This document shows, one piece after another, positions 1 to 64,000 of a stretch of 64,000 nucleotides of DNA. Under the pieces are notes generated by a model that saw only the letters and a list, made by a program, of their open reading frames with translations, did not search any database and was not told where the DNA came from. The stretch spans positions 124,001-188,000 of the IMG/VR virus record IMGVR_UViG_3300035703_000005. One strand, written 5' to 3'. The translations under genes were made by a program, and so were the position numbers. Numbering within the stretch: position 1 is the first letter of the stretch; each line of letters starts with the position of its first letter.

Positions 1-1370
1 AGAATTTTAGCAGCCTTTACTCTAGTTGCACCACGAACTCTCTCAGCTTTCTCAGTCGCAGTTAAACCTTTTTTTGGATTTTCTTCAGTTTTTTTTGGCT
101 TTTTTTCAGTTTTTTTTGGCTTTTTTTCATCATCACCATCACCACGAATATCCGCAAGAAGATCATCTAACTTTCCCTCAGACAATGGAGAGAATTCCAA
201 AATCATTTTTTGAACTAAAGAAACTTTCTCTTTAACTTCTTCTTTCTTTTTTTCAGGAAGACCTTCATGTTTTGTCTTTGCAAAGTCTCTTGCTGCCTTC
301 TTGCTCATACCTTCAGCAGCCTTTGCAACCTCAGGAGATGCAGGAGTTCCTCCCTTCTTTGCAGCATAAACCATTCCCATAAATCTTTGTTGCGCTCTAC
401 TTAAAGCCTTTTCTTCAATGTATTCTTCCTTAGTAAGTTCTCCAGTTGCTTTTGCTTTACGAATCTTCTTTGGATTCTTTAACTTACCGCCTGGATACAT
501 ATCCTCTTCATCGTCACGATCATAGTCAGGATCCACATTCGCACGATGTCTTGCTGCTCTCTCTGGAGATGCCTTATCGTCATGAATACCTGATCTACGA
601 AGAGGTGAAGTCTTTTCTGCTTCTCTCTTATCCTTTTGCTTTTGACGACTACGGTTCTTCTTGAAGTCCTTCATCGTCATGCCTTCTTCAACCATTTCAC
701 CTTCTAGATCATAAGATTGACGAAGTTGTTTCATTGCATCATTCAATGCATTATTTCTCTTCTGCATTCCATATGCAGCACCTGCAATACCTGTTCCAGG
801 ATTCTTGATATTTTGGCCTTTATTTGCAGCACTTACACCAGAGTCTGCAGCTTTTTTCGCTCTATTAATAGCTGCACCAGCAAGTGCAGCACCACCAGCA
901 GCAAGCCCAGCAGCAACTAATGGTGCAATTTCATCAAGTTGTTCAGTTTCTTCCTTCATCTTTTCACGTTTTGCCTTTGTCTTAGCAAGAAGTCTTTCAC
1001 GAGCAGCTTCCTGTTCAGACTTAGAAATATTAAACATATCCCTATCGGTTTTAAGTCTCTCCTGGGGAGGAATAACTTTAGCTCTAACTTTTCTACGATT
1101 TAGAAGATACTTATCTGACTTATCGTGATCTCCGTCGTTATCAATATCCTTATCTTCCTTACCAACAGGATCTAAAGCTTCTTCTACCTTCTTCTTTTTA
1201 TCGGCAGCAATCTCGGCACCGACAATCGCTCTCCTCTTCTTTAAATAACTATCGGAAGAATCCGAATCACCATCATTATCCACATCGTCATCTTCTTGAC
1301 CGATAGGATCTAGTTTTTTAGGTGTTTTAGCTTCTGCAACAATACGTGAAAATTCTTCCCAACTAGCCAT
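1..1370 (-). CDS. Modular charged protein, putative internal (capsid-packaged) polyprotein; 3' end outside window; not in ORF track
   Basis: Manual translation from ATG at 1370 is open to the window edge (MASWEEFSRIVAEAKTPKKLDPIGQEDDDVDNDGD...KALSRAQQRFMGMVYAAKKG...). Late promoter ATAAATA at 1397-1403. Confidence 0.85.
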   Translation of the reverse strand, partial: MASWEEFSRIVAEAKTPKKLDPIGQEDDDVDNDGDSDSSDSYLKKRRAIVGAEIAADKKKKVEEALDPVGKEDKDIDNDGDHDKSDKYLLNRRKVRAKVIPPQERLKTDRDMFNISKSEQEAARERLLAKTKAKREKMKEETEQLDEIAPLVAAGLAAGGAALAGAAINRAKKAADSGVSAANKGQNIKNPGTGIAGAAYGMQKRNNALNDAMKQLRQSYDLEGEMVEEGMTMKDFKKNRSRQKQKDKREAEKTSPLRRSGIHDDKASPERAARHRANVDPDYDRDDEEDMYPGGKLKNPKKIRKAKATGELTKEEYIEEKALSRAQQRFMGMVYAAKKGGTPASPEVAKAAEGMSKKAARDFAKTKHEGLPEKKKEEVKEKVSLVQKMILEFSPLSEGKLDDLLADIRGDGDDEKKPKKTEKKPKKTEENPKKGLTATEKAERVRGATRVKAAKI

Positions 1371-1395
1371 TTATTTTGTAGAAATACTGCTAGTT

Positions 1396-2652
1396 TTATT
1401 TATTCTTTTTGCCCTTGCGGAATTTATCATAAATTGAAGTAATCTTAACTCCAGTATAACTCTTAACTTCTTGACCTGGAGTTAATGATTGAACATATTC
1501 CCTATATTCATCTGTTCCAATTTCGTGAGGATTCTCTACAAGATCTTTCAACCATGACTTAAACATTACGTCATCTTCAGTTACACAAATGACATAATTT
1601 GTTCCTCTACGAATTACCTCTCCTCTGAGTCCGGTATTCATATTTTCAACAAGATTACCAACCTCATAGATATGATCTACAAGATATGCATCTCTCATAC
1701 CTTCCTCATCGAGTTTAGGAGCTATTTCCCATACTTCAGTTCCTTCTTCAATATTCATAGATCTACGAAGGACATTAAATAATTCCTTTTTCTGCATATT
1801 ACCAAGAGTATCTGGAACACCCTTAGCAAATTTTACAAAATCTCCTTCTGCAGCCGCAAGTCTCAACTTAGATGCAGACATTCCAGTTACATCATCCGAA
1901 TCAGGATCTCTTTCTCCAGCAGAAACTACTTCAAGTTGATCATAGTTATAAAGCTCTCCATTATACTTATGACTTAAACCTTGAAATTCACCAAGTCTAT
2001 CTTGACCAACCATAATGATCATATTACTATGACCCTCTTCATTTGCGCCAGTCAATACATTGAAAATCGTCTTCGCGCCCTTATCATCAACAATACTATC
2101 CGCATAGTCTGGGAACATTTGACGCATATAAGAAATCTTCATTTGTGGAGTGAGAGGATTCTTCTTAGCGTCTTGTGAACGAGATGGATAAATTCTCAAT
2201 TCATAACCCCTCTTCTCAGCTTCCTTTGCAGCTCTCTTGAGAAGTTTTTCGTGGCCAATTGTAGGTGGATTAAATCTACCAAATACTACAACGACTCCTG
2301 GTGTTTCTGGAACTGGTTTTTCGACAGAAGGTTGTTCTTGTGAAGTTTGTTGTTCTGGTGGAACTTGTTGTTGTGTAGTTTGTTGGGTAGGTTCTTGAGT
2401 AGGAGCCTGTTGTGTTTGTGGTGCAGCTTGTGGTTGAACTGCTGCAGATTGAGGTTTAGAAGGTGAATCCTTTTGTCCAGGTATATTGTCACTACCAAAA
2501 AACTTTAATTTTCCAGATACAGTCTTAGCAACAAACTCACCATTTTTATCATACCATCCTCCATGACCGTCTCCACTCAAACCGAGTCTTTTGGCTTCGG
2601 CAGATGCAGAGGTCTCTCTAGCTTCAGTGAAAAACTGAGTGAAATTCTTCAT
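1396..2652 (-). CDS. Cytidyltransferase-like (HIGH-motif) nucleotidyltransferase
   Basis: VVVFGRFNPPTIGH, VGQDR and MSASKLR motifs; a typical cyanomyovirus gene near mazG; Q/P-rich linker after the N-terminal domain. Confidence 0.85.
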   Translation of the reverse strand: MKNFTQFFTEARETSASAEAKRLGLSGDGHGGWYDKNGEFVAKTVSGKLKFFGSDNIPGQKDSPSKPQSAAVQPQAAPQTQQAPTQEPTQQTTQQQVPPEQQTSQEQPSVEKPVPETPGVVVVFGRFNPPTIGHEKLLKRAAKEAEKRGYELRIYPSRSQDAKKNPLTPQMKISYMRQMFPDYADSIVDDKGAKTIFNVLTGANEEGHSNMIIMVGQDRLGEFQGLSHKYNGELYNYDQLEVVSAGERDPDSDDVTGMSASKLRLAAAEGDFVKFAKGVPDTLGNMQKKELFNVLRRSMNIEEGTEVWEIAPKLDEEGMRDAYLVDHIYEVGNLVENMNTGLRGEVIRRGTNYVICVTEDDVMFKSWLKDLVENPHEIGTDEYREYVQSLTPGQEVKSYTGVKITSIYDKFRKGKKNK

Positions 2653-2693
2653 TATTATTAATTAGTTAGGATTCCTTAACCTTTAGGTATTTA

Positions 2694-3770
2694 TTATTTT
2701 TCTTTTGGATTGTATGCGGCAGGACCAGCTTCAACATAGAACTTCAATTCCTTAATTTGAAAATCTTCTCCAGATCCAACAACCCTTTTCTTAAATCTCA
2801 GTTGAAATAATTCTTTATTCAATGGTTTTATAATAAATTTTAAGTTATCACTAGTTTTCTGAACATCTATTGAGTTAGTATTTTTCTGAAGTTCATTTAT
2901 ATAATCTGGGGTAATTTCTTTTATTTTTGCCTTGTCAATATCTACAACATTTGCAAGATCGGATCCGAAAGTTACGGATTTAAATAACTCAAATGCCTGA
3001 TCTTTGAAGGAAGAATTTCTAGAAGCAGTTTCTAAAGATTCCAAAGTTTCCTTGTAAAGTTCTTTTATGGTATCTACTTTTAATTTTTTTTCTGCGGGAG
3101 TTCTAGCTTGTGCAAGTTGTTCCCCCAATATTTTTCTATACTTAGCTTCTTCAGGCAATGAAATTCCAAATCTTTTAAGTATATCCATCATTCCATTATA
3201 GGGACTCAAATTAGCAAGAGTTTTACTACCAGATTTCAAAGAGAAACTTAAAGTCCTATCCATTTGTTTTTGACCATTCATAGTTACCGAAACTTCAAGA
3301 TCTCCCTTAATATCTCCACCTGAAGATTCTCCGGCAATACCATCGGCATTAATAATAATTTCAACTTGATCAGATTTATTATTTTTTAAATAACTATCTT
3401 TAGTTTTTTGAATAAGAGTCCTATAGTGTGTTTTAGTGTACAGAATTAAATTATCTATTTTTCTTTCAATATTACCTATATCAGCACTCTTTGCGTAAAG
3501 AGGTTCATAATTTGGACCAAAAGCCATATTAGTTGATTCATATTTTAGTCTAACAATTAATACAACTTTAATTTTATCTTGTGGTTTTCCGTCTTTAAAT
3601 TCTCTAATTACTATTTTTGCATTTCCATTTCTAAAAATAGATGGATCAATTTGTCTCCTCCATTTATTAATATTTCCTTTATTGATTGTCCCACCACCAC
3701 TGGCAAATAACTCCGCAAGACATATGGCAAAGATGCCTTCCATTACATCCCCTTCATTTAACTTTGCCAT
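2694..3770 (-). CDS. Hypothetical protein, possible PD-(D/E)XK nuclease fold
   Basis: 358-aa ORF; KGDLEV...SFSLKSG resembles a restriction-like active site; late promoter at 3795-3801. Confidence 0.5.
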   Translation of the reverse strand: MAKLNEGDVMEGIFAICLAELFASGGGTINKGNINKWRRQIDPSIFRNGNAKIVIREFKDGKPQDKIKVVLIVRLKYESTNMAFGPNYEPLYAKSADIGNIERKIDNLILYTKTHYRTLIQKTKDSYLKNNKSDQVEIIINADGIAGESSGGDIKGDLEVSVTMNGQKQMDRTLSFSLKSGSKTLANLSPYNGMMDILKRFGISLPEEAKYRKILGEQLAQARTPAEKKLKVDTIKELYKETLESLETASRNSSFKDQAFELFKSVTFGSDLANVVDIDKAKIKEITPDYINELQKNTNSIDVQKTSDNLKFIIKPLNKELFQLRFKKRVVGSGEDFQIKELKFYVEAGPAAYNPKEK

Positions 3771-3815
3771 AAGTATTAAAAAAACCCTTCCAAATATTTA
3801 TGGAAAGGTCTTAAA

Positions 3816-3995
3816 TTATTTGTTAGCAATATAGTTTTCCATTGCCTCATCAAGATTCAAAAGAACTTCACGAATATTAGAAATTCGTTTTGGTTCTGTA
3901 GGACCTTCGGCATAACCCTTTTGGGCATCAATCAAAGCCATAAGGACCTCACTTGATTCTTCAAAAGTCATCTCAAGAACTACTTTAGTTTTCAC
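3816..3995 (-). CDS. Small hypothetical protein (59 aa), not in ORF track
   Basis: GTG start overlaps the mazG stop (GTGA); MKTKVVLEMTFEESSEVLMALIDAQKGY...; fills the intergenic gap. Confidence 0.7.
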   Translation of the reverse strand: MKTKVVLEMTFEESSEVLMALIDAQKGYAEGPTEPKRISNIREVLLNLDEAMENYIANK

Positions 3996-4402
3996 AGATC
4001 ATCCTCCGCACGATTTTCTGAATAATAAGGGTCAAAAAAACCGCCAGGATAACGCTTTTCAAGTTTAGTCACATTTCCCACAATCACCTCATCAATAGTA
4101 ACTCCAAGAGCCATACAAGCTTGTGCAACATACCACATGATGTCTCCAAGTTCAATAATCATGTGATGACGATTATCTTCATTGAAGGGTTTGCCTTGGA
4201 AAATCATTTTTTTAATGATCTCAAGAAACTCTCCACCTTCAGCATTGATACCAACACCTGCGGTAAGAAGTCGTTCAATATTTGCACCTTTCTCATCCAG
4301 TTCCACAAGACGATTAGAAAGAACAAGAAAATCAGTAGATGCTTCAGAAGTTACGGCATCGACAAACTCAGTGTATTTCGCAAAGTCAACGTTTTTAGTC
4401 AT
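3992..4402 (-). CDS. mazG: MazG-like nucleoside triphosphate pyrophosphohydrolase
   Basis: EGGEFLEIIKK and ELGDIMWY motifs, KLEKRYP; position after gp41. Confidence 0.92.
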   Translation of the reverse strand: MTKNVDFAKYTEFVDAVTSEASTDFLVLSNRLVELDEKGANIERLLTAGVGINAEGGEFLEIIKKMIFQGKPFNEDNRHHMIIELGDIMWYVAQACMALGVTIDEVIVGNVTKLEKRYPGGFFDPYYSENRAEDDL

Positions 4403-5784
4403 CAGAATTTAAATCCCTCAAATGATTTTTTTGGTCCGGTTTTCTTTTCTTCATAAGTATACTCCTCATCTTGCCCAGAGTCAAGTATGTCCGTTTGAGC
4501 ACTCTGTTCACAATCATAGAGGCGCATCTTTGCACGATCAATACCAACAACAAATCGTTTGTTGATAGTAGGATCGTTATAACGGTTCTTCAATTGTTTT
4601 ACCATGATTTGTCCCAACTCTTCAAGCTCTTCTGTACTAATAAGGGCAAACATAAGATCAGCAGTAGCAGGGAGACCAAAGGATTCAGAAGTATCAGTAA
4701 GTTCAACATCAGAAGAACCATAACCTGAACGAGTGGTCTGAGTGGCGGATACAATCGGGACATTAAACTCAACGGCGAGTCCACGCAATTCCTCAGCAAT
4801 AGCTTTGATATACGAATAAGAATTGACAGAAAGATTTCCTTTATACCTAGAGGAAGAACAAATATTAAGGTAATCAATGAAAATAATATCAGGTCTAAAT
4901 GACTTCTTAAGTGCAAGTTCATTAAGAAGTGCTTTAAAATGTCCACTATGTGCAGATGCAGTTGGATATTCCTTAATTATAAGAGTTCCTTGAGTTTTTT
5001 TTGCAATATTTGATACTTTATTCTCAAACATCTGACGAGGAAGTTTCTCAATCTCTTGAATATTTACATTCAGAAGATTAGAGTCAATCCTTTCAGCAAT
5101 CCTTTCTTCAGCCATCTCCATGGTAATATAAAGGACATTCTTACCACGAAGAAGAACAGAAGAAGCAAAGTGACACATAAAAAGTGATTTACCCACACCA
5201 GTGCCTGCAAGAGCAATGTTGAGAGTTTTATTAGGAAGACCACCTTTTGTAACCTTGTTGAAGAATTCCAAATCAAAAGGAATCTTTTCTTCGGTCTGGT
5301 GATAAAACTCGTATCGTTCTTCATAATCCTGAAGATAATCGTGACCTACATTTCGGTCAAAACTGACAGCAAGAGCATCAGAAAGAATGGATGGAATTGC
5401 GTCCTTAGTTTTCTTGGAATCTTTACCATCAACAATAGCAATAGATTCCATCAATGCAAGATAAATGGCTTTATCACGACACCACTTCTCAGTGGTATCG
5501 CATAGCCAAGTAATATCTAGAATAGAATCATCAAGACCAAAAACATATTCGGTCACTTCTTTATAAGTATTTTCATTAAGATCGGTACGATTCTCAACTT
5601 CAATATGAAGAATTTCCTTAGTGGGCAACTTATTATACTTAAAAATAAAGTTACAAATTTCTTCAAAAACTACTTTCTCAGCGTAGTCAGTAAAATATTC
5701 TGTTCTAATGAATGGTAGAACTTTACGAGAGTAATCTTCATTAAAAGCAAGGCTCCTGAGAATTGTAGTTTCAACCCGTTCCAT
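4402..5784 (-). CDS. gp41: Replicative DNA helicase (T4 gp41)
   Basis: Walker A AGTGVGKS, IDYLNI, SATQTTR, SESFGLP, QLKNRY; start set at MERVE, coupled to the upstream stop. Confidence 0.96.
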   Translation of the reverse strand: MERVETTILRSLAFNEDYSRKVLPFIRTEYFTDYAEKVVFEEICNFIFKYNKLPTKEILHIEVENRTDLNENTYKEVTEYVFGLDDSILDITWLCDTTEKWCRDKAIYLALMESIAIVDGKDSKKTKDAIPSILSDALAVSFDRNVGHDYLQDYEERYEFYHQTEEKIPFDLEFFNKVTKGGLPNKTLNIALAGTGVGKSLFMCHFASSVLLRGKNVLYITMEMAEERIAERIDSNLLNVNIQEIEKLPRQMFENKVSNIAKKTQGTLIIKEYPTASAHSGHFKALLNELALKKSFRPDIIFIDYLNICSSSRYKGNLSVNSYSYIKAIAEELRGLAVEFNVPIVSATQTTRSGYGSSDVELTDTSESFGLPATADLMFALISTEELEELGQIMVKQLKNRYNDPTINKRFVVGIDRAKMRLYDCEQSAQTDILDSGQDEEYTYEEKKTGPKKSFEGFKF

Positions 5785-6323
5785 TAGTAATAGTGACAAT
5801 AAGTGGACATAATGTATTTGATTCCTTTATTAACTCGCAATCCCGCATGAGGATACTGCCAAGTTGGAGGAAACACCATGACTGATCCTTTTTTTGGAAC
5901 AATCTTTTTATTGTGGTGAGGAAAATGAGTTTCTCCACCAGTAAAATCATCGTTTAGATAATAAAGAAATGCAAGATACCTTCTTGCAGATGCATAATCT
6001 TCAACATCAACGTGTAAATCAAATCTATCTTGACTGCGAGAATGATATTTTTTAATACGAAATTCTTCCAAAAAGAGTCGCGGTGGATACCATCTAGTGT
6101 AATCGGAGAACTCTCTTTTGTAAAGATCTAGAATATTTTTAGTAATTATAGATAAAAATTGTACATGTTCTGGATGTTTTTGATTCACATTCAGTTGTGT
6201 AAAATTTGGAGTTCCCTTATTATTAATGATTTCTTTGTATCCACTTACATCAAATAAACGAATCAAGATATCGCAAGCATTATCATCAAGGACTTTATCA
6301 TAGACCTTGATGAAATCATCCAT
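5784..6323 (-). CDS. 2OG-Fe(II) oxygenase (prolyl-hydroxylase-like)
   Basis: HVD...YLNDDFTGGETHF...FPPTWQYPHAG...KY gives the HxD...H triad. Confidence 0.9.
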   Translation of the reverse strand: MDDFIKVYDKVLDDNACDILIRLFDVSGYKEIINNKGTPNFTQLNVNQKHPEHVQFLSIITKNILDLYKREFSDYTRWYPPRLFLEEFRIKKYHSRSQDRFDLHVDVEDYASARRYLAFLYYLNDDFTGGETHFPHHNKKIVPKKGSVMVFPPTWQYPHAGLRVNKGIKYIMSTYCHYY

Positions 6324-7317
6324 AACAAAACTCTTTCTTAGCAATTTCATCTAAAGCCTGCATTACTTCTGGAGTAAAATATTCTTCTGGGTTCGCTAGA
6401 ATTTGTTTTGCATAGATTTTTTTACCATCAATTTCATATCTACCTGCGACATTTTTCCAAAGGCCGCCAATCTCACCCAGTTCTAAAAGACCATAGTAAC
6501 GATCGAGACCACGTTCATCATAATAAAGACGAACCTCAACATCCTTATTCTCTTTACTCAAACGAGACTTAGCAGTCTTAGCCTTGATAATGTTTCCAAC
6601 GACTTCTGTTCCATCTTTTTCTTTTTTCTTACTGAGATATATGATAGTAGAAGCGGCGTACTTAAGACCACTACCACCTCCCATCTCCTTAGTAGGAACA
6701 TAAGCACCGATGACATCATAAGTATGATTCGTAACTAACATTGGAATTTTAGCTTGTCCAAGTTTCAGAGTAATCATACGAAAAGTACCTTTGACCAATT
6801 GCGATTTGGTCATGTCCCGAACTTGTTTATCGTTCAGTGCATCCGTAATTTCTTTCTCTGTGGAAAGCATTCCCAATGAGTCTAACACAAACATACAGGG
6901 TTTGCGTTCTCCTTCAGGTTTTTTTAAGTATAGATCTACTGCTTTGAGAGCTTTACTACGAAACTCCTCCACTGTAACAACATTAACAACAACGAGACGA
7001 GAAGTATCAATTCCACGAGATTCTACTAGTGATTTAGTGATAGCAGCCTCAGTGTCAAAGTAGAGACAGTAACCATCGGGATAAGTATCAAGAAAGTTCT
7101 TAACCACGGCGAGAGAGAAAAAAGTCTTTCCAGTAGAAGACTCTCCAGCAATAGCAGTAATCTTATTCCCAGATACACCACCAAATACACTGCCCGAAAC
7201 CAATGCATTAAAAATATATGAACCTGTATCAACATAAGTTTCAGTCTCATCAATATCGGAAGCAAGTTGTGTATACTCGCCACCAATTTCTTTTACAATA
7301 TCTTTAAGAAAATCCAT
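6316..7317 (-). CDS. uvsX: RecA-like recombinase UvsX
   Basis: AGESSTGKT, DSLGML, MGGGSGLKY; T4 synteny. Confidence 0.95.
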   Translation of the reverse strand: MDFLKDIVKEIGGEYTQLASDIDETETYVDTGSYIFNALVSGSVFGGVSGNKITAIAGESSTGKTFFSLAVVKNFLDTYPDGYCLYFDTEAAITKSLVESRGIDTSRLVVVNVVTVEEFRSKALKAVDLYLKKPEGERKPCMFVLDSLGMLSTEKEITDALNDKQVRDMTKSQLVKGTFRMITLKLGQAKIPMLVTNHTYDVIGAYVPTKEMGGGSGLKYAASTIIYLSKKKEKDGTEVVGNIIKAKTAKSRLSKENKDVEVRLYYDERGLDRYYGLLELGEIGGLWKNVAGRYEIDGKKIYAKQILANPEEYFTPEVMQALDEIAKKEFCYG

Positions 7318-7481
7318 CAGCATACCATCCCGTATTCTTCACGTAAGATTTTTTTGTAAGGAAGTCCCTGTTCACGAAGTTCCTTAACTAATTTAAGTTT
7401 ATGATATAGAGCAGAGTCTCCACCAAATCCAAGAGCACTGACAATTTTTTTCAGTTCATCATCATTAATAGGCAGATCCAT
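7317..7481 (-). CDS. Small hypothetical protein (54 aa), not in ORF track
   Basis: MDLPINDDELKKIVSALGFGGDSALYHKLKLV...; GGAGG upstream; TAATG/TGATG coupling at both ends. Confidence 0.75.
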   Translation of the reverse strand: MDLPINDDELKKIVSALGFGGDSALYHKLKLVKELREQGLPYKKILREEYGMVC

Positions 7482-7642
7482 TATTCCTCCAAATTTTTAG
7501 ACTCTGTGCATATAACCCAATTATACCTCTTTTTGAGCTCATTTGCAAACCAATAAGCTGTAGAAGGAGATTCAAATAATTTTTTATTTTTTATAGGAGA
7601 CAATCTACCTGGTTCAGCCCAGGTAACTACATATTTACTCAT
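7481..7642 (-). CDS. Small hypothetical protein (53 aa), not in ORF track
   Basis: MSKYVVTWAEPGRLSPIKNKK...; ATGA overlap with the gp43 stop. Confidence 0.7.
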   Translation of the reverse strand: MSKYVVTWAEPGRLSPIKNKKLFESPSTAYWFANELKKRYNWVICTESKNLEE

Positions 7643-10137
7643 GAGAAAAAGCTATCTAAACTTACAGATTTTTCTACCGACCATCCAATGGAATCAAGAA
7701 TAATCTTCATTGGTTCAACAAAAGATTTGTTAAACTGAGTATCATAATCAACATATTTTTCCAATCCAAGTTCTCTAGGAAAATCTTGAATGAATCCAAG
7801 AACATTTTCCTGAATTGGATTGGGAACTTTCAGATAGAGAAATTTAATCTTTTCTCCACTTTGAATTGCGGGATATTTCTTATCCAATCCAGCCTTCTTT
7901 GTATAATGATTGTATAGAATTGCACCCCTAACATGAAAAGGAACTCCTTTATTATACATCGTACTTTTAGAAACCCATTTATTAATTTCAGATACACTGC
8001 GGGGAAATGCAATCTCTTCTGGTTTCAGTGACTTAAACTGTTTACGAGCATTTTCAATGAAGTCAATTACATTATCCTCATCTTTGGTCATGATAAGATC
8101 GATTGCATCTTTAATCATTTTTCGACAAGGTGCAGGAGTTGAAGTTTTGATTGCTTCAATACCCATCATCTTAAGTTTGGGTTTCTCATAACGAACCCCC
8201 TCTGAGTCCCACACACGAAGAATGTAACGTTTTTTACCAGTCCAGATACCACGTTCTGCGATGTTCTCGCGTTTCATGTACATCTTTTGATCGTATGCAT
8301 TCAAGTAGTCGGCCAATTCTTGGTAAGAACCTTCAATATACTTCTCAAGTTCCAGGTTACACACCTTATCAAGGAAACTGACAACTTCATCAGTAGTTTT
8401 CTCTCTCCCTTTGAATACAGCGTCAACAAAAGGACCCATATTAATATAAATGGAGTCAGTATCCATAGCAATGACATAATCAACACCCTCTGTTTTGAGA
8501 ACCTTATTCATATAGGAGTTCATCTTCTCCTCAATCCATTGGATTGCAACTTGACCACTCAAAGTAATAGCTTCAGCATTTGCAAGTTTATAATAACGGA
8601 AATACTGATTACCGATGGCACCATAAGCAGAGTTTAGTGCAATCTTTTTAGCCATCTGAATATTGTCACAACGAGAAATCTCTTTCTCCAATTCTTTGGT
8701 TGGAGTTTTCTCATAAGCTTTCTTAGCTTCGATCATCTTCTTCTTAAAGATGACTCGTTCGTTGTACATCTTCTCCATAAGTTCCGGAAGGAACCCACGA
8801 ATATCTTTACGATACATTGCACCATTGGCACAAACTGCATAGTCTTTGTACATTTCAAAAGTAAGTTCTTTTTTTAGAACTTTATCTACAGTAACATTAG
8901 GATGACGAGTATCGAGAAGAGTTTCTGGTGAAATATTGTATTGCATAATCAAGTGCGGATACAGAGAGTTGAGGTCAAAGTTTACGACCCAATCATAAGA
9001 TCCAGGAATAGGTTCCTTAACATATGCACCAGCATATTTCTCATCTTTAGTATTGCGTTCCTTCTGAGGAATCACAATCTTTTTCTTGAGAAGATAGTTG
9101 TAAATAATCGCATCCCAAGTTCTCACCTGATACGCAATATCATTGAAGTTTACCTTTGCGTCAAATGCACGGGTGAAACAAAGGTCAATCAACTTAAGTT
9201 TATCCTCAAGTCGGTCTACTAGTTCTACGTCAACGATGTTATACTCTACAAACTTTTGCCAGTTATTAGAGTAAAAGTCACGGAAAGTATCATACTCAGA
9301 GTGATCCAACTTGTTCTGACCCAACTCCATGAAAGCAATATGATCCAGCCGGTAGCTTTCTTGGTTGGGAGTTGCGGGAGATTTCTTATAAAGATCCAAG
9401 TAATCAATAATAGAAACACCAGCAATATCACAACTTAATTGTTTGCGACCAGAAATAGTTACTTCATTTACACGAACAATGTTCCATGGCGAAAGTCTTT
9501 TTGCAGTTTTCTCGCCCATCAGTCTTGAAATACGACCAACAAGATATGGAAGGTCATATAGTTCACAGTTCCAACCAGTCACTACTTCAGGAGTATTATT
9601 CTGCCACCAATCCATAAAGGAATTGATAAGAGCATATTCATCCTTACAATAAATGTAATTTACGTTCTCCTGCGTGATCTTTGCAGGACGAGAACCAAAC
9701 GTAGTAATCTGTTTAGTATTATAGTCCTGAACTGTAACCAAAAGAAGTTCTTCGGCACAATTGAAGACATCAGGGAATCCACTTTCAGCAGCAACCTCAA
9801 TGTCAATCGTAATAAGTTTGATTTTATTAATATCAAACTCGATTTCGTCTTCCGGATATTTCTCCGCAATGTACTGATAAATGAATCTATCATTTCCATA
9901 TACGCGAAATCCATCTACACCAGAGTACTTCTCAAGAAATTCTCTACAATCTTTAATTGTGCCAGGACGAATTGGTTCTACATTTTGACCATCTAAAGTT
10001 TTATATTCACTTTTTTTCTTTGATGGTACATAAAAAGTAGGGTAAAATTCTTCTTTTACTGTAAAATGTTTTCCATTTTCATATCCGCGAACAAGGATGT
10101 CATTACCAAGTAGAAATACATTCGTATAAAATTTCAT
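7639..10137 (-). CDS. gp43: Family B DNA polymerase (T4 gp43)
   Basis: Exonuclease DIE; FDLNSLYPH, KIALNSAYG, DTDS. Confidence 0.98.
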   Translation of the reverse strand: MKFYTNVFLLGNDILVRGYENGKHFTVKEEFYPTFYVPSKKKSEYKTLDGQNVEPIRPGTIKDCREFLEKYSGVDGFRVYGNDRFIYQYIAEKYPEDEIEFDINKIKLITIDIEVAAESGFPDVFNCAEELLLVTVQDYNTKQITTFGSRPAKITQENVNYIYCKDEYALINSFMDWWQNNTPEVVTGWNCELYDLPYLVGRISRLMGEKTAKRLSPWNIVRVNEVTISGRKQLSCDIAGVSIIDYLDLYKKSPATPNQESYRLDHIAFMELGQNKLDHSEYDTFRDFYSNNWQKFVEYNIVDVELVDRLEDKLKLIDLCFTRAFDAKVNFNDIAYQVRTWDAIIYNYLLKKKIVIPQKERNTKDEKYAGAYVKEPIPGSYDWVVNFDLNSLYPHLIMQYNISPETLLDTRHPNVTVDKVLKKELTFEMYKDYAVCANGAMYRKDIRGFLPELMEKMYNERVIFKKKMIEAKKAYEKTPTKELEKEISRCDNIQMAKKIALNSAYGAIGNQYFRYYKLANAEAITLSGQVAIQWIEEKMNSYMNKVLKTEGVDYVIAMDTDSIYINMGPFVDAVFKGREKTTDEVVSFLDKVCNLELEKYIEGSYQELADYLNAYDQKMYMKRENIAERGIWTGKKRYILRVWDSEGVRYEKPKLKMMGIEAIKTSTPAPCRKMIKDAIDLIMTKDEDNVIDFIENARKQFKSLKPEEIAFPRSVSEINKWVSKSTMYNKGVPFHVRGAILYNHYTKKAGLDKKYPAIQSGEKIKFLYLKVPNPIQENVLGFIQDFPRELGLEKYVDYDTQFNKSFVEPMKIILDSIGWSVEKSVSLDSFFS

Positions 10138-10388
10138 TGAGTAAGGTTCAAATAATCATTAAGTAGAGTTTCTTTGGGATCCACCAAAGTCAAGATCTTA
10201 TCAGAAGATATCATAATTGCATCAGTTGAATCAGTCAACCCATACAACCATGGAGTTAAATTTCCTTCAACAATTTGATAGGGATTAATCAATTTGCAAT
10301 CCGGCTCTCCAAGTTCAGATACCATTGCAGAAATTCTTGAAATTAAAATTGTTCCACTAACTAGAACAATAACCTGTATATCATCCAT
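10134..10388 (-). CDS. Conserved small phage protein, Sm-like fold suspected
   Basis: VIVLVSG...DCKLINPY...PW; coupled to the gp43 start. Confidence 0.7.
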   Translation of the reverse strand: MDDIQVIVLVSGTILISRISAMVSELGEPDCKLINPYQIVEGNLTPWLYGLTDSTDAIMISSDKILTLVDPKETLLNDYLNLTQ

Positions 10389-10809
10389 TTTTCTCTTCCG
10401 TAATTACTTCAAAATTTTCCAACAATGTTTCTTTATCATTATTTTCCACTAAAGAACCTTCAGGCCAAATATCAGAAACAACCTCTTTATGAACACCATT
10501 TGTATTTCCGGACATCTTTGACTCATAAGAAGATTTAACAAGTTCTTGGGGTTCAACTACCGTTATTACCCAAGAAGGATCTACAGCCATTTCTTTATCT
10601 TTGGATAGTGGAATCCAAGGATAAAATGAAACTTTGTGTTCAGATTCAACTACAGTATTTTCTTCAAATAAAATCTGGGGAGTAAGTAATCTAACAACAT
10701 ATGGATTATAAAAGACCAAGGAAACTACCTTTTCATTTTCATCAACTAACTCTTTAATATCTGCGATTACATTCTCACCAGATTTCAATAAAGCAATTTT
10801 TATTGACAT
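10381..10809 (-). CDS. Conserved phage protein, Sm-like fold suspected
   Basis: MSIKIALLKSGENVIADIKE...NPY...PWIPLS; GGAG SD before the ATG at 10809. Confidence 0.75.
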   Translation of the reverse strand: MSIKIALLKSGENVIADIKELVDENEKVVSLVFYNPYVVRLLTPQILFEENTVVESEHKVSFYPWIPLSKDKEMAVDPSWVITVVEPQELVKSSYESKMSGNTNGVHKEVVSDIWPEGSLVENNDKETLLENFEVITEEKNG

Positions 10810-10830
10810 AATTACTCCATACCTCTTAAT

Positions 10831-10859
10831 ACGATACCACAAAAAAATGGGGGTGTCAA
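10831..10859 (-). promoter_or_regulatory. Sigma70-like early promoter
   Basis: TTGACA (10859-10854), 17 nt, TATCGT (10836-10831) with an upstream TG; embedded in a terminator hairpin. Confidence 0.65.
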
Positions 10860-10883
10860 CTGGATTTTGCCAGTTAACCCCCA
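10841..10883 (-). terminator. Intrinsic terminator
   Basis: TGGGGGTTAACTGG-CAAAAT-CCAGTTGACACCCCCA followed by T7. Confidence 0.8.
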
Positions 10884-10907
10884 GCGGCGACGATATTCAA
10901 TGAATAT

Positions 10908-11072
10908 TTATGCGCCGTCTCCACCAGCACTTGAAGAAGATCTCTTAGCACATGCTTTGCCCCCAGGTGCCATGGCATACTTAATTACTTTATAGCACTT
11001 TACTTTAGGTTTAGGAGCAGGTGATCCGAAATCTCCTTCCGCTTCGGACATAAATTGCTTAAAGGATTTCAT
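10908..11072 (-). CDS. 54-aa protein with T4-like capsid-targeting N-terminus, not in ORF track
   Basis: MKSFKQFMSEAEGDFGSPAPKPKVKCYKVIKYAMAPGGKACAKRSSSSAGGDGA; overlaps the hsp20 3' end; AAGGTG upstream. Confidence 0.7.
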   Translation of the reverse strand: MKSFKQFMSEAEGDFGSPAPKPKVKCYKVIKYAMAPGGKACAKRSSSSAGGDGA

Positions 11073-11496
11073 ACACCTTACGTTTCTGATGTTCAGGAAT
11101 AATCCTATTTAGTTTGACATGGAGTAATCCATCCTCAAACTTAACATCCGAAACTTTAACATCGTCGGATAATGTCCAAGTTCTCGTAAAGGCTCTCTTC
11201 GCAAGACCATTGTGAAGATATTCCCCTAGTTCGGAAGTTTCCGCCTTCTTCGCTTCAACGAAGAGTTTGTTCCATTCAGTGAAAACTTCAATATCTTCTT
11301 TTTTATATCCTGCAAGAGCAATCTCTAGACGAAACTCAGTTTCACTCTCCTTAATCAAATTGTATGGTGGATAGTTTGTTGTAGATTCGTGAACCGTTCC
11401 TAAACGGTGAAACCACTCATCCATACCAATACTATATTTTTCAATATCATTTAGAAATTTGTCAATGTTAGCCGTGTTATACTTGGCGAGTAACAT
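11059..11496 (-). CDS. hsp20: Small heat shock protein
   Basis: NYPPYNL, LEIALAG, HNGLAKRAF, FEDGLL, IIPEHQK. Confidence 0.95.
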   Translation of the reverse strand: MLLAKYNTANIDKFLNDIEKYSIGMDEWFHRLGTVHESTTNYPPYNLIKESETEFRLEIALAGYKKEDIEVFTEWNKLFVEAKKAETSELGEYLHNGLAKRAFTRTWTLSDDVKVSDVKFEDGLLHVKLNRIIPEHQKRKVYEIL

Positions 11497-11593
11497 AATA
11501 GACCTCCTTAAGCGTCTGTTTGGTTGAATTACGGATCCGAAGACTCCGCTTTAGCGTATGGGTAGTCAAATGACTGAACCCATCAATATTATA
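11497..11593 (-). promoter_or_regulatory. Structured 5' leader of hsp20 with TATAAT box
   Basis: Three hairpins, one with a C-UUCG-G loop and one covering the GGAGG SD; TATAAT at 11593-11588. Confidence 0.6.
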
Positions 11594-11605
11594 TAGTGAG
11601 ACATT

Positions 11606-11640
11606 AAAAAAGAGGAAGGGTGTAAAACCGATCCTCTTTT
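11606..11640 (-). terminator. Intrinsic terminator after regA
   Basis: AAAAGAGGA...TCCTCTTTTTT hairpin. Confidence 0.7.
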
Positions 11641-11659
11641 GTAGTATATTCCGAATATA

Positions 11660-12091
11660 TCAGACTTCTACTTTCTTTTTTTTACCAATATTGTACTTAC
11701 TTTCAAGAATCCAATCTCCTTTATCCTTATAAGAAAGAACTTTGATTTGATTCAAGGGAGCTACATCAGTAACTGAATCTGGTTTTACAATAGTAACCAA
11801 ACCCCAATCTGAAATTAGATTGATAATTCTATTACGTCTTTGTACATCATTCACGGTAAGATTTGCATGTTTCCCGTCAAGAGCAAACAATTCTTTAAAA
11901 TGAACAATGTAATATTTACCCTGTTTATGAAGAATATGACAGGATTGATAAATTTTCTTTTCCTTACGTGAGGCAACTCCAATACGAGTGAGTGTCTCAC
12001 GGACTTTTAGGAAGTCATCTGGTTCATTCAGAACCACTTCGACCATTTGATCCTGGGACCAATTGACTTCTGGTTCAACAAAGGTACTCAT
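11660..12091 (-). CDS. regA: Translational repressor RegA
   Basis: DFLKVRETLTRIG, YQSCHILHKQG, HFKELF. Confidence 0.97.
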   Translation of the reverse strand: MSTFVEPEVNWSQDQMVEVVLNEPDDFLKVRETLTRIGVASRKEKKIYQSCHILHKQGKYYIVHFKELFALDGKHANLTVNDVQRRNRIINLISDWGLVTIVKPDSVTDVAPLNQIKVLSYKDKGDWILESKYNIGKKKKVEV

Positions 12092-12477
12092 TTTTTGCCT
12101 CCAACATCAAGTTTTTGTTTAATAAATGTAATTTGATCCTTACTAAGAATTTTCAATGCTTGTTGGGCCTTTTCATTACTATAACCATAGTACGATTTGA
12201 CTGCATCAAGATCTTGAATTTTCTCTTTTTTAAGCCACGGAGAAAATCTTTTCCGTTTCCTGACACTATTTAGTAAAAAATCATATTGCAACTTGGAAGG
12301 AAGTCCATGATTCATGTTCATCTCGTTTGCAAACATAATCGTGTCAATATGACCTGACATACATTTATTGACAACAAATGCAGGATATTTCTTTTCCCAT
12401 TGTGGATCAGATTCATCCATCAAATATTCCTTTGTGAAATTGATGGAATTTAGATAATCTTTCAGTTCGTAACTCAT
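12088..12477 (-). CDS. gp62: Clamp loader small subunit (gp62)
   Basis: ANEMN, QYDFLLNSVRKRKRFSPW, YYGYSNEKA; directly upstream of regA. Confidence 0.93.
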   Translation of the reverse strand: MSYELKDYLNSINFTKEYLMDESDPQWEKKYPAFVVNKCMSGHIDTIMFANEMNMNHGLPSKLQYDFLLNSVRKRKRFSPWLKKEKIQDLDAVKSYYGYSNEKAQQALKILSKDQITFIKQKLDVGGKK

Positions 12478-13595
12478 CGGATAATATCAATAGAATCGGG
12501 ATTTTTATTCCAAGTTTCAAGTTCAGTACGAAGACGACCTTCGGACTTCAAAGTTTCATAACGATTAGAAGCCTTTTTCTTCCACCAATTGACAAGATTG
12601 TCAAAATGAAACTTGTCATAGTTTTGACCTGGACGCAATACCTCTTCCTGACCCAGAATTACTTCACGAGCATTGTCAAAACCATAGTCCGAAATATAAA
12701 ACCTCTTTTGTTCAGTCAGATTTTTTGCATTTACAATCGCAGTCTGGAACTCCGCAACCTTTTGAGAAGGTAAGCTTTTCTTGATGATTGCGATCATCTT
12801 TTGTTGTGTCTTTAGTTTCCGACTCGATGCGTCCTCCTTCACTAGAGACTCGTTGTTGTTCCTCTGAATAAACCATTTGTTTAACTCCTGAAAAATTTCA
12901 TCATGGAGCAGAGGAGTAAAATCACTTTGGGTAAGACCTTTATATCTCATATAAGGTTTTAGACCATCATACTGGGATGAGGCTTTAGTAGAACCATAAA
13001 GAGAGGTTGTCTCAAAAGAACAAATATCTGCGCCATACTTCTTATTTAATGTTTCACGAGCAGTATGAGAACAACAAAGAAGTGCAAGAAGTTTACCCCC
13101 AAGATAATTAAATCCAAAAGGTTGAGTTGGGACAATAATGAATCCCATAATTGCATGACGATTGAACCTAGACAATTCTGGCGTCTGTCCAAGCCAATCA
13201 TTGCGTGGTTTAGAATTAATTGTAGGAGATCCAAACCTACAGAATCCCACAATCTTCTGTGTATTAGTTTCTTGTACGATCCACTTTAGGGATTTGCCGG
13301 GAATACTATCTTCAATTGCATGAGAAGTAGTAATCTGCAATCTCTCATTAAAATATTCATTTGTGAATCCACCCTTTTCTCCTGCAGGATAAACTTTGAA
13401 GTTCATGTCCTGTGGGTGCATGTCAAACGAATCAAACATGTCATCTTCAGGCCCAAGACCCAAGATAGATGAAGGTATTTGACTCATTCTATCAAGTTTC
13501 ACATTACGCAAGTATTCATCAATTCTTCCCATGTTAGAAAAGTAATCAATAAATTTATCCGCTGCGTAAATCGCATCATCAAGTTCTAGTTGCAT
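12474..13595 (-). CDS. DUF4338/DruA-like protein
   Basis: PFGFNYLGGKLLA and ETTSLYG...SSQYD resemble remembered DruA-family motifs. Confidence 0.6.
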   Translation of the reverse strand: MQLELDDAIYAADKFIDYFSNMGRIDEYLRNVKLDRMSQIPSSILGLGPEDDMFDSFDMHPQDMNFKVYPAGEKGGFTNEYFNERLQITTSHAIEDSIPGKSLKWIVQETNTQKIVGFCRFGSPTINSKPRNDWLGQTPELSRFNRHAIMGFIIVPTQPFGFNYLGGKLLALLCCSHTARETLNKKYGADICSFETTSLYGSTKASSQYDGLKPYMRYKGLTQSDFTPLLHDEIFQELNKWFIQRNNNESLVKEDASSRKLKTQQKMIAIIKKSLPSQKVAEFQTAIVNAKNLTEQKRFYISDYGFDNAREVILGQEEVLRPGQNYDKFHFDNLVNWWKKKASNRYETLKSEGRLRTELETWNKNPDSIDIIR

Positions 13596-13596
13596 A

Positions 13597-13893
13597 TCAG
13601 AGAATCAATTTTTTATCATCGGGAACTACAAGTTTACTCCCGTAAATTTCATTATACTTGTTTTTAATTTGACTATCAACATCTGCAATATAGACCACGA
13701 AGTTTTTGGAGACTTGAACTTCAGGATTATCTTTGTCAATTACAGGAGTCCACGGAGCAAACCCAACACCACCTTGAGCTGTTGGAAGAACCACAAGTCC
13801 ATTTTTCATGACAACAGAAGTATCAGTTTCGAAAACAAGTTCTGCAACGACTTCTTCGCCAGTAGAAATACGAAATAGTTTTACATTAATCAT
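13597..13893 (-). CDS. Conserved small phage protein, Sm-like fold suspected
   Basis: VKLFRISTGEEVVAEL...GFAPW...YNEIYGS. Confidence 0.75.
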   Translation of the reverse strand: MINVKLFRISTGEEVVAELVFETDTSVVMKNGLVVLPTAQGGVGFAPWTPVIDKDNPEVQVSKNFVVYIADVDSQIKNKYNEIYGSKLVVPDDKKLIL

Positions 13894-14834
13894 TTGAATT
13901 CACACTCACACATAATTTCAGTTAATGCTGCAAGGATATTCACTTCCTGGTCAGCCACGAACGCACATTGGTATTGATACTTAGCAATAATAAGAACGGC
14001 AGCGGGGATAGACTGGGGTGAAAGATGGTCAAAAGAGGCGTCATAAACCCTGCGAAGTAGACTAGAAGCATCGTTGTCCAAGTTGGCGACCACCCACTTT
14101 CGGACTTCAGTAAAGTTTTTAGTTTTGAGATGTTTAATGAGTTCATTGACGGAAATATCTGAGAAAGATGCCAGAATTGCAGAGTCAATCTTTCCCCCAG
14201 TTGAATATCGTTGACATTCATTAAGAACTCTACGAAAATCTGGAAAATATTTTGTGACCAGTTGTGCAACAACTTTTTGATCATACTCAATTTTTTCTGC
14301 ATCCAAAATTAATTGGAGGCGTTGAAAGAAACTTTCCGCAAGTTGAATTTTTTGTTTTCCCTTAATAGTAAAATCAATTACTGCACATCTAGAATGAAGA
14401 GGTTCAATAATTTTATTTTTATAATTACAAGTAAAAATAAATCTACAATTATTATAAAATGACTCAATATTTGCCCTCAGAAGAAGTTGAACATCATGGG
14501 TTGTATTGTCACTTTCATCCACAATGATTACTTTGTGTTTACTGTTTCCTTGAAGTGATACGGTAGAAGCAAAGTTCTTTGCTTGGTTTCTAACTGTATC
14601 AAGAAATCGTCCCTCATCAGATCCATTAATTAGATAATAATCCGATCCAAGCTGCTCGCATAATGCTTTCGCAATAGTAGTTTTTCCAATACCAGGAGGA
14701 CCGGAAAGGAGAAGATTGGGAATTTCTCCCTTTTCAATAAAGTCCAAGAAAGTTTTTTTAGTATCCTCTGGGAGGATACAATCTTCTACTTTTTTTGGCC
14801 TCCACTTTTCCACCCACAAAAAATTATCAGTCAT
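13890..14834 (-). CDS. gp44: Clamp loader large subunit (gp44)
   Basis: LWVEKWRP, GPPGIGKTT, INGSD, LHSRC, FPDFRR. Confidence 0.96.
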   Translation of the reverse strand: MTDNFLWVEKWRPKKVEDCILPEDTKKTFLDFIEKGEIPNLLLSGPPGIGKTTIAKALCEQLGSDYYLINGSDEGRFLDTVRNQAKNFASTVSLQGNSKHKVIIVDESDNTTHDVQLLLRANIESFYNNCRFIFTCNYKNKIIEPLHSRCAVIDFTIKGKQKIQLAESFFQRLQLILDAEKIEYDQKVVAQLVTKYFPDFRRVLNECQRYSTGGKIDSAILASFSDISVNELIKHLKTKNFTEVRKWVVANLDNDASSLLRRVYDASFDHLSPQSIPAAVLIIAKYQYQCAFVADQEVNILAALTEIMCECEFK

Positions 14835-15283
14835 TAATAAACTCCATTCAATACATTCCAAATACTTCGTTGACTTTTACCCACAATATCAGCAATCTCT
14901 CTTTGAGGCAATCCTTGTTCAGAAAGATTTTTTATTTGTTGTTTAATCCCATCTCCTAATTGAGATCTTCCTTTTTTAAGTTCAGGTCTCCCCAAATGAG
15001 ACCTCCTTGTATTCTCGGAACGAGGCAACCATCTCAAGTTTTCAACTTTGTTATTGGTTTTGTTTTCATCAATATGGTCTATACACCAGTCTCTACCTTT
15101 TGGTTTTGGTTCTCCCCAACATTCTATTACAAGTTGATGAAGTCTTTTTTGACGAACATTAATGTATCCGTCTCTTTTATCAATTCTACCAATGGGTTTT
15201 ACATTTATAATTTTACCACAAGCACTTACATAAATGTCTGGATAAGTTTTTGATTGTTTGTAAGTAATTCCGTTAAGTTCCAT
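14834..15283 (-). CDS. Free-standing HNH homing endonuclease with C-terminal HTH
   Basis: LHQLV...IDHIDENKTNNKVENLRWL...EN, then an HTH (LPQREIADIVGKSQRSIWNVL); own late promoter. Confidence 0.88.
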   Translation of the reverse strand: MELNGITYKQSKTYPDIYVSACGKIINVKPIGRIDKRDGYINVRQKRLHQLVIECWGEPKPKGRDWCIDHIDENKTNNKVENLRWLPRSENTRRSHLGRPELKKGRSQLGDGIKQQIKNLSEQGLPQREIADIVGKSQRSIWNVLNGVY

Positions 15284-15304
15284 TGGAAGAGTAATAACTA
15301 TTAG

Positions 15305-15341
15305 TATTTATATCCAAACTACACTAAATGTAGTTTGGATA
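15305..15341 (-). promoter_or_regulatory. Late promoter TATAAATA abutting a perfect 13-bp inverted repeat
   Basis: TATCCAAACTACA-5 nt-TGTAGTTTGGATA at 15311-15341; TATAAATA at 15312-15305. Confidence 0.75.
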
Positions 15342-15342
15342 A

Positions 15343-15855
15343 TTAAATCCAATCAGGTTTTCGTTCGGGCATACGAAGGTAATTATCCTTCACCCAAGGT
15401 TTAGAAGCAATATACCTTTTATAAGCAGTAAAGGTATCAATACTATCATCAAACTTCCACTCTTCTGGCATTGCACGAGCAAATGGAGTTACTTCTGTGA
15501 TCTTTCCCTTAGGAAAAAGGTAGTAAGCATCTACAAGTGTTTTGTAACAAGAGTGCGTTTTATTATAACGCAAGGCATATTCATCCGCAAGATTCATTCC
15601 CCACTTGATCAACCAATAGGCATTATGGATACTTTCCATTGCCCATTTGGTACAGGGATGATTACGAAACGCACCCTTTTCAGTTCTGTAGGGAGTACCA
15701 TCAGCTTTAGGGAGAGTGCCGTAGTTATGACCCCATTTTTCAGATGCCACAATGGAAAGCATTTGACAGCACTCCAGTGGCATCTTGACAATGTGTTTAT
15801 CGGGAAGACAGACAGCACTCTCTGCAGGCCAGGGAGAAGTCACAAAAATGTTCAT
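15343..15855 (-). CDS. Pyrimidine-dimer DNA glycosylase / DenV-like protein
   Basis: MNIF...DKHIVKMPLE...NHPCTKW...PFARAMP. Confidence 0.75.
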   Translation of the reverse strand: MNIFVTSPWPAESAVCLPDKHIVKMPLECCQMLSIVASEKWGHNYGTLPKADGTPYRTEKGAFRNHPCTKWAMESIHNAYWLIKWGMNLADEYALRYNKTHSCYKTLVDAYYLFPKGKITEVTPFARAMPEEWKFDDSIDTFTAYKRYIASKPWVKDNYLRMPERKPDWI

Positions 15856-15872
15856 AATAAAAGTGAGTCAAC

Positions 15873-16541
15873 TCACTCATCATAAGTGGAGTCGGGTTCC
15901 AAAGCAATGTAGTATGTAAGATTCTTATCTTCCGACTGGAATCGGGACAGGAGTTTCTTGGAGATCACAACCTCATAAGAACCAGGAAGAATCTTAATGT
16001 TCTCAACCTTAAAGTTCAGAACAAAAGTACCAGTGGTCTCACCAACAACCAGCGAATATTCGTTAGAAGTATCATTCTTCTTATCACGAACAACTAGTTT
16101 CACAACACCAGCTTCACCAACCACAGAAAGGTCTGGAACACCATAAACTGCTGCAGCCTTGAGAAGTTTATCCAGTTGTTGAGTATTCAGTTCAAAACAG
16201 ACATCCTCAGAAGGAAGAGAAATGGACTTTTCGGGAGGAGTCACAATCACTGCAGGATCAGCGAAGAAATACTTGGATCGTGCATTACCCTCACTGACAG
16301 TCACATAACTATCGTTCGCAAACTTAAGTTGGGGATTCTGATAGAGAGACATTGCATTCAGGAACTGGTTCAGGTCATAAATGCCAAAGTCGCGTTCAAA
16401 TTCTTCTTCAACTTCCACTTCTGCAAGGATATTCTTCATCACAGAAATCGTGCGAAGTTTATTACCTTTCTTGAAGAGAATAGACTGGTTAATACCAGAG
16501 AAGTTCTTGAGAAGGGAAAGAGTTTTTTCAGAAAGTTTCAT
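15873..16541 (-). CDS. gp45: Sliding clamp (gp45)
   Basis: MKLSEKTLSLLKNFSGINQS, FGIYDLNQFL, YYIALE. Confidence 0.96.
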   Translation of the reverse strand: MKLSEKTLSLLKNFSGINQSILFKKGNKLRTISVMKNILAEVEVEEEFERDFGIYDLNQFLNAMSLYQNPQLKFANDSYVTVSEGNARSKYFFADPAVIVTPPEKSISLPSEDVCFELNTQQLDKLLKAAAVYGVPDLSVVGEAGVVKLVVRDKKNDTSNEYSLVVGETTGTFVLNFKVENIKILPGSYEVVISKKLLSRFQSEDKNLTYYIALEPDSTYDE

Positions 16542-16558
16542 AGTGTTGTCCTTGAGTT

Positions 16559-16936
16559 TCACTTGTTTTCTACCAGGTTAAGGTGATTGATCAAAAGAAT
16601 AGTATAGTGGAGAACTTTGAAAAGATCCGCACGAGGAGTTCCTTTTGTGTCGTAACGATCAATATACTTGGTCACATTTCCTGCACAAAATCCTTCACGA
16701 CGATTGTGTTTAATTTTATCAAGAGTCTGTTCAGTTCCACCTCCAGTCCTATCAACATAATGTTGACTATAAGTTCCAGAAATATATTCCTCAAGTTGTT
16801 TGAGAATTTTATCTTCGTTATATTTCCAAAAATGATTTGAGTTGTCGTTCATAACAGGTTTTTTGTCAATTACAATTTTATCTTCACTATTCATTGAAAT
16901 AGTGAATTCATTCATAGAATAGGGATGTTCGTCCAT
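16559..16936 (-). CDS. Conserved hypothetical protein, DUF3310-like (possible nucleotide kinase)
   Basis: TYSQHY...GFCAGNVTKYIDRY..KG...DLFK; start codon uncertain. Confidence 0.6.
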   Translation of the reverse strand: MDEHPYSMNEFTISMNSEDKIVIDKKPVMNDNSNHFWKYNEDKILKQLEEYISGTYSQHYVDRTGGGTEQTLDKIKHNRREGFCAGNVTKYIDRYDTKGTPRADLFKVLHYTILLINHLNLVENK

Positions 16937-16974
16937 AATAAAGGGAAGGCGCATTTTTACCTTCCCCAATTATA

Positions 16975-18105
16975 TCAGAACGGAGCGGGTTGGTCAAGGT
17001 CGTAAGTTACGTGCTCACCACCTTCAGAAGGCATTTTGAAATCAGCATCCACCTTGTCATAGAGTTCCAGGAAAGATTGCTTGGTCTCATCGTCAAAGCG
17101 ATTCACACACACTTGAATCGCTTTAGCCTTGTCATTGAAGATGCTGTAGGCACGGATGATATGAACCAGACGGCGGGTGCTGATGATTTCTTCAATACCA
17201 CCATCGTAAAAAGTCTTGCGGATAATGTCGGCCCAATCTGCGAGACGCTTACAGAAATTGGAATCATTTACACCAAGAGTTTGAGCAACTTTCTCAAGAA
17301 TCTTGACTTCATTTGCAACAGAAGGATATTCCTGTTCAAAGGTCACAGGGAAACGCTCAAGAAATGCTTCATTGAGAACGTTAGTACCGATAAAACGACC
17401 ATCATCCGAACCCTTACCTTTGGTATTTGCAGTAGCAACAACATTGAAACCAGAAGTAGGTTTAACGAACTTACCAATTTTCTTGAGGAAAACGCCTTTA
17501 CCTTCAAGAACAGATTGCAGACACAGAATTTTGTTAGAGGCAAGGTCAATTTCATCCAACAGGAGAATTGCGCCACGCTCAAGGGCTTCAATCACAGGGC
17601 CATTGTGCCAAGCGGTTTCACCGTTCACAAGACGGAAGCCACCAATCAGATCATCCTCATCAGTCTCAATGGTAATGTTAACACGGATTAGCTCCCGACC
17701 CAACTGAGCACAAGCTTGTTCCACTCCAAAAGTCTTCCCGTTACCGCTAAGACCAGTGATAAAGGTAGGGTAAAACAGACGACTGGAAATAATTTTCTTA
17801 ATGTCGTTAAAATTGCCAAACTTGACGAAGGTATCATCTTTTTCGGGAATAAGGTTTTGATGTACTTCAGGGAGAACTGCAACATTGTTAAAAGAACGCT
17901 CAATTTCTTCCACACGCTCTTGAGTCACTTCCAGATTCCAACGACCACGAGCAGTCTTAAAATTTTCAAGACGGCGAGTAACCGTAGGATAAGAAAGATT
18001 GTTCATCGCACAATAGGCTTTGACATCACCAGAAGTAATATCAGAACCATAAGTGGACTTAAGACCTTCCAGGATTTGATCGTCGTTCATTTGAAGGCGG
18101 GGCAT
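16975..18105 (-). CDS. cobS: CobS-like MoxR-family AAA+ ATPase
   Basis: GLSGNGKT, LLLDEID, ATANTKGKG, NEAFLERF, ISTRRL. Confidence 0.9.
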   Translation of the reverse strand: MPRLQMNDDQILEGLKSTYGSDITSGDVKAYCAMNNLSYPTVTRRLENFKTARGRWNLEVTQERVEEIERSFNNVAVLPEVHQNLIPEKDDTFVKFGNFNDIKKIISSRLFYPTFITGLSGNGKTFGVEQACAQLGRELIRVNITIETDEDDLIGGFRLVNGETAWHNGPVIEALERGAILLLDEIDLASNKILCLQSVLEGKGVFLKKIGKFVKPTSGFNVVATANTKGKGSDDGRFIGTNVLNEAFLERFPVTFEQEYPSVANEVKILEKVAQTLGVNDSNFCKRLADWADIIRKTFYDGGIEEIISTRRLVHIIRAYSIFNDKAKAIQVCVNRFDDETKQSFLELYDKVDADFKMPSEGGEHVTYDLDQPAPF

Positions 18106-18130
18106 TGTGTAGTGTGTTTTTCAACTGAGG

Positions 18131-18190
18131 CTATAATACGACAAAAAAAGGGGGGTTGGAAGCCCCCTTGTGCAGGTTTTCAAAGTGGCC
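18131..18190 (-). repeat. Intergenic element copy 1: imperfect palindrome, G/C hairpin, U tract and TATTAT box
   Basis: GGCCACTTTGAAAACCTGCAC-AAGGGGG...CCCCCCTTTTTTT-GTCGTATTATAG. Confidence 0.7.
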
Positions 18191-19045
18191 TCAGTCTCTT
18201 GCCGAGTGCATCATTTCTTCGCCGCGTTTTTTATCTTCACGGCGTTTTGCTACCTTTTGTGCAGGAGAAACTGCAGGTGCTTCTGGTTTTACTTTACCAG
18301 TGCGATCTTTTTTCTTTCCTCTTTCTTGAATTGCTCCACCAGCACCCATTCTACCAGCACCCATAACCTTGTGCATGTGTCTCATGACTTTTGAGTCAAG
18401 GTCATCGCCGCCCATGGTGCCACCTTTAACTACTGGTTTTCCAGTTTTATAATCCTTACCAGTTTTTTTCTCATAACGATTAAGTTCCATAATATCCTCA
18501 AACCAGGCTTCACTCATGTTGAGAATAATTTTATCGGCAGCTTCTTCAGTTGAAGCAAAACCTTCATCAAGAAGATAGGAAAAAACTAACTCATAAGCAT
18601 TAAAACTTTCAGCACTTACACCAGTTTTCTTCTGTCTTTCTGCCTTTTTACCTTTTGGTTTTCCACCAGAATCACTTGGACCACCATCAAAGTCTGGATC
18701 ATAACCAGTATGTCCGTATTCCGCCTCACCTCTTGCGTGATCTCTATCACTTTGAGTCATTCCACTTCTTCTACCTGAATAGGGAGAAGGTTTAGTTGAC
18801 TTCTTACCTCTATTTCCCGCATCAGGATTAAGAGTTCTGTAGTGGTGTTTTTCTGCAGATTTTACTTTTGCAGTCTTTTCACCTCTTTTTGAAAATCCAC
18901 TTGCAGGAGTAGATCTTCTCTTATTAGCAAGGGAACCATAAGCAGCAGTTGCTTTTGGAGTTTGTCCATAAGAACCTTCTGCTTCATCAAGTTGACCAAC
19001 CTGACTATAAGCTTCTTGCAATCCCTGTAAATGTTCTGCGTCCAT
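18191..19045 (-). CDS. Basic modular late protein (MDAxxLxxLQEAY family), paralogue 1
   Basis: Start set at MDAEHLQ after CTAAATA (19065-19071); shares the YLLDEGFA...NMSEAW module with 21406..21981. Confidence 0.8.
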   Translation of the reverse strand: MDAEHLQGLQEAYSQVGQLDEAEGSYGQTPKATAAYGSLANKRRSTPASGFSKRGEKTAKVKSAEKHHYRTLNPDAGNRGKKSTKPSPYSGRRSGMTQSDRDHARGEAEYGHTGYDPDFDGGPSDSGGKPKGKKAERQKKTGVSAESFNAYELVFSYLLDEGFASTEEAADKIILNMSEAWFEDIMELNRYEKKTGKDYKTGKPVVKGGTMGGDDLDSKVMRHMHKVMGAGRMGAGGAIQERGKKKDRTGKVKPEAPAVSPAQKVAKRREDKKRGEEMMHSARD

Positions 19046-19072
19046 TTTTACAATACTTTTTAAGTATTTAGT

Positions 19073-19096
19073 AAAAAAGGAGGGTTTCCCCTCCTC
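19073..19096 (-). terminator. Intrinsic terminator fused to a late promoter
   Basis: GAGGAGGGGAAACCCTCCTTTTT immediately followed by ACTAAATA. Confidence 0.75.
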
Positions 19097-21305
19097 ATGC
19101 AACTAGTTCAATGAACTCTCCAAGAACTTTTTTATTCATTTTTTTACACTTCAGTGACTTAGCGAAGGCAGTTCGGATTTGAGTTTTACTTGCATCATCT
19201 GAAACATCAAACTCCGTCTCGTTAGAAAGAGCCGAACCGGAAAGTCCAAAGTATGCATGATATCCGGATTTCTTAATTGCAAAAGATTTATTCTTTTTCC
19301 AGTCATTCATGATTTCATTATACTCCTTATTTTCCTGATAGTAACCAAAAGAATAATCGGAACTCTCATAGTAACGACGAATAAAACTTCCCGCATCACG
19401 ACCTTCTAGAACCCGAATACCAATAAAGTTTATATCAGTGAAACGATCACGAAGATTACGAAGAAGAACATCAGTAAAACTAGTATAATCTCCTTCCAAC
19501 TTATAAGTAGAACCGATCTTACGATCACGAAGAATTGTATTGGATCCGATAGAGTTCAGACCAATGTACACTTCCTCAGTATCATAATTAAAACGACCTT
19601 TGAATTCCTTATGAAATTTAAGAGGTGCAGCTTCACCATCAGTCAGAACAACACATTGAACTTTCTGAAGTTTATTTTCCCGTTGAAATTGAGGAAGAAT
19701 TTGATGAAGTGCAACCAAAGTTTCATTCAAGGGAGTTCCAGAAAGAGAGAGACGGTGTGGATGACTGTACTCAGGTGCATTATTATAACTGTACTTAAAC
19801 TCTTTAGCTAACCTAAAGATATTGATCATCTGTTCTTCAAGAACACGATTATTTACTTTACTAGTAAACAAGTTCATGAGTGAAAAAGTTTCATCTACAT
19901 AGATCAATCCGTGTTTCTTTTCATAATGCGGTTTCATAGATTTTGGACGATGATTTTCATCATAGTCATAACGACGCCACTCATTAGTAAAAGCATAGAC
20001 CTCAAACGGAATCGCAACTTTCTTACAAAACCACATCAAGTTATAAAGTTGTTTGAGAGTGTCCATCATCACTTGAGACATGGAACCAGACCAATCCAGA
20101 ACAAATACAAGACCATGATTCTTACCATTAGAAAGAGTGGTGACTTTCTTGAAAAGATCTTCATTGTATTTGTAAGTATGAAGTTTAGAACAGTCCAGAA
20201 CACCAGTACGAGCGGTTGTAGCACGGGCATAAGAATCTGCTGCCTTACGACACTCAAACTCTTTCACAAGATAATTAACTTCTTTCTGCGCAGAACGCTT
20301 GAATTCCCGATACTCTTTATCTACCTCACCAAAAAGATATTCTTTGGGATTGTGTTCATAAGAATATTTTGCAATAGTTTTTTCCCACCAATCGTTGATC
20401 TCTTTATGAACTTCAACATTTAAACCAATAACACTATCGAGATTAAGTTTAGGAAGTTCCAGATAAGTGTTTTCTGACCCATTCATGTTCACAAGATCAC
20501 GAAGAGCTTCTTCTAGATTGTCAGCGGTTTTAACTTCAGGTTCGGCGGATTCTCCACCAAGATTTGAACTAGTATCAGTAGGGGAATCCATTTTATCATC
20601 CGACTGACCATCAGAGGACGCCTGGCCACCCTCTCCAGAAGTTTCCAAGTCATCCTCCTGAGAAGGATTTTGTTCCTCTTGAGGCGCACTTTCCGACCCA
20701 TTGCCAGGAGTTGATTGAAGATTATCAAAAGAATCAATTTTAATTTGTTCTTTATCCTTCCTCTTACAATACTCGTAAAGTTTTACGGCAGCTGCAATCG
20801 CATCATCAAAAGTTTCTGCATCAGCAACCATATTCAGGATTTCAGTTTCTTCACCCCGTTCAATAGGAATCTGAGTGAACCCACCAATCTTAAACCACAG
20901 ATTTACGCGATCTGCAAGATTGTAGGTAGAGATATCATCGTCTTTGATTTGAAAAAAATCGTCCTCATGCAGTTCTTTATAACCTGCGAAGAAAGATTTG
21001 TTCAGACCCGCATAACGACGCTTCATCATCTTCTCAATACGAGCGTCTTCCGTCACATTCACGAATTGTTGAGGAATCGTAAACTTCTTACTCCAATCTT
21101 CATTAGGAGTATAGAGAGCATGACCCACTTCATGACCAACAAGCATGTCATAGACTGCGTTAGAAGCTTTCTCCCACATCGGAAGAGTCAGAACGCGAGT
21201 GTCTACATTGAAACATGCAGTAGGAACTTGTTTGTGTTCTACCACAAGGTCTTCTGTTGCGAGAAGACGAGCGAGTTGACCTTTGACTTCGTGATTAACA
21301 GGCAT
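19095..21305 (-). CDS. CobT-like protein: N-terminal HExxH domain, acidic linker, C-terminal VWA
   Basis: HEVGHAL and EDARIE; MIDAS DWSGSM, GTPL, LTDGE; partner of the cobS-like ATPase; start set at MPVNHEVKG. Confidence 0.85.
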   Translation of the reverse strand: MPVNHEVKGQLARLLATEDLVVEHKQVPTACFNVDTRVLTLPMWEKASNAVYDMLVGHEVGHALYTPNEDWSKKFTIPQQFVNVTEDARIEKMMKRRYAGLNKSFFAGYKELHEDDFFQIKDDDISTYNLADRVNLWFKIGGFTQIPIERGEETEILNMVADAETFDDAIAAAVKLYEYCKRKDKEQIKIDSFDNLQSTPGNGSESAPQEEQNPSQEDDLETSGEGGQASSDGQSDDKMDSPTDTSSNLGGESAEPEVKTADNLEEALRDLVNMNGSENTYLELPKLNLDSVIGLNVEVHKEINDWWEKTIAKYSYEHNPKEYLFGEVDKEYREFKRSAQKEVNYLVKEFECRKAADSYARATTARTGVLDCSKLHTYKYNEDLFKKVTTLSNGKNHGLVFVLDWSGSMSQVMMDTLKQLYNLMWFCKKVAIPFEVYAFTNEWRRYDYDENHRPKSMKPHYEKKHGLIYVDETFSLMNLFTSKVNNRVLEEQMINIFRLAKEFKYSYNNAPEYSHPHRLSLSGTPLNETLVALHQILPQFQRENKLQKVQCVVLTDGEAAPLKFHKEFKGRFNYDTEEVYIGLNSIGSNTILRDRKIGSTYKLEGDYTSFTDVLLRNLRDRFTDINFIGIRVLEGRDAGSFIRRYYESSDYSFGYYQENKEYNEIMNDWKKNKSFAIKKSGYHAYFGLSGSALSNETEFDVSDDASKTQIRTAFAKSLKCKKMNKKVLGEFIELVA

Positions 21306-21325
21306 GAACTTTGTTTCGTATGCGA

Positions 21326-21384
21326 CTATAATACACAAAAAAGGGGGGTCAAACCCCCCTAGTGTGCCAGTTTGGAAAGTGGTC
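21326..21384 (-). repeat. Intergenic element copy 2
   Basis: GACCACTTTCCAAACTGGCAC-ACTAGGGGGG...CCCCCCTTTTTT-GTGTATTATAG. Confidence 0.7.
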
Positions 21385-21405
21385 TTCAACCATTAAGATT
21401 TTAAT

Positions 21406-21981
21406 TTACCAATTATCCTGAAGTTCATTACTTCTAGGTCTTCCCGCATCTCTTTTACGTCCTCCTGTTCGTCTATTATCGTCCTCTTTTCTTTGAGATC
21501 TATTAGGATTATGAGCATCAGCAACCTTGCCCATTTTTGCAACTCGTTTTGGATTGCTATGCCTTGCAGATTGGTTTATCATTTTGCCTACAGGAAGTTT
21601 TTTATATCCTTCATCAACAATCTCTTCTCTCCACTCCTCACTCATATTTACCATAATTACTTGTGCTGCTTCTGGTGTTTCGGCATATCCTTCATCAAGA
21701 AGATGTGAGAGAATGATATCGTAGTAATCATAACTATCAGATACAGCAATACGACTATCCTTTACTTCTTTACCTGCTCTTCTTCTTGCTCTATTACCAG
21801 AACCAACATCTTCTGGTTTTTGTCTTTTACGAGCACTAAGTTTTCTAAGAGTTTCAACATCTCTTAGTTTTCTATCAAGTAAATCAGATGCCTTTTGTTT
21901 GCGAGCACCAGTAAGTTCTTCATCAACCTGATGAACTTGATTATATGCTTCTTGAAGATTGCAAAGTTCTTGTGCGTCCAT
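21406..21981 (-). CDS. Basic modular late protein (MDAxxLxxLQEAY family), paralogue 2
   Basis: MDAQELCNLQEAYNQV; YDIILSHLLDEGYAETPEAAQVIMVNMSEEW; TATAAATA at 22002-22009. Confidence 0.8.
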   Translation of the reverse strand: MDAQELCNLQEAYNQVHQVDEELTGARKQKASDLLDRKLRDVETLRKLSARKRQKPEDVGSGNRARRRAGKEVKDSRIAVSDSYDYYDIILSHLLDEGYAETPEAAQVIMVNMSEEWREEIVDEGYKKLPVGKMINQSARHSNPKRVAKMGKVADAHNPNRSQRKEDDNRRTGGRKRDAGRPRSNELQDNW

Positions 21982-21996
21982 CTTATGAGATACTTT

Positions 21997-22140
21997 TTAG
22001 ATATTTATAAAAGAAGAAGCGCCCTGTGAGAGGCGCTTCTTGAGTGCTTGGCGTCTTGCCTTCGCTTGTCGCAGTGCTTGTGGTTTAAGTTTTCGTTTTT
22101 GTTCCTTCTTGGAATGGTGTTGCCAGTTTGGTGTGGTCAT
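21997..22140 (-). CDS. Small basic hypothetical protein (47 aa), not in ORF track
   Basis: MTTPNWQHHSKKEQKRKLKPQALRQAKARRQALKKRL...; ATGA overlap with the gp46 stop. Confidence 0.7.
   Translation of the reverse strand: MTTPNWQHHSKKEQKRKLKPQALRQAKARRQALKKRLSQGASSFINI
22006..22041 (-). terminator. Terminator-like hairpin running into a late promoter
   Basis: AAGAAGCGCC-8 nt-GGCGCTTCTT then CTTTTATAAATA. Confidence 0.65.
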
Positions 22141-23855
22141 GACACGAGTTTACTGAATCCTTTTACTTTATCAAATTTCATCACCTTGTCAAATTTATCC
22201 ATGAGGTCGTCGGTCTTATGTGAGATTACGAACACATGAGCATCCTGAATGACATAACGAATAATATTTGTGAAAAAATCTGTTCCTGCACCATCCAAAG
22301 AACTATCAAAGATTTCGTCTAAGATGAGAAGATTTGTACTGGCCGAGTTCCTAAGTTTGGCAATATCCCGCCAAGTAAACAAGAGAGAAAGGTCAATACG
22401 CATCTTCTCACCTTCACTAAACGATTCATAACTAAAATCTTCGTGAACTGGTGACTTGATAACCTCCTTAAACTCTTCATCCAATGTGAAATTGATGTAG
22501 AAGTCCATCATCTGTAGATACTTGTTTATCTGCTGATTCATAAGAGGCAGATACTTTTTGATGATTTTGGACTTTACTCCACCATCTTTCATCAATGAAT
22601 GAGCGAACTCGTAATAATTAACTTGTTCCTTTTCCTTAGATCTTTCTTTTTCTAATGTTTCAAGATCCGTTATTAAGTTTTCAAGGGCTTTGCGTTCAGA
22701 ATTTCGGTTTTGAACTTGTTCGGTAATTTCTTGAATTTCGTTTCGTAGATTCCTGATTTGTCTGTTAAGCCCAGTAATTTTAACATTGTTGTGTGAAATG
22801 TCATTGTTGAGTCTGTTAATCTCCGTAGAATAAGATAAAAATTGTTGATCTTTTTCTAGTTCTACATTGATTGCATCCTCCAACTCTTGGTATCCGCCAT
22901 TGAGTTCTTTGGATTTCTCCTCAATATCTACAATCTTATCTAGGCGAAATTTTTCCTCAATACTTTGCGTACATGTAGGACAAACCGAATTCTCCTGAAA
23001 AAACTTATGTTCAGAAACTAGTGTTTGTATTTTTTGTTCAAGTTTAGCTTTGATTTGATTTAATTTTTTTAGAGTTGAATTTGTACTAGTAAGTTCTTCC
23101 AACTTTGGTTGAAGATCTCTTTCAATCATTACCAAAGTAGCTTCATTATCAGTAGTCAATTCATCAATTTCATTCTCAATAGTTTGAATATTTTCTTCTT
23201 TTCTTTTGATACGATCTTTTCCACTTTTGTCAAGATCTTTGATGAAGTTCTCTTGCATCTCAATCTTATCCTCAATCATTTCTTTTTTGATTGAATATTC
23301 ACGAATGAGTTCATTAGTGCGTCTCATTCTTTCTTTCAGGATATTATTCATAGTAGAGAAAATCTTGATATCAAGAAGATCTTCTACAATTTCTCTACGA
23401 TGAGCAGAAGTCAACTGCATAAATGGAACAAAAGTTGCAGATCCAAGAATAACTGTCTGCGTGAAAGACTTATAGTTTAATTTTAGAATACTTTCCTCAA
23501 GTTTCTTTTGTTGATCTTGAGCTGCGGAATCTTGATTTTGAACAGTTCCGTCTATCGAGATCTCAAAAATATTCGGTTTAATTCCTCTTACTACCTTATA
23601 GTCTTTATTTCCAATCGTGAATTCAATTTCCACAAGACAATCCTTCTCATTCACAGAGTTAATGAGTTGAGGTTTATTAATCTTACGGAATGGTTTGTTA
23701 TACAGTACAAAAGTAAGAGCATCCAAAATGGTACTCTTACCAGAACCATTAGTTCCGACAATTAGATTTGTTTGAGCGTCTTGAAAATTTACTTCAGTAA
23801 ATTGATTTCCAGTGGAAAGAAAATTACGCCAACGAATTGTTTTAAAAATAATCAC
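22137..23855 (-). CDS. gp46: Rad50/SbcC-like recombination ATPase (gp46)
   Basis: GTNGSGKST, CPTC hook, FSEGEKMR, LDEIFDSSLD, ISH. Confidence 0.97.
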   Translation of the reverse strand: MIIFKTIRWRNFLSTGNQFTEVNFQDAQTNLIVGTNGSGKSTILDALTFVLYNKPFRKINKPQLINSVNEKDCLVEIEFTIGNKDYKVVRGIKPNIFEISIDGTVQNQDSAAQDQQKKLEESILKLNYKSFTQTVILGSATFVPFMQLTSAHRREIVEDLLDIKIFSTMNNILKERMRRTNELIREYSIKKEMIEDKIEMQENFIKDLDKSGKDRIKRKEENIQTIENEIDELTTDNEATLVMIERDLQPKLEELTSTNSTLKKLNQIKAKLEQKIQTLVSEHKFFQENSVCPTCTQSIEEKFRLDKIVDIEEKSKELNGGYQELEDAINVELEKDQQFLSYSTEINRLNNDISHNNVKITGLNRQIRNLRNEIQEITEQVQNRNSERKALENLITDLETLEKERSKEKEQVNYYEFAHSLMKDGGVKSKIIKKYLPLMNQQINKYLQMMDFYINFTLDEEFKEVIKSPVHEDFSYESFSEGEKMRIDLSLLFTWRDIAKLRNSASTNLLILDEIFDSSLDGAGTDFFTNIIRYVIQDAHVFVISHKTDDLMDKFDKVMKFDKVKGFSKLVS

Positions 23856-23888
23856 TTTCAGTTTTGTATAATTTATAAAGAATAATTT

Positions 23889-25169
23889 TTAATTCCTTTC
23901 CGGAAAATAGTCTTGTCTAGTTCCAGATCTACTAATATCACTAGTAATGCAATGAATTCCACCATCCCAAAAATATCTGTGACGGAAATTGAGTACATGT
24001 GGTGTTATTCCATGTCTTTCAAAAGCCTCGAAAACTTTTTCATTATAGTTATTAACTATAACATTGGTTGGATTTACTATTAACATATTAACATCAAATA
24101 TAGTCTCTTCGACATATATTACCCAATCTTTCAACCAAGTTTCAACATAGTCTGTAAAATCATCATTAAGTTCTTCACCGGGAACCCACCATTTACCTTC
24201 ATTTTTTCTTTTCAAATCAATAAATTCTTTAATTTTTAAATTTTCATCACCCTGGGATGGCAAATAGACAACTTCCCAATCTGGAAAAGTTTTAGAATAA
24301 TTTTGAACTTCGTGTAAAGAAATTATTAATCCTGGTTTGACTGGAGTATAAGCAGCATCACCATGAGTATTTGCTTTAACCAAGTGCATTCTATAATCTG
24401 GAAAATATTCTTCTTTTAATTCCGAATATATTTTTTTTAAATTTTCGTATGAAAATTTATTATCAGGAACAGTAGAAGAATAATATAAGTCTTTTCCTAA
24501 TCTAGTTACACAAGCACTATTGACAAATTTATCATAAACAATATTGTTTCCATGATCTTTAATATAATTTTCAATAGTATTAAAGGTGTTAAATTTTTTA
24601 TTATTAGGAAAAGTTTCCAATGGGTTATGATTAACCGATGCAAGTATACCTTTAAAAGAATCTAATACCTTCTGCCTCATATATTTTGGCATTTGCAATA
24701 ATTTTGCTTTAAAAATTTTAGAAAATATTTCTTTCTCTTTTACTGATAAATTTTTTATTTCTCGTATGTCTTCTATTTTTGTGAAAAAGTTAGTGTCACA
24801 AACATAAGTAAAATTCCATTGATAAACAAAAGATCTCCAAAGTACTTCCATGCCATAATTGCCACCAGGCATGAAAAATGTTTCTCCAATCATGGCAGTA
24901 TGATCCCTCGGAGTCATTGGTGGAGGAGAGTATGATCCTGCCCAATAATGATCTTCAGGATTATCCGAGATATCAGTTCTCAAAACTTTTACATTAAAGG
25001 ATTCCAAAATAGATATTAATTTTTGATAATCCTCTTCCGTTTCTATAGCTATACGTTCCATGACAGAACGAGCTTTTGGGTTTTTAATAAAACTATAAAA
25101 TTCTGGAGGATAACTGCGGCCTACTGCACAAACTTGCAAAGGATCCCAATGTTGATGAACTGATAACAT
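23889..25169 (-). CDS. Amidinotransferase-superfamily enzyme (glycine/inosamine amidinotransferase-like)
   Basis: WDPLQVCAVG, PRDH, HGDA, FDVNML, FWDGGIHCIT; late promoter at 25197-25203. Confidence 0.85.
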   Translation of the reverse strand: MLSVHQHWDPLQVCAVGRSYPPEFYSFIKNPKARSVMERIAIETEEDYQKLISILESFNVKVLRTDISDNPEDHYWAGSYSPPPMTPRDHTAMIGETFFMPGGNYGMEVLWRSFVYQWNFTYVCDTNFFTKIEDIREIKNLSVKEKEIFSKIFKAKLLQMPKYMRQKVLDSFKGILASVNHNPLETFPNNKKFNTFNTIENYIKDHGNNIVYDKFVNSACVTRLGKDLYYSSTVPDNKFSYENLKKIYSELKEEYFPDYRMHLVKANTHGDAAYTPVKPGLIISLHEVQNYSKTFPDWEVVYLPSQGDENLKIKEFIDLKRKNEGKWWVPGEELNDDFTDYVETWLKDWVIYVEETIFDVNMLIVNPTNVIVNNYNEKVFEAFERHGITPHVLNFRHRYFWDGGIHCITSDISRSGTRQDYFPERN

Positions 25170-25195
25170 AATAACTAATTTTAAAAAATATCGAA

Positions 25196-25453
25196 TTATT
25201 TATTTCTGGGTGGAATAACGAAATCTTCAGGAGTGATGATAGCATATTTGTAATTATACTGGTGACAAGTGTTTATTGCAAGTTCCGGATCAACTTCAAC
25301 AACTTCCATTTCTGGATAATCATCTGCTTCTAAAAGTCCAGCAAATCTTTCTGCATCATCTTCATCTTGAAAAAAATATAATGTTTTTTCGCCATAAGGA
25401 TCTGATACAGCGTATGCCCCATCTTCATCTCCGTATTGCGTAATCATGTACAT
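25196..25453 (-). CDS. Conserved hypothetical protein
   Basis: GAYAV...FQDEDDAERFAGLL...VIPP; located between gp47 and gp46. Confidence 0.75.
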   Translation of the reverse strand: MYMITQYGDEDGAYAVSDPYGEKTLYFFQDEDDAERFAGLLEADDYPEMEVVEVDPELAINTCHQYNYKYAIITPEDFVIPPRNK

Positions 25454-25454
25454 A

Positions 25455-26501
25455 TTATTCTATTTCGCAAGCTTCTTGATAGACTTCTCGCAAAAGTTTT
25501 TTGACTTTCTCTTTATCTAAGTCAAAATCAGAGTCTTCAACATATTTATTTAAAATGGTGATGGTATCCTCAATTTTTTCTTGATCAAAGTCCACGTCAT
25601 CGTCATTAACTTCAAAGTTTTCAACGATTTTAATATCTACAACTCCAGTCTTATAGATCTTATTCACAAACTTTTCAAAAAGAAGTTGATCAGATTTTTT
25701 GCGGACAATTATTTTAACAATCTTATCTTTACAGGAAGTTGCATTGAATAACTTTGGATTTTGATCCTCATAATAAATTCTTTCAAACATATTATAGGGG
25801 TTCTGAACAAACTCTAGTTCAAAAGTTTCAGTATCAAAGAAATTAAATCCTCTCTTATCATCCACATCATTCCAATATAATTGATATGGATTTCCCAAAT
25901 AAAAGACCTTTCCATTATTAGAACGAGTATGATAGTGACCAGAACAAACAATTCTAAAATTATCAAATAGATTTGCTTCCATTCCATGTTGTTGAACATT
26001 TCCTGGATAAACACTAAATCCTTGAAGTTCAAGGTGTCCAAATGCAGCTTTTGCTTTGGTTTTAGAAAGTTTTTCTAAAGTCTCTTCATGATTTTCAGGA
26101 GAAATCCAGGGAATCATGAATGTTTTTAATCCCGCAACTTCATACTCACCAGGACTAGAAATGGGAACAATGTTATCATACTCTCTCAACAGGGACTCAA
26201 TAGAGTTGACTTCATTGGTATTTTTATAATACGCATCATGATTACCAACGATTTGATATACTTTGATTCCCAAATCGCGGAAACGATCGTAAACATTTTC
26301 TTTTGCCCAGTTTAGGGCCCAAAAATCTACACTTTTACGATTATCAAATGCATCACCCAAATGAATACAATGTTTGATATTTCTCTTTTCTAATTCTGGA
26401 AAAAAGACATCCTCATAAAACTTTTTAAAATAATCATGAAAAGTTTTACTGGATTTTCTCGCACCATAGTGAGTATCCGTAACACAAGCAATTAAAGTCA
26501 T
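25455..26501 (-). CDS. gp47: Mre11/SbcD-like recombination nuclease (gp47)
   Basis: DTHYG, GDAFD, GNHD, GHLE, GHYH. Confidence 0.96.
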   Translation of the reverse strand: MTLIACVTDTHYGARKSSKTFHDYFKKFYEDVFFPELEKRNIKHCIHLGDAFDNRKSVDFWALNWAKENVYDRFRDLGIKVYQIVGNHDAYYKNTNEVNSIESLLREYDNIVPISSPGEYEVAGLKTFMIPWISPENHEETLEKLSKTKAKAAFGHLELQGFSVYPGNVQQHGMEANLFDNFRIVCSGHYHTRSNNGKVFYLGNPYQLYWNDVDDKRGFNFFDTETFELEFVQNPYNMFERIYYEDQNPKLFNATSCKDKIVKIIVRKKSDQLLFEKFVNKIYKTGVVDIKIVENFEVNDDDVDFDQEKIEDTITILNKYVEDSDFDLDKEKVKKLLREVYQEACEIE

Positions 26502-26977
26502 TGATACATTTTTGTTTGGATAGAATCTTTAATACTATTATAATCGGAAGCGTTTCCGTAGTCATCATCCACAGTGAACACTTCGTCATATCCAGATCTT
26601 TCAATAATCTTGGAACGAATTTCCATTTGTTTCTTTTCTTTTTGAATTCTTCTCAGAAATGCGTAGTGAATAATCTGAGTAAAATAAGCAAATGGATTGG
26701 AAGATTTCTCTGGATTGAAGTTATGAATATATTGAACACAATTTTCAATTCCATCACAAATCATGTCTTCGCGGAACATGTAGTTCACAAAATTCGGTTT
26801 ATATGATAAGTGGGTGGCAATCTTTAGAAAACACTCACCAAGATAATTGGTAATACGGGGTTTTGGATCTCCGTTTTCCGCAGCTACCTTAACCTTTCTC
26901 TTGTATTCACATATTGCCTCTAAAAATTCCTTATTATTTACATAATGTTCTGATCTTTTTCTTTTTGGTGCCTGCAT
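26498..26977 (-). CDS. gp55: Late transcription sigma factor (gp55)
   Basis: HYVNNKEF, DGIENC, NPFAYFTQI, RRIQKEK. Confidence 0.97.
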   Translation of the reverse strand: MQAPKRKRSEHYVNNKEFLEAICEYKRKVKVAAENGDPKPRITNYLGECFLKIATHLSYKPNFVNYMFREDMICDGIENCVQYIHNFNPEKSSNPFAYFTQIIHYAFLRRIQKEKKQMEIRSKIIERSGYDEVFTVDDDYGNASDYNSIKDSIQTKMYQ

Positions 26978-27009
26978 TTCATGAGTCCCTGTTAATATTA
27001 AGTGTTCTT

Positions 27010-27061
27010 ATTATAACAGAATGTTTGGCTATTGACAATGGCCTGAAAAAGTTGGTACAAT
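27010..27061. promoter_or_regulatory. Overlapping divergent sigma70-like promoters
   Basis: Minus strand TTGTCA-17-TATAAT toward gp55; plus strand TTGACA (27032)-18-TACAAT (27056). Confidence 0.7.
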
Positions 27062-27082
27062 AACTCTGTGGGGTTTCAAAGA

Positions 27083-27490
27083 TTAGCTATCTTTAATATC
27101 TTGAGCTCTATAAAGTTTTTCAAGTTTTTTTCTTGCTTCAGACACCGATGAGAGATATCCCATCTCTGGAGTAAGGGAGTTTTTTGAGTTTTTATTTTGA
27201 TGTTGTCTTAAAAACTTATGGTACATTTCAATAGTTTCTTCATCACGAACTTCACTGATGGTTAAAACTTTATCCATGTCAAGTAGAAATGTATCATCAT
27301 CAGCAAACTTAAGCCATGGATCTATTTTATATCCTTGCATTCCAATTTGTTTCATGACAACAATTTCTATGACAACCGGATTATTTAATATCAATATTGT
27401 TCTACCTTCTTCTTCAGAAGGACAAACTATAGAGAAGATTTCTTCTCCGGATATTAATTTAATAACTGCATAGAAATCTTCTTCCATCAT
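27083..27490 (-). CDS. Conserved phage protein, Sm-like fold suspected
   Basis: YAVIKLISGEEIFS...LNNPV...PWLK; between uvsW and gp55. Confidence 0.8.
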   Translation of the reverse strand: MMEEDFYAVIKLISGEEIFSIVCPSEEEGRTILILNNPVVIEIVVMKQIGMQGYKIDPWLKFADDDTFLLDMDKVLTISEVRDEETIEMYHKFLRQHQNKNSKNSLTPEMGYLSSVSEARKKLEKLYRAQDIKDS

Positions 27491-28950
27491 TCTTTTAAAT
27501 TTACCTGTATAAATTCGTAGTTAAAGTTTTCTTCATTGTAAATTTTGACTCTTTCTATTAAATGATTCAATGTATAATTTTTTCTTGAATTTTTAGTGCA
27601 ATCATCAGCAATATCATAAAGAACTGCTTGAGTTTTATTGTCACCTTTTCTTAAGACTCTTCCTATTGATTGAAGATTTCTAATTCTTGATTTACTGGGT
27701 GAAGCAAAAATAACATTATGTAAATTTTTAATATTAATTCCTGTACTAAAGGTGCCGTACGAAGCTACGATGATTGCATTATTTTCTCTTTCAGTAATCT
27801 CTCTAACCAATTCTCTTTCTTCCGCATCTACTCCACCATGTACATAAAAAACTTTTCGACCATCCTTAGCGGAATTATTTATTGATTCATATAAAGGTTG
27901 ACCATGAGTTTCAACTCTAGAAAAGAGAACGAGAGTATTTCCTTTCAAATCTAAAGCTAAATTCTTAATAAAATTATTTCTTTTTGGGTGACCAATAATA
28001 AATTGAACTTCTTCCTCAAAATTCTCAAACTCTTGTGGATTGTGTTTCAGAATTATAATTTTAATTTGAAGTTTAGAAAGATGTCCTTTATCAATTAACT
28101 CCTTGGTTTGAGTTACTTTATAAGATGGTCCAAATAAACCCTCCAGTACCCATTTATGTGTTTGAGTGCCATCAAGAGTACCAGTAAAACCGAACCTATA
28201 TTTCGTATTATCCAACTTAGTCATAATTCCTACTAAAGATTTGGATTTAAATTGATGAGCCTCATCCCCAATCACTACATCAAATGAGTCGTAAAATATT
28301 CTAGGTAATTTATAGATGGACTGCCAAGTAGTAATGATTACAGGATACTCATTAGTCTTCTCACGACCGCTGTATATGCGGTGGCAGTAGTCCTCTGCGT
28401 TCCATCCATAGTCCTGGAAGTCTTTGAACATTTGTTCAACCAGGGAGGTTGTAGGGACCACTAGGAGGATCTTTTGATCTCTTTCTGCAAAGTACCTGAC
28501 AATAGAGTAAATCATTAACGACTTACCTGATGCAGTTGGAGATATTAATAATTTTCTATTATATTTAAGTGCATCATATACTGCATCTATCTGATAATCT
28601 CTTGGTTTATGTCTAGAGATGCGAGTCATATAGTCCTTTACCCCTTCATAAGAGATCATTTCATTCTCTTCTAAAGGTGTCCCATAGAACTTATTGTTTT
28701 TAAATTCTACTTGGTAGTTCCATTTTTTCGCCCAAGAAACTACCTTATCGAGGAGACCAACATATATCTCTCCAGTATGAGTCGAAAAGAGACGAATCTT
28801 TCCATCCCAATATTTACTTCTATACTGGGGCATAAATTTTGCACCAGGTACATCAAAAGTAAAATGTTCTGAAAGTTCCTGGTAGATATGTGGTTCTGCT
28901 TCTATTTTCAAGAATACTTCGTTCTTTTTCGCAATTACAATGTCAGTCAT
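27487..28950 (-). CDS. uvsW: SF2 helicase UvsW
   Basis: PTASGKS, DEAH, TGT, QSIGRVLR. Confidence 0.96.
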   Translation of the reverse strand: MTDIVIAKKNEVFLKIEAEPHIYQELSEHFTFDVPGAKFMPQYRSKYWDGKIRLFSTHTGEIYVGLLDKVVSWAKKWNYQVEFKNNKFYGTPLEENEMISYEGVKDYMTRISRHKPRDYQIDAVYDALKYNRKLLISPTASGKSLMIYSIVRYFAERDQKILLVVPTTSLVEQMFKDFQDYGWNAEDYCHRIYSGREKTNEYPVIITTWQSIYKLPRIFYDSFDVVIGDEAHQFKSKSLVGIMTKLDNTKYRFGFTGTLDGTQTHKWVLEGLFGPSYKVTQTKELIDKGHLSKLQIKIIILKHNPQEFENFEEEVQFIIGHPKRNNFIKNLALDLKGNTLVLFSRVETHGQPLYESINNSAKDGRKVFYVHGGVDAEERELVREITERENNAIIVASYGTFSTGINIKNLHNVIFASPSKSRIRNLQSIGRVLRKGDNKTQAVLYDIADDCTKNSRKNYTLNHLIERVKIYNEENFNYEFIQVNLKE

Positions 28951-29371
28951 ATCCTCTAATAAATTTTTGCCATTCAATGGCATTTTTCAATTGGTATGTT
29001 CTATTTAATATAGTTTTAAGAATGCTCTCTAGATAATTGAGCATCATTTGATAATACTCAATTTTAGTCTGACATTTAATTAAATCTTCATCAGCATCCA
29101 TGTACTTATCCAAATCCGGTTTAAGTACTTTATGGTCAAAAGGTTTTTCTATATAAACTTCTGGTTCGGCTTTACCAGTGTAATATTGCCACTTTTCTTT
29201 CTTTAAGATCTTATATTTGTTTTCCTGAGCTTTCTTCAGAGTCAGGATATTGTTGAAAATTTTATAATATTTTGCATGAAGACTTGGAATTTTTACTGAT
29301 TCCGTATGCAAATTGTCTTCATCAATTTTTGAATCTTCTTCCCAAAGTTTTTGAATTTCATCCAGGTTCAT
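28943..29371 (-). CDS. uvsY: Recombination mediator UvsY
   Basis: IPSLHAKY, YYTGKA, KNAIEW. Confidence 0.93.
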   Translation of the reverse strand: MNLDEIQKLWEEDSKIDEDNLHTESVKIPSLHAKYYKIFNNILTLKKAQENKYKILKKEKWQYYTGKAEPEVYIEKPFDHKVLKPDLDKYMDADEDLIKCQTKIEYYQMMLNYLESILKTILNRTYQLKNAIEWQKFIRGYD

Positions 29372-29897
29372 AATTAGTTATTTTATAAAGAGCATACTTA
29401 AAGGTTACGGTAGCTACTGCATATTGGATATCAGGCGAAGTAGCATCAAAATCAATCTCGGATAAAGATGTCGGAAACATTCCTTGAAATTTAACAACAG
29501 TTGTTGGTTGAAAATTACTATTGTAGATAACTAATGAACCATCTGATAGATTTGGATCTTGATTTGGATTGTTTGGATCACTCTGTTTCCATTCCGAGTA
29601 TTCATAGACACTTTCGGGATAACCAAGTCCCCTCATCCAACTCTGGACTATATTGTAGTTTTCTAGATTTTCATCGATATTAAATGTTAATTTAAAATCA
29701 TCGAAGACCAATTTATCTCCTGGAAATGGGATATCCTTCAAATAAGTTGGTTGAATGGCTACTCCCAAATTAATTCCGGGAATATTAGCCGATTTTGAAA
29801 AAAAATCTACCTTAGGGGTTCTTGCAAGATTAAACTTGAATCCAGATAAAGATAAAAAGTTTCTATTAGATATTTGTTTATCAAAAGCTCCAGACAT
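29358..29897 (-). CDS. gp3: Tail completion / tube terminator (gp3)
   Basis: ANIPGI, PGDK, DENLENY, FPTSLS; follows gp23. Confidence 0.9.
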   Translation of the reverse strand: MSGAFDKQISNRNFLSLSGFKFNLARTPKVDFFSKSANIPGINLGVAIQPTYLKDIPFPGDKLVFDDFKLTFNIDENLENYNIVQSWMRGLGYPESVYEYSEWKQSDPNNPNQDPNLSDGSLVIYNSNFQPTTVVKFQGMFPTSLSEIDFDATSPDIQYAVATVTFKYALYKITNYEPG

Positions 29898-29924
29898 GGT
29901 GTTTTATTTTTATTTATTTGCAAT

Positions 29925-29948
29925 AAAAAAGGGTCCTTTCGGACCCTT
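29925..29948 (-). terminator. Intrinsic terminator after gp23
   Basis: GGGTCC-GAAA-GGACCC followed by T6. Confidence 0.9.
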
Positions 29949-29971
29949 GATTTGAAGAGTTGTGAAATGAA

Positions 29972-31366
29972 TCACATTAAGTTGGAGACCTTTACTCTTC
30001 TGTAGTAACGGTTTGCATTGAGGCGTAGTCTGCCAAGACCCTGATCGGTTCCTTCTGCAAATGGGTTTGCAACGATTCCGTAACGAGTCTTGAATCCGAT
30101 TTTTGGCTGGAAGGTGTCCTGACCAACGGCACGAACCATCTGGAGAGGAACATATGGGCAGTAGAAGATACCAGCATCGTATGCGCTAGAACCCTTATAA
30201 CCTACAACGTAGTACTGATCAGCAGCAACGTTTGCAGCATATGGGTCAATGTATACACGATACTTACCTTGGAGAACACCAGCGAAGGTGTTACCAGTGT
30301 CATCAACGTTTAGGTTAGCGTTGAGTGCAGGGGTGTAATCAAGAACACCAGCCATGGTTAGAGCGGAAGCAACGTCTGCGGAGCAGATGATGGTATTGCC
30401 CTTTCCTCTACGAGTTCTTTGTGCGATTGCGTTAGCATCACGCTCGATCTGGAAAAGTAGACCCTTGAACTTCTCAACGGACCAACGACCATTGGAGTCA
30501 ACGTCGAGGTCAAATACACCAGCGGTAGCAGTGTTAACAGCAGCACCTTGCTCAGCAACCTTATAGATGGTTCTGATGACTTCTCTGTTGATTTCAGCGA
30601 GGATCTCAGTGGAGAGAATGTTAGCAAGTTCTGCTTCTGCGTTTAGACCGTGGATTGCCTTGAGGTCTTGAGCGAGCTCTAGGGAGTACTCAGCCTTGAG
30701 GGCACGTGACTTAGCAGTTACGGTAACTTTCTCGATGCTGAATGCCATCTGGTTGAAGGCATTAGATGCAGAATCTCCAAGAGCTTCTGAATCACCAGTA
30801 GCCATACCCTGACCAACATTATATGGTGATGGGTTGGTGGTTGCAGATCCAACTGGGTTGAGAACGTTAGGATTGGTTCCATCCTGGTTGGTTGTACCGA
30901 AACCAACGAGACCATCGGAGAATCCGTTGGCAAGGTTACGGCTGTTGTTCTGACCAGAGAAGGTGGTATCTACTTCATCGAAGAAGGTCTCAGTACCAGA
31001 CTGAGAATCGTAACGGGAACGCATTGCGAAGATGAGTCCAGTAGGACCACTCATTGGCTGAACACCACAGATGTCATAAGCAATGAGGTTAGGCATTGCA
31101 CGACGAATGAGGCTGATTAGAACTGGGTCGAAACCAGCAACAGGTCCACCAGCAGTAGCGGAACCAGAGAAACCACCAGTACCAGCAGAGTTAACTGGGG
31201 AAGCTTCGCCAAGGAACTCAGCAGACTCGCGTAGTTCTCTCTCTTGGTTCTCTAGAAGTTGTGCAGTTACTGCACGTCTGTGGGAATCTTTGATGTCGCC
31301 TAGACCGTCGAAGTCTAGAACTGGAGCCCACTTCTCCATTAACATTTGTGAGTTAATTCCGTCCAT
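29972..31366 (-). CDS. gp23: Major capsid protein (gp23)
   Basis: GVQPMSGPTGLIFAMR, KSRALKAEY, YCPYVPL, GFKTRYG. Confidence 0.99.
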   Translation of the reverse strand: MDGINSQMLMEKWAPVLDFDGLGDIKDSHRRAVTAQLLENQERELRESAEFLGEASPVNSAGTGGFSGSATAGGPVAGFDPVLISLIRRAMPNLIAYDICGVQPMSGPTGLIFAMRSRYDSQSGTETFFDEVDTTFSGQNNSRNLANGFSDGLVGFGTTNQDGTNPNVLNPVGSATTNPSPYNVGQGMATGDSEALGDSASNAFNQMAFSIEKVTVTAKSRALKAEYSLELAQDLKAIHGLNAEAELANILSTEILAEINREVIRTIYKVAEQGAAVNTATAGVFDLDVDSNGRWSVEKFKGLLFQIERDANAIAQRTRRGKGNTIICSADVASALTMAGVLDYTPALNANLNVDDTGNTFAGVLQGKYRVYIDPYAANVAADQYYVVGYKGSSAYDAGIFYCPYVPLQMVRAVGQDTFQPKIGFKTRYGIVANPFAEGTDQGLGRLRLNANRYYRRVKVSNLM

Positions 31367-31426
31367 TTTGTTTGATACCTCTTTTTAAGTGTTGGGGTAA
31401 ACTGCGGTTTGAGTATTATCTAAAAA

Positions 31427-32599
31427 TCACTTTTTAGCAACGTTGGAAAGCGCGCGTAGATAAGCGTCCATAGAAGGTGAATGATTCACTTCTTGGAAAT
31501 TTGCTTCTTCTGTTAGATTTTCCGTTTCGTTTGCTGGAATACCAGCGTTTCTTGGGAAGTATGACTCCCTAAGAGTTACCAGCTTCTGGTAATAGTCATT
31601 CTCACTCTCAAACTCAACACTTTCAGAGAGGCTTGCAAGCTTGTCCTTTTGGGAAAGAGCTAGACCCTCAGAAACTTGGTTTAGAATTCTGTCAGCGGCA
31701 GATTCTGCAAGTTTCGTATTTAGAGCAATATTCTTTTGAATTTGCTCGTTGAGTTTTGTCTCCATTTCATCAAGTTTTTCTACCATGCTCTCTAGTACAT
31801 CATATTTTTCTTCAGGCATTGATACATAATGTTCTTCAAAAAGACCCTTCATACCAGCGATGAAGGACTCAGTGATCTCAGTCTTGAGACCACTTTCAAC
31901 TGCGAGAGCATTTTCTTCTAACCATTCGGATGCAACATACTCAAGATATGAGTCAACTCTTTCGGTTAGTTCTAGTTTGATCTCTTCGATCTCTTCTGCA
32001 AGAGCAGCAGCATAGTGCTCTTCCAGAGAAGATTGAATTTCTTTTGTTTTAGCGTGAAGAGCAGCTTCAAATACTAATTTTGCTTTTTCTTTGAATTCTT
32101 CGGATAACTCTTCTTCGCCGGAGAGGAGAGCATTTACGTCCTCATCAATGATAGAATTTACATCCTCTTCGACAACTTCTTCTGCATCTTCCTCAGATTC
32201 GGTTTCTTCAACCTCACCTTCTTCGTCACCTTCTTCTGCAATTATTTCTTCTTCAACTTCTTCTTCAACTTCTTCTTTCATACCACCACCTTGACCTGGG
32301 GTAGCAACGGAAGTTGCAGAAGTTGCAGCAGCATCAGGTGCAGAAGCTTTAGCATTTACAACGTCCTTAACTTGCTTAAGAGTTGCGCCAGGTGTTTTTA
32401 ACATGTTGGAATTATCATCTGGCTTGCTGTTTTCTGGAGTTGGGCCTCCAAGATCTTCCCAAGCACCAGTTTGACCAGGAGTTGCAACTGGAGTTGCGCT
32501 CTTGTGTGGTGCTTCCGGTGCAGATGCGTTAGCATTTACAGCGGTTTTGGATTGTGAAGTGCCGGTTTCCATTTCTTGTAAATTTTTACCACGGGACAT
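31427..32599 (-). CDS. gp22: Prohead core / scaffold (gp22)
   Basis: Acidic coiled coil; LSEEFKEKAKLVFEAA, VDSYLEY. Confidence 0.93.
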   Translation of the reverse strand: MSRGKNLQEMETGTSQSKTAVNANASAPEAPHKSATPVATPGQTGAWEDLGGPTPENSKPDDNSNMLKTPGATLKQVKDVVNAKASAPDAAATSATSVATPGQGGGMKEEVEEEVEEEIIAEEGDEEGEVEETESEEDAEEVVEEDVNSIIDEDVNALLSGEEELSEEFKEKAKLVFEAALHAKTKEIQSSLEEHYAAALAEEIEEIKLELTERVDSYLEYVASEWLEENALAVESGLKTEITESFIAGMKGLFEEHYVSMPEEKYDVLESMVEKLDEMETKLNEQIQKNIALNTKLAESAADRILNQVSEGLALSQKDKLASLSESVEFESENDYYQKLVTLRESYFPRNAGIPANETENLTEEANFQEVNHSPSMDAYLRALSNVAKK

Positions 32600-32646
32600 T
32601 TGTACTCTCCGATTACCTTTGTATAATCTGTATTTATTTATTAAAA

Positions 32647-33297
32647 TTAAAGATTTGATAAAAACTCTTGGAACAGATTTAATTTCTGTTCATCAAGTCT
32701 TCTTTGATCAACAAGAGTGTTAATTCTCTTTTGAGTATTGGAAGCAAGTTGTTCACGAAGAATTCCTCCTTCCCAAACCCACTCCTTTCCTTCCATAATT
32801 CCAGATACAAATGCATCAGGAGCTGAAGGATCAGCAACAATATCTGCAGCAGTTGCAAGCATAAAATCTTCACCAACTACTTTATAACCTTCATTAGTTG
32901 TAGTTAATGAACCTACACCACGAGAAGAAACTCCTAACATTACACCTTCATCAAGAAGAGAAGATGCAATTTTGCCCATTGGAGTATTAAGAATCTGAGC
33001 TTTACCTACAAAGTTATTTCCCTCTTGAACAAGAGAAGTAATTTTGTGAGAAACACGATCGAGATTAACTGTTGGTCCATCTGGATGACCAAGCTCTCCG
33101 AGAGCACGACCCTTCGCAACAAAACTTTCATTATAACGATTTACTTCACGAGTAAGGGTTGTAATAGGATACATTCTTCCATTACGATTTTTAATTTCGC
33201 CTTGGAGAAATACTCCTTCAATATAAAGTTTTTTATCAGCACCTTTTCCTTCGGTGATAATCTTTACATTTGTTACTTCTTCGGTGATTAGTTTCAT
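32647..33297 (-). CDS. gp21: Prohead protease (gp21)
   Basis: NRNGRMYP, GELGHP, VSSRGVGS, DIVADPSAPDA. Confidence 0.97.
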   Translation of the reverse strand: MKLITEEVTNVKIITEGKGADKKLYIEGVFLQGEIKNRNGRMYPITTLTREVNRYNESFVAKGRALGELGHPDGPTVNLDRVSHKITSLVQEGNNFVGKAQILNTPMGKIASSLLDEGVMLGVSSRGVGSLTTTNEGYKVVGEDFMLATAADIVADPSAPDAFVSGIMEGKEWVWEGGILREQLASNTQKRINTLVDQRRLDEQKLNLFQEFLSNL

Positions 33298-33302
33298 AGT
33301 TT

Positions 33303-33572
33303 TTAGTTGGTGAGTCCTACTTTAGCAGCTTTAACGGATGCAGAAGATGCAAAAATAACATCAGTTGAGGCTTTTTGGAGAAACTCTACTGATTGGTCAG
33401 GCATTGTAAAAGTTGAAGTTGATGCAGCACCAACGGCAGTAGAAATACTAACAGTAGCTGCAGCTCCAGAACCATTAAATAATCTTACACAAGTAGCTTC
33501 GCCAATACTTGAAGCAGCACCTGCGGTTGTTGGCATTGCAACTTCTGTTGCAATTATTTTTGTTCTTTGCAT
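33303..33572 (-). CDS. Small Ala/Thr-rich hypothetical virion protein
   Basis: 89-aa ORF in the head cluster; late promoter at 33598-33604. Confidence 0.7.
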   Translation of the reverse strand: MQRTKIIATEVAMPTTAGAASSIGEATCVRLFNGSGAAATVSISTAVGAASTSTFTMPDQSVEFLQKASTDVIFASSASVKAAKVGLTN

Positions 33573-33603
33573 TGTTATAATAAAGTTCTATAATAGTTAT
33601 TTA

Positions 33604-33807
33604 TTATTCCTCGTCTTCTCCATGAGAATCACTATATTCAACCTCAGATTCGGTTTCGGTATCTTGTTGCCCAAACATTGAAGCGGCAACCAAGGGTCTA
33701 ATAGTATCAATATTTTCTGCAGATTTTTGCATTAAAATTTCTTTAATTTTATCACTAATATCTGCAGGGGATTCGTTAGAAACCATCATGTTAATAAGAT
33801 CATCCAT
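33604..33807 (-). CDS. Small acidic prohead protein (gp67-like position)
   Basis: Follows the portal; late promoter at 33835-33841. Confidence 0.65.
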   Translation of the reverse strand: MDDLINMMVSNESPADISDKIKEILMQKSAENIDTIRPLVAASMFGQQDTETESEVEYSDSHGEDEE

Positions 33808-33840
33808 TTTTTTACATCAAAGTATACTTAAAATTATTTA

Positions 33841-35550
33841 TTAGATTCTGCCACCCTTAGGCATTTTTATTTTTGGAGCCTCTTCTGTTGGTGACATTTC
33901 TGCTGCAGTTGCATCAGTTTCTGGGTTCATTGGAACTTCACCCATTGCTGGTTGTTCTGCTGGTGGTTCTTGGCCAACTGGAAGTCCAGTCATTGGATCT
34001 ACTGGAGGTGAAATTATTCCTGCTGCTTGTTCAGCACCTATTTGTTCATCTATTTCTACGATTTCAGCATCAGTTTGTTTGAGAATATTTCTTCTTACAT
34101 AATCCACAGAGAAATATTTGCCAACATAAGGTTCTGCAGCTACTAAAACATTCAATCTATTTTGAATGAGTTCGGCTTCTTTCAGTTCCGCAAAATGATT
34201 GTCATAAACAAAATCAAATTGAATATGGTCAGATAAAATTTTCCAATCTTCTGGAGTAACAATATTTTTAAGAATGAGTTGAGTTTTCAACATATCCATA
34301 AAGAGATGGGAAAACCTCTTTCTCATTCTCCCCACAAACTTAGTAAACTTAATTTCGTCTCTTAAAATTTCGGAAGATCTACCAAGATTAAATCCACCAC
34401 TTCCACTTAAACGTGACTCTGGAACTCCAAGTGCTCTATAAAGTTTTTTCTGAAAATATTCAACATCGGTAAGTTCTCCAAGGTTTTGACCACCTGGGAG
34501 TGTAGTGATTTCAGTTCCTCTACCACCTTCACGACGAGGGAGCCAGAAATCCTCAAGCATTGACATCATTCTTTTGTCATCACGAATCTCACCAGTATTT
34601 GCATCGTAAACTAATTTGTTACGATAACGAGTCATAACATCACGAAGATATTGTTCTGCCTTGATTTTGGGAAGATTGCCCACATCAATGTAGAAAATAC
34701 GACGTTCTGGAGCACGAGATAATCTGTAAATTACAAGGCTATCTTCAATCATTCTAAGCTGATTGAGTGCTTTAATTGCTTTGTGTAGATATGAAAGAAC
34801 TACTTGTTTATTTCTATCTACTAAACCAGAGTGAACATAGGTAATTGCATCTTTGGAAATTCTTGCGGCGCCACCAATTGCACTTTTAAAATTACTAGTT
34901 GCCTGACCTGCACCAGTACCTCTGATATTTGGATCATATTCAAAAAACTCCTCTACTTCTGGAGTTGCCATATTTCCATCTGGAGCTTTACCTGCAGTAA
35001 CTGAAAAAGATGGATTTAATACATGTTTGCCATCTTTTTTAATTTTTCTGACAAGTTTAATCTTCATGGGATCAATATATCTTACTTCTTTGATCCCTTC
35101 TTCTGGTTTTTCTAAATTAATGACTTTATGGTAATAAATCCTACCATCAACGTACCAATTCCTTAAAATTTCGTGGCATCTTTTATCAAAATCCAAAAGT
35201 TCTTTGATATATTTAAATTCTTGTCTTATAATATCTTTGAGTCTATCCGAAGCCGGTACATTTTGAAGATCAATTTGAATTGGAGAATCATTTTGATCGG
35301 AAACTATTGCCTCATTGATTATATCTTCAATTGCACTATCCACTTCTGGATGAATAGCCATTTCACGATATCTTTTAATTAGATCATATTCGGACTTATA
35401 GACGCCTTCAATATCAACATATTGTCCATAAAATCCACTCGCAACATAAAAATCCGAAGAATCTTCCTGATTCTCCGGAACAGGAGAGACGATAGATTTT
35501 GATCTATCGTCCTCCGAGTCTTGGATTTTGAAACCAAATAATTTAGGCAT
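33841..35550 (-). CDS. gp20: Portal protein (gp20)
   Basis: YRLSRAPERRIFYIDVGNLP, EDFWLPRREGGRGTEI. Confidence 0.98.
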   Translation of the reverse strand: MPKLFGFKIQDSEDDRSKSIVSPVPENQEDSSDFYVASGFYGQYVDIEGVYKSEYDLIKRYREMAIHPEVDSAIEDIINEAIVSDQNDSPIQIDLQNVPASDRLKDIIRQEFKYIKELLDFDKRCHEILRNWYVDGRIYYHKVINLEKPEEGIKEVRYIDPMKIKLVRKIKKDGKHVLNPSFSVTAGKAPDGNMATPEVEEFFEYDPNIRGTGAGQATSNFKSAIGGAARISKDAITYVHSGLVDRNKQVVLSYLHKAIKALNQLRMIEDSLVIYRLSRAPERRIFYIDVGNLPKIKAEQYLRDVMTRYRNKLVYDANTGEIRDDKRMMSMLEDFWLPRREGGRGTEITTLPGGQNLGELTDVEYFQKKLYRALGVPESRLSGSGGFNLGRSSEILRDEIKFTKFVGRMRKRFSHLFMDMLKTQLILKNIVTPEDWKILSDHIQFDFVYDNHFAELKEAELIQNRLNVLVAAEPYVGKYFSVDYVRRNILKQTDAEIVEIDEQIGAEQAAGIISPPVDPMTGLPVGQEPPAEQPAMGEVPMNPETDATAAEMSPTEEAPKIKMPKGGRI

Positions 35551-35579
35551 TATTCAAATATTAACTCTATTTCTATTAT

Positions 35580-36275
35580 TTATAGAGGGTTCAATACTTG
35601 AGGGTCTGTACCCAATTGAGTATTGCCTTGTGAATCAAGAGCATCCCACCACTGAACTTGAAGATCTACTGTAAATTCTTCAATTGTGTCTGAAGAATCA
35701 TATGAAAGATCAATAGCACTTACTGCAGTTGGGAAAATTCCATAAAACTTATATGCCTTAAGAACAGGCATTGGATCACCTGGATTAGTAATATTTGGAT
35801 TAGTTACATTAGATTGTGCAGAAGCTAAAGATGATCTACCAAATTGTCTTACGATTGCATCTTTTTGATATTGAGCGGGATTAATTAATCCAGAATTATC
35901 ATCATGTTTGTTGATGGCATTCATCCATCTTTCAAAAGCAGTTCTGATTGAAAAATCAACATCATTAATTACAGTAATTGTCCAAACATCAAAGGTTCTG
36001 TCACCTGCAATTTTCAAATTTCTGCCTCTAAATGGAACTTCAATAACTCCAACTGAGGATGCAGGAAGATTTGCAGTTTTAATCATAAACCTAGAAAGTT
36101 CTGAAACTGATCTAGTTTCATCGGTTCCAGTTGTTGTTTGGGTATTTGCAACCGCAAAGTTTGGGAAATTCAATTCAACTTCGAAGAGATTTGGACGAGC
36201 GGCTCCACCAATTAATCTTGCTTTAAAATCTTCTAAAGTTCTGGAGCTGAAACTTGGGGTATTTGAAAATGCCAT
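35580..36275 (-). CDS. gp19: Tail tube protein (gp19)
   Basis: ARPNLFEV, AGDRTFDVW, IEEFTV. Confidence 0.96.
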   Translation of the reverse strand: MAFSNTPSFSSRTLEDFKARLIGGAARPNLFEVELNFPNFAVANTQTTTGTDETRSVSELSRFMIKTANLPASSVGVIEVPFRGRNLKIAGDRTFDVWTITVINDVDFSIRTAFERWMNAINKHDDNSGLINPAQYQKDAIVRQFGRSSLASAQSNVTNPNITNPGDPMPVLKAYKFYGIFPTAVSAIDLSYDSSDTIEEFTVDLQVQWWDALDSQGNTQLGTDPQVLNPL

Positions 36276-36315
36276 TTTTTGTACCTCTTATAGGGATTGA
36301 TGATTTTTTACAAAA

Positions 36316-38730
36316 TTAAACAGTTCCAACAACTTCTTCAAAACTAACTCCAGTTCTGTTAGCCACAAATGTTAGTCCAATAAAGTTAATGGATCTTGCA
36401 GGTTTAATGAAAATATCAGCCCTAAATTGATTTGCATCAATTACAGATGGAGTGTTATTTGATTCATCACAAACGACTAGGAAATCGGTGATTCCTCTCT
36501 TCGCTTTAACATCTCTTAGATATGGTTCAACAATATTTACAAAATTAGATCTAGTAATAACATCATTGAATTCAAATAATTGAGCTCTTGCAGCTCTTTC
36601 AATTGTCTCTTCTAATGTTAAGAATAATCTACGAACATTAATTCTATCAAATGCTGAAGAATAAGAAAGTGCAGTTTTATCGCCAAATAGAATGATTCCG
36701 GCACCAGGAGAGAAAATAACAGGATTTACTCTCTTTGGATATAGTAAATCTCTCTGAGATTGTGTTGGATTATAGGAGAGTTTGATAGCATTATTGATAG
36801 TTCCTCTTGCTGATCCAGCTGGAGAGAACCAAGGATAATTATTAATTGAGGTTCTTGCCATCAATCCTGCAATGTCACCATTCAATGGAATGTATCTAAA
36901 CTTATTGTTAAATCTATCAAACATATACTTGTAACCTGAGTCAAAGACAGCATAAGAACTTGAGGTAACAGAGTTATAAAAATTGATAATATTTTCAGTT
37001 TGTGTATCAGAGTTAGTTACATTTACTACACCTGCTCTATGTGGAGATAAGGTAACGACACAATCTTTTCTATTTTCAGCAATAGAAATCAGTTTATTAG
37101 CTTTTGCTTGTGATTCAAATATAGTTTGTCCACCACTTGGACCAGCGATGATAAAGTTGACATTGTATTCTGCAGGATTATTTAAAATCTCATATGAATT
37201 TAGAATATCGGAAAGAACCGCTGCCATTCCACCTGAAGCGGAAGAATAATCGTATCCAGAAGACAATGTATATGTTTTTGATCCAACGCATCCAAATACT
37301 ACTCCATTTGCATTTTGTCCCCATGCAATAGATCCACCAGAAAGAGGTGTAAATCCAGATAGAGTTGTAAATTGAGGAGCAATTAGAGAGTCAACAGCAC
37401 CGGCATAAATGTAAGAAGAATTATTTGATAAGTAATTCTTGTAGTAAATATTTTCAGTTGGAGAAACGGTTCCATCTAGTGCCTTAGATAGATTGGTATA
37501 TTTCTCTAAAATATTTCCGGAAATTCCTGTAATAGATCCAGAATCATCTACAACTACCACATGCATTTCATCATTTTTGGAATTTCTTTCTAAACCAAAC
37601 CTTGAAGTACCTGGTTTTGGTGCGATTGATTTCCAGAATATTGTAGAATTTGTAAGACCCAATGTTTGATTATTGTACCAATCGGATACTACATTATCAC
37701 TTGAAAAATAAAGTCCTTCACCCTTACTTAGTGTGTCATCCAATGCACTTCTAGCATAAGTAATAACAACCGTTGTAGCAGCAAAGGCAACAGGTGCAGC
37801 ACTTTCGAGTTGTATAGCAGTAACTCCTACTCCAGTAACTCTACTTACGTAAGCACCGTTTAAAGTAGTAAGTAAATCACCAATTCTTACATTGTTTACA
37901 ATATCTGCATTAGGATCAATGATCTGAACTATGGTTGAACCAATTCCGACAGAAGCTCCATTAGTGACTCTGAATTTTTCTAAAGAGGTTGCAGCTCCAA
38001 CACTATTGAATACTTGAACATATGGATTAAGAGCTGAAGATATATTAGGAATCGCATTTAATCCATTTTCTTCATAGAATACCGATGTATGGAGTCCTGT
38101 AACAGCATCAAATCTGCTTACGATTTTTACATCAATACTTTGTTGACCAACTTTGGTTATAATTCCCTTAACATATCCATTGAAGTTTTCAATAGTTCCA
38201 TTTTGAGTTACATAACTTGTTTGGAATCCACAAGTAATTGCATATCCAACTTCAATTCCAAAAGTTCCAATAGCTACAGTTTGATCTGCACCATTATCAA
38301 TTACACAAATTTTTAAGTTATTAGCCCAACTTCCAGGCTCTCTAGAAGCATATAACCAAGAAGAAGGAGCTGTGTAATTGTTATTATAATCTTCTTCGGA
38401 AGTTATTTTTAAGTTAGTTACTGGAGTACTAACTGGAGCGTTTGCGTTTACTAGATTTGTAGAATCCGTTCTGATTACTCTTAGTGTTCCTCCATATGAA
38501 AGATATGAAGAAGCAGACATCCAATATTCGTACTGTCCATCATTATCGGATGGCTTACCAAAAGTGTTTAGTAGGTCTTGTTCCGTTTCAACTAAGATAG
38601 GAACATTGATTGGACCCTTAACGAATGGTCCAGCTATTGCTCCAACTTGATCATTACTAGCTGTGATTCCACCTACAGTTAAATCAACCTCTCTAATTTT
38701 AACGCCTGGTGATACTAAGTTTAGCGACAT
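36316..38730 (-). CDS. gp18: Tail sheath protein (gp18)
   Basis: SPGVKIREVD, WFSPAG, FDRINVRRLF, IKPARSINFI. Confidence 0.97.
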   Translation of the reverse strand: MSLNLVSPGVKIREVDLTVGGITASNDQVGAIAGPFVKGPINVPILVETEQDLLNTFGKPSDNDGQYEYWMSASSYLSYGGTLRVIRTDSTNLVNANAPVSTPVTNLKITSEEDYNNNYTAPSSWLYASREPGSWANNLKICVIDNGADQTVAIGTFGIEVGYAITCGFQTSYVTQNGTIENFNGYVKGIITKVGQQSIDVKIVSRFDAVTGLHTSVFYEENGLNAIPNISSALNPYVQVFNSVGAATSLEKFRVTNGASVGIGSTIVQIIDPNADIVNNVRIGDLLTTLNGAYVSRVTGVGVTAIQLESAAPVAFAATTVVITYARSALDDTLSKGEGLYFSSDNVVSDWYNNQTLGLTNSTIFWKSIAPKPGTSRFGLERNSKNDEMHVVVVDDSGSITGISGNILEKYTNLSKALDGTVSPTENIYYKNYLSNNSSYIYAGAVDSLIAPQFTTLSGFTPLSGGSIAWGQNANGVVFGCVGSKTYTLSSGYDYSSASGGMAAVLSDILNSYEILNNPAEYNVNFIIAGPSGGQTIFESQAKANKLISIAENRKDCVVTLSPHRAGVVNVTNSDTQTENIINFYNSVTSSSYAVFDSGYKYMFDRFNNKFRYIPLNGDIAGLMARTSINNYPWFSPAGSARGTINNAIKLSYNPTQSQRDLLYPKRVNPVIFSPGAGIILFGDKTALSYSSAFDRINVRRLFLTLEETIERAARAQLFEFNDVITRSNFVNIVEPYLRDVKAKRGITDFLVVCDESNNTPSVIDANQFRADIFIKPARSINFIGLTFVANRTGVSFEEVVGTV

Positions 38731-38814
38731 GTCTTTCCCTCTAAAGAAGATTCAACTTGACTACAAATATTTATTATTTGCTAACTTTACATTGGGGAAA
38801 CCGCCAATGAACCG

Positions 38815-39045
38815 TCACCAGTCAGGATATTCCCACAAATGGGCTGAACTTTTATTTTTCTTACTTTCTGTTATTCTTTTGATTGTGCATGTTTTACACT
38901 CATATGAATACGCAGAGGGTATTCTACCTTTACCTTTACGTGTTAAATAAAATCCATCTATAAGATCTTTAACTTCCCCACATACTCTACATTTTCTCTC
39001 TGTCAAAAATAAATGTTCTAATTCGAATTGGTTGTTGAGATCCAT
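38815..39045 (-). CDS. Small zinc-ribbon protein
   Basis: CRVC...YECKTC; start coupled to the gp17 stop (TAATG). Confidence 0.7.
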   Translation of the reverse strand: MDLNNQFELEHLFLTERKCRVCGEVKDLIDGFYLTRKGKGRIPSAYSYECKTCTIKRITESKKNKSSAHLWEYPDW

Positions 39046-40694
39046 TATCGATAATCCCACATAAAAGATCTATCGCCATACTCATCAATATGCCAACGAT
39101 CCCCATCATCATCAATAAAACTTTCACCACCATCCAAACCATCAGAAATAAAACCAAATGGAGCCATATCCTGTTCAATTTGATTTTTCTGTTCCTCATA
39201 CAATCTTTTACGAACGTCATTGTCCGTCATTTCCTTAAAATATGGTTGTGCAATTAACCACGCAAAAATTACTAAACACATTGCAAGGTCATCATTACAA
39301 CCATCTTCCGCTTCAAAAGAATTTGACTTTTGAATAAAAGTCGTTAATTCGCTTATAGTGTCGTAATCGTTAATTACCAACTTATCACTTTCAATTAATG
39401 TCTTAAGATTCATGCATCCAATCTTTTTGACATTCTTAGACATTTTTACTCCCATCTGAGACTTTTTGCCTGAGAATCCTTGGCCAACCAATTGTCCTGC
39501 ACGACCCCTCATCGTACACATAAGGACATTATCATATTCCAGATCCATGTGAAGGATTTGTCCTACCTGTTCTCCAATATCATTAACTTCTACGAGAATA
39601 TATGCCTTATTATAAGCGACTGCAAGATCTTTAATAACACTTGGAAACAACATGGGTTTTATTTGATTGTCTCTGTATTTTGCTACAAGACGATATGGAA
39701 ATGATGTTGTATCGCAAATAGTAAATGCAGAATAATCTTTTTCTACACCACGAGCTACGTCTACTGTTAAAACATAGTTATGATCTTTTTGTGGTTCTTC
39801 GTAAATATCCAATCCAGCGTTTGATTTAATAGGATCTTCATAAACTAAGGATCTGAGTTTAGCTGCAGATATAAGAGTATCAACAGACCCTAAAAATTCA
39901 CATTCAAACTCTACTTTAAACTGTTGTTCCGATGTGTTTGCAATGGTCTGAGCTTTCCACTTTTCATCCCTACCAGGAACTTCTGACCAGTGAACATCGG
40001 TTGGGATATACTCATTTTTACCCCTCTCCGCATCATGCCAGATGCGGTAGAAGTGATTCATACCCTTTGGGGTAGAAACAATCAGGACTTTTGTGCTTTG
40101 GCCTGACGAAATAGTAGGATAAACAGAGGCAAAGAATTCATCAGCAATGTGATTTGGAATGAACGCGAATTCGTCCAAAAAGATGACATTGTACGATCCG
40201 CCTCGGACAGCAGATGCAGAAGTAGATGCGGCGATAATCTTGGAACCATTTTCTAGTTCTAACGATCTTTTATTCCATGATACAATACCTTGTTGCATCC
40301 ACTTCGGCAGTTTTTCGTATGCAAACTGTAATCTACTAAGTAGGTCTTGTGCAGTGGATGCCTTGTTGGCTAGAATAGCTATGTTGACATTATCATTAAA
40401 GACCGCATAATGTAACAAATATGAAACACAAGTTGTAGATTTACCTGTCTGTCGAGGCATTCTACAAATATTAAATCTATTTTGATGGAAATTAGTGATC
40501 AACTTCTCCTGAAACGGATACATCTTAAATGGTATCTCACCATGATCCAGTGAAACAATCTTGATATAATTTTTAGCAAAATACACAGGATCATTCTTGC
40601 ACTTGATAAACTCAAGAATTTGTTCCTGTGTAAATTCTACTGGTACATTAGCCTTTTTAAGGTTTGGGTTCCCCAAATAAACTTGATCACTCAT
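39045..40694 (-). CDS. gp17: Terminase large subunit (gp17)
   Basis: PRQTGKST, LDEFAF, STPKG, DVARG, DDLAM. Confidence 0.98.
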   Translation of the reverse strand: MSDQVYLGNPNLKKANVPVEFTQEQILEFIKCKNDPVYFAKNYIKIVSLDHGEIPFKMYPFQEKLITNFHQNRFNICRMPRQTGKSTTCVSYLLHYAVFNDNVNIAILANKASTAQDLLSRLQFAYEKLPKWMQQGIVSWNKRSLELENGSKIIAASTSASAVRGGSYNVIFLDEFAFIPNHIADEFFASVYPTISSGQSTKVLIVSTPKGMNHFYRIWHDAERGKNEYIPTDVHWSEVPGRDEKWKAQTIANTSEQQFKVEFECEFLGSVDTLISAAKLRSLVYEDPIKSNAGLDIYEEPQKDHNYVLTVDVARGVEKDYSAFTICDTTSFPYRLVAKYRDNQIKPMLFPSVIKDLAVAYNKAYILVEVNDIGEQVGQILHMDLEYDNVLMCTMRGRAGQLVGQGFSGKKSQMGVKMSKNVKKIGCMNLKTLIESDKLVINDYDTISELTTFIQKSNSFEAEDGCNDDLAMCLVIFAWLIAQPYFKEMTDNDVRKRLYEEQKNQIEQDMAPFGFISDGLDGGESFIDDDGDRWHIDEYGDRSFMWDYR

Positions 40695-40697
40695 AAA

Positions 40698-40868
40698 TTA
40701 AAACTTCGCTAAACTTGCTACAACCTCTTGTTGTTTAAGATAAAGTTTAAAATAAGATTTTGCAAATTCTATTGCTTCTTCTCTATCTAATTTATCTATA
40801 ACCCTTGACTGTTGTTCATAAATCAACATCTTATTAATATCTTCAAGTTTAATTTCATCGGGGTTCAT
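40698..40868 (-). CDS. 56-aa helical protein, NblA-like; not in ORF track
   Basis: MNPDEIKLEDINKMLIYEQQSRVIDKLDREEAIEFAKSYFKLYLKQQEVVASLAKF; exactly fills the gap before gp17. Confidence 0.6.
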   Translation of the reverse strand: MNPDEIKLEDINKMLIYEQQSRVIDKLDREEAIEFAKSYFKLYLKQQEVVASLAKF

Positions 40869-40869
40869 T

Positions 40870-43065
40870 TCATTTACCTTGAATAACTACGATTGGTTTA
40901 GATGGATCGGTAGGACTTGGATACCATTGCAGTATAACTGCGCCTGGATAAAACTTTTCAATTTCCGCTTTTACTTCATCTTTAGAAGGTCTCTTCATAT
41001 TTGGGAAGAAGAGTTGAAGATTCATCATTGGTCTACCTCTCCAAGAGAAGAGTATAGTATAAACATTACCAGTAGATTGTATCCGTTGATAATCTTCGTT
41101 TGTAATTTGTCCTGGTTGAATTACGGAGTCTGCAAGAGGTAGAGAGGGTCCTGAAAGCTTCTTAAGTGCGGCATTCTTTTCGTTAGGATTAGTATTACCA
41201 GTTGCAAGATTTCGGATCTTAGCTTGTTTTTGTGCTTGTCTATGTCCAGAACCAATTTCAAAACTTACATTTTCATTTGCTGGATGCACTTTTGCAATAC
41301 TGTAAGGTTGTTCTGGAGCTAATGAGGAAGGTAGTGAGAACATTCTCCAATATCCTTCACCGTATCTACATTCAGATGCAGTTTCATTTTTTTGACATTT
41401 GGGACAATATCTAATTCCCATTTCTTCTGGAATGAACTCTTCTTTCTTCGTCTTATTTCCCCAGTTTTTTGCACCAACCTTACGACACTTAACGAGAGCG
41501 CCAGATGCATATGCAGAAGGCCAAACCTTATAACGAGATTTTACTTTTGAATAACATGCGTCCTTTTCTTCACTAACATCCAAAAATTCTTCTTTTCTAA
41601 TATCTGACTTTGTTACTGATGATGGATAAGAACTCTCTTTACTCTTAGGAACATTTGTTCCCATAATTTCTCTTCTTACTTGACCAGCATCTTTTTTCCA
41701 AAATGGATTCTTCTTAAATTCGTGTTTCTTACCCTTGGGTTGATCCCTCTTCTTTTCCATTTTCTTCTGTGCCGCAGAAAGATTGCCGTGTCTAGCATAT
41801 TCTTTCTCGCCAGGACCACCCTTCTCAAATGATTGAGTATCTGGGTTATCTACACCTAATTGTTTTCTCTTGGCCTCAGACTTTTCCTTTGGAGTATAGC
41901 CTGAAGGATTTGGATTTTTCTTGTCATCCCAAGCAACTTTACCTTCAGTCGCAACCATTTTTGCCTTACCCTTTCTATTGGGATTTGGATCTTTTTCATT
42001 CTTACGACGAAATGCTCTCTCCTCTTCCTTATCGGAGAGCTCTGTTTTCATTTTACTTGAACCGCACTTTGGTTTAGTTGTTTGTCCTGGTTGTTTTGCA
42101 CAGGGTTTCCCTGCGTATTTACCACCCAATTGAACCCAACCAGGGGTGCCATCAGAAGCGCGACTCTTAGTAAACCAGTCACGCAAAGAACTATCACCAC
42201 TTTTGTTTTCATTAATAGAATCCTCCTTCACACAGTTAGGAACGACTTTTTTGCCCTTCTTTTTCATTCCAAGTTGTTTGTATCCATCCCAGCATTTTTC
42301 ATTTAAACCTTTAATCCATTCATCTGGAGTTTTATCATGTTTTTTAACAAATGCATTATGAAGTTCTTTTGCAGTCATATCATGTTCTTTCATGATACTA
42401 CGCATTAATTTATCAATGGAGTCATAAGAAGTATCATCTAATTTTTTAAGTCTACTTTCAAGTTCTTCAACTGCATCTTCATTTATTGGTTGAGTAAAAC
42501 TTTTAAACTTATAATCACTACCTTTAATGATGTCAACAACATGTGCAAAAGTATTACCATTTGCGTCATGAAGTTCTGTCCATTCTTCCTTTACTTTCTC
42601 CATCTTTTTGAGTTTGGAGTAATAATTGGGAATTTCATCTAAATGTTGCAATGCAATATCCATTGCTTCATCATTATCTGTAGTATGTTCATGTTCAACT
42701 TTCATCCCCATCTCAAGTTGTTTTTGGATGATTGATGGAGATACTTTATGCTTTTTTGCGATTTCTTCTACTGATTTATGACCTTTGAAACCTTCTTTAA
42801 CTTCTTTCTTTCTTTCGGTATCATCTTCTCCATGAGAGAGATGATCAGCTACTGTATCAAGATACTCTGCAGCCTTTGTAATCTTTGATTGCACCCATGC
42901 TTCCAAATCACCTTCACCTTTAAGTTTAGTCATCAATCTGATGATTGCAGCCTGTGCAGTTTTAAGTTCTCCACGAGCCATAGAAAACTCAAAATCCTCC
43001 CCAAGAGGTGCGATTGTTTCTAGGTCTGCAATAATAGACCACTCTTTAAAGGTGAGTTTATCCAT
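40870..43065 (-). CDS. 731-aa multi-module protein, putative internal polyprotein
   Basis: A string of unrelated small modules (GMKVEHEHT..., KCWDGYK...PNCV, KDACYSKVK...WPSAYASG) separated by xxE sites; CTAAATA at 43090-43096. Confidence 0.8.
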   Translation of the reverse strand: MDKLTFKEWSIIADLETIAPLGEDFEFSMARGELKTAQAAIIRLMTKLKGEGDLEAWVQSKITKAAEYLDTVADHLSHGEDDTERKKEVKEGFKGHKSVEEIAKKHKVSPSIIQKQLEMGMKVEHEHTTDNDEAMDIALQHLDEIPNYYSKLKKMEKVKEEWTELHDANGNTFAHVVDIIKGSDYKFKSFTQPINEDAVEELESRLKKLDDTSYDSIDKLMRSIMKEHDMTAKELHNAFVKKHDKTPDEWIKGLNEKCWDGYKQLGMKKKGKKVVPNCVKEDSINENKSGDSSLRDWFTKSRASDGTPGWVQLGGKYAGKPCAKQPGQTTKPKCGSSKMKTELSDKEEERAFRRKNEKDPNPNRKGKAKMVATEGKVAWDDKKNPNPSGYTPKEKSEAKRKQLGVDNPDTQSFEKGGPGEKEYARHGNLSAAQKKMEKKRDQPKGKKHEFKKNPFWKKDAGQVRREIMGTNVPKSKESSYPSSVTKSDIRKEEFLDVSEEKDACYSKVKSRYKVWPSAYASGALVKCRKVGAKNWGNKTKKEEFIPEEMGIRYCPKCQKNETASECRYGEGYWRMFSLPSSLAPEQPYSIAKVHPANENVSFEIGSGHRQAQKQAKIRNLATGNTNPNEKNAALKKLSGPSLPLADSVIQPGQITNEDYQRIQSTGNVYTILFSWRGRPMMNLQLFFPNMKRPSKDEVKAEIEKFYPGAVILQWYPSPTDPSKPIVVIQGK

Positions 43066-43088
43066 TTATTTTTATAAGTTTCCTATGT

Positions 43089-43520
43089 TTATTTAGATAG
43101 ATCTGGATTCATAGAACTCTTTAAAAACTTTTGAAGTTCTGCAGTAGATCCCAGAAATACAGCATTATTAGTAACATTAGTCGGTACAGATCCTTTCTGT
43201 TCTTGATTAATATCTTTCATCTTCTTCTGAAGATCCAAAAGTTTATCCGTAACATCTCCGACATTTTTAATCAGTTGTCCAGCAACCTCATATGCTCTTG
43301 GAGAATCAGATTCTTGTGCAAGTTCTAGGATGCCATTAATTGCCTCTTGACCTTTTTCAATAATTGAATAAAGTTGACCTCTAGAATACTCATAATCTTT
43401 TTGAAGTTGATCGACAACATCAGAAGTTTTTTGTATTTCTGGTTTATCTACCTTAACTATTTCCGACTCTATTGGGGTAGTTTCGATATTTAGAGCCTTA
43501 TCAATATCTTCAAAACTCAT
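43089..43520 (-). CDS. gp16: Terminase small subunit (gp16)
   Basis: DYEYSR, PRAYEVAGQLIK, FLGSTAELQK. Confidence 0.94.
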   Translation of the reverse strand: MSFEDIDKALNIETTPIESEIVKVDKPEIQKTSDVVDQLQKDYEYSRGQLYSIIEKGQEAINGILELAQESDSPRAYEVAGQLIKNVGDVTDKLLDLQKKMKDINQEQKGSVPTNVTNNAVFLGSTAELQKFLKSSMNPDLSK

Positions 43521-44569
43521 ACATCAATACCTTTGGTTGAACTATAAATTTTGCCATCACCATCTAAATTATAACGATATTCACTAAATCCAAAATCATC
43601 ATCTAAATCAATTAATTCATCATCTGCAAAATTAATTATATTGACCGCATCTCCCTCAGAATGAATTGAAATAGTTGTTCCATCTTGACCTCTATTCACT
43701 AGTAAACTATTTCCGGTAATTTTACGGATATACATTGATTCTTCTCCAATCATAATATATGATTTTTCAGTTAATGAAGTTGCATCAGAGACATTAAATT
43801 CTGTAATTTCTTCTGAAATGTTTTCTGAGATTGTTGTTATTGCATCATCATTATAATCTTTTAGAGCTCTAGGTTCTGCAATATATCTAAGTTGTCTTGA
43901 AGCATTAACTCTATTTGTATTAGTGTAATAATCGACCTGAACTTGTTTGATCAATGCATCATTTCCAACACCAGTAGGACCAAACAGGTATGTCTTTGCA
44001 GTAAAATCCAAACTATAAATTAAAATTCTTCTAGTCGTAAAATCACCTTCATATTGATCATCCATTGAAATACTTTCCAAAACCATTGGAATATCTCTTT
44101 TTTCTCCGATACTTGAAACTAGGTCAATTGTTAAATTGAAATGTGGTTGAAAATATGGTAAAATTTGTTCTATAATTTGTAAAGCATCTTCATTCAACTT
44201 TGACATAATTGAAAGTCTTATACCCACATTATAGGGGACGGGTAAAAAATTCCTCGACATTTGCCCACTTTCTTGATCTACTCCTCTGAAAGTTTGCATT
44301 GTTGATGATTTTCTACTGGAATCATAAGAAATTCCCGTCATTTCAAATGACATTCTCGGTAGAGTAATAGCGGCTCTTTTCTTTAGATCTGGAACTTGTT
44401 CAATTCTTGCTAAAAACTTTTGAACAGGACCATACGCAATAGGAACGGTAATAACACTAAAGTCATCTCCAGTATTATCTTTATGTTTTATTTTAATATC
44501 ATTAAAAAGAGTTCCAAAAGATACAATGGTCTTTCTCAATATTTCGTGGTAAAAATAATTTGAGATCAT
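43517..44569 (-). CDS. gp15: Tail sheath stabilizer (gp15)
   Basis: FGTLFN, VPIAYGP, LPRMSFE, QIIEQILPYFQP. Confidence 0.95.
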   Translation of the reverse strand: MISNYFYHEILRKTIVSFGTLFNDIKIKHKDNTGDDFSVITVPIAYGPVQKFLARIEQVPDLKKRAAITLPRMSFEMTGISYDSSRKSSTMQTFRGVDQESGQMSRNFLPVPYNVGIRLSIMSKLNEDALQIIEQILPYFQPHFNLTIDLVSSIGEKRDIPMVLESISMDDQYEGDFTTRRILIYSLDFTAKTYLFGPTGVGNDALIKQVQVDYYTNTNRVNASRQLRYIAEPRALKDYNDDAITTISENISEEITEFNVSDATSLTEKSYIMIGEESMYIRKITGNSLLVNRGQDGTTISIHSEGDAVNIINFADDELIDLDDDFGFSEYRYNLDGDGKIYSSTKGIDV

Positions 44570-44596
44570 AACAAGTTAAGATAGAGTATTAACTAT

Positions 44597-46027
44597 TTAG
44601 TATTCACCAAAAGGATTACGTTGACTGAAATCAATAACAGAATCGGCAGATTCTTCTATTTCAATATTAGACGCATAAGCATCTAAAAATTCGTTACTTT
44701 TTATAGACGAAACTTTATAACTTGCAGCTACTCCAACAATAGATTCTCCCAACGCAAAAGTTCCATCAACAATCGCAACCTTAAGAACTCTATTGGCATA
44801 ATCCCAACTCTTAACATATGCAGTTGTTCCTGTTTTGGTTCCAGTTACAACCTCGTTATAATTATAATCACCAAAAGTAGATGACGTTGGATCTGTGAAA
44901 GATATTGAAGGTGTAAATGTATACCCAGCACCAGCATTAGAATATCTAACCGCAACAACTACTCCATTTGTATTCAATATAGCTTCTGCTTGTGCATTAT
45001 TAATATTGGAAGAAACTCCGGAACTTGTAGGTATAAAGATTCTATCTATAGTTACTTGTGGGACAGTTGTATATCCAACTCCACCGGAAGATATACCAAT
45101 TATTCCTAAAACTCCAGAATTTATAACTGCTGTTGCAATTCCACCAGATCCACTGCCACCAGAAATAGTTACAGTGGGTGGTTCTGTATATCCAAATCCA
45201 GGATTAGTTACTAATATTCTATCAATAGATAATCTTTGATTTGAAGATCTACTAGTCATAATTGCAACAGCAGTTGCAGTCATTCCCCCAATAGGTGGTT
45301 TTGATATTGTGACTGTAGGAGATGAAATATAACCAAATCCATCATTAATCAAATCAATATATTGAACTGATTTGGAACCCGGACTTGTTGTGGCAAATCC
45401 AACTGTTGCGGTTGCAGTAGTTGCTGCAGCACCAACCATTTGAATAGTGTAAATATTTCCTAAATCTTTTACGGATTCATTAACTTCAATTCCAGTTGGA
45501 TCCACTTCTGGAACATCAATGATCTCATCTTCATATTCAAATCTCTCACATCTCAGTTCATAAACATAAAGATTATTGAGTTGATAAAATGGCTTTTTAT
45601 GTTCTACATATTTGATTTCAAATAAAGATTCGTCTAAAGGAAACCAAATTAAATCTCCTTCTTGAGGTCTGTATGCAAGTTTTCTTTCATTTTCTGGCCA
45701 TAATTTCAACAAAGGGGATATGAAATCATCATACCTTTCTTTTGAAATCACAAGATTTATTTCGTCATTACTTCTTACACCAAACTTTGAGAGTAAATCC
45801 CCATTCCCAGAAAAACCATCAAAATTCATTAGATATGCTTCAATTCTATAACTATCATCAAATTTTGACGCAACAACTTCTTTAATGACAGTATTTTCGC
45901 CAACAATTTTTCTAGGCATGTACAAAACATCTTGTCCGTACATTTTAAGTTGTTCATTAACTAGATCTTGAATAAGTCTTTGCTCACTCGGAGATCCTTG
46001 CAAAAAATAAGAATTGAGTGGTGACAT
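44597..46027 (-). CDS. gp14: Neck protein (gp14) with Gly-rich repeat insertion
   Basis: YMPR, PQEGDLIWFP, PFYQL, NPFGEY; internal GxGY...PxVxI repeats. Confidence 0.93.
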   Translation of the reverse strand: MSPLNSYFLQGSPSEQRLIQDLVNEQLKMYGQDVLYMPRKIVGENTVIKEVVASKFDDSYRIEAYLMNFDGFSGNGDLLSKFGVRSNDEINLVISKERYDDFISPLLKLWPENERKLAYRPQEGDLIWFPLDESLFEIKYVEHKKPFYQLNNLYVYELRCERFEYEDEIIDVPEVDPTGIEVNESVKDLGNIYTIQMVGAAATTATATVGFATTSPGSKSVQYIDLINDGFGYISSPTVTISKPPIGGMTATAVAIMTSRSSNQRLSIDRILVTNPGFGYTEPPTVTISGGSGSGGIATAVINSGVLGIIGISSGGVGYTTVPQVTIDRIFIPTSSGVSSNINNAQAEAILNTNGVVVAVRYSNAGAGYTFTPSISFTDPTSSTFGDYNYNEVVTGTKTGTTAYVKSWDYANRVLKVAIVDGTFALGESIVGVAASYKVSSIKSNEFLDAYASNIEIEESADSVIDFSQRNPFGEY

Positions 46028-46028
46028 A

Positions 46029-46859
46029 TTAACCTATTAGATCTAGTGGTGGTAATTCATATTCATCCTTGAGTTGCTGCTCAAGTTTTTCAATCTCCGC
46101 AACTCCATCATCATAAATTTGTCTACCATTTAGAACAATTCCTCCAGGAAGTTGAACTCCTTGGAACTTACTCATATTTTGACCCCACTGTTTCTTAATA
46201 AGAGCAGTAAGATATTTCTTTAACCACCAATCATTGTATAGTTTTGGTGCATCATTTGGATCCAAAATTCGGTAACAATCAATAATCACATACTCATTTT
46301 CACCAACTTGAGACCAATCAATGTCCAAGTATAACTTATGATTTTTCTTATTGAATCTAATCTGTGCATGAGGATTTAGAAGAAAATCCAAATCCTCAAG
46401 ATATCTTTTAACCATCGCATAATTTAGAAGATCTAATGCACCATAATAATAAACATCATTCAAAAATAACTGATATTTAATATTAAATAGACCATCAGAA
46501 ATTGTACTAGAATTAATTTTGAGAATATTATTTACACCTATAATACTGTCTGGAAGAGGTAAATAATTGACCCCTTCAACATAAGTGAGAGATGTTAATC
46601 CTGCTCCAACAACCGTTGGGGATGTTGTTGCAGACCCTACTGGCCCAGGTTGAGCTAAAGTTGTTTTAGTTGCAGGAGTAAGTTTATGTTTTAAAAATAC
46701 ACGATCAATTCCATCATAGTGACGTTCGTGATAATACTGAATTGCATCATCAATTAAATTATCAATCTGATCGTCGTCTACATTTATTTCTAAAACTGGC
46801 TTTCCTAATTGTTTGAGGCAATAGTCTTTCAACTCCGCTCTACTAGATGGTTGCGCCAT
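46029..46859 (-). CDS. gp13: Neck protein (gp13)
   Basis: LGKPVLEINVDDDQ, QWGQNMSKF, LPGGIVLNG. Confidence 0.95.
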   Translation of the reverse strand: MAQPSSRAELKDYCLKQLGKPVLEINVDDDQIDNLIDDAIQYYHERHYDGIDRVFLKHKLTPATKTTLAQPGPVGSATTSPTVVGAGLTSLTYVEGVNYLPLPDSIIGVNNILKINSSTISDGLFNIKYQLFLNDVYYYGALDLLNYAMVKRYLEDLDFLLNPHAQIRFNKKNHKLYLDIDWSQVGENEYVIIDCYRILDPNDAPKLYNDWWLKKYLTALIKKQWGQNMSKFQGVQLPGGIVLNGRQIYDDGVAEIEKLEQQLKDEYELPPLDLIG

Positions 46860-46893
46860 AAAAAATACCCCTAGTTTCCTAGAGGTATTTATA
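46860..46893 (-). promoter_or_regulatory. Late promoter overlapping a GAAA-loop hairpin directly before gp13
   Basis: TATAAATACCTCTAG-GAAA-CTAGGGGTATTTTTATG. Confidence 0.75.
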
Positions 46894-46910
46894 ATTTATA
46901 GGTTAAGTTT

Positions 46911-49900
46911 TCACTCTCCCTTTAATTTTTTGATCTCTTCACGAAGTTCGTTGATTTGATCTTGTTGTGTCTTAACGGCTTCAATTAATAATGCTGTTAG
47001 GTTAGCATATGCAACAGACTTATGTCCATTTGCATCTGTTGTAACAACTTCAGGTACAACTTCTTCAATTTCTTGAGCGATTACACCAATTTCAGTTCCT
47101 GGAGTTTCGAGTCTTTCGAAAGTTACTCCACGCATGTTTAGGATCTTATCAAGAGCATCTTCAATAGTTTTAATATTCTTCTTGAATCTTGCGTCAGAGG
47201 ATGCAGTTACCGTTCCACCAAATGTAGCATTATTATTTGTAAGATCAATTTGTAGTGGCCAAACACTATTAACTTGTGTCCAAGTTTCACTATCATTTGA
47301 TCCACGAAGAACATAGAAAATATTAGAGTTGCAATGGATCATTGATACGTTATGATCCGTATCACGTAGATAAATCGTGGGCGTTGTACCTCTCAGTATC
47401 ATTGCACCTTGAACGAATCTATTATTAGTATCCGCAGTGATATTGTGAGTTGCTGCTGTATGTGTTGATGCTGTAATAGTTGCTCCAGTAATATTGCCAG
47501 AACCATCTCTAGCAACAATTGTATTTGCCGTTGCAGCAGTTGCAGAATTTAATCCATCAAGTAGATCGGCATTCAAGTTAGTAACTACTGTTGTTGAAGA
47601 AACTGTAAGTGGTGCAGTTCCAGTTGCAACTGTAGATGTTAAAGTAGTTGCTGAAAGGGCACCAACAAGAGTTAATGCACCAGCTCCGGTTAAAGTTGCA
47701 GCAAGTGTTGTACCACCATACCACTTAAATTGTTGTGAAGTTGTTGGAACACCAGACCATAATGTAGAACCATCAATACCTAATGCATAATCTGCTGCTG
47801 AACCACTAATACTATTATAGAGAACAATCTTAGTTCCAAGACTTCTTGTGGTAAACGCTGGAGCAGCAACTCCAGTTGTACCAAAAGTAATCCAATTGTT
47901 TGTAGTTCCACTAAATGTCAATTGTGCAGTCGATGTTGAACCTGCAGAAGAAAGTTCAAGTCTTCCCGCAAAAATTTGATTACTTGCATCTCTTCTTACA
48001 ATTGCATTTGCAGTGTTTGAAGTATCAGATGCATATCCATTTAATAAAGCAGCATTTAGATTTGAAACCTCAGTTGTAGAAGATACTGTGAATGGAGCGG
48101 TTCCTGTAGAAACTGTAGATGTAAATCTAGTACTTTGGAGTGCTCCAGTAAATGTTGCATTACCACCATTACCCAAAGTAAATACATCTGTTCCACTGGA
48201 GTTTCTGCCAATTAAACTAGTAGTGAACTGTAAGTAGAGATTATTGCTGGAGAATTGAATCTTGCCAGCCTTTTCACCTGTCCAAGTTCCTGTGGTAAAG
48301 GAAATATCATAACCTGTTTGAACTGCAATATCTCTGGTTGTTATAGTACCAGTAAATGTTGGAGTGGTGGTAAGGGTGTAAGCGGTTCCATTACCTAATA
48401 ACAATGATCCACTTGGAGGTAATCCTGTTAATCCAGTACCACCTCTTGTAATTGAAACAGTACCTTGGTGATTAGCCACATCTAAATGATATGAAGAGTT
48501 ATTTCCTCCAAGAGTAGCAGCATCAACATCACCACCTTGAGATGATGTCTTAATTTGAATCTGACCATCAGATCCAACATTAAATGTTGATGTTTTGAAT
48601 TGCGCAACACCAATTGTTGAGTATGTATCAATAGTTGGTAGAGCTCTATTGAGTTTAATTTCAATATTACCATAGTAAGTATTAACTCCAACCCCACCTG
48701 GAGCTAAATCCGAAGAAGTTGCACTAACTTGTACTGGTTGAGTTGTACCAAATCCTACAGAGGAAACGGCCTTTGCCCAAGCAGAGTCTCCTCTCAAGAA
48801 CGTTTCGTTATTTGCACTACCACTACCAGCAAGTCTAGTGGTATTAATAACACCAGTAATGATATTAGAGGCATCAATATCTCCACCACCGACAGCAGAC
48901 CAGTTGGAAGATAGTTGGCCAGAAGTATTAACAACAGAAGTGAAAGATACATTTTGTTTTGTGAACGAAACTATACCACTTCCACTTGTACCTAGTGATA
49001 TTTCATCTAATATTAGACCATTGATAGATGAAAGAGCACTGGATCTACTTTCATGTAAAGTAAATGAGTTTGTTGTTACAGAACCCACGAAGTAATAGAA
49101 TCCTGTAGAAATACCTGATGGTAGAGTTCCAACACCTGCAGCTGCATTAATTTGGATTGGGTCACCTTGAGTAAACCCATGATTTGTAAGTACAACTTGA
49201 TTAGTTTCTGTTGAAAATGCAACTCTTGTTAATGTCTGTGTTCCAGTACCAGAAGCACTAAGATCAATTGGTGTTGTTAACGCATAATTTGAATGAAGTG
49301 TATAGGAACTTATTCCAACTTTTTTGACATAATAAACTTCATTATCAACTAATGGAGTAACAGGAGTTCCCGAAGTGGTATATTTTACTGGATCACCATC
49401 TTCAAATGGGAAGAATGTAGTAGTAACTCTATCATTAGTAAAGTCAATATTTCCACCAACATCAATTCCTGTTCCATTAAATGAGAAACTTGTAGTTGTT
49501 CCTACATTAGTTGAAATTGCAACAGCATTTCTATCTGCAATGTAATCGGCCAATACTGGAGTTGGTGTAAATTTAGCATTATTAAGAAGATTAACGTATA
49601 ATCTAGTCTCCACACTAGCAATTTGAACTGTAAAATTAGATCCTCCACTTCTACCACCAATTGGAGTAGGATCATTAAGAGTCAATAAATCATTGACTGC
49701 AAAATAACGACCACCGGTATTGATGGCAACGGATTGAACTGTACCTGCAGCACTAACCGTAATTGTACCTGTTATTCCTGTACCAATACCACTAGCAGTG
49801 TCAAATCTTACACCAGTATAAATTCCAGCTTGAGAATATCCACTTCCTCCTGTCAGAGATTTTAGAGTTAAAGCAACACCTCTAACCAATCCAGTTGTTC

Positions 49901-52900
49901 CATAACCAACCTGAGGGAAACTTAGTCCCGCATTTGTAGTTATCCCTGTGGTTGTATTGACACCAATGTATGGAGGACGAGTAACAACCCCAGTCACCGC
50001 ACCTTGATTGAGAACACTAACTATAATGTCTCCATTTTGGAAGTTATAAACACTACTGTTATTAAGAATGATATATTGAGAATAAGTATCACTTGTAAGA
50101 ACATATGGAGATGTTGGTTCAATAACAGTATCACCATTTAGTAGACCTAAAGCGGGAATTTGGTTATGTAATTGCAATCTACCATAATTATAAGGTGTTC
50201 TGTAAAAATTAGAAACTTTAGGTGGAATTAGGTCAGCGTTGATCTGTCCAATAGCATTTAATTGAACAATAGCATTAGGAACAGCATTAGTAGATACGGA
50301 TTTATCAATAAACCCGCCAAGTCTACTATTAAGGAATGATCTTGTTGCAAGTTGAGTTGGAACTCTCCTATTCAATGGTCCACCAAGTTCATTATCACCG
50401 AGTCCAGAATCTGTAGAGAATTCTTCAATAGAAACACCACCCGAAAGTGATAGTCTAAGAGAATCGAGAGTACCAATTGTTACAGTATTGTTGAAGATAA
50501 TATTACCCGTTCTGTTGAATGCGGTAATAAAGTCTCCAATCTTGAAGTCACCAAGTTCATTGGTGCCGGATGAGAATACTCTTCCACCACGTTCAGAAAC
50601 TTGTTCAGTTCTGGCATCGGTCTTACCTCCATTTTGTGGTAGGGCATTATAATCAATACCAGATCCAGAATATTCCCAAGTATGACCAGATGAGTTAATA
50701 ATTGATGGTCTATGCCAATGTAACTTATAAGTTTCTGGAAGATTTTGAACACCTTGAATACTTTGACCTACCAAAGTAGAATCAATCTTACTATTAGTAG
50801 ACCAATATGTCGTTAATCCCGCAATAACAGTTACTGCAACACCTATTGGAGATCCGCTATGATCTGTTATATTAAGAATCGTAGTTCCATTGGAGATTGC
50901 AAAGTTTCTTCTAATGCCTTCAGAAAGTTCAACGGAAACAATCAACTCCCTTGAAGTTTGATTGTATGTGTATGCAATACCAACCGCTGTTCCACCAACA
51001 ACTGTTTGAGTAATTTCTCTACCGGAAACAAAGTTAGCTGTGCTCCCAACCCCAGCAAGAGTAAGTTTTTGATAAGAATTATGTCTGTCAAGAACTGATG
51101 ATGCAAAAAATTCAAAAGTATTTTTTTGAAATGTGTGAATACCAGTAGATACCGAAGTCAAATCAACAATTCTAGTTAATCCATCATCTTCTGCTAATCT
51201 AAACGAATTGGAATCATTATAAACAACATAATATTGGTTTCCATTAACTAATCCACCTATAATTCTGTTAGGTATAACTCCTTCATCACCAAAATAAACG
51301 ATACTATCACCATTACTGAATGGATGTGAGGTAATGTTAATAGTATCGTTTGCGATGTTTACAACTCCACCATCAGTTACTGCAGTTCCAACAAACTCTG
51401 ATGTTATTGGACTTGCTTTGAAGTTTTGAGTTACATCTTGATTCGCATTATTGAATATTCTTGCAACATAAAGATCCTGATCAGATCTTCCAAGACCAAC
51501 AACTTTTAATGTAGTTAATCCACCAGAAGTACCTGTAGCAGCAATTCTTCCCCTATCAAATCTAAAGGAATTTGGACTAAATCCGGTAGATCTGAGTGCA
51601 TATAATCCAAAGTTAGTTGCTGAGTTTGTAATAGATAGATATCCGCCGGACTGTGTTAGGGAACCATATCTACAGAAAATTTGGAAACAAGAGACAACCT
51701 GTGCATATCCATCATTAATTGTTCTCCAACCAATACCACCAAAAGAAACCATGGTGAATGCAGCTGCAACCATGGATTTACCTTGTTCAGGTTGATCACC
51801 TTCTAGTGGTATTTCAGCTTCTTGTCTAATAACAGGAATATTTGGAGTTTGTACTTTATTACCATCAACTAGAATACCATTTGCACCTAAGAAAGACAAG
51901 ATGGAACAGTTCTGAATATATGGAGATCTTGAAATAATTGGAGGATCTATTTTCGTGGCATATCCAGATCTAGATGTCAATTGATCCTGTGGGTCATCAA
52001 AAGCAACAGCATAATTCCAAGTACTTAGTGGAATACCAGCCTCGTCAACGGAATCTTTTAATGCAAATCCTGTGACATATACTCCGTTTCTGACCCTGAA
52101 CATATCCTTACCGGAGTTCAGAGGTCTAATAATGGTATTTCTCAGGTTATCACCTACAATTGCAACGTCGTCATAAAGAATAATCGGATTGTCCTCTATG
52201 TATTCTCCAGCCTCGACAAAAATGCAAATTGGTTTAGACTGTGTTTGTGGAATACTAAGTTGTGGCGCTATATTAGTGCCATATCCAACAACACTAGTAA
52301 TAATACCGACATAATTTACAAGCGCGCTTCTAACATCTGCACAATCAGTAATACCAAGATTGATTGAAGAAATTCCAGAAAGACTTCCGGTGAGTACCGC
52401 AGTAGTAAGAATTCCAACAAGAGAGTCAATCGTTGCTTGAGTATTTGCACATACCGCAGACCCTTTGTTAGTTCCGATTCCGGCATCATTTTGAATTGTT
52501 AAATCTTGGTAATTTAACTGGTTAGTTACAGCTAACTTAGAGTAATATGCAAGACTTGTAAAAGCATAACCAGATATTACCTCTTCATTAACTAATCCAT
52601 CTGTTCTAGCGACACCAGTTCCATCAAAATATTTCTTAGTTGCATAAATTATATGTTGATTTGTTCCATAGGAAATATCTTCTGCAACTGCATTAACAAT
52701 ATATCCAAGATCTCTAGCGCACTTTCTCCCACCAACAACATTAGTAGTACCAATACCTACAAAGTCTCTTACATTAAATTCTGAATTAACTAAGAAGTAA
52801 CCATAATTAGTTGTGGTTCCGATTCCAGCAGTACTGCCAGCAGAAATAACACTTGTTACAATACCAACGAGACTTGAAATTGTTGCTCTAACATTTGCAC

Positions 52901-55900
52901 AGGAAGTTGGACTAGTATTTGATCCAGTTGCAGGATCTGCAGTAATAGTTAAATCCTTATTTGTCAATAAATTGCAAACTGCAGATGACATACCAACTTT
53001 AGCTTGCTCAAATGCATAAACAGATTCAGTTTCTTCACCCAAAAGTCCATTACTAATTGGATTTCCTACATTATCAAAATAAAATCCAACAAAACTTCTT
53101 GCATAATTATTACCACCCGTAAATACGTCAGTAGAAATGGCATCAACAAAGTAACCCAAGTCCCTCTTACACTTAGTTTGTGTTGTAGAAATACCTGGAT
53201 AAACGGATACTGTTGCATTCCAAGCATAATCAATAATTTCTTGTCTATTGATTTGAATTAACTTATATGAATCATAGTATCTGGATCTTTCATTCGTTTC
53301 TTCTTCTCCTGGGAAGTAAAATCCAGTAGTCGCTGCAAGAGCGACAGAAGCGAGAGATTTATCAATAATTTCTTGTCTATTACCTACAATTAAATTTCTA
53401 GCATCTTTAGATCTATGGAAATAATTTATATTAATATTTTCTGGATCCTGTGTAATTGTAAAATCAAATATTTGATTTTCTATAATTGGGAACTGATATA
53501 AAGTAGGAGGAGACTGATTGTTAATAATATATTGGCCAATAAATTTGACATAATCTAATGCAAATATGATGGGATCCTCTTCTCCGGCAAAAGTGCCGTT
53601 ATTTACAAATTCAAAGGCAATTTCTCTAGACTTGGAATTCCCACCGAATCTAATGTCATAAGTTAAATACTCTACAACAGATGATATTCCAGCTTTCCAA
53701 GTATTTGCATCAAAATCTGGGAAAATGGTAGAAACACCAATATTTTCATAGTTAAACTGCACATATGCTACCGCTTCTTCAGTAATAAAATCTTTGTTGG
53801 ATTCTAGAAGGTTACCAGCGTCAAGATATCTTTGTCCAGGAATTACAAAACTATCAAATGATGCTAACTGAGCAGCCTTTTTAATTGTTTTAACAGGAAG
53901 AGCTCTACCATCATACGAATCATCTCCATTCTGTGAAGAAACATAATATCTACTTTCAAAAAGTCCAGCACCATTAGTAGTAAATCCTAATGTACCATCT
54001 GGCAATAATCCTAAAAGTTGTCCGGCTGTACCTTTACTTGGAGGTAAAGTTAAGGTGTAATTTGTTGCAACTCCAGAATTCGAAAGTTCAATCGTTACAG
54101 TTTTATTTTGATTACCTAAAAGTGTATTAACACCCACAAAAGATAAGGTAGAAACACCAACTTCATTTAAAGTAGAAATTCCTGAATAGTTTAGATTAGT
54201 ACCGGAAATATTTGTAACAAATCCAGCAGCAACTCTTAGACTATTAATTCCAGAAACTGATGAACTAGTTCCATCAATTGTAACTGTACCAGATCCTACT
54301 GAAAGAATACCAGTAATTCTAACATCTCCCGAAACAATTAAATCAGTATTTCCAATACCTATAGTAACATTACCAAATGTAGATAATCCAGTATAATTAA
54401 TATCAGATCCATTCAGATAAGTTATAAAACCAACAAAAGATTCTAATCTCTGAACAGTACCGATACCTGTTACATCAAAATAAGTTGCAAACCCGGTATT
54501 AGTATAAGAAGTACTAATAAATGCAACATCTAAGGTTGAAAATCCGACCTGAGATGAAGTTAAAATGCCTGAATTTGCATAAAAAACATCAATTCTAGCT
54601 TCATTTATAGATGCGGTAGTTCCAATGCCAACTCCAAAGAATATATCGGATGAATATAATGTATCAATATTGGCGGCAGTAATAATACCGGAATTAATAT
54701 TTGCAGATCCAATATGAGTATCAGTAATGTTAAATGTTGATGATATACCAGAATTAATATACGCTAAATTTATTGAGCTTGTACCTATATTAAAACTAGT
54801 AGCTATACCTACATCAATATTAGCTAAATTTATATTAGCAGTATTGATACCTGCAGTAGTTATTATACCAGAATTAATATAGGCAGAATTAACATATAAA
54901 TCAGTTGATGATAAATTTGAGATCGTAAAGCTAGTTGCAATACCACTGTCTACAAATAGATCATCAACTCTAGCTGTTTGTATTCCAATTTCAGTTGCAA
55001 TACCAATGTTGACGTATAAATTATCTGATCTTAAACTGGAAATTCCAACAGTAGTACCAATACCAACATTAAAGAAAGATGTACTAGCGACAGATGTATC
55101 TACATTGAAATATTGAGCGATTAAATTAGTTGCAATACCAGAAGTAATATATGCTTCATTCAATCTTGCGCTGGAAATTCCGACAGTAGTACCAATACCA
55201 ACATTAATATAAGCTTGATCAATTGTAGCAGTACCTAATCCAGTATTTGTAATAATTCCACTTGTTATATAAGCAGTATCCACTAAAGCAGTAGTAATAA
55301 TTCCTGTATTTACTCTTGCAGTATCTGTGGTTGATTCATTACTTACGTATAATTTAGTTACGGATTCTTCTTGAGCCTCAATTACATCAATATTTGCTTT
55401 TCCTGAAATCGGATCAGTAAAACTAAAACTGGTAGATATACTTAAATTTGAAAAATAGTATTGATTTAATGGACCAAATTCAAAATCTCTCGTTCCTGTT
55501 ACCGAAATAATGTCATTTACTACAATTTCTCCAATATTAATACTTACAATTTGAGTATTATTTGGAGTTCCTGAACTTGGATCGTATAAAATTGAATACC
55601 CTACAACTAAATCAGTCGTTGTTATTCCTGTAATAATTGTACCAGCAGAAGAAACTGTTCCAGATGCAGTTATTACACCAACAGTTCCTGTAGTATTTTG
55701 GGATAAAAATACAGATCCATTTAAAAATGAACTTAATGAAGATATTGTAGTATTCGGAAGAACTCCAAAACCACTTACTGCATAACCAACAGCTAGAACT
55801 GATGTATCAATTCCAACATACGGATCAATTAAATGATTTCCATTTGAAGTTGCAACATAAGCAGAGGTAGATATTTGACTATCAGATGTAAACTCACTTA

Positions 55901-56339
55901 TGGTAATACTGTCAATACCTATAGATATAACAGTTGCAGCTGCAGAAATAGTTGTATTTGTTACATAATATCCTACACGAATATTATTTGTAGCAATTCC
56001 TGTAATAAAATTGTTTGGAGTATCGCTTATGATTCCACTTCTAACTACAGGTTCTTCGTAATTTATAAAAAGACTTCTAGTTGTTAAATTACCAGCAATA
56101 TAAGCATTTCCAATTACACCCAATTCACTTTCTGTTCCACTGGTTCCAATACCAACAGATACTTTATTAATAATATTTTGAGTGGCAGCAACACCCACTA
56201 GATAGTGACCACCAGGTGTAGATCCGTCATGAACAACAGCTACATCCAGATTAGTATCAATCGTTAATTCTCCTACTGCCCCCGTAAATACTAAGTGTTC
56301 TGATGTGGACCCTCTTCTAAGTTGTACCTGTTTGGTCAT
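46911..56339 (-). CDS. Giant tail fibre / adhesin (3142 aa) with C-terminal S74-type intramolecular chaperone
   Basis: N-terminal QLRRGS...FTGAVGELT (Mtd-N-like); GIxT repeats; beta-helix (EAGEYIED, SPYIQNCS); C-terminal SDARFKKNI...GVIAQE...VAY plus coiled coil. Confidence 0.9.
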   Translation of the reverse strand: MTKQVQLRRGSTSEHLVFTGAVGELTIDTNLDVAVVHDGSTPGGHYLVGVAATQNIINKVSVGIGTSGTESELGVIGNAYIAGNLTTRSLFINYEEPVVRSGIISDTPNNFITGIATNNIRVGYYVTNTTISAAATVISIGIDSITISEFTSDSQISTSAYVATSNGNHLIDPYVGIDTSVLAVGYAVSGFGVLPNTTISSLSSFLNGSVFLSQNTTGTVGVITASGTVSSAGTIITGITTTDLVVGYSILYDPSSGTPNNTQIVSINIGEIVVNDIISVTGTRDFEFGPLNQYYFSNLSISTSFSFTDPISGKANIDVIEAQEESVTKLYVSNESTTDTARVNTGIITTALVDTAYITSGIITNTGLGTATIDQAYINVGIGTTVGISSARLNEAYITSGIATNLIAQYFNVDTSVASTSFFNVGIGTTVGISSLRSDNLYVNIGIATEIGIQTARVDDLFVDSGIATSFTISNLSSTDLYVNSAYINSGIITTAGINTANINLANIDVGIATSFNIGTSSINLAYINSGISSTFNITDTHIGSANINSGIITAANIDTLYSSDIFFGVGIGTTASINEARIDVFYANSGILTSSQVGFSTLDVAFISTSYTNTGFATYFDVTGIGTVQRLESFVGFITYLNGSDINYTGLSTFGNVTIGIGNTDLIVSGDVRITGILSVGSGTVTIDGTSSSVSGINSLRVAAGFVTNISGTNLNYSGISTLNEVGVSTLSFVGVNTLLGNQNKTVTIELSNSGVATNYTLTLPPSKGTAGQLLGLLPDGTLGFTTNGAGLFESRYYVSSQNGDDSYDGRALPVKTIKKAAQLASFDSFVIPGQRYLDAGNLLESNKDFITEEAVAYVQFNYENIGVSTIFPDFDANTWKAGISSVVEYLTYDIRFGGNSKSREIAFEFVNNGTFAGEEDPIIFALDYVKFIGQYIINNQSPPTLYQFPIIENQIFDFTITQDPENININYFHRSKDARNLIVGNRQEIIDKSLASVALAATTGFYFPGEEETNERSRYYDSYKLIQINRQEIIDYAWNATVSVYPGISTTQTKCKRDLGYFVDAISTDVFTGGNNYARSFVGFYFDNVGNPISNGLLGEETESVYAFEQAKVGMSSAVCNLLTNKDLTITADPATGSNTSPTSCANVRATISSLVGIVTSVISAGSTAGIGTTTNYGYFLVNSEFNVRDFVGIGTTNVVGGRKCARDLGYIVNAVAEDISYGTNQHIIYATKKYFDGTGVARTDGLVNEEVISGYAFTSLAYYSKLAVTNQLNYQDLTIQNDAGIGTNKGSAVCANTQATIDSLVGILTTAVLTGSLSGISSINLGITDCADVRSALVNYVGIITSVVGYGTNIAPQLSIPQTQSKPICIFVEAGEYIEDNPIILYDDVAIVGDNLRNTIIRPLNSGKDMFRVRNGVYVTGFALKDSVDEAGIPLSTWNYAVAFDDPQDQLTSRSGYATKIDPPIISRSPYIQNCSILSFLGANGILVDGNKVQTPNIPVIRQEAEIPLEGDQPEQGKSMVAAAFTMVSFGGIGWRTINDGYAQVVSCFQIFCRYGSLTQSGGYLSITNSATNFGLYALRSTGFSPNSFRFDRGRIAATGTSGGLTTLKVVGLGRSDQDLYVARIFNNANQDVTQNFKASPITSEFVGTAVTDGGVVNIANDTINITSHPFSNGDSIVYFGDEGVIPNRIIGGLVNGNQYYVVYNDSNSFRLAEDDGLTRIVDLTSVSTGIHTFQKNTFEFFASSVLDRHNSYQKLTLAGVGSTANFVSGREITQTVVGGTAVGIAYTYNQTSRELIVSVELSEGIRRNFAISNGTTILNITDHSGSPIGVAVTVIAGLTTYWSTNSKIDSTLVGQSIQGVQNLPETYKLHWHRPSIINSSGHTWEYSGSGIDYNALPQNGGKTDARTEQVSERGGRVFSSGTNELGDFKIGDFITAFNRTGNIIFNNTVTIGTLDSLRLSLSGGVSIEEFSTDSGLGDNELGGPLNRRVPTQLATRSFLNSRLGGFIDKSVSTNAVPNAIVQLNAIGQINADLIPPKVSNFYRTPYNYGRLQLHNQIPALGLLNGDTVIEPTSPYVLTSDTYSQYIILNNSSVYNFQNGDIIVSVLNQGAVTGVVTRPPYIGVNTTTGITTNAGLSFPQVGYGTTGLVRGVALTLKSLTGGSGYSQAGIYTGVRFDTASGIGTGITGTITVSAAGTVQSVAINTGGRYFAVNDLLTLNDPTPIGGRSGGSNFTVQIASVETRLYVNLLNNAKFTPTPVLADYIADRNAVAISTNVGTTTSFSFNGTGIDVGGNIDFTNDRVTTTFFPFEDGDPVKYTTSGTPVTPLVDNEVYYVKKVGISSYTLHSNYALTTPIDLSASGTGTQTLTRVAFSTETNQVVLTNHGFTQGDPIQINAAAGVGTLPSGISTGFYYFVGSVTTNSFTLHESRSSALSSINGLILDEISLGTSGSGIVSFTKQNVSFTSVVNTSGQLSSNWSAVGGGDIDASNIITGVINTTRLAGSGSANNETFLRGDSAWAKAVSSVGFGTTQPVQVSATSSDLAPGGVGVNTYYGNIEIKLNRALPTIDTYSTIGVAQFKTSTFNVGSDGQIQIKTSSQGGDVDAATLGGNNSSYHLDVANHQGTVSITRGGTGLTGLPPSGSLLLGNGTAYTLTTTPTFTGTITTRDIAVQTGYDISFTTGTWTGEKAGKIQFSSNNLYLQFTTSLIGRNSSGTDVFTLGNGGNATFTGALQSTRFTSTVSTGTAPFTVSSTTEVSNLNAALLNGYASDTSNTANAIVRRDASNQIFAGRLELSSAGSTSTAQLTFSGTTNNWITFGTTGVAAPAFTTRSLGTKIVLYNSISGSAADYALGIDGSTLWSGVPTTSQQFKWYGGTTLAATLTGAGALTLVGALSATTLTSTVATGTAPLTVSSTTVVTNLNADLLDGLNSATAATANTIVARDGSGNITGATITASTHTAATHNITADTNNRFVQGAMILRGTTPTIYLRDTDHNVSMIHCNSNIFYVLRGSNDSETWTQVNSVWPLQIDLTNNNATFGGTVTASSDARFKKNIKTIEDALDKILNMRGVTFERLETPGTEIGVIAQEIEEVVPEVVTTDANGHKSVAYANLTALLIEAVKTQQDQINELREEIKKLKGE

Positions 56340-56387
56340 AGTACTATACGACTCAAATTACTATTTCTTCTAATTTATTTATCAGAA

Positions 56388-59300
56388 TTAAATGATAACA
56401 ATATAAGTTCTAGGAATTTGGAATGAATTGGCAATAGATACGCTCGATATTTCTTGAATATAGATTGTTCCAACACCGGCATAAGTTGATTTTACAAATG
56501 ATTCCAATCCAGAAGAGAATCCAAATAAAGTACCGAAGGTGTCTTTATATTCCTTGGTTAGAGAATTTGTTGAAGAACCAATAATGTTAATTGTTCCCAA
56601 TCCATCTGGTGATGGAATGAATATGATATCTGGATGGATTAACTCTCCAGATAAAGTTGCAGTTCCGGATCCAACTTGTTCATAAGTAGAAATCTTTCTG
56701 GTGATTGAATTTCCATTAATATTAACTAATCCAATACCAACAATCGAATATTCTAATTCAATTCTAATGTCTGCAGATCCACCAATTTGAATTAATATGG
56801 TAGACTCTGATATTTCTGCAGAGTATGATTCGGAACTTCCGGATAAAGTTGAGAAACTTCCAGATCCTACGTAGTTAATTACATTTTGTTCTAATAAGGA
56901 AGATGGAGTAAATATTGTTCCTACACCAATCTCAGAATATGTGAACGAAACTTTTTCATAAGACCCAAAAATTGTATAATTAATAGTTTCGTCATATTCA
57001 TATGTTGCAATCTCTTTTATGGATGCAACCCCACTAAATCCAAATAAAACAGTATTTTCTGGGGTATTAACAACAAAACTTACCTGTGCTGAATATTGAT
57101 TATCGCATGTAAGTTCTGCATTATCACAAGTATCATAATCATTATCTACACCATGATTTACGAATCTAATTAATCCTCTTGATGGATAATTTGGAATCTC
57201 AATCGATCTTGCGGAACCATTTAAAGTTATAGAACCATTTCCACTATAAGAATTACTTGTTTTTTCAATAATACTTCCACTAATGACATAAAGAACTTCA
57301 ATTTCTGGAGTTTGAGCGGAATAAACTTCGAAAGAACTTCCACTAATATTAAACAGTTGAACATTTTCTGGAATTTGGGATGATAAACTTTCTAAACCAG
57401 TTCCAGAAATATTAATTATTCCGGATCCAAGATATGCATTTGATTCTTTTAATGTAGAGGCACCAGATATTAAATAAGTTCCAACACCAATATAAGAATC
57501 TATTTCTTTCTCAATAGATGGAGTTGTTTGTTGTGATATGAATATAGTTCCAGAAGTTCCTGGATTCTTATCATTACCATAATATCCATAAACTGCAATT
57601 TCTCTAGTAGATGCAATTCCGGAAAGTGAAATAACACCAGTTCCATTATAATTTGATTTTGTGAAACTCCAAGATTTGCCAACACCTGGTCCCGGAATCC
57701 ATGGATAAGATTCTTGTGGACTGTATCCGGTGATTATATTGAATCGACCATTTCCTGTGTAAGGTGTTAATGGACTATACTTGGCAATATTTCGAGTTTG
57801 ATCGAAAGTAATTGTGCCGATGCCAGTATTTGGAACTTTATCATTAATTGGATATCTATTAGAATATGTTCTGGCATCACGAGTATTTCCTTCACTATCT
57901 GGAGTAAATCCTACACCTCTTAAGAATTTAATTCCAGTAGTACCAACTCCAATATTTTGTTCAATACCATAATGTGGAGTATAATCAACATTAGGATGTA
58001 CAAGTGGTTGGCCAGATAAGGTTATTGGTGGTGGAGTTTGAGTGGTTCTATATTCTAGATTTAAATTATATAAAGATTGTCCACTGATTTGGAATAGTTG
58101 AGTATCTTCCGGAGTTTGAGCAGAATAGGATTCTAAAGATACTCCAGATAATGTTATTGAACCTGTTCCATTATAAGACTCTGTATTTCTCTCTACAGAT
58201 ACTTCGGAGAGCGTTAAAGTACCAAATCCAACATAAGACTCGGTGTTTTTCTCTATAGAAACTCCAGAAAACGTTAAAGTACCAAATCCAACATAAAGAT
58301 TCGTATCACTTTCTGCAGATACTCCAGAGAAAGTTAAAGTACCGAATCCAACATAAGATTCTGTATTTTTCTCTACGGATGTTCCAGAAAGGGTTAAAGT
58401 ACCTAATCCAACATAAGACTCTGTATTTTTCTCTACGGATATTCCGGAAATAACAAATAGTTGTATATCTTCCGGAGTTTGAGCAGAATAAGATTCTAAA
58501 GATACTCCAGAGAAGGTTAAATTACCTAATCCAATGTAAGATTCTGTATTTTTCTCTACAGATGATCCAGATATTTGAATACCAGTTGTTCCAATGCCAA
58601 TATTTTTTTCAATTCCATAATGAGGTGTATAGTCAATAAATGGATGTAAAAGTTCTCCAGAAATGGTTAATGTTGCTACATCTCCGAAATATGAATAATT
58701 AGAAATCTCACTATTAGAACTAATACCTGATAGTGAATATAATGCAGATTGTCCCTCATATCCCTTTCTGGTAAAGCTCCAAGATCTTCCAACTCCCGGT
58801 TCTGGAAGCCATGGATATGATTCTTGTGGACTGTATCCATTGATATAATTAATTTCCCCAAATGGATATATTAATTCTCCAACTATAGATGAAGTAACTA
58901 CGCTAATTTCACCAAAGTCAACAGTAGGTCCACCATTTGATAAAGAATTATAATTATCAAATAATTCTGGCGCATTACTTACAAGTCCATAATCTAATGC
59001 ACCTTCAGTTATGGAACTTTCATTATAAAAATATGTAATACTTTCAATTAAATTACCAAATCCAAATAAAGTTCCACTACTAATATAAGATTCTGTTTCG
59101 GATTTGAGAGATGTTCCAGAAATAACAAATAGTTGTACATCCTCCGGAGTTTGAGCCGAATAAGACTCCAAAGCTAGTCCAGAGAATGTTAAAGTACCTA
59201 ATCCAACGTAAGATTCTGTATTTTTCTCTACAGATATTCCAGAGAATGTTAAAGTACCGAATCCAACGTAAGATTCTGTTTCCGATTCTGTGAGCGTTGA

Positions 59301-60275
59301 TGATAAACTTATAGACCCAGAAACAACTTCGGAATAAGTAACTTTTACTATTGCATTACCATCAATATAAAGCCTATAATTTGGAGCACATATAGCAGAT
59401 CCACTTAGAGACATTCCTCCAAATGGATATATTATTGGTATTACCTGATTAATTACAAATTCAAAATCATCTATTTTTGGATCTATATCTTCCGATACTT
59501 GGCCATAATCGACCGCAACACCAGAAAAATAATCTACAATATTTCCGTAATCAACTACATTATCAGTTTGTATGGAAGACTCATTATAATCAAATGTAAT
59601 ACTTTCTTGTGCAGTATTTAAACTGAACAAACTACCAGATGTATTATAATTACCAATTGTGAATTTTTCTTCAGCAGAACCAGAGAATGTTGCTAATCCG
59701 TTACCAACATAAGACTTTGATTCTGACTCTAAATCTACTCCAGAAACGGAAAATAGTTGTGTATCTTCTGGAGTTTGGTATATAACTCTTGATTCCGAGA
59801 TACCAGTTATTGTGTAGAGAACGGTATCTTCTACGGGATCGATTGTAAATGACTCCAAGACCGTCTCTGCGACGGTTGTATCCAGTCGGAGTGTACCAGA
59901 AGATAAATATGCATTTACAGTCCTTTCTAGACCATTGCCTATCTCAAATACTGTGCCATTACCTACCCATGTAAATACTACATTTTCGGTAATAGTTTGA
60001 GTTGTAAATTCAAATAGTATTCCAGAAGAAACGTATTGATATGTTGCAGATTCTTGTGATGAATCTAGGGTAATTAAATTTCCATATGGAATTAATGATT
60101 CTGTAGTAGTAATCTGATACCAATCATCTTCTAAGAAATTAAATTCCGGATTACTGTCAGTTATAGATCCACTATCAACTGAAGACGTTGAGGCAGAAGT
60201 AATCGATCCATAATCTTCCTCAGAATATGGATTATTTACTTCCGGATTGTCTAGACTATAAACATAGATAGTCAT
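56388..60275 (-). CDS. Large acidic repeat-rich virion structural protein (1295 aa)
   Basis: DYG repeats; 20-aa SVEKNTESYVGxGTLTFSG repeats; structural-gene context. Confidence 0.8.
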   Translation of the reverse strand: MTIYVYSLDNPEVNNPYSEEDYGSITSASTSSVDSGSITDSNPEFNFLEDDWYQITTTESLIPYGNLITLDSSQESATYQYVSSGILFEFTTQTITENVVFTWVGNGTVFEIGNGLERTVNAYLSSGTLRLDTTVAETVLESFTIDPVEDTVLYTITGISESRVIYQTPEDTQLFSVSGVDLESESKSYVGNGLATFSGSAEEKFTIGNYNTSGSLFSLNTAQESITFDYNESSIQTDNVVDYGNIVDYFSGVAVDYGQVSEDIDPKIDDFEFVINQVIPIIYPFGGMSLSGSAICAPNYRLYIDGNAIVKVTYSEVVSGSISLSSTLTESETESYVGFGTLTFSGISVEKNTESYVGLGTLTFSGLALESYSAQTPEDVQLFVISGTSLKSETESYISSGTLFGFGNLIESITYFYNESSITEGALDYGLVSNAPELFDNYNSLSNGGPTVDFGEISVVTSSIVGELIYPFGEINYINGYSPQESYPWLPEPGVGRSWSFTRKGYEGQSALYSLSGISSNSEISNYSYFGDVATLTISGELLHPFIDYTPHYGIEKNIGIGTTGIQISGSSVEKNTESYIGLGNLTFSGVSLESYSAQTPEDIQLFVISGISVEKNTESYVGLGTLTLSGTSVEKNTESYVGFGTLTFSGVSAESDTNLYVGFGTLTFSGVSIEKNTESYVGFGTLTLSEVSVERNTESYNGTGSITLSGVSLESYSAQTPEDTQLFQISGQSLYNLNLEYRTTQTPPPITLSGQPLVHPNVDYTPHYGIEQNIGVGTTGIKFLRGVGFTPDSEGNTRDARTYSNRYPINDKVPNTGIGTITFDQTRNIAKYSPLTPYTGNGRFNIITGYSPQESYPWIPGPGVGKSWSFTKSNYNGTGVISLSGIASTREIAVYGYYGNDKNPGTSGTIFISQQTTPSIEKEIDSYIGVGTYLISGASTLKESNAYLGSGIINISGTGLESLSSQIPENVQLFNISGSSFEVYSAQTPEIEVLYVISGSIIEKTSNSYSGNGSITLNGSARSIEIPNYPSRGLIRFVNHGVDNDYDTCDNAELTCDNQYSAQVSFVVNTPENTVLFGFSGVASIKEIATYEYDETINYTIFGSYEKVSFTYSEIGVGTIFTPSSLLEQNVINYVGSGSFSTLSGSSESYSAEISESTILIQIGGSADIRIELEYSIVGIGLVNINGNSITRKISTYEQVGSGTATLSGELIHPDIIFIPSPDGLGTINIIGSSTNSLTKEYKDTFGTLFGFSSGLESFVKSTYAGVGTIYIQEISSVSIANSFQIPRTYIVII
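58141..58560 (-). repeat. Coding 60-nt tandem repeats (more copies near 59090-59290)
   Basis: GTTAAAGTACC.AATCCAACATAAGA recurs with a 60-nt period. Confidence 0.85.
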
Positions 60276-60298
60276 GCAAGTAGTCCAAGAACTTTGTT

Positions 60299-60337
60299 AA
60301 AAAAGAAAGAGGATCGCCATAAAAAAGCAACCCTCCC
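60299..60337 (-). terminator. Intrinsic terminator
   Basis: GAGGGTTGC...GCGATCCTC followed by TTTCTTTTTT. Confidence 0.6.
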
Positions 60338-60371
60338 ACCAATAACTTATTATATTGATTATTAAATTAAA

Positions 60372-61379
60372 TCAATCAAGAGCAACGTTTAGAGTAATTT
60401 TAATTTGGTCACCGTTATTTTGAATGGTGTATGGGCCGTTTGTAAACCTTTCAGCATACATAACGGAACTATAGAGAGTTGCACTACTTAAACCAGCGGT
60501 AGCATTTGGTGTAGGAGTTAACGATGGAGTAGTGTAGAACTCATTAGCATTTGGTACAGAAAATACTGTATAAACATTAGATGTTAAAGTAGTATTACCA
60601 GTTCCAGCAGCTACATAAAGAACATCTCCAGCAACAAGTTGATGTCCCGCAGCAACTATTTTACCAAAACTAAATGTTACACTAGGATCTGTAGCAACCT
60701 GAATATTATCGATAAGTGGTTTATCCAAATAAACTACTTTTAGATCTCTATCAACACCAATTACAATAGTACCAGTTTGAATTCCTGAATTTCCACCAAC
60801 AACCATTCCTAAAGTTAGATCATCGACACTTTGGTCTGGATCAACAGTAATGTAAGAATTTCCAATAACTCCAATAACAGGATCAGTATTATCCCCCTTT
60901 GTTACGGTCGTTCCAATACCAACAGAAGCATAGTGTACAACACCCTGAACTGAAACAGGCATGTTGTTAGCTCTAGTTACATAATAACCGTAAATATCTC
61001 CAGCATCACCAGTGAACGTGAATGTCTGTTCTGGATATGTTGCAGTTGTACCAGAACCAACCTGATTAATTCTCCAACGAGATCCGTTTAGTAGAATACC
61101 GGTCTGAGAAGTATAATTCTGATCCCCTCTATTATTTACGCAATATGGATAACCGGTTGTAGGAGCGAATCCATACGCATTAGTGTTACCAATTCCATAT
61201 GGCTCATAATATCTGGTATCAGAAGGAACATCCGTCTCAGCTGGAGTGGTGTTACTTGTAAAAAGTTTTAAAACTAGGTTTCTGGGAGACTGGTCAGCAA
61301 GACTTGCAGTGTGGTTGTTTTGTGCAACCAAGTATCTGAGTGACTCAAGTTCTCCAATATTTGGAACTAATAGTGCCAT
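60372..61379 (-). CDS. Virion structural protein
   Basis: LKLFTSN, ATYPEQTFTF, YGYYV, YAERFT...GDQIKIT; TATAAATA at 61424-61431. Confidence 0.75.
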   Translation of the reverse strand: MALLVPNIGELESLRYLVAQNNHTASLADQSPRNLVLKLFTSNTTPAETDVPSDTRYYEPYGIGNTNAYGFAPTTGYPYCVNNRGDQNYTSQTGILLNGSRWRINQVGSGTTATYPEQTFTFTGDAGDIYGYYVTRANNMPVSVQGVVHYASVGIGTTVTKGDNTDPVIGVIGNSYITVDPDQSVDDLTLGMVVGGNSGIQTGTIVIGVDRDLKVVYLDKPLIDNIQVATDPSVTFSFGKIVAAGHQLVAGDVLYVAAGTGNTTLTSNVYTVFSVPNANEFYTTPSLTPTPNATAGLSSATLYSSVMYAERFTNGPYTIQNNGDQIKITLNVALD

Positions 61380-61426
61380 TTAAACAACTCCCCTACAGGC
61401 TATGATTGTGTAATAACTATCTTTAT

Positions 61427-62104
61427 TTATAATTTTAATTTTAAAGAGATTAAAAATCTATTGATATTGTTGACGGAGATAACATCAAACGTTAATATAT
61501 CTCCAGCTACTATTGATTTACTCCAACCAACCAAATTATCATCACGAACCTTTCTTGAATTTGTCATTTGTGGATATACACCACCAACAATAGAAGAAAA
61601 AGTAGGAAAAGTTGAATAATTTGACTTCTTTATATCAATAGTCAAATCGCCCTGTTGATCAGATAAAATTACTAAAGATTCAATAATTCCACTTACATCA
61701 ATGGTTACAGATCCCTTATTTCCAGGTAACATTGAAATTGATCCACTATCAATAATATAATTAATTGTTCTAGTTAAATCTGCGGTTGTTGCAAGAGCTA
61801 TTATAAAAACATCATCACCAATGTCAGGAGCATTAGTAAAAATAATGTTATTATTGGATACTACAAAATCCTGTGTGGGTTCTAAAATGGAATTATTTAA
61901 ACTTACAATTAATTGTTGTTCATTGATTGGAACATATGAATCACCAGAACTGTATAATCCAAAAGTATGAGCAACTCCAGTAAATTGAGAATTTATGTTA
62001 TCTAGTATTAGATTACTATACTGGATAGATTTAGTTGGTATCTCGTAATCAACACCAATCCTATATGGACCGGGTTCATTTAACGTTACTAAGTAGTCGG
62101 ACAT
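61427..62104 (-). CDS. Virion structural protein (baseplate/fibre-associated)
   Basis: LDNINSQF...QLIVSLNN...IIFTNAP module; structural cluster. Confidence 0.7.
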   Translation of the reverse strand: MSDYLVTLNEPGPYRIGVDYEIPTKSIQYSNLILDNINSQFTGVAHTFGLYSSGDSYVPINEQQLIVSLNNSILEPTQDFVVSNNNIIFTNAPDIGDDVFIIALATTADLTRTINYIIDSGSISMLPGNKGSVTIDVSGIIESLVILSDQQGDLTIDIKKSNYSTFPTFSSIVGGVYPQMTNSRKVRDDNLVGWSKSIVAGDILTFDVISVNNINRFLISLKLKL

Positions 62105-62436
62105 TATGATACTCCCGGAGTTACCAAAACGTTTCCTTGAACAGGTCGGGTTCTGTAAGAATTAGGAGAAATAAGAATAACATCATAAACATAACGGCCG
62201 CCTTCCATCGCACTTGTATCAGTATGTCCCATAGATACTGAAATTCTTCCATTTAATCTATCTACGAATGTAAGAGTTAACGGATATGATGTAGAAGATG
62301 TTGGATGTTTTCTGATAGAGGAAATACCACTATAACCAGTAAGATTTAATGGTGCGTTATTAGTATTTCTGATCGTAAAGGTGGCTTGAAAATCAACCCC
62401 CTGTTCAAGAACTAGATTTACATTTCTTGCAGCCAT
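62104..62436 (-). CDS. Virion structural protein (BppU N-terminal-like)
   Basis: EQGVDF...NLTGY...IRKH...GRYVYDV...VTPGV. Confidence 0.7.
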   Translation of the reverse strand: MAARNVNLVLEQGVDFQATFTIRNTNNAPLNLTGYSGISSIRKHPTSSTSYPLTLTFVDRLNGRISVSMGHTDTSAMEGGRYVYDVILISPNSYRTRPVQGNVLVTPGVS

Positions 62437-62457
62437 TGCTGTAATTCGTCCTTTTAG

Positions 62458-62703
62458 TTATTTATTGTTAGTCTGCATTTGTGAAACAAGTTCTTTCATT
62501 AGAGACTTCAATTCCAGTAAGTCGGATTTGATAGTCTCTATTTCAGAAACTTTATTTTTCAAATTATCAATTTCTTGCATTTCTTGGATTTTCTTTTTTT
62601 TAACCTCTTGATAATTAATGTAATCAATATCTGAACAATTCAATATTGCTCCAGATTCACTATCACGATATAAATTAGGATTTCCTTCTACTGGTATTTT
62701 CAT
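62458..62703 (-). CDS. Conserved small coiled-coil protein
   Basis: VEGNPNLYRDSESGAILN followed by heptads. Confidence 0.75.
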   Translation of the reverse strand: MKIPVEGNPNLYRDSESGAILNCSDIDYINYQEVKKKKIQEMQEIDNLKNKVSEIETIKSDLLELKSLMKELVSQMQTNNK

Positions 62704-62704
62704 T

Positions 62705-64000
62705 TTAAATTGATGCTATTACACGTAGATCTCTAATTAATGGTGTGAATGTCGTATTAGTTCCACTCATAATAATCTTAATTTGGAATCCATTGAATAA
62801 TGGTAGATTTTTAGAAGTAAATTCATAGGATTTAAATTCACCAATAGTTGAAGAAGGTAATACAAGTCTATCAGGTCTTCCACTATTATTTGCTGCACTT
62901 ATCACTTGATTATTTTCATCTAAATTATCATAACCAGGGAAAAGTTCATATAATTGTGTAGATAGATCGGTATCAGATCTGAATAATCTATACATTACTC
63001 GGATATCACTTGTTGAATGCCTGTAAGCGTCAAAAAAGACTTTTAGATTATCAGATCCTCTTTCTAACCTTACAATTTTGGTAACATAACTACAAGCACT
63101 AGGATCATCTCTTAATGAATTGACTCTAGGATCTTTGGAATAATCAGAAATTTTTGAATTTAATCGGTTTCCAACAGTAATTAAATTTACTCTATCCAAA
63201 TCAATTATAGGAGAAACTTTAGAATCAGTAGTTGATAAGTTTACTTCCATTGTGAATGATTTTTTACCTGGGAAATCTTGTAAAAACTGATTTTCATTAA
63301 CTTTAGAACAAATAATTCTTGGACTTGACAAGAAATTATTAGAAGTAAGAGATATAGTTTCAAATCCCTGATCAACAAAAGCATTTATTGAATTATTATC
63401 GGGAGATCCGCCAGAAAAAGTTCTAATCTTAGCGGATATTCCAGTTGATTGTGGAGTTAGAGTTTGAATGTTAGGTCTTACAACATTAAAAGATATATTT
63501 TGTGTGGCTTTTGGTGTTCTATTAGAAGAAGTTAATTGTAAAGGATCATATGATCCACAACTCTTATTCTGATTAAAATATAGTTCTGGGAATCCATTTA
63601 AATTTCCTGCAGATCTATCAGTTCCATTAGTAGATATACCCAGTTTTACGTAATAGTAATCTAAATCAGTTGGATACTTCGAATGATCCGTTTCAGATAA
63701 ATTATGAGTTCTGTTAATTCTTCTTAAAGAAATTCCATTCAATTCATATTTAAATACCTGTTGTGATGTAGAATAAGATGCTGGAATAGTAGAATCAATT
63801 CCTCTAGTTACGCCAGTTAAACTATTTGTTGAAGTGGTTACGCCAGTGTATCTAATTATTTCATCTCCGATTAAAATGTATCCAGGATTAAGAGCAGAGA
63901 CTGGTAAATTTTCAAAACTTGTAAAAATTCCAACAGCACTTAAAGTTATATTAGAAGTAGCTGAAGAATTATAACTTGAATTTAATTTTTGTGGTTTTAG
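62705..64000 (-). CDS. C-terminal part of a large virion structural protein (VrlC-like); 5' end outside window
   Basis: The frame is open from 64000 to the stop at 62705; SPIIDL, FNGFQIKIIM, PLIRDLRVIA ending. Confidence 0.8.
   Translation of the reverse strand, partial: LKPQKLNSSYNSSATSNITLSAVGIFTSFENLPVSALNPGYILIGDEIIRYTGVTTSTNSLTGVTRGIDSTIPASYSTSQQVFKYELNGISLRRINRTHNLSETDHSKYPTDLDYYYVKLGISTNGTDRSAGNLNGFPELYFNQNKSCGSYDPLQLTSSNRTPKATQNISFNVVRPNIQTLTPQSTGISAKIRTFSGGSPDNNSINAFVDQGFETISLTSNNFLSSPRIICSKVNENQFLQDFPGKKSFTMEVNLSTTDSKVSPIIDLDRVNLITVGNRLNSKISDYSKDPRVNSLRDDPSACSYVTKIVRLERGSDNLKVFFDAYRHSTSDIRVMYRLFRSDTDLSTQLYELFPGYDNLDENNQVISAANNSGRPDRLVLPSSTIGEFKSYEFTSKNLPLFNGFQIKIIMSGTNTTFTPLIRDLRVIASI

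What the first reader, a model, noticed from the sequence alone, without database searches (positions are those of the whole stretch)
40698..40868. Unannotated NblA-like ORF next to the terminase
Seen: a 56-aa two-helix pattern, IKLE...YEQQSRVIDKLDREEAIEFAKSYFKLYLKQQEVV. It parallels cyanobacterial NblA (L(S/T)LEQxF....xxVxxMSxEQAxxFL..LY.QM), especially in the LDREEAIEF turn, although the LEQxF motif is divergent. Known: NblA targets phycobilisomes for proteolysis and some cyanophages encode it. Its location in a late packaging operon would be unusual.
Basis: partly seen in the sequence, partly recalled or inferred. Interest (0 to 1): 0.6.

Follow-up and report, generated by a model that had tools for sequence, protein, structure and literature searches.

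The report
Divergent NblA-like gene in a cyanophage
A real, conserved 56-residue gene wedged between the two terminase genes of a T4-like cyanophage belongs to a published group of cyanophage proteins that look like NblA, the adaptor that sends the cyanobacterial light-harvesting antenna to a protease. It is therefore a new member of a known kind, and its activity has not been tested.

Summary
The ORF is at 40698..40868, on the minus strand. It has 56 codons and starts 1 nt after the stop of a 731-aa gene. It ends 3 nt before terL.

It is a real gene. There are 176 word-search relatives and 169 representative clusters. Close relatives differ almost only by synonymous changes (dN/dS about 0.06). 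It matches phrog_27081 at E 4.5e-14.

In 50,697 phage records, homologues occur only in Synechococcus phages and cyanophages. Two are already annotated as NblA: S-SCSM2R (same terS..terL synteny) and S-SCSM1. The phage list matches a published HHpred table.

Pfam NblA (PF04485) is not met by this protein or anywhere in the genome. Three other lines support NblA kinship:
- Direct hhalign against canonical NblAs gives 42% probability, P 2.6e-4.
- A bridging subgroup gives 99.4% to this family and 93.8% to canonical NblA.
- An AlphaFold2 model (pLDDT 91.7) has the three NblA crystal structures as its top three hits among 48,161 chains.

A homodimer is predicted (0.65 against 0.00 for controls). 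L53 and K55 align with the phycobiliprotein-binding L51 and K53. The N-terminal LEQ motif is not conserved.

The genome also carries psbA, psbD and cpeT. The g15-g18 interval is a known insertion hotspot, so the location is not unusual.

Verdict: new member of a known kind, modest interest.

The parts
40698..40868 (-). 56-aa NblA-like gene (P0001): helix 1 residues 11-25, turn 26-28, helix 2 residues 29-55
   Evidence: ORF and translation. phrog_27081 at E 4.5e-14. AF2 model pLDDT 91.7. NblA crystal structures rank 1-3. hhalign to canonical NblA. dN/dS 0.06.
40877..40880 (-). AAGG, a Shine-Dalgarno-like element 8 nt upstream of the ATG, lying inside the end of the upstream gene
   Evidence: Read directly from the minus-strand sequence. 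Function is inferred.
40870..43065 (-). Upstream 731-aa gene (DUF5661 / phrog_727). Its TGA stop is 1 nt before the NblA-like ATG.
   Evidence: It has the same position in S-SCSM2R and in environmental relatives.
39045..40694 (-). Large terminase subunit (gp17-like). Its ATG is 3 nt after the NblA-like TAA stop.
   Evidence: PF03237 at 1.8e-23 and PF17289 at 3.2e-13. phrog_2.
43089..43520 (-). Small terminase subunit (gp16-like), the upstream boundary of the inserted interval
   Evidence: PF11053 at 9.1e-12. phrog_445 at 8.5e-55.

Best explanation
The ORF encodes a divergent viral member of the NblA superfamily. NblA is a 6-7 kDa helix-loop-helix protein that forms a homodimer and acts as a proteolysis adaptor. 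The proposed mechanism is as follows. During infection of a phycobilisome-bearing picocyanobacterium, the dimer's exposed C-terminal tips (L53, K55) bind phycobiliprotein subunits. The strongly conserved helix 1 engages the host ClpC chaperone or an equivalent partner. The antenna is then handed to the host Clp protease, which frees amino acids and cuts light harvesting. The gene sits in the g15-g18 hyperplastic interval. It is packed with 1-nt and 3-nt gaps between a 731-aa gene and terL, so it is most likely co-transcribed with the late packaging and structural genes. Shown here: the gene is real and under purifying selection; its fold, predicted dimer and remote homology match NblA; the family is restricted to cyanophages. 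Inferred: binding partners, phycobilisome degradation and timing of expression.
For: Structure: the AF2 model has pLDDT 91.7. Among 48,161 PDB representatives the three best matches are the three NblA crystal structures: 1ojh_A (Z 6.9, rmsd 1.2 A, 50 of 52 residues), 2q8v_A (Z 6.3) and 3cs5_A (Z 5.3, rmsd 0.9 A, 46 of 48). A PF04485 cyanobacterial cluster is among the nearest ESM Atlas models, with TM 0.74/0.77 over 51 residues. The best BFVD hit is the S-SCSM1 'phycobilisome degradation protein'.

Sequence: hhalign of family alignment A1 against nine canonical NblAs gives 42% probability and P 2.6e-4. These nine pass Pfam where checked, at 88.8 and 51.8 bits. Only 1 of 200 column shuffles reaches the A1 score, and 0 of 200 reach the score of the 90-sequence alignment A2. 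Subgroup A3 links the two: A1-A3 gives 99.4% (E 1e-21) and A3-NblA gives 93.8% (E 1.7e-7), falling to 65.5% without the two borderline members. P0251, found by the A1 profile at E 4.7e-5 library-wide, scores 25.1 bits on PF04485 against a cut-off of 25.

Functional positions: L53 and K55 align with Nostoc L51 and K53, the phycobiliprotein-binding positions named in PMC12695635. They are 84% L and 87% K in the close clade.

Dimer: ipSAE 0.65 against a best control of 0.00. This mark is reached by 20 of 30 solved homodimers and 1 of 23 solved monomers. Contacts agree at 98% or more between runs, and partner pLDDT is at least 83. A natural tandem two-domain fusion, P0122, also exists.

Phyletic pattern: homologues occur only in Synechococcus phages and cyanophages among 50,697 phage records. 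The four 'cellular' MAG hits include two that were checked, and both are cyanomyophage fragments.

Genome: psbA, psbD and cpeT are present.

Literature: the same clade scores 95-97% in HHpred against NblA (PMC9602691 Tables S2 and S4). Viral NblAs identified by the same kind of in-silico criteria were shown to be active (PMC12695635; bioRxiv 10.1101/494369).
Against: Pfam PF04485 does not match this protein at E<=10, nor any frame of the 248,835-bp genome. Only 2 of 39 close and 2 of 90 distant members touch it. Profiles A1 and A2 do not find NblA chains in PDB sequences at E<=10. Foldseek against PDB found nothing. Z scores of 5-7 are within the range the tool warns can reflect a common helical arrangement. 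The canonical N-terminal L-x-L-E-Q-x-F motif, which mediates ClpC binding in Nostoc (Karradt et al. 2008, from my own knowledge), is replaced by a different conserved motif, K13-x-[LF]-x-Y-E-x-x-x-R-x-I-D. No member of this myovirus clade has been tested experimentally. No cellular picocyanobacterial homologue was recovered here.
Confidence: 0.6

Rival explanations
1. It has the NblA fold but a changed job. It could pair with host NblA or compete for its sites and so block bleaching, acting as a dominant-negative mimic. Alternatively it could steer a protease to substrates other than the phycobilisome.
For: The canonical N-terminal LEQ motif is not conserved, while a different helix-1 motif is 98-100% conserved. 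The same genome carries genes that sustain photosynthesis: psbA, psbD and cpeT. One of two marine viral NblA variants failed to complement, and its authors floated heterodimers with host NblA (bioRxiv 10.1101/494369). Viral NblA also led to cleavage of non-phycobilisome proteins (PMC12695635).
Against: The C-terminal L and K binding positions are kept. A confident homodimer is predicted. T7-like cyanophage NblA is equally divergent from Pfam NblA and does degrade phycobilisomes (PMC12695635).
Confidence: 0.17
2. It is an unrelated small helical-hairpin protein with a phage-internal role, for example a packaging or assembly accessory factor. On this view the likeness to NblA is a convergent helix-turn-helix geometry.
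For: The gene is wedged between terS and terL with 1-3 nt gaps. In S-SRM01 and S-SCSM1 the homologue lies next to virion structural genes. The Pfam NblA threshold is not met. Two-helix hairpins are common, and Z is below 8.
Against: In S-TIM5 the homologue lies among host-like and tRNA genes (hli, ferredoxin, petE, transaldolase). In DSL-LC03 it stands alone on the other strand beside restriction-modification-like genes. The function is therefore not tied to packaging. The family is absent from the non-cyanobacterial T4-like phages that share the terminase. All three NblA crystal structures outrank 48,158 other chains over the full length of both partners. The profile alignment is colinear with P about 3e-4 directly and 1.7e-7 via the bridge.
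Confidence: 0.12
3. It is not a gene, only a chance ORF in AT-rich DNA.
For: The ORF is short (56 codons) and the region has about 35% G+C.
Against: There are hundreds of length-conserved homologues. dN/dS is 0.06, and close relatives differ only by synonymous changes. The model is confident. JGI calls the gene.
Confidence: 0.01

Closest known systems
Synechococcus phage S-SCSM2R gp118, annotated 'NblA' (PQ898602.1)
   Same: It is 61% identical over 91% of the protein. It has the same synteny: neck genes, gp15, terS, a long hypothetical gene, the NblA-like gene, terL, a small endonuclease-like ORF, then sheath. The flanking DNA is the nearest match in the phage collection, at 76% nucleotide identity.
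   Different: S-SCSM2R has an extra 91-aa ORF between the NblA-like gene and terL. It is a marine isolate on WH7803, whereas this record's nearest environmental copy (96%) comes from contigs labelled ME20xx/Rohwer. I take these, from my own knowledge, to be a freshwater lake series. The annotation there is also by similarity only.
S-SCSM1 ORF237 and its cyanomyovirus homologues (S-TIM5, S-SM2, S-SKS1, Bellamy, S-B43, S-B05, SynMITS9220M01, S-SRM01): the published putative nblA clade, phrog_27081
   Same: It is the same family, with tblastn E values from 2e-13 to 3e-2 and 36-56% identity and a phrog_27081 match at E 4.5e-14. The phage list is the same as in PMC9602691 Table S4, where HHpred gives 95-97% probability to NblA.
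   Different: The genomic positions differ: an AMG/tRNA island in S-TIM5, between a virion protein gene and a helicase gene in S-SCSM1, and beside virion structural, baseplate and head-tail adaptor genes in S-SRM01. None has been tested experimentally.
NblA of T7-like cyanophage S-TIP37 (PMC12695635) and of the uncultured marine cyanophage G1 (bioRxiv 10.1101/494369)
   Same: These are small viral two-helix proteins that score poorly on Pfam NblA. They were recognised by custom profiles, HHpred and ColabFold dimers. Their predicted adaptor role is the same.
   Different: Those proteins are experimentally active (deletion mutant, ectopic expression, complementation). They belong to other phage lineages and lie next to the exonuclease gene in the replication module. 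S-TIP37 has T, not K, at the second binding position, whereas this protein keeps K.
Canonical cyanobacterial NblA (PF04485; Nostoc PCC 7120, PDB 1OJH; T. vulcanus 2Q8V; S. elongatus 3CS5)
   Same: The size and helix-loop-helix fold are the same (rmsd 0.9-1.2 A over 46-50 residues). A dimer is predicted. The matching positions are E30/A32 = E28/A30, K41 = K39, L53 = L51 and K55 = K53.
   Different: Sequence identity is 4-17%. The Pfam threshold is not met. The N-terminal L-S-L-E-Q-x-F motif and the C-terminal W56 are absent. This gene is viral and in a late-gene operon, not a nutrient-stress-induced cellular gene.

Membership tests
NblA (Pfam PF04485 / NblA-ycf18) | Score at or above the Pfam gathering threshold (25 bits) | tested here: not met
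   There is no PF04485 hit for P0001 at E<=10 and none in six frames of the whole genome. Positive controls score 88.8 bits (Nostoc) and 51.8 bits (Ma-LMM01).
NblA (Pfam PF04485 / NblA-ycf18) | Direct profile-profile homology to canonical NblA | tested here: inconclusive
   hhalign of A1 against A4 gives 42% probability and P 2.6e-4 over 38 columns. A2 against A4 gives 40% and P 2.9e-4 over 58 colinear columns. Only 1/200 and 0/200 column shuffles reach these scores, and the reversed control scores 11.
NblA (Pfam PF04485 / NblA-ycf18) | Transitive homology through intermediate sequences | tested here: met
   A1-A3 gives 99.4% (E 1e-21). A3-A4 gives 93.8% (E 1.7e-7), or 65.5% without P0251 and P0268. 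P0251 is hit by the A1 profile at E 4.7e-5 and by PF04485 at 25.1 bits.
NblA (Pfam PF04485 / NblA-ycf18) | A polypeptide of about 50-65 residues folding as a short helix, a turn and a long helix, superposable on the crystal structures | tested here: met
   The model has pLDDT 91.7 with helices at 11-25 and 29-55. 1ojh, 2q8v and 3cs5 rank 1-3 of 48,161 chains with Z 6.9, 6.3 and 5.3. An Atlas NblA cluster gives TM 0.74/0.77.
NblA (Pfam PF04485 / NblA-ycf18) | Homodimer as the functional unit | tested here: met
   This is a prediction only. ipSAE is 0.65 against a best control of 0.00, a mark reached by 20 of 30 solved homodimers and 1 of 23 solved monomers. Contact agreement is at least 98% and pLDDT at least 83. 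Symmetric contacts fall at residues 32, 36 and 39, and residues 52-56 lie outside the interface.
NblA (Pfam PF04485 / NblA-ycf18) | C-terminal phycobiliprotein-binding positions (L51 and K53 of Nostoc NblA) | tested here: met
   L53 and K55 align with them in hhalign, and this register agrees with the end points of the structural alignment. They are 84% L and 87% K in the close clade. The positions are named in PMC12695635.
NblA (Pfam PF04485 / NblA-ycf18) | Conserved N-terminal helix motif (L-x-L-E-Q-x-F) that binds ClpC | tested here: not met
   The aligned residues are I11-N12-K13-M14-L15. E10 and Q11 are invariant in A4 but are N and K here. A different helix-1 motif is conserved instead. 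The role of the motif is from Karradt et al. 2008, my own knowledge.
NblA (Pfam PF04485 / NblA-ycf18) | Found in phycobilisome-bearing cyanobacteria or their viruses | tested here: met
   Homologues occur only in Synechococcus phage and cyanophage records. The genome encodes psbA, psbD and CpeT.
NblA (Pfam PF04485 / NblA-ycf18) | Causes phycobilisome degradation (bleaching); binds phycobiliproteins and ClpC | not testable with these tools
   This needs expression, pull-down or knockout experiments.
Cyanomyovirus putative-NblA clade (phrog_27081; S-SCSM1 ORF237 group) | Full-length sequence similarity to clade members | tested here: met
   phrog_27081 matches at E 4.5e-14 over residues 1-53. 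Identity to members is 36-61%. The genome holds a single copy.

The most novel reading that the evidence does not exclude
This myovirus clade keeps NblA's fold, dimer and antenna-binding tips but has swapped the ClpC-binding helix-1 motif for another conserved surface. It is also wired into the late packaging operon. It may therefore not be a simple bleaching factor. It could be a late-acting adaptor that recruits a different partner or substrate set, or a mimic that pairs with or out-competes host NblA to control when the antenna is dismantled.
Probability: 0.12. Interest if true: 0.6.

Novelty: new member of a known kind. Interest (0 to 1): 0.25.

Why it matters
Viral NblA has recently been shown to speed infection and depress light harvesting in ocean cyanobacteria, but only for T7-like phages. 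This finding adds a probably freshwater, roughly 249-kb T4-like cyanophage to the myovirus NblA-like clade. It shows that this clade numbers hundreds of environmental variants that standard Pfam annotation misses. It also gives independent structural and profile evidence for the NblA link. It points to one concrete open question: whether the replaced N-terminal motif still recruits ClpC. As a discovery it is incremental. The family, its putative function and even this exact gene position are already in the literature and in GenBank.

Tried and rejected
Sequence searches that gave nothing useful:
- Pfam on the protein, on 39 and 90 relatives, and on the whole genome gave no usable NblA hit. Weak hits such as AsnA, OGG_N, nSTAND_NTPase4 and RIIa, all at E>=0.01, are noise.
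- HMMER profiles A1 and A2 against PDB sequences found no NblA, only chance hits at E>=0.12.
- Foldseek against PDB found nothing.
- Word searches with P0251 and with the distant subgroup A3 found no named cellular NblA.
- tblastn of P0268 against plasmids and phages found no match.

Searches limited by the tools:
With A1 it found only mis-binned phage contigs.
The published claim that the clade clusters with picocyanobacterial NblAs was therefore not tested.
There is therefore no read-level or expression evidence, and read laying was not used.

Other checks:
- Promoter and terminator scans and the T4 late motif TATAAATA were at background. Co-transcription is inferred only from the 1-3 nt gene spacing.
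- Pfam on fusion and tandem relatives gave nothing.
- The absence of the family from Prochlorococcus phage records is noted, but it is not statistically meaningful given how rare the gene is.

Full report
**Observation**

The window is bases 124001-188000 of a 248,835-bp IMG/VR virus record.

The ORF is tightly packed. The TGA of the upstream 731-aa gene (40870..43065) ends 1 nt before its ATG. An AAGG lies 8 nt upstream of that ATG. The ATG of the large terminase gene (39045..40694) follows its TAA after 3 nt. Further upstream is the small terminase gene (43089..43520). Downstream are an 81-aa endonuclease-VII-like ORF and the tail sheath gene. No promoter-like or terminator-like site above background separates these genes. 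Co-transcription with the late packaging and structural genes is therefore the simplest reading, but it is an inference.

**Is it a gene?**

Yes.
- The word search found 176 proteins at E<=0.01, nearly all 53-61 residues long.
- An exhaustive HMMER profile search found 169 representative clusters at E<=0.001 among 1.84 billion proteins.
- PHROGs has the family as phrog_27081, function unknown, matched at E 4.5e-14 over the full length.
- Seven environmental contigs encode the identical protein with 2-3 synonymous and no non-synonymous differences. A 96%-identical copy gives 6 synonymous against 2 non-synonymous changes, dN/dS 0.06.
- JGI's gene caller already calls it, with no family assigned.

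**Whose gene is it?**

The flanking DNA is closest to Synechococcus T4-like cyanophages, with S-SCSM2R at 76% identity. The genome also encodes psbA, psbD and a CpeT-family protein. It holds a single copy of this family.

By tblastn against 50,697 phage records, credible hits are confined to Synechococcus phages and cyanophages. The only other hits are Bacillus phage matches at E=7 inside polymerase genes, which are noise. Four 'cellular' hits in GTDB genomes are contigs in Acetobacteraceae, Pirellulaceae, Methanobacteriota and Crocinitomicaceae MAGs. The two I checked are cyanomyophage fragments.

**What was already known**

Two homologues are annotated as NblA: S-SCSM2R gp118 and S-SCSM1 ORF237 ('phycobilisome degradation protein'). 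PMC9602691 predicted the S-SCSM1 gene by HHpred, with 95.5% probability to Nostoc NblA. It lists as homologues exactly the phages I found (S-B43, S-B05, S-SM2, Bellamy, S-SKS1, SynMITS9220M01, S-SRM01), each at 96-97% HHpred probability to T. vulcanus NblA. It also states that Nadel et al. had predicted an nblA in S-TIM5. None of these myovirus proteins has been tested.

Viral NblAs that have been tested come from other lineages. These are freshwater Ma-LMM01 and PaV-LD, an uncultured marine lineage (bioRxiv 10.1101/494369) and the T7-like S-TIP37. In S-TIP37, deletion and ectopic expression showed phycobilisome degradation and a benefit to the phage (PMC12695635).

**Independent test of the NblA link**

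Direct HMMER evidence fails.
- PF04485 does not match this protein or any frame of the genome.
- Only 2 of 39 and 2 of 90 relatives touch it.
- Family profiles do not find NblA chains among PDB sequences.

I therefore assembled nine canonical NblAs by reference: eight cyanobacterial plasmid genes annotated NblA/ycf18, plus Ma-LMM01 NblA. Two that I checked score 88.8 and 51.8 bits on PF04485.

- hhalign of the close family (A1) against them gives 42% probability and P 2.6e-4.
- The 90-sequence alignment (A2) gives 40% and P 2.9e-4 over 58 colinear columns.
- Only 1 of 200 (A1) and 0 of 200 (A2) column-shuffled controls reach these scores, and a reversed control scores 11 against 24-26.
- A distant subgroup found by the A1 profile (A3) bridges the gap. 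A1-A3 gives 99.4% (E 1e-21) and A3-NblA gives 93.8% (E 1.7e-7). The latter falls to 65.5% when the two members that themselves touch PF04485 are removed.
- One of those two, P0251, sits exactly on the Pfam threshold at 25.1 bits.

**Structure**

AlphaFold2 on the 39-sequence alignment gives pLDDT 91.7 and two helices. Foldseek found nothing in PDB.

The exhaustive aligner ranked the three NblA crystal structures first, second and third among 48,161 representative chains. Each match covers nearly the whole of both proteins: 1ojh Z 6.9, rmsd 1.2 A, 50 of 52 residues; 2q8v Z 6.3; 3cs5 Z 5.3, rmsd 0.9 A, 46 of 48. The tool warns that Z below 8 can be a common helical arrangement. The weight therefore lies in the ranking and the coverage, not in the Z values.

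The ESM Atlas search lists a cyanobacterial PF04485 cluster among the nearest models. BFVD's best hit is the S-SCSM1 protein.

A homodimer is supported. ipSAE is 0.65 against a best control of 0.00, a mark reached by 20 of 30 solved homodimers and 1 of 23 solved monomers. The runs agree in at least 98% of contacts, and partner pLDDT is at least 83. The interface centres on residues 32, 36 and 39 of helix 2 and on helix 1 of the other copy. The C-terminal residues 52-56 are left free. A natural protein with two tandem copies of the domain, P0122, fits a dimeric unit.

**Residues**

In the hhalign register, which agrees with the end points of the structural alignment, these positions match Nostoc NblA:
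- L27-D28-R29-E30-E31-A32 lies on M25-S26-R27-E28-Q29-A30.
- K41 lies on K39.
- L53 and K55 lie on L51 and K53.

L51 and K53 are the positions PMC12695635 marks as mediating phycobiliprotein binding. L53 is 84% L and K55 is 87% K in the close clade.

The canonical N-terminal LEQ is not kept: the residues here are N12 and K13. Instead K13, Y17, E18, R22, I24 and D25 are 95-100% conserved. From my own knowledge of Karradt et al. 2008, the canonical N-terminal motif mediates ClpC binding. Whether this clade still recruits ClpC is therefore the main open point.

**Location**

It is not.
- The g15-g18 interval is a recognised cyanomyovirus-specific hyperplastic region where host-like genes are inserted (PMC2984593).
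- S-SCSM2R carries its copy in the same slot.
- In S-SRM01 and S-SCSM1 the homologue lies next to virion structural genes.
- In S-TIM5 it lies among host-like and tRNA genes. In DSL-LC03 it stands alone on the opposite strand.

This mobility argues against a packaging-specific role.

**Verdict**

The most likely function is an NblA-type dimeric adaptor that delivers phycobiliproteins to a host protease (confidence about 0.6).

Two rivals remain: an NblA-fold protein with an altered partner or an antagonistic role (about 0.17), and an unrelated helical hairpin with a phage-internal role (about 0.12).

The finding is a new member of a known, already published kind, so interest is modest. Picocyanobacterial genomes could not be reached with the tools.

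Noticed in passing
window 40870..43065 (-): A 731-aa gene lies between terS and the NblA-like gene. It carries a DUF5661 domain (residues 100-157) and matches phrog_727. Relatives that encode the identical NblA-like protein have 638-, 681- and 731-aa versions, so its length is polymorphic. In S-T4 a 'virion structural protein' is annotated in the matching terS-terL interval.
   Followed up: partly
window 38815..39060 (-): An 81-aa endonuclease-VII-like ORF (phrog_4723, E 1.4e-36) overlaps the 3' end of terL by 16 nt. The ORF in the corresponding position in S-SCSM2R is annotated 'PacI protein'.
   Followed up: no
L004-L007 (genome contigs): Four contigs carrying homologues of this gene sit in MAGs labelled Acetobacteraceae, Pirellulaceae, Methanobacteriota and Crocinitomicaceae. 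The two I checked (L006, L007) match cyanomyophage genomes, so those MAGs hold mis-binned phage contigs. L004 encodes a 96%-identical copy of this gene.
   Followed up: partly
P0122; P0160, P0175, P0184 (representative proteins): P0122 (134 aa) carries two tandem NblA-like domains in one chain. P0160 and P0175 carry the domain at their N-terminal end, and P0184 at its C-terminal end, beside a further region that has no Pfam match (about 75 residues in P0160 and P0184).
   Followed up: partly
L032-L034 (contigs encoding P0272): One subgroup of the family has a C-terminus reading '...GLIKKGWLP', which resembles canonical NblA 'LLKHEW'. It sits alone on the opposite strand in contigs of 8 to 36 kb that are not T4-like. 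These carry PolA and a PriCT_2/AAA_25 primase-helicase, and L032 also has a sigma-70 gene. NblA-like genes therefore occur in a further phage lineage.
   Followed up: partly
window 15305, 22002, 35577, 46886, 61424 (-): All five exact TATAAATA (T4 late-promoter-like) matches lie on the minus, coding strand. The total count is not above shuffled expectation. The one at 46886 lies upstream of the neck-to-sheath gene block that contains the NblA-like gene.
   Followed up: no
G000:C1:73150-80112 and 14527-17982 (outside the window): The phage genome carries two Photo_RC genes, which I take to be psbA and psbD, and a CpeT-family gene that appears as two adjacent hits.
   Followed up: no

What the first reader, a model, noticed from the sequence alone, without database searches (positions are those of the whole stretch)
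40870..43065. 731-aa beads-on-a-string protein between gp16 and gp17
Seen: about 11 segments of 30-120 aa bounded by LGE|D, VKE|G, VKE|E, INE|D, LNE|K, INE|N, ATE|G, VSE|E, IPE|E, ANE|N and TNE|D. Several are self-contained two-Cys or four-Cys mini-domains (KCWDGY...PNCV; PCAKQ...PKC; DACY...VKCR; YCPKC...EC), and one is His/Glu-rich (VEHEHT...QHLDE). This is the clearest polyprotein candidate in the window, and each module is a potential separate effector.
Basis: partly seen in the sequence, partly recalled or inferred. Interest (0 to 1): 0.75.

Follow-up and report, generated by a model that had tools for sequence, protein, structure and literature searches.

The report
Shuffled mini-domain virion protein of cyanophage
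This 731-residue gene of a T4-like cyanophage encodes a string of small independent domains. Related proteins have been found in phage particles, and the domain junctions carry the head-protease cutting motif, so it is probably packed into the phage head and cut into mini-proteins, although no cutting has been shown.

Summary
The ORF is real: window 40870-43065, minus strand, 731 aa, between gp16 and gp17 of a 248.8-kb T4-like cyanomyovirus.

The protein belongs to a known but uncharacterised family, phrog_727 (T4-GC119 of Sullivan 2010). Mass spectrometry found family members in virions of S-SM1 and S-SCSM1.

- **Architecture:** AlphaFold gives small confident domains joined by disordered, Lys-rich linkers (pTM 0.25). 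Among 267 homologues the same modules occur in 137 different orders, and some occur alone.
- **Junction motif:** In this one protein, [LIV]xE sites are no more frequent than chance (12 against 9.6±2.7). Across the family, however, 63% of module starts have [LIVM]xE within the 10 residues upstream, against 14% of random windows. [LIVM]xD and [LIVM]xK show no such excess. [LIVM]xE is the T4 gp21 cleavage motif.
- **Leader:** Several family members and at least four other ORFs of this genome start with a leader like the T4 capsid-targeting sequence MKTYQEFIAE. One is the homologue of a virion-detected NMNAT/cytidylyltransferase. The target has a divergent version.

My best reading is a head-internal, gp21-processed polyprotein (confidence about 0.5). 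Cleavage and any effector role are untested. I class it as a new variant of a known kind.

The parts
40870..43065 (-). 731-aa ORF, 83 kDa, pI 9.2. Member of phrog_727 / T4-GC119, a 'virion structural protein' family of cyanomyoviruses.
   Evidence: (phrog_727, E 1.3e-82).
42997..43065 (-). N-terminal leader, aa 1-23: MDKLTFKEWSIIADLETIAPLGE|D. It looks like a divergent capsid-targeting sequence: an F-K-E-W core, Asp where T4 has the P1 Glu, and the next LGE at 21-23.
   Evidence: (LxE|D in 46 of 54 homologues); T4 CTS from PMC8442874 and PMC9026906.
42793..42996 (-). Module A, aa 24-91. Helical, low model confidence. It lies at internal positions in other architectures.
42586..42792 (-). Module B, aa 92-160. 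Pfam DUF5661, the His/Glu-rich helical domain.
   Evidence: (pLDDT 81-89).
42478..42585 (-). Module C, aa 161-196. A small beta element plus linker, ending in INE|D.
42298..42477 (-). Module D, aa 197-256. Helical domain, pLDDT 77-84.
   Evidence: (phrog_10346).
42208..42297 (-). Module E, aa 257-286. The two-Cys beta hairpin KCWDGY...PNCV.
   Evidence: preceded by [LIVM]xE in 82% of contexts.
41944..42207 (-). Module F, aa 287-374. NKSGDSSLRDWF...PCAKQ...PKC plus a helix. It is the most widespread module.
41569..41943 (-). Module G, aa 375-499. Lys-rich and disordered. Present in only about a quarter of the aligned homologues, and also found alone.
   Evidence: P0232, 134 aa, starts MKTYQQFMTE|A.
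41425..41568 (-). Module H, aa 500-547. Two-Cys helical module DACY...WPSAYASG...VKCR, with a weak DUF5872 likeness.
   Evidence: phrog_38880, phrog_3477; 18.3 bits, below the cut-off of 27.5.
41272..41424 (-). Module I, aa 548-598. Three-Cys knuckle, YCPKC-x8-C.
   Evidence: (C554, C557 and C566 nearly invariant).
41095..41271 (-). Module J, aa 599-657. Helical. It stands alone in cyanopodovirus S-B28.
40873..41094 (-). Module K, aa 658-731. An alpha/beta C-terminal domain, pLDDT 75-85. It usually comes last, and stands alone at the same locus in S-SSM7.
32647..33297 (-). gp21 prohead protease, the presumed processing enzyme. Its N-terminus MKLITEE is invariant in the alignment.
   Evidence: (phrog_207, E 2.5e-82).
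31427..32599 (-). gp22 scaffold, used as a positive control. It has 25 [LIV]xE sites against 13.1±2.9 in shuffles.
29972..31366 (-). gp23 major capsid protein. It has FLGE|A near residues 51-54, which I take to be the counterpart of the T4 propeptide cut. The T4 site is from my memory, not from a tool.
1396..2652 (-). NMNAT/cytidylyltransferase homologue (T4-GC190), starting MKNFTQFFTE|A. The family has been found in virions of S-SM1 and S-SCSM1.
10908..11072 (-). 54-aa basic two-Cys ORF starting MKSFKQFMSE|A, a strict match to the T4 capsid-targeting pattern.

Best explanation
The gene encodes a precursor that is built into the prohead core and cut by the phage's gp21 prohead protease at [L/I/V/M]-x-Glu junctions. 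This would release up to about eleven mini-proteins of 2.6-14 kDa that stay in the DNA-filled head.

Shown here:
- The string-of-domains architecture.
- Permutation of module order across the family.
- Enrichment of the junction motif across the family.
- T4-type leaders on part of the family and on other ORFs of this genome.
- gp21, gp22 and gp23 encoded in the same window.

Taken from the literature:
- Orthologues are virion proteins.
- T4 gp21 cuts after L/I-x-E.
- The ten N-terminal residues MKTYQEFIAE target T4 internal proteins into the head.

Inferred:
- The target's divergent leader (MDKLTFKEWSIIAD...LGE|D) targets it to the scaffold core.
- Cleavage really occurs at the junctions.
- The fragments leave with the DNA on infection and act in the host.
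For: 1. Family and virion presence. The protein matches phrog_727 at E 1.3e-82. The S-SM2 and S-SM1 orthologues are annotated T4-GC119. Table S8 of PMC3037559 lists T4-GC119 as a structural protein detected in S-SM1 virions with 13 peptide counts. S-SCSM1 ORF29 shares modules F, H, E, I and K (BLASTP E 9e-41) and is annotated as a virion protein from mass spectrometry.

2. Architecture. AF2 gives pTM 0.25 with six confident small domains and long disordered linkers.

3. Shuffling. There are 137 module orders among 267 homologues. The family has 7577 clusters at 50% identity.

4. Junction motif.
- [LIVM]xE occurs within 10 aa upstream of module cores in 63% of 472 distinct contexts, against 14% of random windows. 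[LIVM]xD is 7% against 8%, and [LIVM]xK is 11% against 17%.
- The motif persists when the upstream neighbour and sequence differ.
- Its frequency is about 3 times higher at BLAST homology breakpoints, while D and K controls stay flat.
- Family-wide, the count is 1318 against 944±27 in shuffles.
- Most junctions of the virion-detected S-SCSM1 and S-SM1 proteins carry the motif, read by eye.

5. Leaders.
- 8 of 151 representatives start with ^M..[FYW]..[FYW][LIVM].E (shuffles give 0.01), for example MKTYQQFMTE|A. 22 of 151 match a relaxed pattern (shuffles give 0.22), and these include the target's clade.
- Three ORFs of this genome match the strict pattern, and the NMNAT homologue matches a looser one.
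- The NMNAT/cytidylyltransferase, an enzyme found in virions of two phages, starts MKSFLQFLKE|A or MKSFFQFLSE|A.

6. Machinery. gp21, gp22 (with a [LIV]xE excess) and gp23 (FLGE|A) are in the window.

7. T4 rules. These come from PMC9026906 and PMC8442874. They include the finding that Asp at CTS position 10 blocks cutting but not targeting, which fits the target's ...IIAD followed by LGE.
Against: - No cleavage product, N-terminus or semi-specific peptide is available for any family member.
- In this protein the site count is at chance.
- ATE|G, ANE|N and TNE|D have A or T at P3. Modules A, H, J and K show weaker enrichment (33-50%).
- Most family members (126 of 148) have no recognisable leader, and this includes the two virion-detected proteins.
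- The target's own leader is only a relaxed match.
- Syn9 has the gene, but no peptides were detected in its virions.
- Module instances are phylogenetically related, so the statistics overstate independence. Ex[LIVM] is also somewhat enriched (1.23 times).
- The motif could be a structural cap of the modules.
- The gp21-peptide complex prediction gave no answer.
Confidence: 0.5

Rival explanations
1. It is an intact multidomain virion protein, for example a head-internal, decoration or neck-associated accessory. It is not cleaved. The [LIVM]xE residues are structural caps or linker features that travel with each module.
For: Virion detection of orthologues says nothing about processing. The site count in this protein is at chance. 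Most members lack a leader. Ex[LIVM] is also enriched, which suggests that secondary-structure periodicity contributes.
Against: The same tripeptide class precedes at least six unrelated modules, in contexts whose other upstream residues are not conserved. Glu is specifically preferred over Asp, Lys or Gln. T4-type leaders occur in the family. There is no predicted inter-domain packing.
Confidence: 0.3
2. It is a packaging or assembly accessory, tied to the terminase genes that flank it. It would act transiently with the portal, terminase or scaffold through the conserved C-terminal K domain, and would not be a cargo protein.
For: The position between gp16 and gp17 is conserved in many cyanomyoviruses. 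The K domain alone keeps this position in S-SSM7. K is usually the last module.
Against: The gp16-gp17 interval is a known hyperplastic region holding unrelated genes such as petE and PTOX (PMC3037559). In S-SSM7 the large family member lies elsewhere. S-SM1's virion-detected member has no K or A module. Extreme variability is unlike an essential assembly factor.
Confidence: 0.12
3. It is a non-virion mosaic protein made by recombination in a hyperplastic region, with no assembly role in this phage. The junction motif and leader would be relics.
For: Variability is very high, the modules have no known function, and Syn9 virions gave no peptides.
Against: The ORF is long and intact. Its close relatives are 60-95% identical, with many invariant columns. 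Two independent virion proteomes detected members of the family.
Confidence: 0.05

Closest known systems
T4-GC119 / phrog_727, 'virion structural protein' of T4-like cyanophages (Sullivan et al. 2010, PMC3037559)
   Same: Strong HMM match, the same locus between gp16 and gp17, highly variable gene size (276-2985 nt in 15 of 16 cyanomyoviruses), and virion detection in S-SM1.
   Different: Nothing: it is a member. The family has no assigned function. I found no published description of its modular, permuted architecture, its junction motif or its leaders.
[quoted passage not shown]
   Same: Both come from a T4-like phage with gp21 and gp22. Both have an N-terminal leader with an aromatic-x-x-aromatic core followed by [LIV]-x-E; this is strict in part of the family and divergent in the target. 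Both are basic and hypervariable between related phages.
   Different: There is no sequence homology beyond the leader. The IPs are single proteins cut once, whereas this protein has about eleven candidate sites between shuffled mini-domains. Cleavage and ejection are not shown here.
T4 prohead core proteins gp22, gp67 and gp68 (cut into several fragments by gp21)
   Same: Multiple L/I-x-E sites in one polypeptide, and small internal peptides as products.
   Different: Those are scaffold components whose fragments mostly leave the head. This protein consists of folded, Cys-containing mini-domains and is not a coiled-coil scaffold.
Inner-body and ejection proteins of phiKZ, 201phi2-1 and SPN3US (cut after S/A-x-E by a gp21-like protease)
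   Same: Many head-internal proteins with several cleavage sites after Glu, and families of paralogues.
   Different: Different phage lineage and motif, and no homology. Those are separate genes with propeptides, not a permuted string of mini-domains.
Pfam DUF5661, with weaker likeness to DUF5872
   Same: Residues 100-157 match DUF5661 above the gathering score. Residues 506-538 resemble DUF5872.
   Different: Both are domains of unknown function. The DUF5872 match is below the cut-off.

Membership tests
phrog_727 / T4-GC119 cyanomyovirus virion protein | Significant profile match | tested here: met
   phrog_727 E 1.3e-82, two stretches. tblastn finds 382 phage records, nearly all cyanophages.
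phrog_727 / T4-GC119 cyanomyovirus virion protein | Locus between gp16 and gp17 | tested here: met
   The same position holds in DSL-LC02, S-SM2, S-RIM2, S-SM1, S-SCSM1 and RB11-B.
phrog_727 / T4-GC119 cyanomyovirus virion protein | Presence in purified virions | not testable with these tools
   Shown only for orthologues: S-SM1 with 13 peptide counts, and S-SCSM1 ORF29.
T4-type internal head proteins (CTS-targeted gp21 substrates) | N-terminal capsid-targeting sequence of about 10 aa (aromatic at 4 and 7, L/I at 8, Glu at 10) | tested here: inconclusive
   The target matches only a relaxed pattern (F6, W9, I11-I12, Asp14, then LGE 21-23). The strict pattern is found in 8 of 151 family representatives and in 3 other ORFs of this genome.
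T4-type internal head proteins (CTS-targeted gp21 substrates) | Phage encodes a gp21-type prohead protease and a gp22 scaffold | tested here: met
   phrog_207 E 2.5e-82 and phrog_237 E 1.9e-98.
T4-type internal head proteins (CTS-targeted gp21 substrates) | Cleavage after L/I-x-E by gp21 | not testable with these tools
   Only motif position and enrichment could be tested. The complex prediction gave no answer.
T4-type internal head proteins (CTS-targeted gp21 substrates) | Sequence homology to IPI, IPII or IPIII | tested here: not met
   No Pfam or PHROG internal-head-protein family appeared among the hits.
Proteolytically processed polyprotein | Several independently folding units in one chain | tested here: met
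   AF2 domains with pTM 0.25. Module order is permuted and modules occur alone.
Proteolytically processed polyprotein | Protease recognition sites at the unit boundaries | tested here: met
   63% against 14% for [LIVM]xE upstream of module starts, with flat controls. 8 of the target's 11 junctions have L/I/V at P3.
Proteolytically processed polyprotein | Mature products observed | not testable with these tools
   No peptide-level data were held for S-SM1 or S-SCSM1.
Pfam DUF5661 | Score above the gathering threshold | tested here: met
   49.7 bits against 27, residues 100-157.
Pfam DUF5872 | Score above the gathering threshold | tested here: not met
   18.3 bits against 27.5, and only 32 of 116 profile positions matched.

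The most novel reading that the evidence does not exclude
T4-like cyanophages, and some other marine myophages, carry a cassette library of capsid-packaged mini-proteins. Small Cys-stapled domains are strung together in ever-changing orders. They are targeted to the prohead by a T4-type leader, released from each other by gp21 at [LIVM]xE junctions, and injected with the DNA as a fast-evolving set of anti-defence or host-takeover effectors. The same leader would also explain why enzymes such as NMNAT travel inside virions.
Probability: 0.2. Interest if true: 0.85.

Novelty: new variant of a known kind. Interest (0 to 1): 0.66.

Why it matters
T4-like cyanophages are among the most abundant viruses in the sea. 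Their genomes were thought to lack counterparts of the T4 internal proteins, and many of their virion proteins have no assigned role.

If this family is a protease-processed polyprotein of packaged mini-domains, three things follow:
- It identifies the cyanophage equivalent of the T4 internal-protein system.
- It gives a simple sequence rule, a leader plus [LIVM]xE junctions, for predicting which proteins travel inside the capsid. That includes metabolic enzymes such as NMNAT.
- It points to a very large, rapidly shuffling pool of candidate injected proteins (more than 7500 clusters at 50% identity) that may act against host defences.

The idea can be tested directly by re-searching existing virion proteomes with semi-specific cleavage.

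Tried and rejected
- **Simple enrichment in the target.** [LIV]xE sites number 12 against 9.6±2.7 in shuffles, so the count is not significant. The count alone cannot carry the claim.
- **Each module has its own full internal leader.** I suspected this from KFKSFTQPINE|D. Only 19 of 285 internal junctions show the aromatic pattern, against 45 of 869 control sites, so I rejected it.
- **Paralogy inside the genome.** BLASTP of the target against all ORFs found no clear paralogue. The link to the 773-aa protein is only through shared PHROG profiles and modules seen in other phages.
- **Fold and family searches.**
  - Foldseek against the PDB gave no hit with E below 0.9.
  - Two ESM Atlas feature searches gave only uncharacterised viral clusters.
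  - A per-module Pfam scan at E up to 10 gave nothing beyond DUF5661 and a weak DUF5872 match.
- **Complex prediction.** gp21 with residues 268-300 returned 'no answer', which is not evidence either way.
- **DNA repeats and signals.** No meaningful DNA repeats, promoters or terminators were found in or around the gene.
- **First structure job.** I repeated it without them.
- **Peptide-level data.** The supplements held for the S-SCSM1 paper had no peptide-level data.
- **Literature.** Searches for a capsid-targeting sequence or internal proteins in cyanophages found nothing relevant, and DUF5661 appears in no paper in the held library.
Full report
**What is in the sequence**

The window is part of a 248,835-bp T4-like cyanomyovirus genome; the window is G000:C1:124001-188000. 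The reported ORF is real: 40870..43065 on the minus strand, ATG start, 731 aa.

Its neighbours are the T4 late module, all on the minus strand:
- gp13, gp14 and gp15 (by position and by synteny with annotated cyanophages; I did not scan these three);
- gp16, the small terminase, at 43089..43520;
- the target;
- a 56-aa ORF at 40698..40868 (phrog_27081);
- gp17, the large terminase, at 39045..40694;
- an endonuclease VII-like gene;
- gp18 and gp19;
- gp20, the portal;
- gp21, the prohead protease, at 32647..33297;
- gp22, the scaffold;
- gp23, the major capsid protein.

So are the Cys pairs C258/C278, C322/C334 and C504/C527. The last Cys module has three cysteines (554, 557, 566), not four. 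The His/Glu-rich piece is Pfam DUF5661. The protein is 83 kDa with pI 9.2 and 14% Lys.

**Is it more than chance?**

Taken alone, no. The protein has 12 [LIV]xE tripeptides, and shuffles give 9.6±2.7. The density of 1.6 per 100 aa matches gp17, gp18 and gp20. The scaffold gp22, a true multi-site substrate of gp21 in T4, has 25 against 13.1±2.9.

The position of the sites is another matter. In the AlphaFold2 model (51-sequence alignment, mean pLDDT 55, pTM 0.25), confident small domains lie at 100-155, 195-255, 256-280, 501-535, 551-580 and 650-725. Residues 348-501 are disordered. All eleven named sites lie in coil or at the very ends of helices or strands. The tool does not return PAE, so domain independence rests on the low pTM and the disordered linkers.

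**What family it is**

The protein matches phrog_727 (E 1.3e-82) and, through single modules, several other PHROGs of unknown function. tblastn finds it in 382 phage records, almost all Synechococcus or Prochlorococcus myoviruses. No record covers 80% of the query. In DSL-LC02, S-SM2, S-RIM2, S-SM1, S-SCSM1 and RB11-B the homologue sits in the same gp16-gp17 interval.

The S-SM2 and S-SM1 genes are annotated T4-GC119. In Sullivan et al. 2010 (PMC3037559, Table S8), T4-GC119 is a 'Structural protein':
- it was detected in purified S-SM1 virions with 13 peptide counts;
- it is present in 15 of 16 cyanomyovirus genomes, at sizes from 276 to 2985 nt;
- it is absent from S-PM2;
- it is present but undetected in Syn9.

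S-SCSM1 ORF29 shares modules F, H, E, I and K with the target (BLASTP E 9e-41). It is annotated as a virion protein on the basis of the mass spectrometry in PMC9602691. So the family is known and virion-associated, but it has no assigned function.

**The beads are real and are shuffled**

An exhaustive HMMER search found 7577 clusters at 50% identity with E of 0.001 or better. I cut the query into modules A to K, using conservation, insertion hot spots and the model, and mapped them onto 267 homologues. The modules occur in 137 different orders, for example ABCEFHIJK, BFHIAE, FHEK and BIAEFHK. K is usually last, and A is often internal.

Order also differs among complete phage genomes. Module A is internal in DSL-LC02 and S-SM2. 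S-SM1 has the order X-I-F-G'-H-E-DUF6321.

Modules also stand alone:
- an 83-aa gene between gp16 and gp17 of S-SSM7 is a leader plus K;
- a 77-aa gene of the podovirus S-B28 is module J;
- short metagenomic proteins carry F+H, F+E or G only, though some of those may be fragments.

Module A also occurs in an 841-aa protein of Flavobacterium phage immuto.

**Junctions carry the gp21 motif**

T4 gp21 cuts after Glu in the short motif L/I-x-E. It cuts gp22, gp67 and gp68 into several pieces (PMC9026906).

I took representatives no more than 50% identical to each other and collected 472 distinct module-start contexts.
- 63% have [LIVM]xE within the ten residues upstream of the module core, against 14% of random ten-residue windows from the same proteins.
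- [LIVM]xD (7% against 8%), [LIVM]xK (11% against 17%) and [LIVM]x[QN] (7% against 9%) are not enriched.
- The excess is strongest for modules B, D, E, F and I (66-89%). It is weaker for A, H, K and J.

The motif stays when the upstream neighbour and the rest of the upstream sequence differ. Examples are ...IEE|KCW...VQE|KCW...LTE|KCW and ...VDE|ACW before module E, and ...VLE|GNK and ...ISE|KNK before module F.

A test that does not use my module borders agrees. At BLAST homology breakpoints among the representatives, the [LIVM]xE frequency rises from about 0.015 to 0.045, while the D and K controls stay flat. Family-wide, the motif count is 1318 against 944±27 in shuffles. The ratio is 1.40, against 1.10 for xD, 1.04 for xK and 1.23 for Ex[LIVM].

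In the two virion-detected proteins, most junctions read [LIVF]xE. The junction logo is P3 V>I>L>M, P1 E, acidic residues at P5 and P6, and E, K, A or G at P1'.

The instances are phylogenetically related, so these numbers overstate independence.

**T4-type leaders**

The T4 capsid-targeting sequence (CTS) is MKTYQEFIAE. Residues 4 and 7 matter for targeting and residues 8 and 10 for cutting. Asp at position 10 blocks cutting but not targeting (PMC8442874, PMC9026906).

In the family:
- Eight of 151 representatives start with ^M..[FYW]..[FYW][LIVM].E, where shuffles give 0.01. Examples are MKTYQQFMTE|A (before a lone G module), MKTFSQFLLE|A and MKTFADFINE|S.
- 22 of 151 fit a relaxed pattern, where shuffles give 0.22.
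- The target clade's conserved MDKLTFKEWSIIAD...LGE|D is one of the relaxed matches. It resembles the family member MSVVSFKEFVIAE|A.

In this genome, three other ORFs fit the strict pattern, out of 820 scanned:
- a 54-aa ORF at window 10908..11072;
- a very basic 185-aa ORF outside the window;
- a 104-aa ORF with a K-like domain, just outside the window start.

The NMNAT/cytidylyltransferase homologue (window 1396..2652) starts MKNFTQFFTE|A. It lies next to a second mosaic protein of 773 aa, which starts MASWEEFSRIVAE|A, carries DUF6321 and DUF3008, and also hits phrog_727.

The NMNAT/cytidylyltransferase family serves as a natural control. It is an enzyme, yet it was found in S-SM1 virions (T4-GC190, 25 counts) and in S-SCSM1 virions (ORF91). 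In S-SCSM1 and S-SM2 it starts MKSFLQFLKE|A and MKSFFQFLSE|A.

A gene of about 105 aa starting MKS[FY]xQF[LM]xE|S follows the T4-GC119 gene in S-SCSM1, S-RIM2, DSL-LC02 and RB11-B.

**Most likely mechanism**

The protein is taken into the prohead core and cut by gp21 at the module junctions. The resulting mini-proteins of 2.6-14 kDa, several of them basic and Cys-stapled, stay with the DNA. This combines the T4 internal-protein system (leader plus one cut) with the multi-site cutting of the T4 core proteins.

I put this at about 0.5. The main rival is an uncleaved virion protein whose junction residues are structural (0.3).

The points against are:
- no cleavage data exist;
- the leader match for the target itself is only relaxed;
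- most members, including the two virion-detected ones, have no leader;
- three of the eleven sites have A or T at P3;
- Syn9 virions gave no peptides.

**Function of the modules**

This is unknown. Foldseek against the PDB, two ESM Atlas searches and per-module Pfam scans gave nothing characterised. 'Effector' is a hypothesis only. It rests on the analogy with T4 IPI and on the extreme shuffling.

**Novelty**

The family and its virion association are published. In the held library I found no paper describing its permuted mini-domain architecture, the junction motif or T4-type leaders in cyanophages. Subscription journals are not covered. I class it as a new variant of a known kind: gp21-processed, head-internal proteins of T4-like phages.

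Noticed in passing
window 1-2652 (-) and genome G000:C1:122735-126652 (L007): Three consecutive genes all start with a T4 CTS-like leader. They are the NMNAT/cytidylyltransferase homologue (window 1396..2652, MKNFTQFFTE|A), a 773-aa Lys/Glu-rich mosaic protein cut by the window start (MASWEEFSRIVAE|A; DUF6321 and DUF3008; also hits phrog_727), and a 104-aa phrog_1742 protein with a K-like domain (MKSFKQFLSE|S). This looks like a cluster of capsid-cargo genes.
   Followed up: partly
window 10908-11072 (-): A 54-aa basic two-Cys ORF starts MKSFKQFMSE|A, a strict match to the T4 capsid-targeting pattern. It is a candidate small internal protein.
   Followed up: partly
genome G000:C1:221169-221726 (-), outside the window: A 185-aa, very basic, low-complexity ORF starts MKTFKQFLHE|A. 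In composition it resembles the T4 internal proteins.
   Followed up: no
window 32647-33297 (-): The gp21 prohead protease starts with MKLITEE, invariant in 28 aligned homologues. This gives an I-T-E motif at residues 4-6 and recalls the LIE motif near the N-terminus of T4 gp21, which has been discussed as a possible autocleavage site.
   Followed up: no
window 31427-32599 (-): The N-terminal third of the gp22 scaffold contains two copies of an Ala/Pro/Thr-rich stretch (…ASAPEAPHKSATPVATPGQTG… and …ASAPDAAATSATSVATPGQGG…), followed by a long poly-acidic run. The 30-32 kb segment has the highest G+C in the window (0.458).
   Followed up: no
window 40698-40868 (-): A 56-aa ORF (phrog_27081, E 4.5e-14) fills the gap between the target and gp17. 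Its function is unknown.
   Followed up: no
window 38815-39060 (-): An 81-aa endonuclease VII-like gene (phrog_4723) lies directly after gp17. This is the position where Sullivan et al. describe relic homing endonucleases (T4-GC282).
   Followed up: no
window 46911-56339 (-) and 56388-60275 (-): Two giant ORFs of 3142 aa and 1295 aa lie upstream of the neck genes. The larger is full of Gly/Thr/Ser/Ile-rich repeats and ends in a segment that looks by eye like an intramolecular-chaperone tail. Both are probably fibre or baseplate proteins.
   Followed up: no
L009:2396-4921 (Flavobacterium phage vB_FspM_immuto_3-5A): An 841-aa hypothetical protein upstream of the large terminase carries module A (preceded by LNE|D). 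It also carries the 'LDPVGKED...DNDG...KYL.NRR' motif found in the 773-aa protein of this genome. The module network therefore reaches beyond cyanophages.
   Followed up: partly

What the first reader, a model, noticed from the sequence alone, without database searches (positions are those of the whole stretch)
52280..53835. Phycobiliprotein-like repeats with the chromophore-cysteine motif inside the giant tail fibre
Seen: three to four helical repeats inserted in the start of a beta-helix domain (between PVKTIKKAAQLA and IFVEAGEY). They contain RYLDAGNLLESNKDFITEEA or RYYDSYKLIQINRQEIIDYA, followed by KCKRDLGYFVDAISTDVFTGGN or KCARDLGYIVNAVAEDISYGTN. Known: phycocyanin alpha has [21 protein letters not shown] around bilin-binding Cys84, and beta subunits have RLDAVNRITSNASTIVSNA. 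Inference: globin/phycobiliprotein-fold domains displayed on the virion, potentially bilin-binding (pigmented or light-responsive adsorption) or host mimicry. The alternative is that the Cys pairs with the downstream CAN(V/T)/CADV cysteine as a structural disulfide.
Basis: partly seen in the sequence, partly recalled or inferred. Interest (0 to 1): 0.8.

Follow-up and report, generated by a model that had tools for sequence, protein, structure and literature searches.

The report
Phycobiliprotein-like domains in a cyanophage fibre
A giant virion fibre protein of a T4-like cyanophage carries domains that are true relatives of the light-harvesting phycobiliproteins of its host and keep the residues that hold the pigment, so the virus particle may carry pigment and sense light; this has not been tested.

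Summary
Residues 834-1356 of a 3142-aa fibre protein (window 46911-56339, minus strand) form an all-helical array: one degenerate unit, one hairpin, one complete unit, one unit lacking its first helices, and one extra terminal helix.

Homology to phycobiliproteins (PBPs) is supported four ways:
- Relatives pass Pfam's own threshold for PF00502.
- A profile of 42 phage units found PBPs in 57 of 58 PDB hits (best E=2e-4).
- Profile-profile comparison with real CpcA gave 94% probability (P=1.4e-7).
- An AlphaFold model (pLDDT 87.6) had only PBP beta subunits among its top 50 Foldseek hits (target-normalised TM 0.55-0.76).

The alignment places the phage K-C-x-R-D on Cys84-Arg86-Asp87, the bilin-binding triad. 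Of 496 units, 471 keep this triad plus a second Cys. Units that lose the Cys almost always lose Arg and Asp too, yet keep other family-invariant residues.

The family holds at least 1289 clusters. Among 50,697 phage records it occurs only in cyanophages.

Bilin attachment itself is unproven, and a pigment-free structural role remains a strong rival. Two phages with light-dependent adsorption (S-PM2, P-HM2) carry Cys-bearing units. P-SSM2, which adsorbs in the dark, has none. I found no paper describing this.

The parts
46911..56339 (-). Giant fibre gene, 3142 aa, immediately upstream of the gp13/gp14/gp15 neck genes
   Evidence: ORF list and translation. PHROG tail-fibre families phrog_5342 and phrog_4527. 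Neighbours are T4 neck protein and gp15. The S-SCSM2R orthologue ORF112 has the same gene order.
56217..56327 (-). N-terminal Mtd_N domain (aa 5-41)
   Evidence: Pfam PF18454, 33 bits against a cutoff of 26.3.
53862..53897 (-). PVKTIKKAAQLA (aa 815-826), a helix resembling the N-terminal cap of a right-handed beta-helix; the helical array starts after it
Evidence: Located.
53424..53834 (-). Unit A (aa 836-972): degenerate phycobiliprotein-like unit. Cys/Arg/Asp are replaced by Trp/Ala/Gly and there is no second Cys, but the family's Asp56 and Gly-Gly-Asn are kept.
   Evidence: Unit HMM domain E=1.4e-5. Helical in the AlphaFold model. Sequence read.
53337..53414 (-). Hairpin 'mini B-helix' repeat (aa 976-1001), RSKDARNLIVGNRQEIIDKS...
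   Evidence: Weak HMM match. Two helices at aa 971-1002 in the model. The same 42-aa repeat occurs up to 9 times in relatives.
52830..53294 (-). Unit C (aa 1016-1170): complete phycobiliprotein-like domain with Cys1057-Arg1059-Asp1060 and Cys1147
   Evidence: HMM score 251 bits. AlphaFold pLDDT 87.6. Foldseek top 50 hits are all phycobiliprotein beta subunits. Aligned to CpcA residues 40-104.
53169..53171 (-). Codon of Cys1057, aligned with bilin-binding Cys84 of phycocyanin alpha
   Evidence: Alignments. Invariant in 56 of 56 homologues.
52899..52901 (-). Codon of Cys1147 (second conserved Cys, directly before the last helix)
   Evidence: Invariant in 56 of 56. 98% across 496 units. A forced, non-significant global alignment puts it on CpcB Cys153.
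52380..52784 (-). Unit D (aa 1186-1320): unit lacking the first (B) helices, with Cys1207-Arg1209-Asp1210 and Cys1297
   Evidence: HMM score 100.9 bits, matching profile positions 39-154. A profile of such units hits phycocyanin alpha around Cys84 and gives hhalign probability 94.3%.
52272..52379 (-). Extra copy of the last helix (aa 1321-1356) with Cys1333
   Evidence: HMM fragment matching profile positions 125-154. All 66 such fragments in relatives keep the Cys.
50640..52247 (-). Probable right-handed beta-helix domain (aa 1365-1900), beginning ICIFVEAGEY
   Evidence: Beta strands from aa 1371 in the model. Atlas look-alikes are NosD, Beta_helix and DUF1565 at 0.87-0.91. No Pfam hit, so this stays tentative.
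47043..47198 (-). C-terminal intramolecular chaperone domain (Peptidase_S74, aa 3048-3099), a hallmark of trimeric fibres and spikes
   Evidence: Pfam PF13884, 60.3 bits, E=2.2e-16.

Best explanation
Shown: aa 834-1356 of this virion fibre protein is a tandem array of domains homologous to phycobiliproteins, the globin-like bilin-carrying antenna proteins of the cyanobacterial host. Such units are a widespread building block of giant fibre and baseplate proteins in T4-like cyanophages.

Shown: the three residues that hold the bilin at position 84 in phycobiliproteins are under very strong purifying selection in the phage units. These are Cys84 (thioether bond), Arg86 (propionate contact) and Asp87 (pyrrole nitrogen contact). 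The fold survives without them.

Inferred, my preferred mechanism: the units still bind a linear tetrapyrrole covalently at Cys1 (Cys1057 and Cys1207 here). The pigment would come from the host pool or from phage ho1/pebS/pcyA products, and attachment would be autocatalytic or lyase-assisted during assembly in the cytoplasm. The released virion would then carry pigmented fibres.

More speculative: light absorbed by these pigments changes fibre conformation and so gates adsorption. That would explain the light-dependent adsorption reported for some cyanomyoviruses.

My confidence in fold and homology is about 0.9. My confidence in covalent bilin binding is about 0.35-0.4, which is the figure given below. 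My confidence in a light-gating role is about 0.2.
For: Homology:
- Relatives P0001, P0004 and P0089 pass Pfam's threshold for PF00502 (39.5, 40.6 and 27.6 bits against 22.2).
- 14 of 42 single units hit PF00502 and nothing else.
- The unit profile against the PDB gave 57 phycobiliproteins among 58 hits, best E=2.1e-4, with KCkRDiGY aligned on KCARDIGY.
- hhalign against real CpcA gave 94% probability, P=1.4e-7.

Fold:
- The AlphaFold models have pLDDT 78.1 and 87.6.
- All top-50 Foldseek PDB hits of the single-unit model are phycobiliprotein beta subunits, with target-normalised TM 0.55-0.76; the best matches have rmsd 2.3-3.5 A over about 164 columns.

Selection on the triad:
- 471 of 496 units keep C-R-D plus Cys2.
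- In nearly all of about 22 units where Cys1 is replaced by Trp, Tyr or Phe, Arg and Asp are replaced too.
- Window unit A lost C, R and D but kept the family's Asp56 and Gly-Gly-Asn. The triad is therefore not needed for the fold, yet it is conserved as a set.

Against an obligate disulfide: 64 units have Cys1 only and 66 fragments have Cys2 only.

Context:
- The S-SCSM2R orthologue is in the virion proteome.
- The domain occurs only in cyanophages among 50,697 phage records (309 and 353 records).
- The roles of phage pcyA, pebS, ho1 and cpeT are described as unresolved (PMC3037559).
- The mechanism of light-dependent adsorption is unknown. It is independent of host photosynthesis and has been suggested to involve tail fibres (PMC6628666).
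- S-PM2 p091 has 5 Cys-bearing units and P-HM2 gp7 has 2. P-SSM2, which adsorbs in the dark, has none in its whole genome.
- Phycobiliprotein beta subunits carry a second bilin at Cys153 in the G-H loop just before helix H. The phage Cys2 sits in the same topological place.
Against: No chromophore can be seen computationally.
- Sequence similarity to phycobiliproteins covers only helices B to E (CpcA 40-104). The remaining helices match by predicted fold only.
- The B-E loop, which covers the bilin in phycobiliproteins, is about 10 residues shorter.
- Most units lack helices X, Y, A and B altogether.
- Other near-invariant residues (Asp56, Asn62, Tyr72, Glu87, Asn108) are family-specific, not phycobiliprotein-like.
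- Up to 36 units per protein looks like a structural building block.
- Orphan last-helix fragments keep Cys2 without any pocket, so Cys2 at least must have a role that needs no bilin pocket.
- Arg5, Asp8 and Asn16 are 99-100% conserved even in hairpin-only repeats. This shows that invariant polar residues in this family can be purely structural.
- The phage lyase gene does not co-occur strictly with Cys-bearing units. P-SSM4 has cpeT but only Cys-less units in the 113 kb scanned. Syn1 has units but no cpeT. P-SSM2 has ho1 and pebS but no unit.
- The adsorption correlation rests on four phages, two of them close relatives.
- Foldseek E-values are modest (1e-3 to 2e-2).
- To my knowledge, no pigmented cyanophage preparation has been reported.
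Confidence: 0.38

Rival explanations
1. Pigment-free structural exaptation. A phycobiliprotein gene captured from a cyanobacterium was duplicated into a helical repeat that simply builds length and rigidity into trimeric fibres and baseplate proteins. The conserved Cys, Arg and Asp serve packing, inter-chain contacts or metal coordination on the three-fold axis, and no bilin is bound.
For: - Arrays reach 12-36 units in giant proteins.
- Most units lack helices X, Y, A and B, and the B-E loop is shortened.
- The family has its own invariant residues: Asp56, Asn62, Tyr72, Glu87 and Asn108.
- Arg5, Asp8 and Asn16 are invariant even in hairpin-only repeats.
- Orphan last-helix fragments keep Cys2.
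- Cys-less units are tolerated in window unit A and in P-SSM4 gp7.
- There is no strict co-occurrence with phage bilin or lyase genes.
Against: - The residues kept at 96-99% are exactly the three bilin contacts of phycobiliproteins.
- They are lost as a set while structural invariants stay. They are therefore dispensable for the fold, yet selected.
- Ligand-contact residues normally drift once the ligand is lost.
Confidence: 0.35
2. Disulfide staple. Cys1 on the E-like helix pairs with Cys2 before the last helix, within a chain or between chains, to stabilise the extracellular virion in oxic seawater.
For: - The two cysteines are about equally conserved: 99.4% and 98% of 496 units.
- Both are absent from degenerate unit A.
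- Seven of the protein's 11 cysteines are concentrated here.
Against: - 7 complete units and 57 truncated units keep Cys1 without Cys2, and 66 fragments keep Cys2 without Cys1.
- The window array has two Cys1 but three Cys2. The possible extra partner, Cys1372, is Ala in 6 of 18 relatives.
- A disulfide does not explain the joint conservation and joint loss of Arg and Asp.
- If Cys2 corresponds to beta-Cys153, the two sites would be tens of angstroms apart in a phycobiliprotein fold. This rests on established phycocyanin geometry recalled from memory and was not measured here.
- Assembly takes place in the reducing cytoplasm.
Confidence: 0.15
3. Host-directed mimicry. The phycobiliprotein-like units act inside the infected cell before or during assembly, for example as decoys for host bilin lyases, NblA/Clp degradation or phycobilisome linkers, rather than on the virion.
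For: - The closest sequence match is phycocyanin alpha of the host lineage.
- These phages also carry nblA and cpcT/cpeT, which target phycobilisomes.
Against: - The units are embedded in fibre and baseplate proteins found in virions.
- They lack the X-Y helices used for alpha-beta pairing.
- Only late structural genes carry them.
Confidence: 0.05
4. Chance or convergent resemblance of an unrelated helical repeat to phycobiliproteins.
For: - The window protein's own Pfam score is below threshold (18.4 against 22.2 bits).
- Foldseek E-values are only 1e-3 to 2e-2.
- The alignable sequence is about 55-65 residues.
Against: Four independent tests agree on the same register and the same family: the Pfam profile against relatives, the phage profile against the PDB, profile-profile comparison at P=1.4e-7, and the predicted fold with all top-50 hits phycobiliproteins.
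Confidence: 0.03

Closest known systems
C-phycocyanin alpha subunit (CpcA; Pfam PF00502 Phycobilisome protein)
   Same: Best sequence relative. Helices B to E align in register: unit positions 10-63 match CpcA 40-104, and K-C-x-R-D-[IL]-G-Y lies on K-C84-A-R86-D87-I-G-Y.
   Different: - CpcA is a free 162-aa subunit that pairs with CpcB through helices X and Y and forms (alpha-beta)3 rings. The phage units are fused head to tail inside 2000-7900-aa virion proteins.
- The phage units have a shorter B-E loop and mostly lack X, Y, A and B.
- They have no detectable sequence similarity to CpcA after helix E.
Phycoerythrin and phycocyanin beta subunits (for example 3v57_B, 2vjh_B, 7lj0_B)
   Same: Best structural matches of the AlphaFold unit: target-normalised TM 0.55-0.76, about 164 aligned columns. 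Both have a long G-H loop ending in a Cys directly before the last helix, which is the beta-Cys153/155 bilin site served by T-type lyases.
   Different: - Sequence similarity to CpcB is not significant (P=0.012).
- The Cys2 to Cys153 equivalence comes only from topology and from a forced global alignment.
ApcE / core-membrane linker (LCM) phycobiliprotein domain
   Same: The only well-known case of a phycobiliprotein domain embedded in a large multidomain polypeptide. From established knowledge, it attaches its bilin autocatalytically, which is a precedent for lyase-independent attachment. Long phycobilisome-core chains of 1020-1045 aa appear among the weaker hits (8imi_0, 7vea_aM); I did not confirm that these chains are ApcE.
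   Different: ApcE has a single phycobiliprotein domain followed by linker (REP) repeats. It is cellular and sits in the phycobilisome core. Its bilin Cys is not at position 84.
T4 fibritin (wac) whiskers and gp12 short tail fibres
   Same: The gene occupies the same slot in the T4-type late gene order, directly upstream of gp13-gp14-gp15. From established knowledge, T4 whiskers act as environmental sensors that control tail-fibre deployment, which is the kind of role proposed here for light.
   Different: There is no sequence similarity to fibritin or gp12 in Pfam. The protein is roughly 6 times longer and ends in an S74 chaperone domain instead of a foldon.
Endosialidase-type tailspikes and T5 L-shaped fibre (beta-helix plus Peptidase_S74 intramolecular chaperone)
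   Same: Both have the C-terminal S74 chaperone domain and a probable right-handed beta-helix, which implies a trimeric fibre or spike.
   Different: None of these is known to have a globin-like insertion between the beta-helix cap helix and the first rung.

Membership tests
Phycobiliprotein family (Pfam PF00502, globin-like superfamily) | Score above the curated Pfam threshold for the window protein itself | tested here: not met
   18.4 bits against a gathering score of 22.2, E=0.0022, matching profile positions 29-98 of 155. The whole 3142-aa protein does not list PF00502 at E<=1.
Phycobiliprotein family (Pfam PF00502, globin-like superfamily) | Significant profile-level sequence homology of the repeat family to phycobiliproteins | tested here: met
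   - Relatives score 27.6-40.6 bits, above threshold.
- 14 of 42 units hit PF00502 only.
- 57 of 58 PDB profile hits are phycobiliproteins, best E=2.1e-4.
- hhalign against CpcA gives probability 94%, P=1.4e-7.
Phycobiliprotein family (Pfam PF00502, globin-like superfamily) | Globin-like phycobiliprotein fold (helices A, B, E, F', F, G, H) | tested here: met
   Tested on unit C with its preceding hairpin (aa 965-1178). AlphaFold pLDDT 87.6, pTM 0.85. The Foldseek top 50 are all phycobiliprotein beta subunits, with query-normalised TM 0.46-0.56 and target-normalised TM 0.55-0.76. Unit D and most units in relatives lack the A and B helices.
Phycobiliprotein family (Pfam PF00502, globin-like superfamily) | Cys84, Arg86 and Asp87 bilin-contact triad at the homologous positions | tested here: met
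   Aligned column for column. Invariant in 56 of 56 homologues. Of 496 units, Cys is kept in 99.4%, Arg in 96.4% and Asp in 99.4%.
Phycobiliprotein family (Pfam PF00502, globin-like superfamily) | Covalently attached bilin chromophore | not testable with these tools
   This needs expression with bilin synthesis genes, spectroscopy, or mass spectrometry of virions.
Phycobiliprotein family (Pfam PF00502, globin-like superfamily) | Free subunit of about 160-185 aa with N-terminal X-Y helices, forming alpha-beta monomers and (alpha-beta)3 discs | tested here: not met
   The units are fused in tandem inside a 3142-aa chain. No X-Y region is aligned by any sequence method. Oligomeric state was not modelled.
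Phycobiliprotein beta subunits specifically | Second bilin site at Cys153/155 in the G-H loop, with Asp39 on helix B | tested here: inconclusive
   Cys2 lies directly before the last helix. A forced global hhalign puts Cys2 on CpcB Cys153 and unit Asp8 on Asp39, but with probability 0.12. Asp8 is equally invariant in hairpin-only repeats, which argues for a structural role.
Right-handed beta-helix tailspike domain (Beta_helix / NosD / DUF1565 type) | Profile match to a beta-helix family, and beta-rung structure after a cap helix | tested here: inconclusive
   No Pfam hit for aa 1373-1880 even at E<=10. AlphaFold gives strands from aa 1371. Atlas look-alikes are beta-helix families at 0.87-0.91, which are leads only.
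Fibres with a C-terminal intramolecular chaperone (Peptidase_S74) | S74 chaperone domain at the C-terminus | tested here: met
   PF13884, 60.3 bits, E=2.2e-16, aa 3048-3099. Several PHROG tail-fibre families match the C-terminus.
T4 fibritin (wac) / gp12 | Sequence homology to fibritin or gp12, in addition to the gene position upstream of gp13 | tested here: not met
   The position is shared, but no fibritin or gp12 family appears in Pfam. PHROG labels are generic tail-fibre names.
Known bilin photoreceptors (phytochromes, cyanobacteriochromes) | Bilin-binding GAF domain | tested here: not met
   No GAF, PHY or PAS family in the Pfam scan of the whole protein. Any photoreception would use a phycobiliprotein fold instead.

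The most novel reading that the evidence does not exclude
Cyanomyovirus particles carry their own biliproteins. The phycobiliprotein-derived units in fibre and baseplate proteins would be chromophorylated in the infected cell, and on the free virion they would act as a photoreceptor that gates fibre deployment.

This would explain light-dependent adsorption (S-PM2, P-HM1, P-HM2). It would also give phage-encoded ho1, pebS, pcyA and T-type lyases a substrate of the phage's own. It would be the first light sensor built into a virus particle, and a new photoreceptor class based on the phycobiliprotein fold.
Probability: 0.2. Interest if true: 0.95.

Novelty: new variant of a known kind. Interest (0 to 1): 0.8.

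Why it matters
Phycobiliproteins are regarded as antenna proteins of cyanobacteria, red algae and cryptophytes. Here a large family of at least 1289 clusters sits in virion proteins of the most abundant marine cyanophages and keeps the pigment-binding triad. That is unexpected.

It bears on two open questions stated in the literature:
- Why cyanomyoviruses carry bilin synthesis and lyase genes even when the host lacks phycobilisomes (PMC3037559).
- What makes the adsorption of some cyanophages light-dependent without needing host photosynthesis (PMC6628666).

Both become directly testable with one recombinant construct and with purified virions.

Even if no pigment is bound, this is a clear case of a host photosynthetic protein fold being recruited as a structural repeat of a phage fibre. 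[quoted passage not shown]

Tried and rejected
1. A direct sequence search of aa 794-1880 against the PDB found nothing. Only profiles reach phycobiliproteins.

2. A Pfam scan of the unit alone (member 1) and the ESM Atlas search of unit C (best score 0.74) were uninformative.

3. I tested whether phage cpeT is the dedicated lyase for Cys2, using phylogenetic profiles. The idea is not supported as a strict rule:
- P-SSM4 has cpeT but only Cys-less units in the 113 kb scanned.
- Syn1 has units but no cpeT.
- P-SSM2 has ho1 and pebS but no unit and no cpeT.
- The P-HM2 tail-fibre genes next to cpeT contain no unit.

4. The equivalence of unit Asp8 with CpcB Asp39 is weakened, because Asp8 is just as invariant in hairpin-only repeats.

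5. A forced global alignment of the C-terminal half to CpcA or CpcB is not significant, so residue-level mapping beyond helix E is not reliable.

7. Eight literature searches found no description of phycobiliprotein-like domains in phage fibres. The library holds open-access papers only. The Gasper et al. 2017 paper on the phage CpeT was not held.

8. The context of a distant 30-unit relative, P0126, was uninformative.

Full report
**What is there.**
The finding lies in one uninterrupted ORF, window 46911-56339 on the minus strand, 3142 aa.

The protein begins with an Mtd_N domain (aa 5-41) and ends with a Peptidase_S74 intramolecular chaperone domain (aa 3048-3099). It matches PHROG tail-fibre families. 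The gene sits directly upstream of genes for T4-type neck protein and gp15, then terminase and sheath.

The nearest isolated relative is Synechococcus phage S-SCSM2R, 60.8% amino-acid identity over this segment. Its gene order is the same, and there the gene is ORF112, labelled 'large exoprotein'. That orthologue was detected by mass spectrometry in CsCl-purified virions, although the authors doubted that it is structural (PMC12801897). The window therefore comes from a T4-like cyanomyovirus, and the protein is a virion fibre.

**Anatomy of the region.**
I built an HMM from the best unit and ran it over 120 homologues. It resolves the window's array as follows:
- unit A, aa 836-972: degenerate, no cysteine
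- a two-helix hairpin, aa 976-1001
- unit C, aa 1016-1170: complete
- unit D, aa 1186-1320: starts at the Cys-bearing helix and lacks the first helices
- an extra copy of the last helix, aa 1321-1356

No other ORF in the window has a unit.

Relatives carry many more. P0001 (2941 aa), for example, has 9 hairpins and 12 units. A scan of 1.84 billion representative proteins with the unit profile found 1289 clusters at E<=1e-3, and 407 at E<=1e-30. These are giant proteins with up to 36 matched stretches.

AlphaFold predicts the whole of aa 836-1353 as helices, followed by beta strands from aa 1371 (pLDDT 78.1, pTM 0.76). This fits those strands and the language-model look-alikes of aa 1365-1900, which are NosD, Beta_helix and DUF1565 at 0.87-0.91. 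Pfam finds nothing there, so I treat the idea as likely but unproven.

**Is it really phycobiliprotein-like?**
Four independent tests say yes.

1. Pfam. The window segment scores 18.4 bits on PF00502, below the 22.2-bit threshold. Relatives with more units score 39.5, 40.6 and 27.6 bits. Most of the 120 homologues carry precomputed PF00502 hits. 14 of 42 single units hit PF00502 at E<=0.01, and no unit hits any other family.

2. Reverse profile search. A profile of 42 diverse complete units (alignment A2) was run against all PDB sequences. It returned 58 hits at E<=10, of which 57 are phycobiliproteins. The best is C-phycocyanin alpha, 7efv_A, at E=2.1e-4. Unit positions 8-62 align to residues 39-104, with kCkRDigyf on KCARDIGYY. 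A separate profile of 67 units that lack the first helices hit phycocyanin alpha around Cys84 in 31 of 33 hits.

3. Profile-profile comparison. I fetched real cpcBA loci from cyanobacterial genomes with a degenerate DNA pattern and translated 108 CpcA and 88 CpcB sequences. hhalign of the phage profiles against CpcA gave probability 94% and P=1.4e-7 for A2, and 94.3% and 1e-7 for A3. Against CpcB the match was in the same register but weak, P=0.012.

4. Fold. A single-unit AlphaFold model (aa 965-1178, 69-sequence alignment) has pLDDT 87.6 and pTM 0.85. All of its top 50 Foldseek hits in the PDB are phycobiliprotein beta subunits. The best is 3v57_B at E=1.2e-3, query-normalised TM 0.52, target-normalised TM 0.62, rmsd 3.1 A over 164 columns. 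7lj0_B reaches target-normalised TM 0.76. The larger model gave the same families.

Against predicted viral structures, the 25 significant hits are cyanophage tail or structural proteins or unnamed/uncultured-phage entries (S-CAM1, S-H9-1, S-WAM2, S-PM2, S-ShM2 and others).

**Limits of the homology.**
Detectable sequence similarity covers only helices B to E, about 55-65 residues. The loop between B and E is about 10 residues shorter than in phycocyanin. The C-terminal half matches by predicted fold only. Most units lack helices X, Y, A and B. Foldseek E-values are modest.

**The cysteines.**
By established knowledge of phycobiliprotein structures, the position-84 bilin is held by three residues: Cys84 forms the thioether bond, Asp87 contacts the pyrrole nitrogens, and Arg86 contacts a propionate. 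The alignments put the phage C-x-R-D exactly on these.

In 56 homologues, Cys1057, Arg1059, Asp1060, Cys1147, Cys1207, Arg1209 and Asp1210 are invariant. Cys1297 is kept in 55 of 56. Across 496 units from 120 proteins, with mean identity about 30-38%, 471 have C-R-D plus the second Cys.

Two patterns are informative.
- The two cysteines are not strictly paired. 7 complete and 57 truncated units keep C-R-D without Cys2. All 66 orphan last-helix fragments keep Cys2 without Cys1. The window has two Cys1 but three Cys2. The only other candidate partner, Cys1372, is Ala in 6 of 18 relatives.
- Where Cys1 is replaced by Trp, Tyr or Phe (about 22 units), Arg and Asp are almost always replaced too. 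Window unit A shows this clearly. C, R and D became W, A and G, while the family's Asp56 and Gly-Gly-Asn were kept.

The triad is therefore dispensable for the fold, yet it is conserved and lost as a set. That is what a ligand-binding site looks like, and it is not what a disulfide predicts.

The second Cys lies directly before the last helix, after a long loop. This is the topological place of beta-Cys153, the second bilin site of beta subunits (GDCSALVSEI in real CpcB). Only a forced, non-significant global alignment pairs the two.

**Evidence that tempers the bilin reading.**
- The family has its own near-invariant residues: Asp56, Asn62, Tyr72, Glu87 and Asn108.
- Arg5, Asp8 and Asn16 are 99-100% conserved even in the 300 hairpin-only repeats. 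Invariant polar residues can therefore be structural in this family.
- Orphan helices keep Cys2 without any pocket.
- Arrays of up to 36 units look like a building block.

**Biological context and small tests.**
Among 50,697 phage records the domain is found only in cyanophages: 309 records with the window segment and 353 with a P-HM2 unit.

The literature calls the roles of phage pcyA, pebS, ho1 and cpeT a mystery or unresolved (PMC3037559). It notes that these genes occur essentially only in cyanomyoviruses (PMC10452541), and that the lyases of cluster A and B phages are all T-type (PMC10665884).

Adsorption of some cyanomyoviruses needs light but not host photosynthesis, and light-sensitive receptors or tail fibres have been proposed (PMC6628666). 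I checked phages with known phenotypes:
- S-PM2 (light-dependent): p091, 'tail fiber protein', has 5 units with KC[KR]RD and SCANV.
- P-HM2 (no adsorption in the dark): 2 Cys-bearing units in its giant gp7-like protein. P-HM1 has a 78% identical match.
- P-SSM2 (adsorbs in the dark): no unit anywhere in its 252-kb genome, by six-frame search with two HMMs at E<=10, and no giant gene upstream of gp13.

This is consistent with a role in light-dependent adsorption. It rests on four phages, two of them near-identical.

I also tested whether phage cpeT tracks the units. It does not strictly:
- P-SSM4 has cpeT, but its units lack the Cys and Arg (first 113 kb scanned, including all large structural genes).
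- Syn1 has units but no cpeT.
- P-SSM2 has ho1 and pebS but no unit.

Host lyases or autocatalytic attachment would have to be invoked.

**Conclusion.**
That these are genuine phycobiliprotein-superfamily domains on a virion fibre is well supported; I put it at about 0.9.

My preferred mechanism is that they still bind a bilin at the Cys84-equivalent. It rests on the selection pattern of the triad and on context, and I put it at 0.35-0.4. A pigment-free structural exaptation is nearly as likely, at about 0.35. A simple Cys1-Cys2 disulfide is less likely, at about 0.15. Light-gated adsorption is the most interesting reading, at about 0.2.

**Novelty.**
Automatic annotations already flag PF00502 on such proteins (the Atlas cluster). 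Eight full-text searches found no paper describing or interpreting this. The most relevant genome paper labels the orthologue a heme-utilisation or adhesion exoprotein. No solved structure contains the domain.

I classify it as a new variant of a known kind: a phycobiliprotein fold in a new setting, as a tandem repeat in a phage fibre. If chromophorylation is shown, it would amount to a new kind of viral photoreceptor.

Noticed in passing
L005:19862-20266 (P-HM2 cpeT); L133:16633-17076 (P-SSM4 cpeT); L131:23710-24411 (P-SSM2 heme oxygenase): The phage bilin genes sit inside or beside virion-structural clusters. In P-HM2, cpeT lies between gp5 and the tail-fibre genes. In P-SSM4, cpeT lies between a tail protein and gp5. 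In P-SSM2, ho1 lies just upstream of a tail-fibre cluster. The adjacent fibre genes contain no phycobiliprotein-like unit.
   Followed up: partly
L134:8145-30083 (P-SSM4 gp7-like PSSM4_080, aa about 4473-6179): P-SSM4 has divergent units in which Cys1, Arg and Cys2 are all replaced. They are a natural Cys-less version of the module in a phage that still encodes cpeT.
   Followed up: partly
window 53109-53174 (K-C-K-R) and 52659-52724 (K-C-A-R): Trypsin would cut on both sides of Cys1, leaving a peptide of two to three residues. Standard tryptic virion proteomics could therefore not have detected a bilin adduct or a disulfide at this site.
   Followed up: no
window 53970-55350 (about aa 330-790 of the fibre): The N-terminal third of the protein is a long run of short degenerate repeats rich in G-I-x-T and 'AYI(N/T)SGI' motifs. 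This is presumably a beta-structured fibre shaft. It was not analysed.
   Followed up: no
window 56388-60275 (minus strand): A 1295-aa ORF directly upstream of the fibre has no Pfam hit. Its S-SCSM2R counterpart, ORF111, is labelled TolB and was found in virions, so it is probably another mislabelled structural protein.
   Followed up: no
window 30001-32000: There is a local GC peak (0.458 against about 0.35 elsewhere) over the 464-aa ORF at 29972-31366. By position in the T4-like late gene order this is possibly the major capsid gene. It was not checked.
   Followed up: no
window 40870-43065 (minus strand): A 731-aa ORF between the small and large terminase region carries DUF5661 and an IF2_N-like segment. 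Its function is unknown.
   Followed up: no
P0001, P0004 and other relatives (for example P0001 aa 365-761): Relatives carry up to nine tandem 42-aa helix-hairpin repeats corresponding to the phycobiliprotein B-helix region alone. Arg5, Asp8 and Asn16 are 99-100% invariant in them. This is a sub-repeat that has taken on a life of its own.
   Followed up: partly
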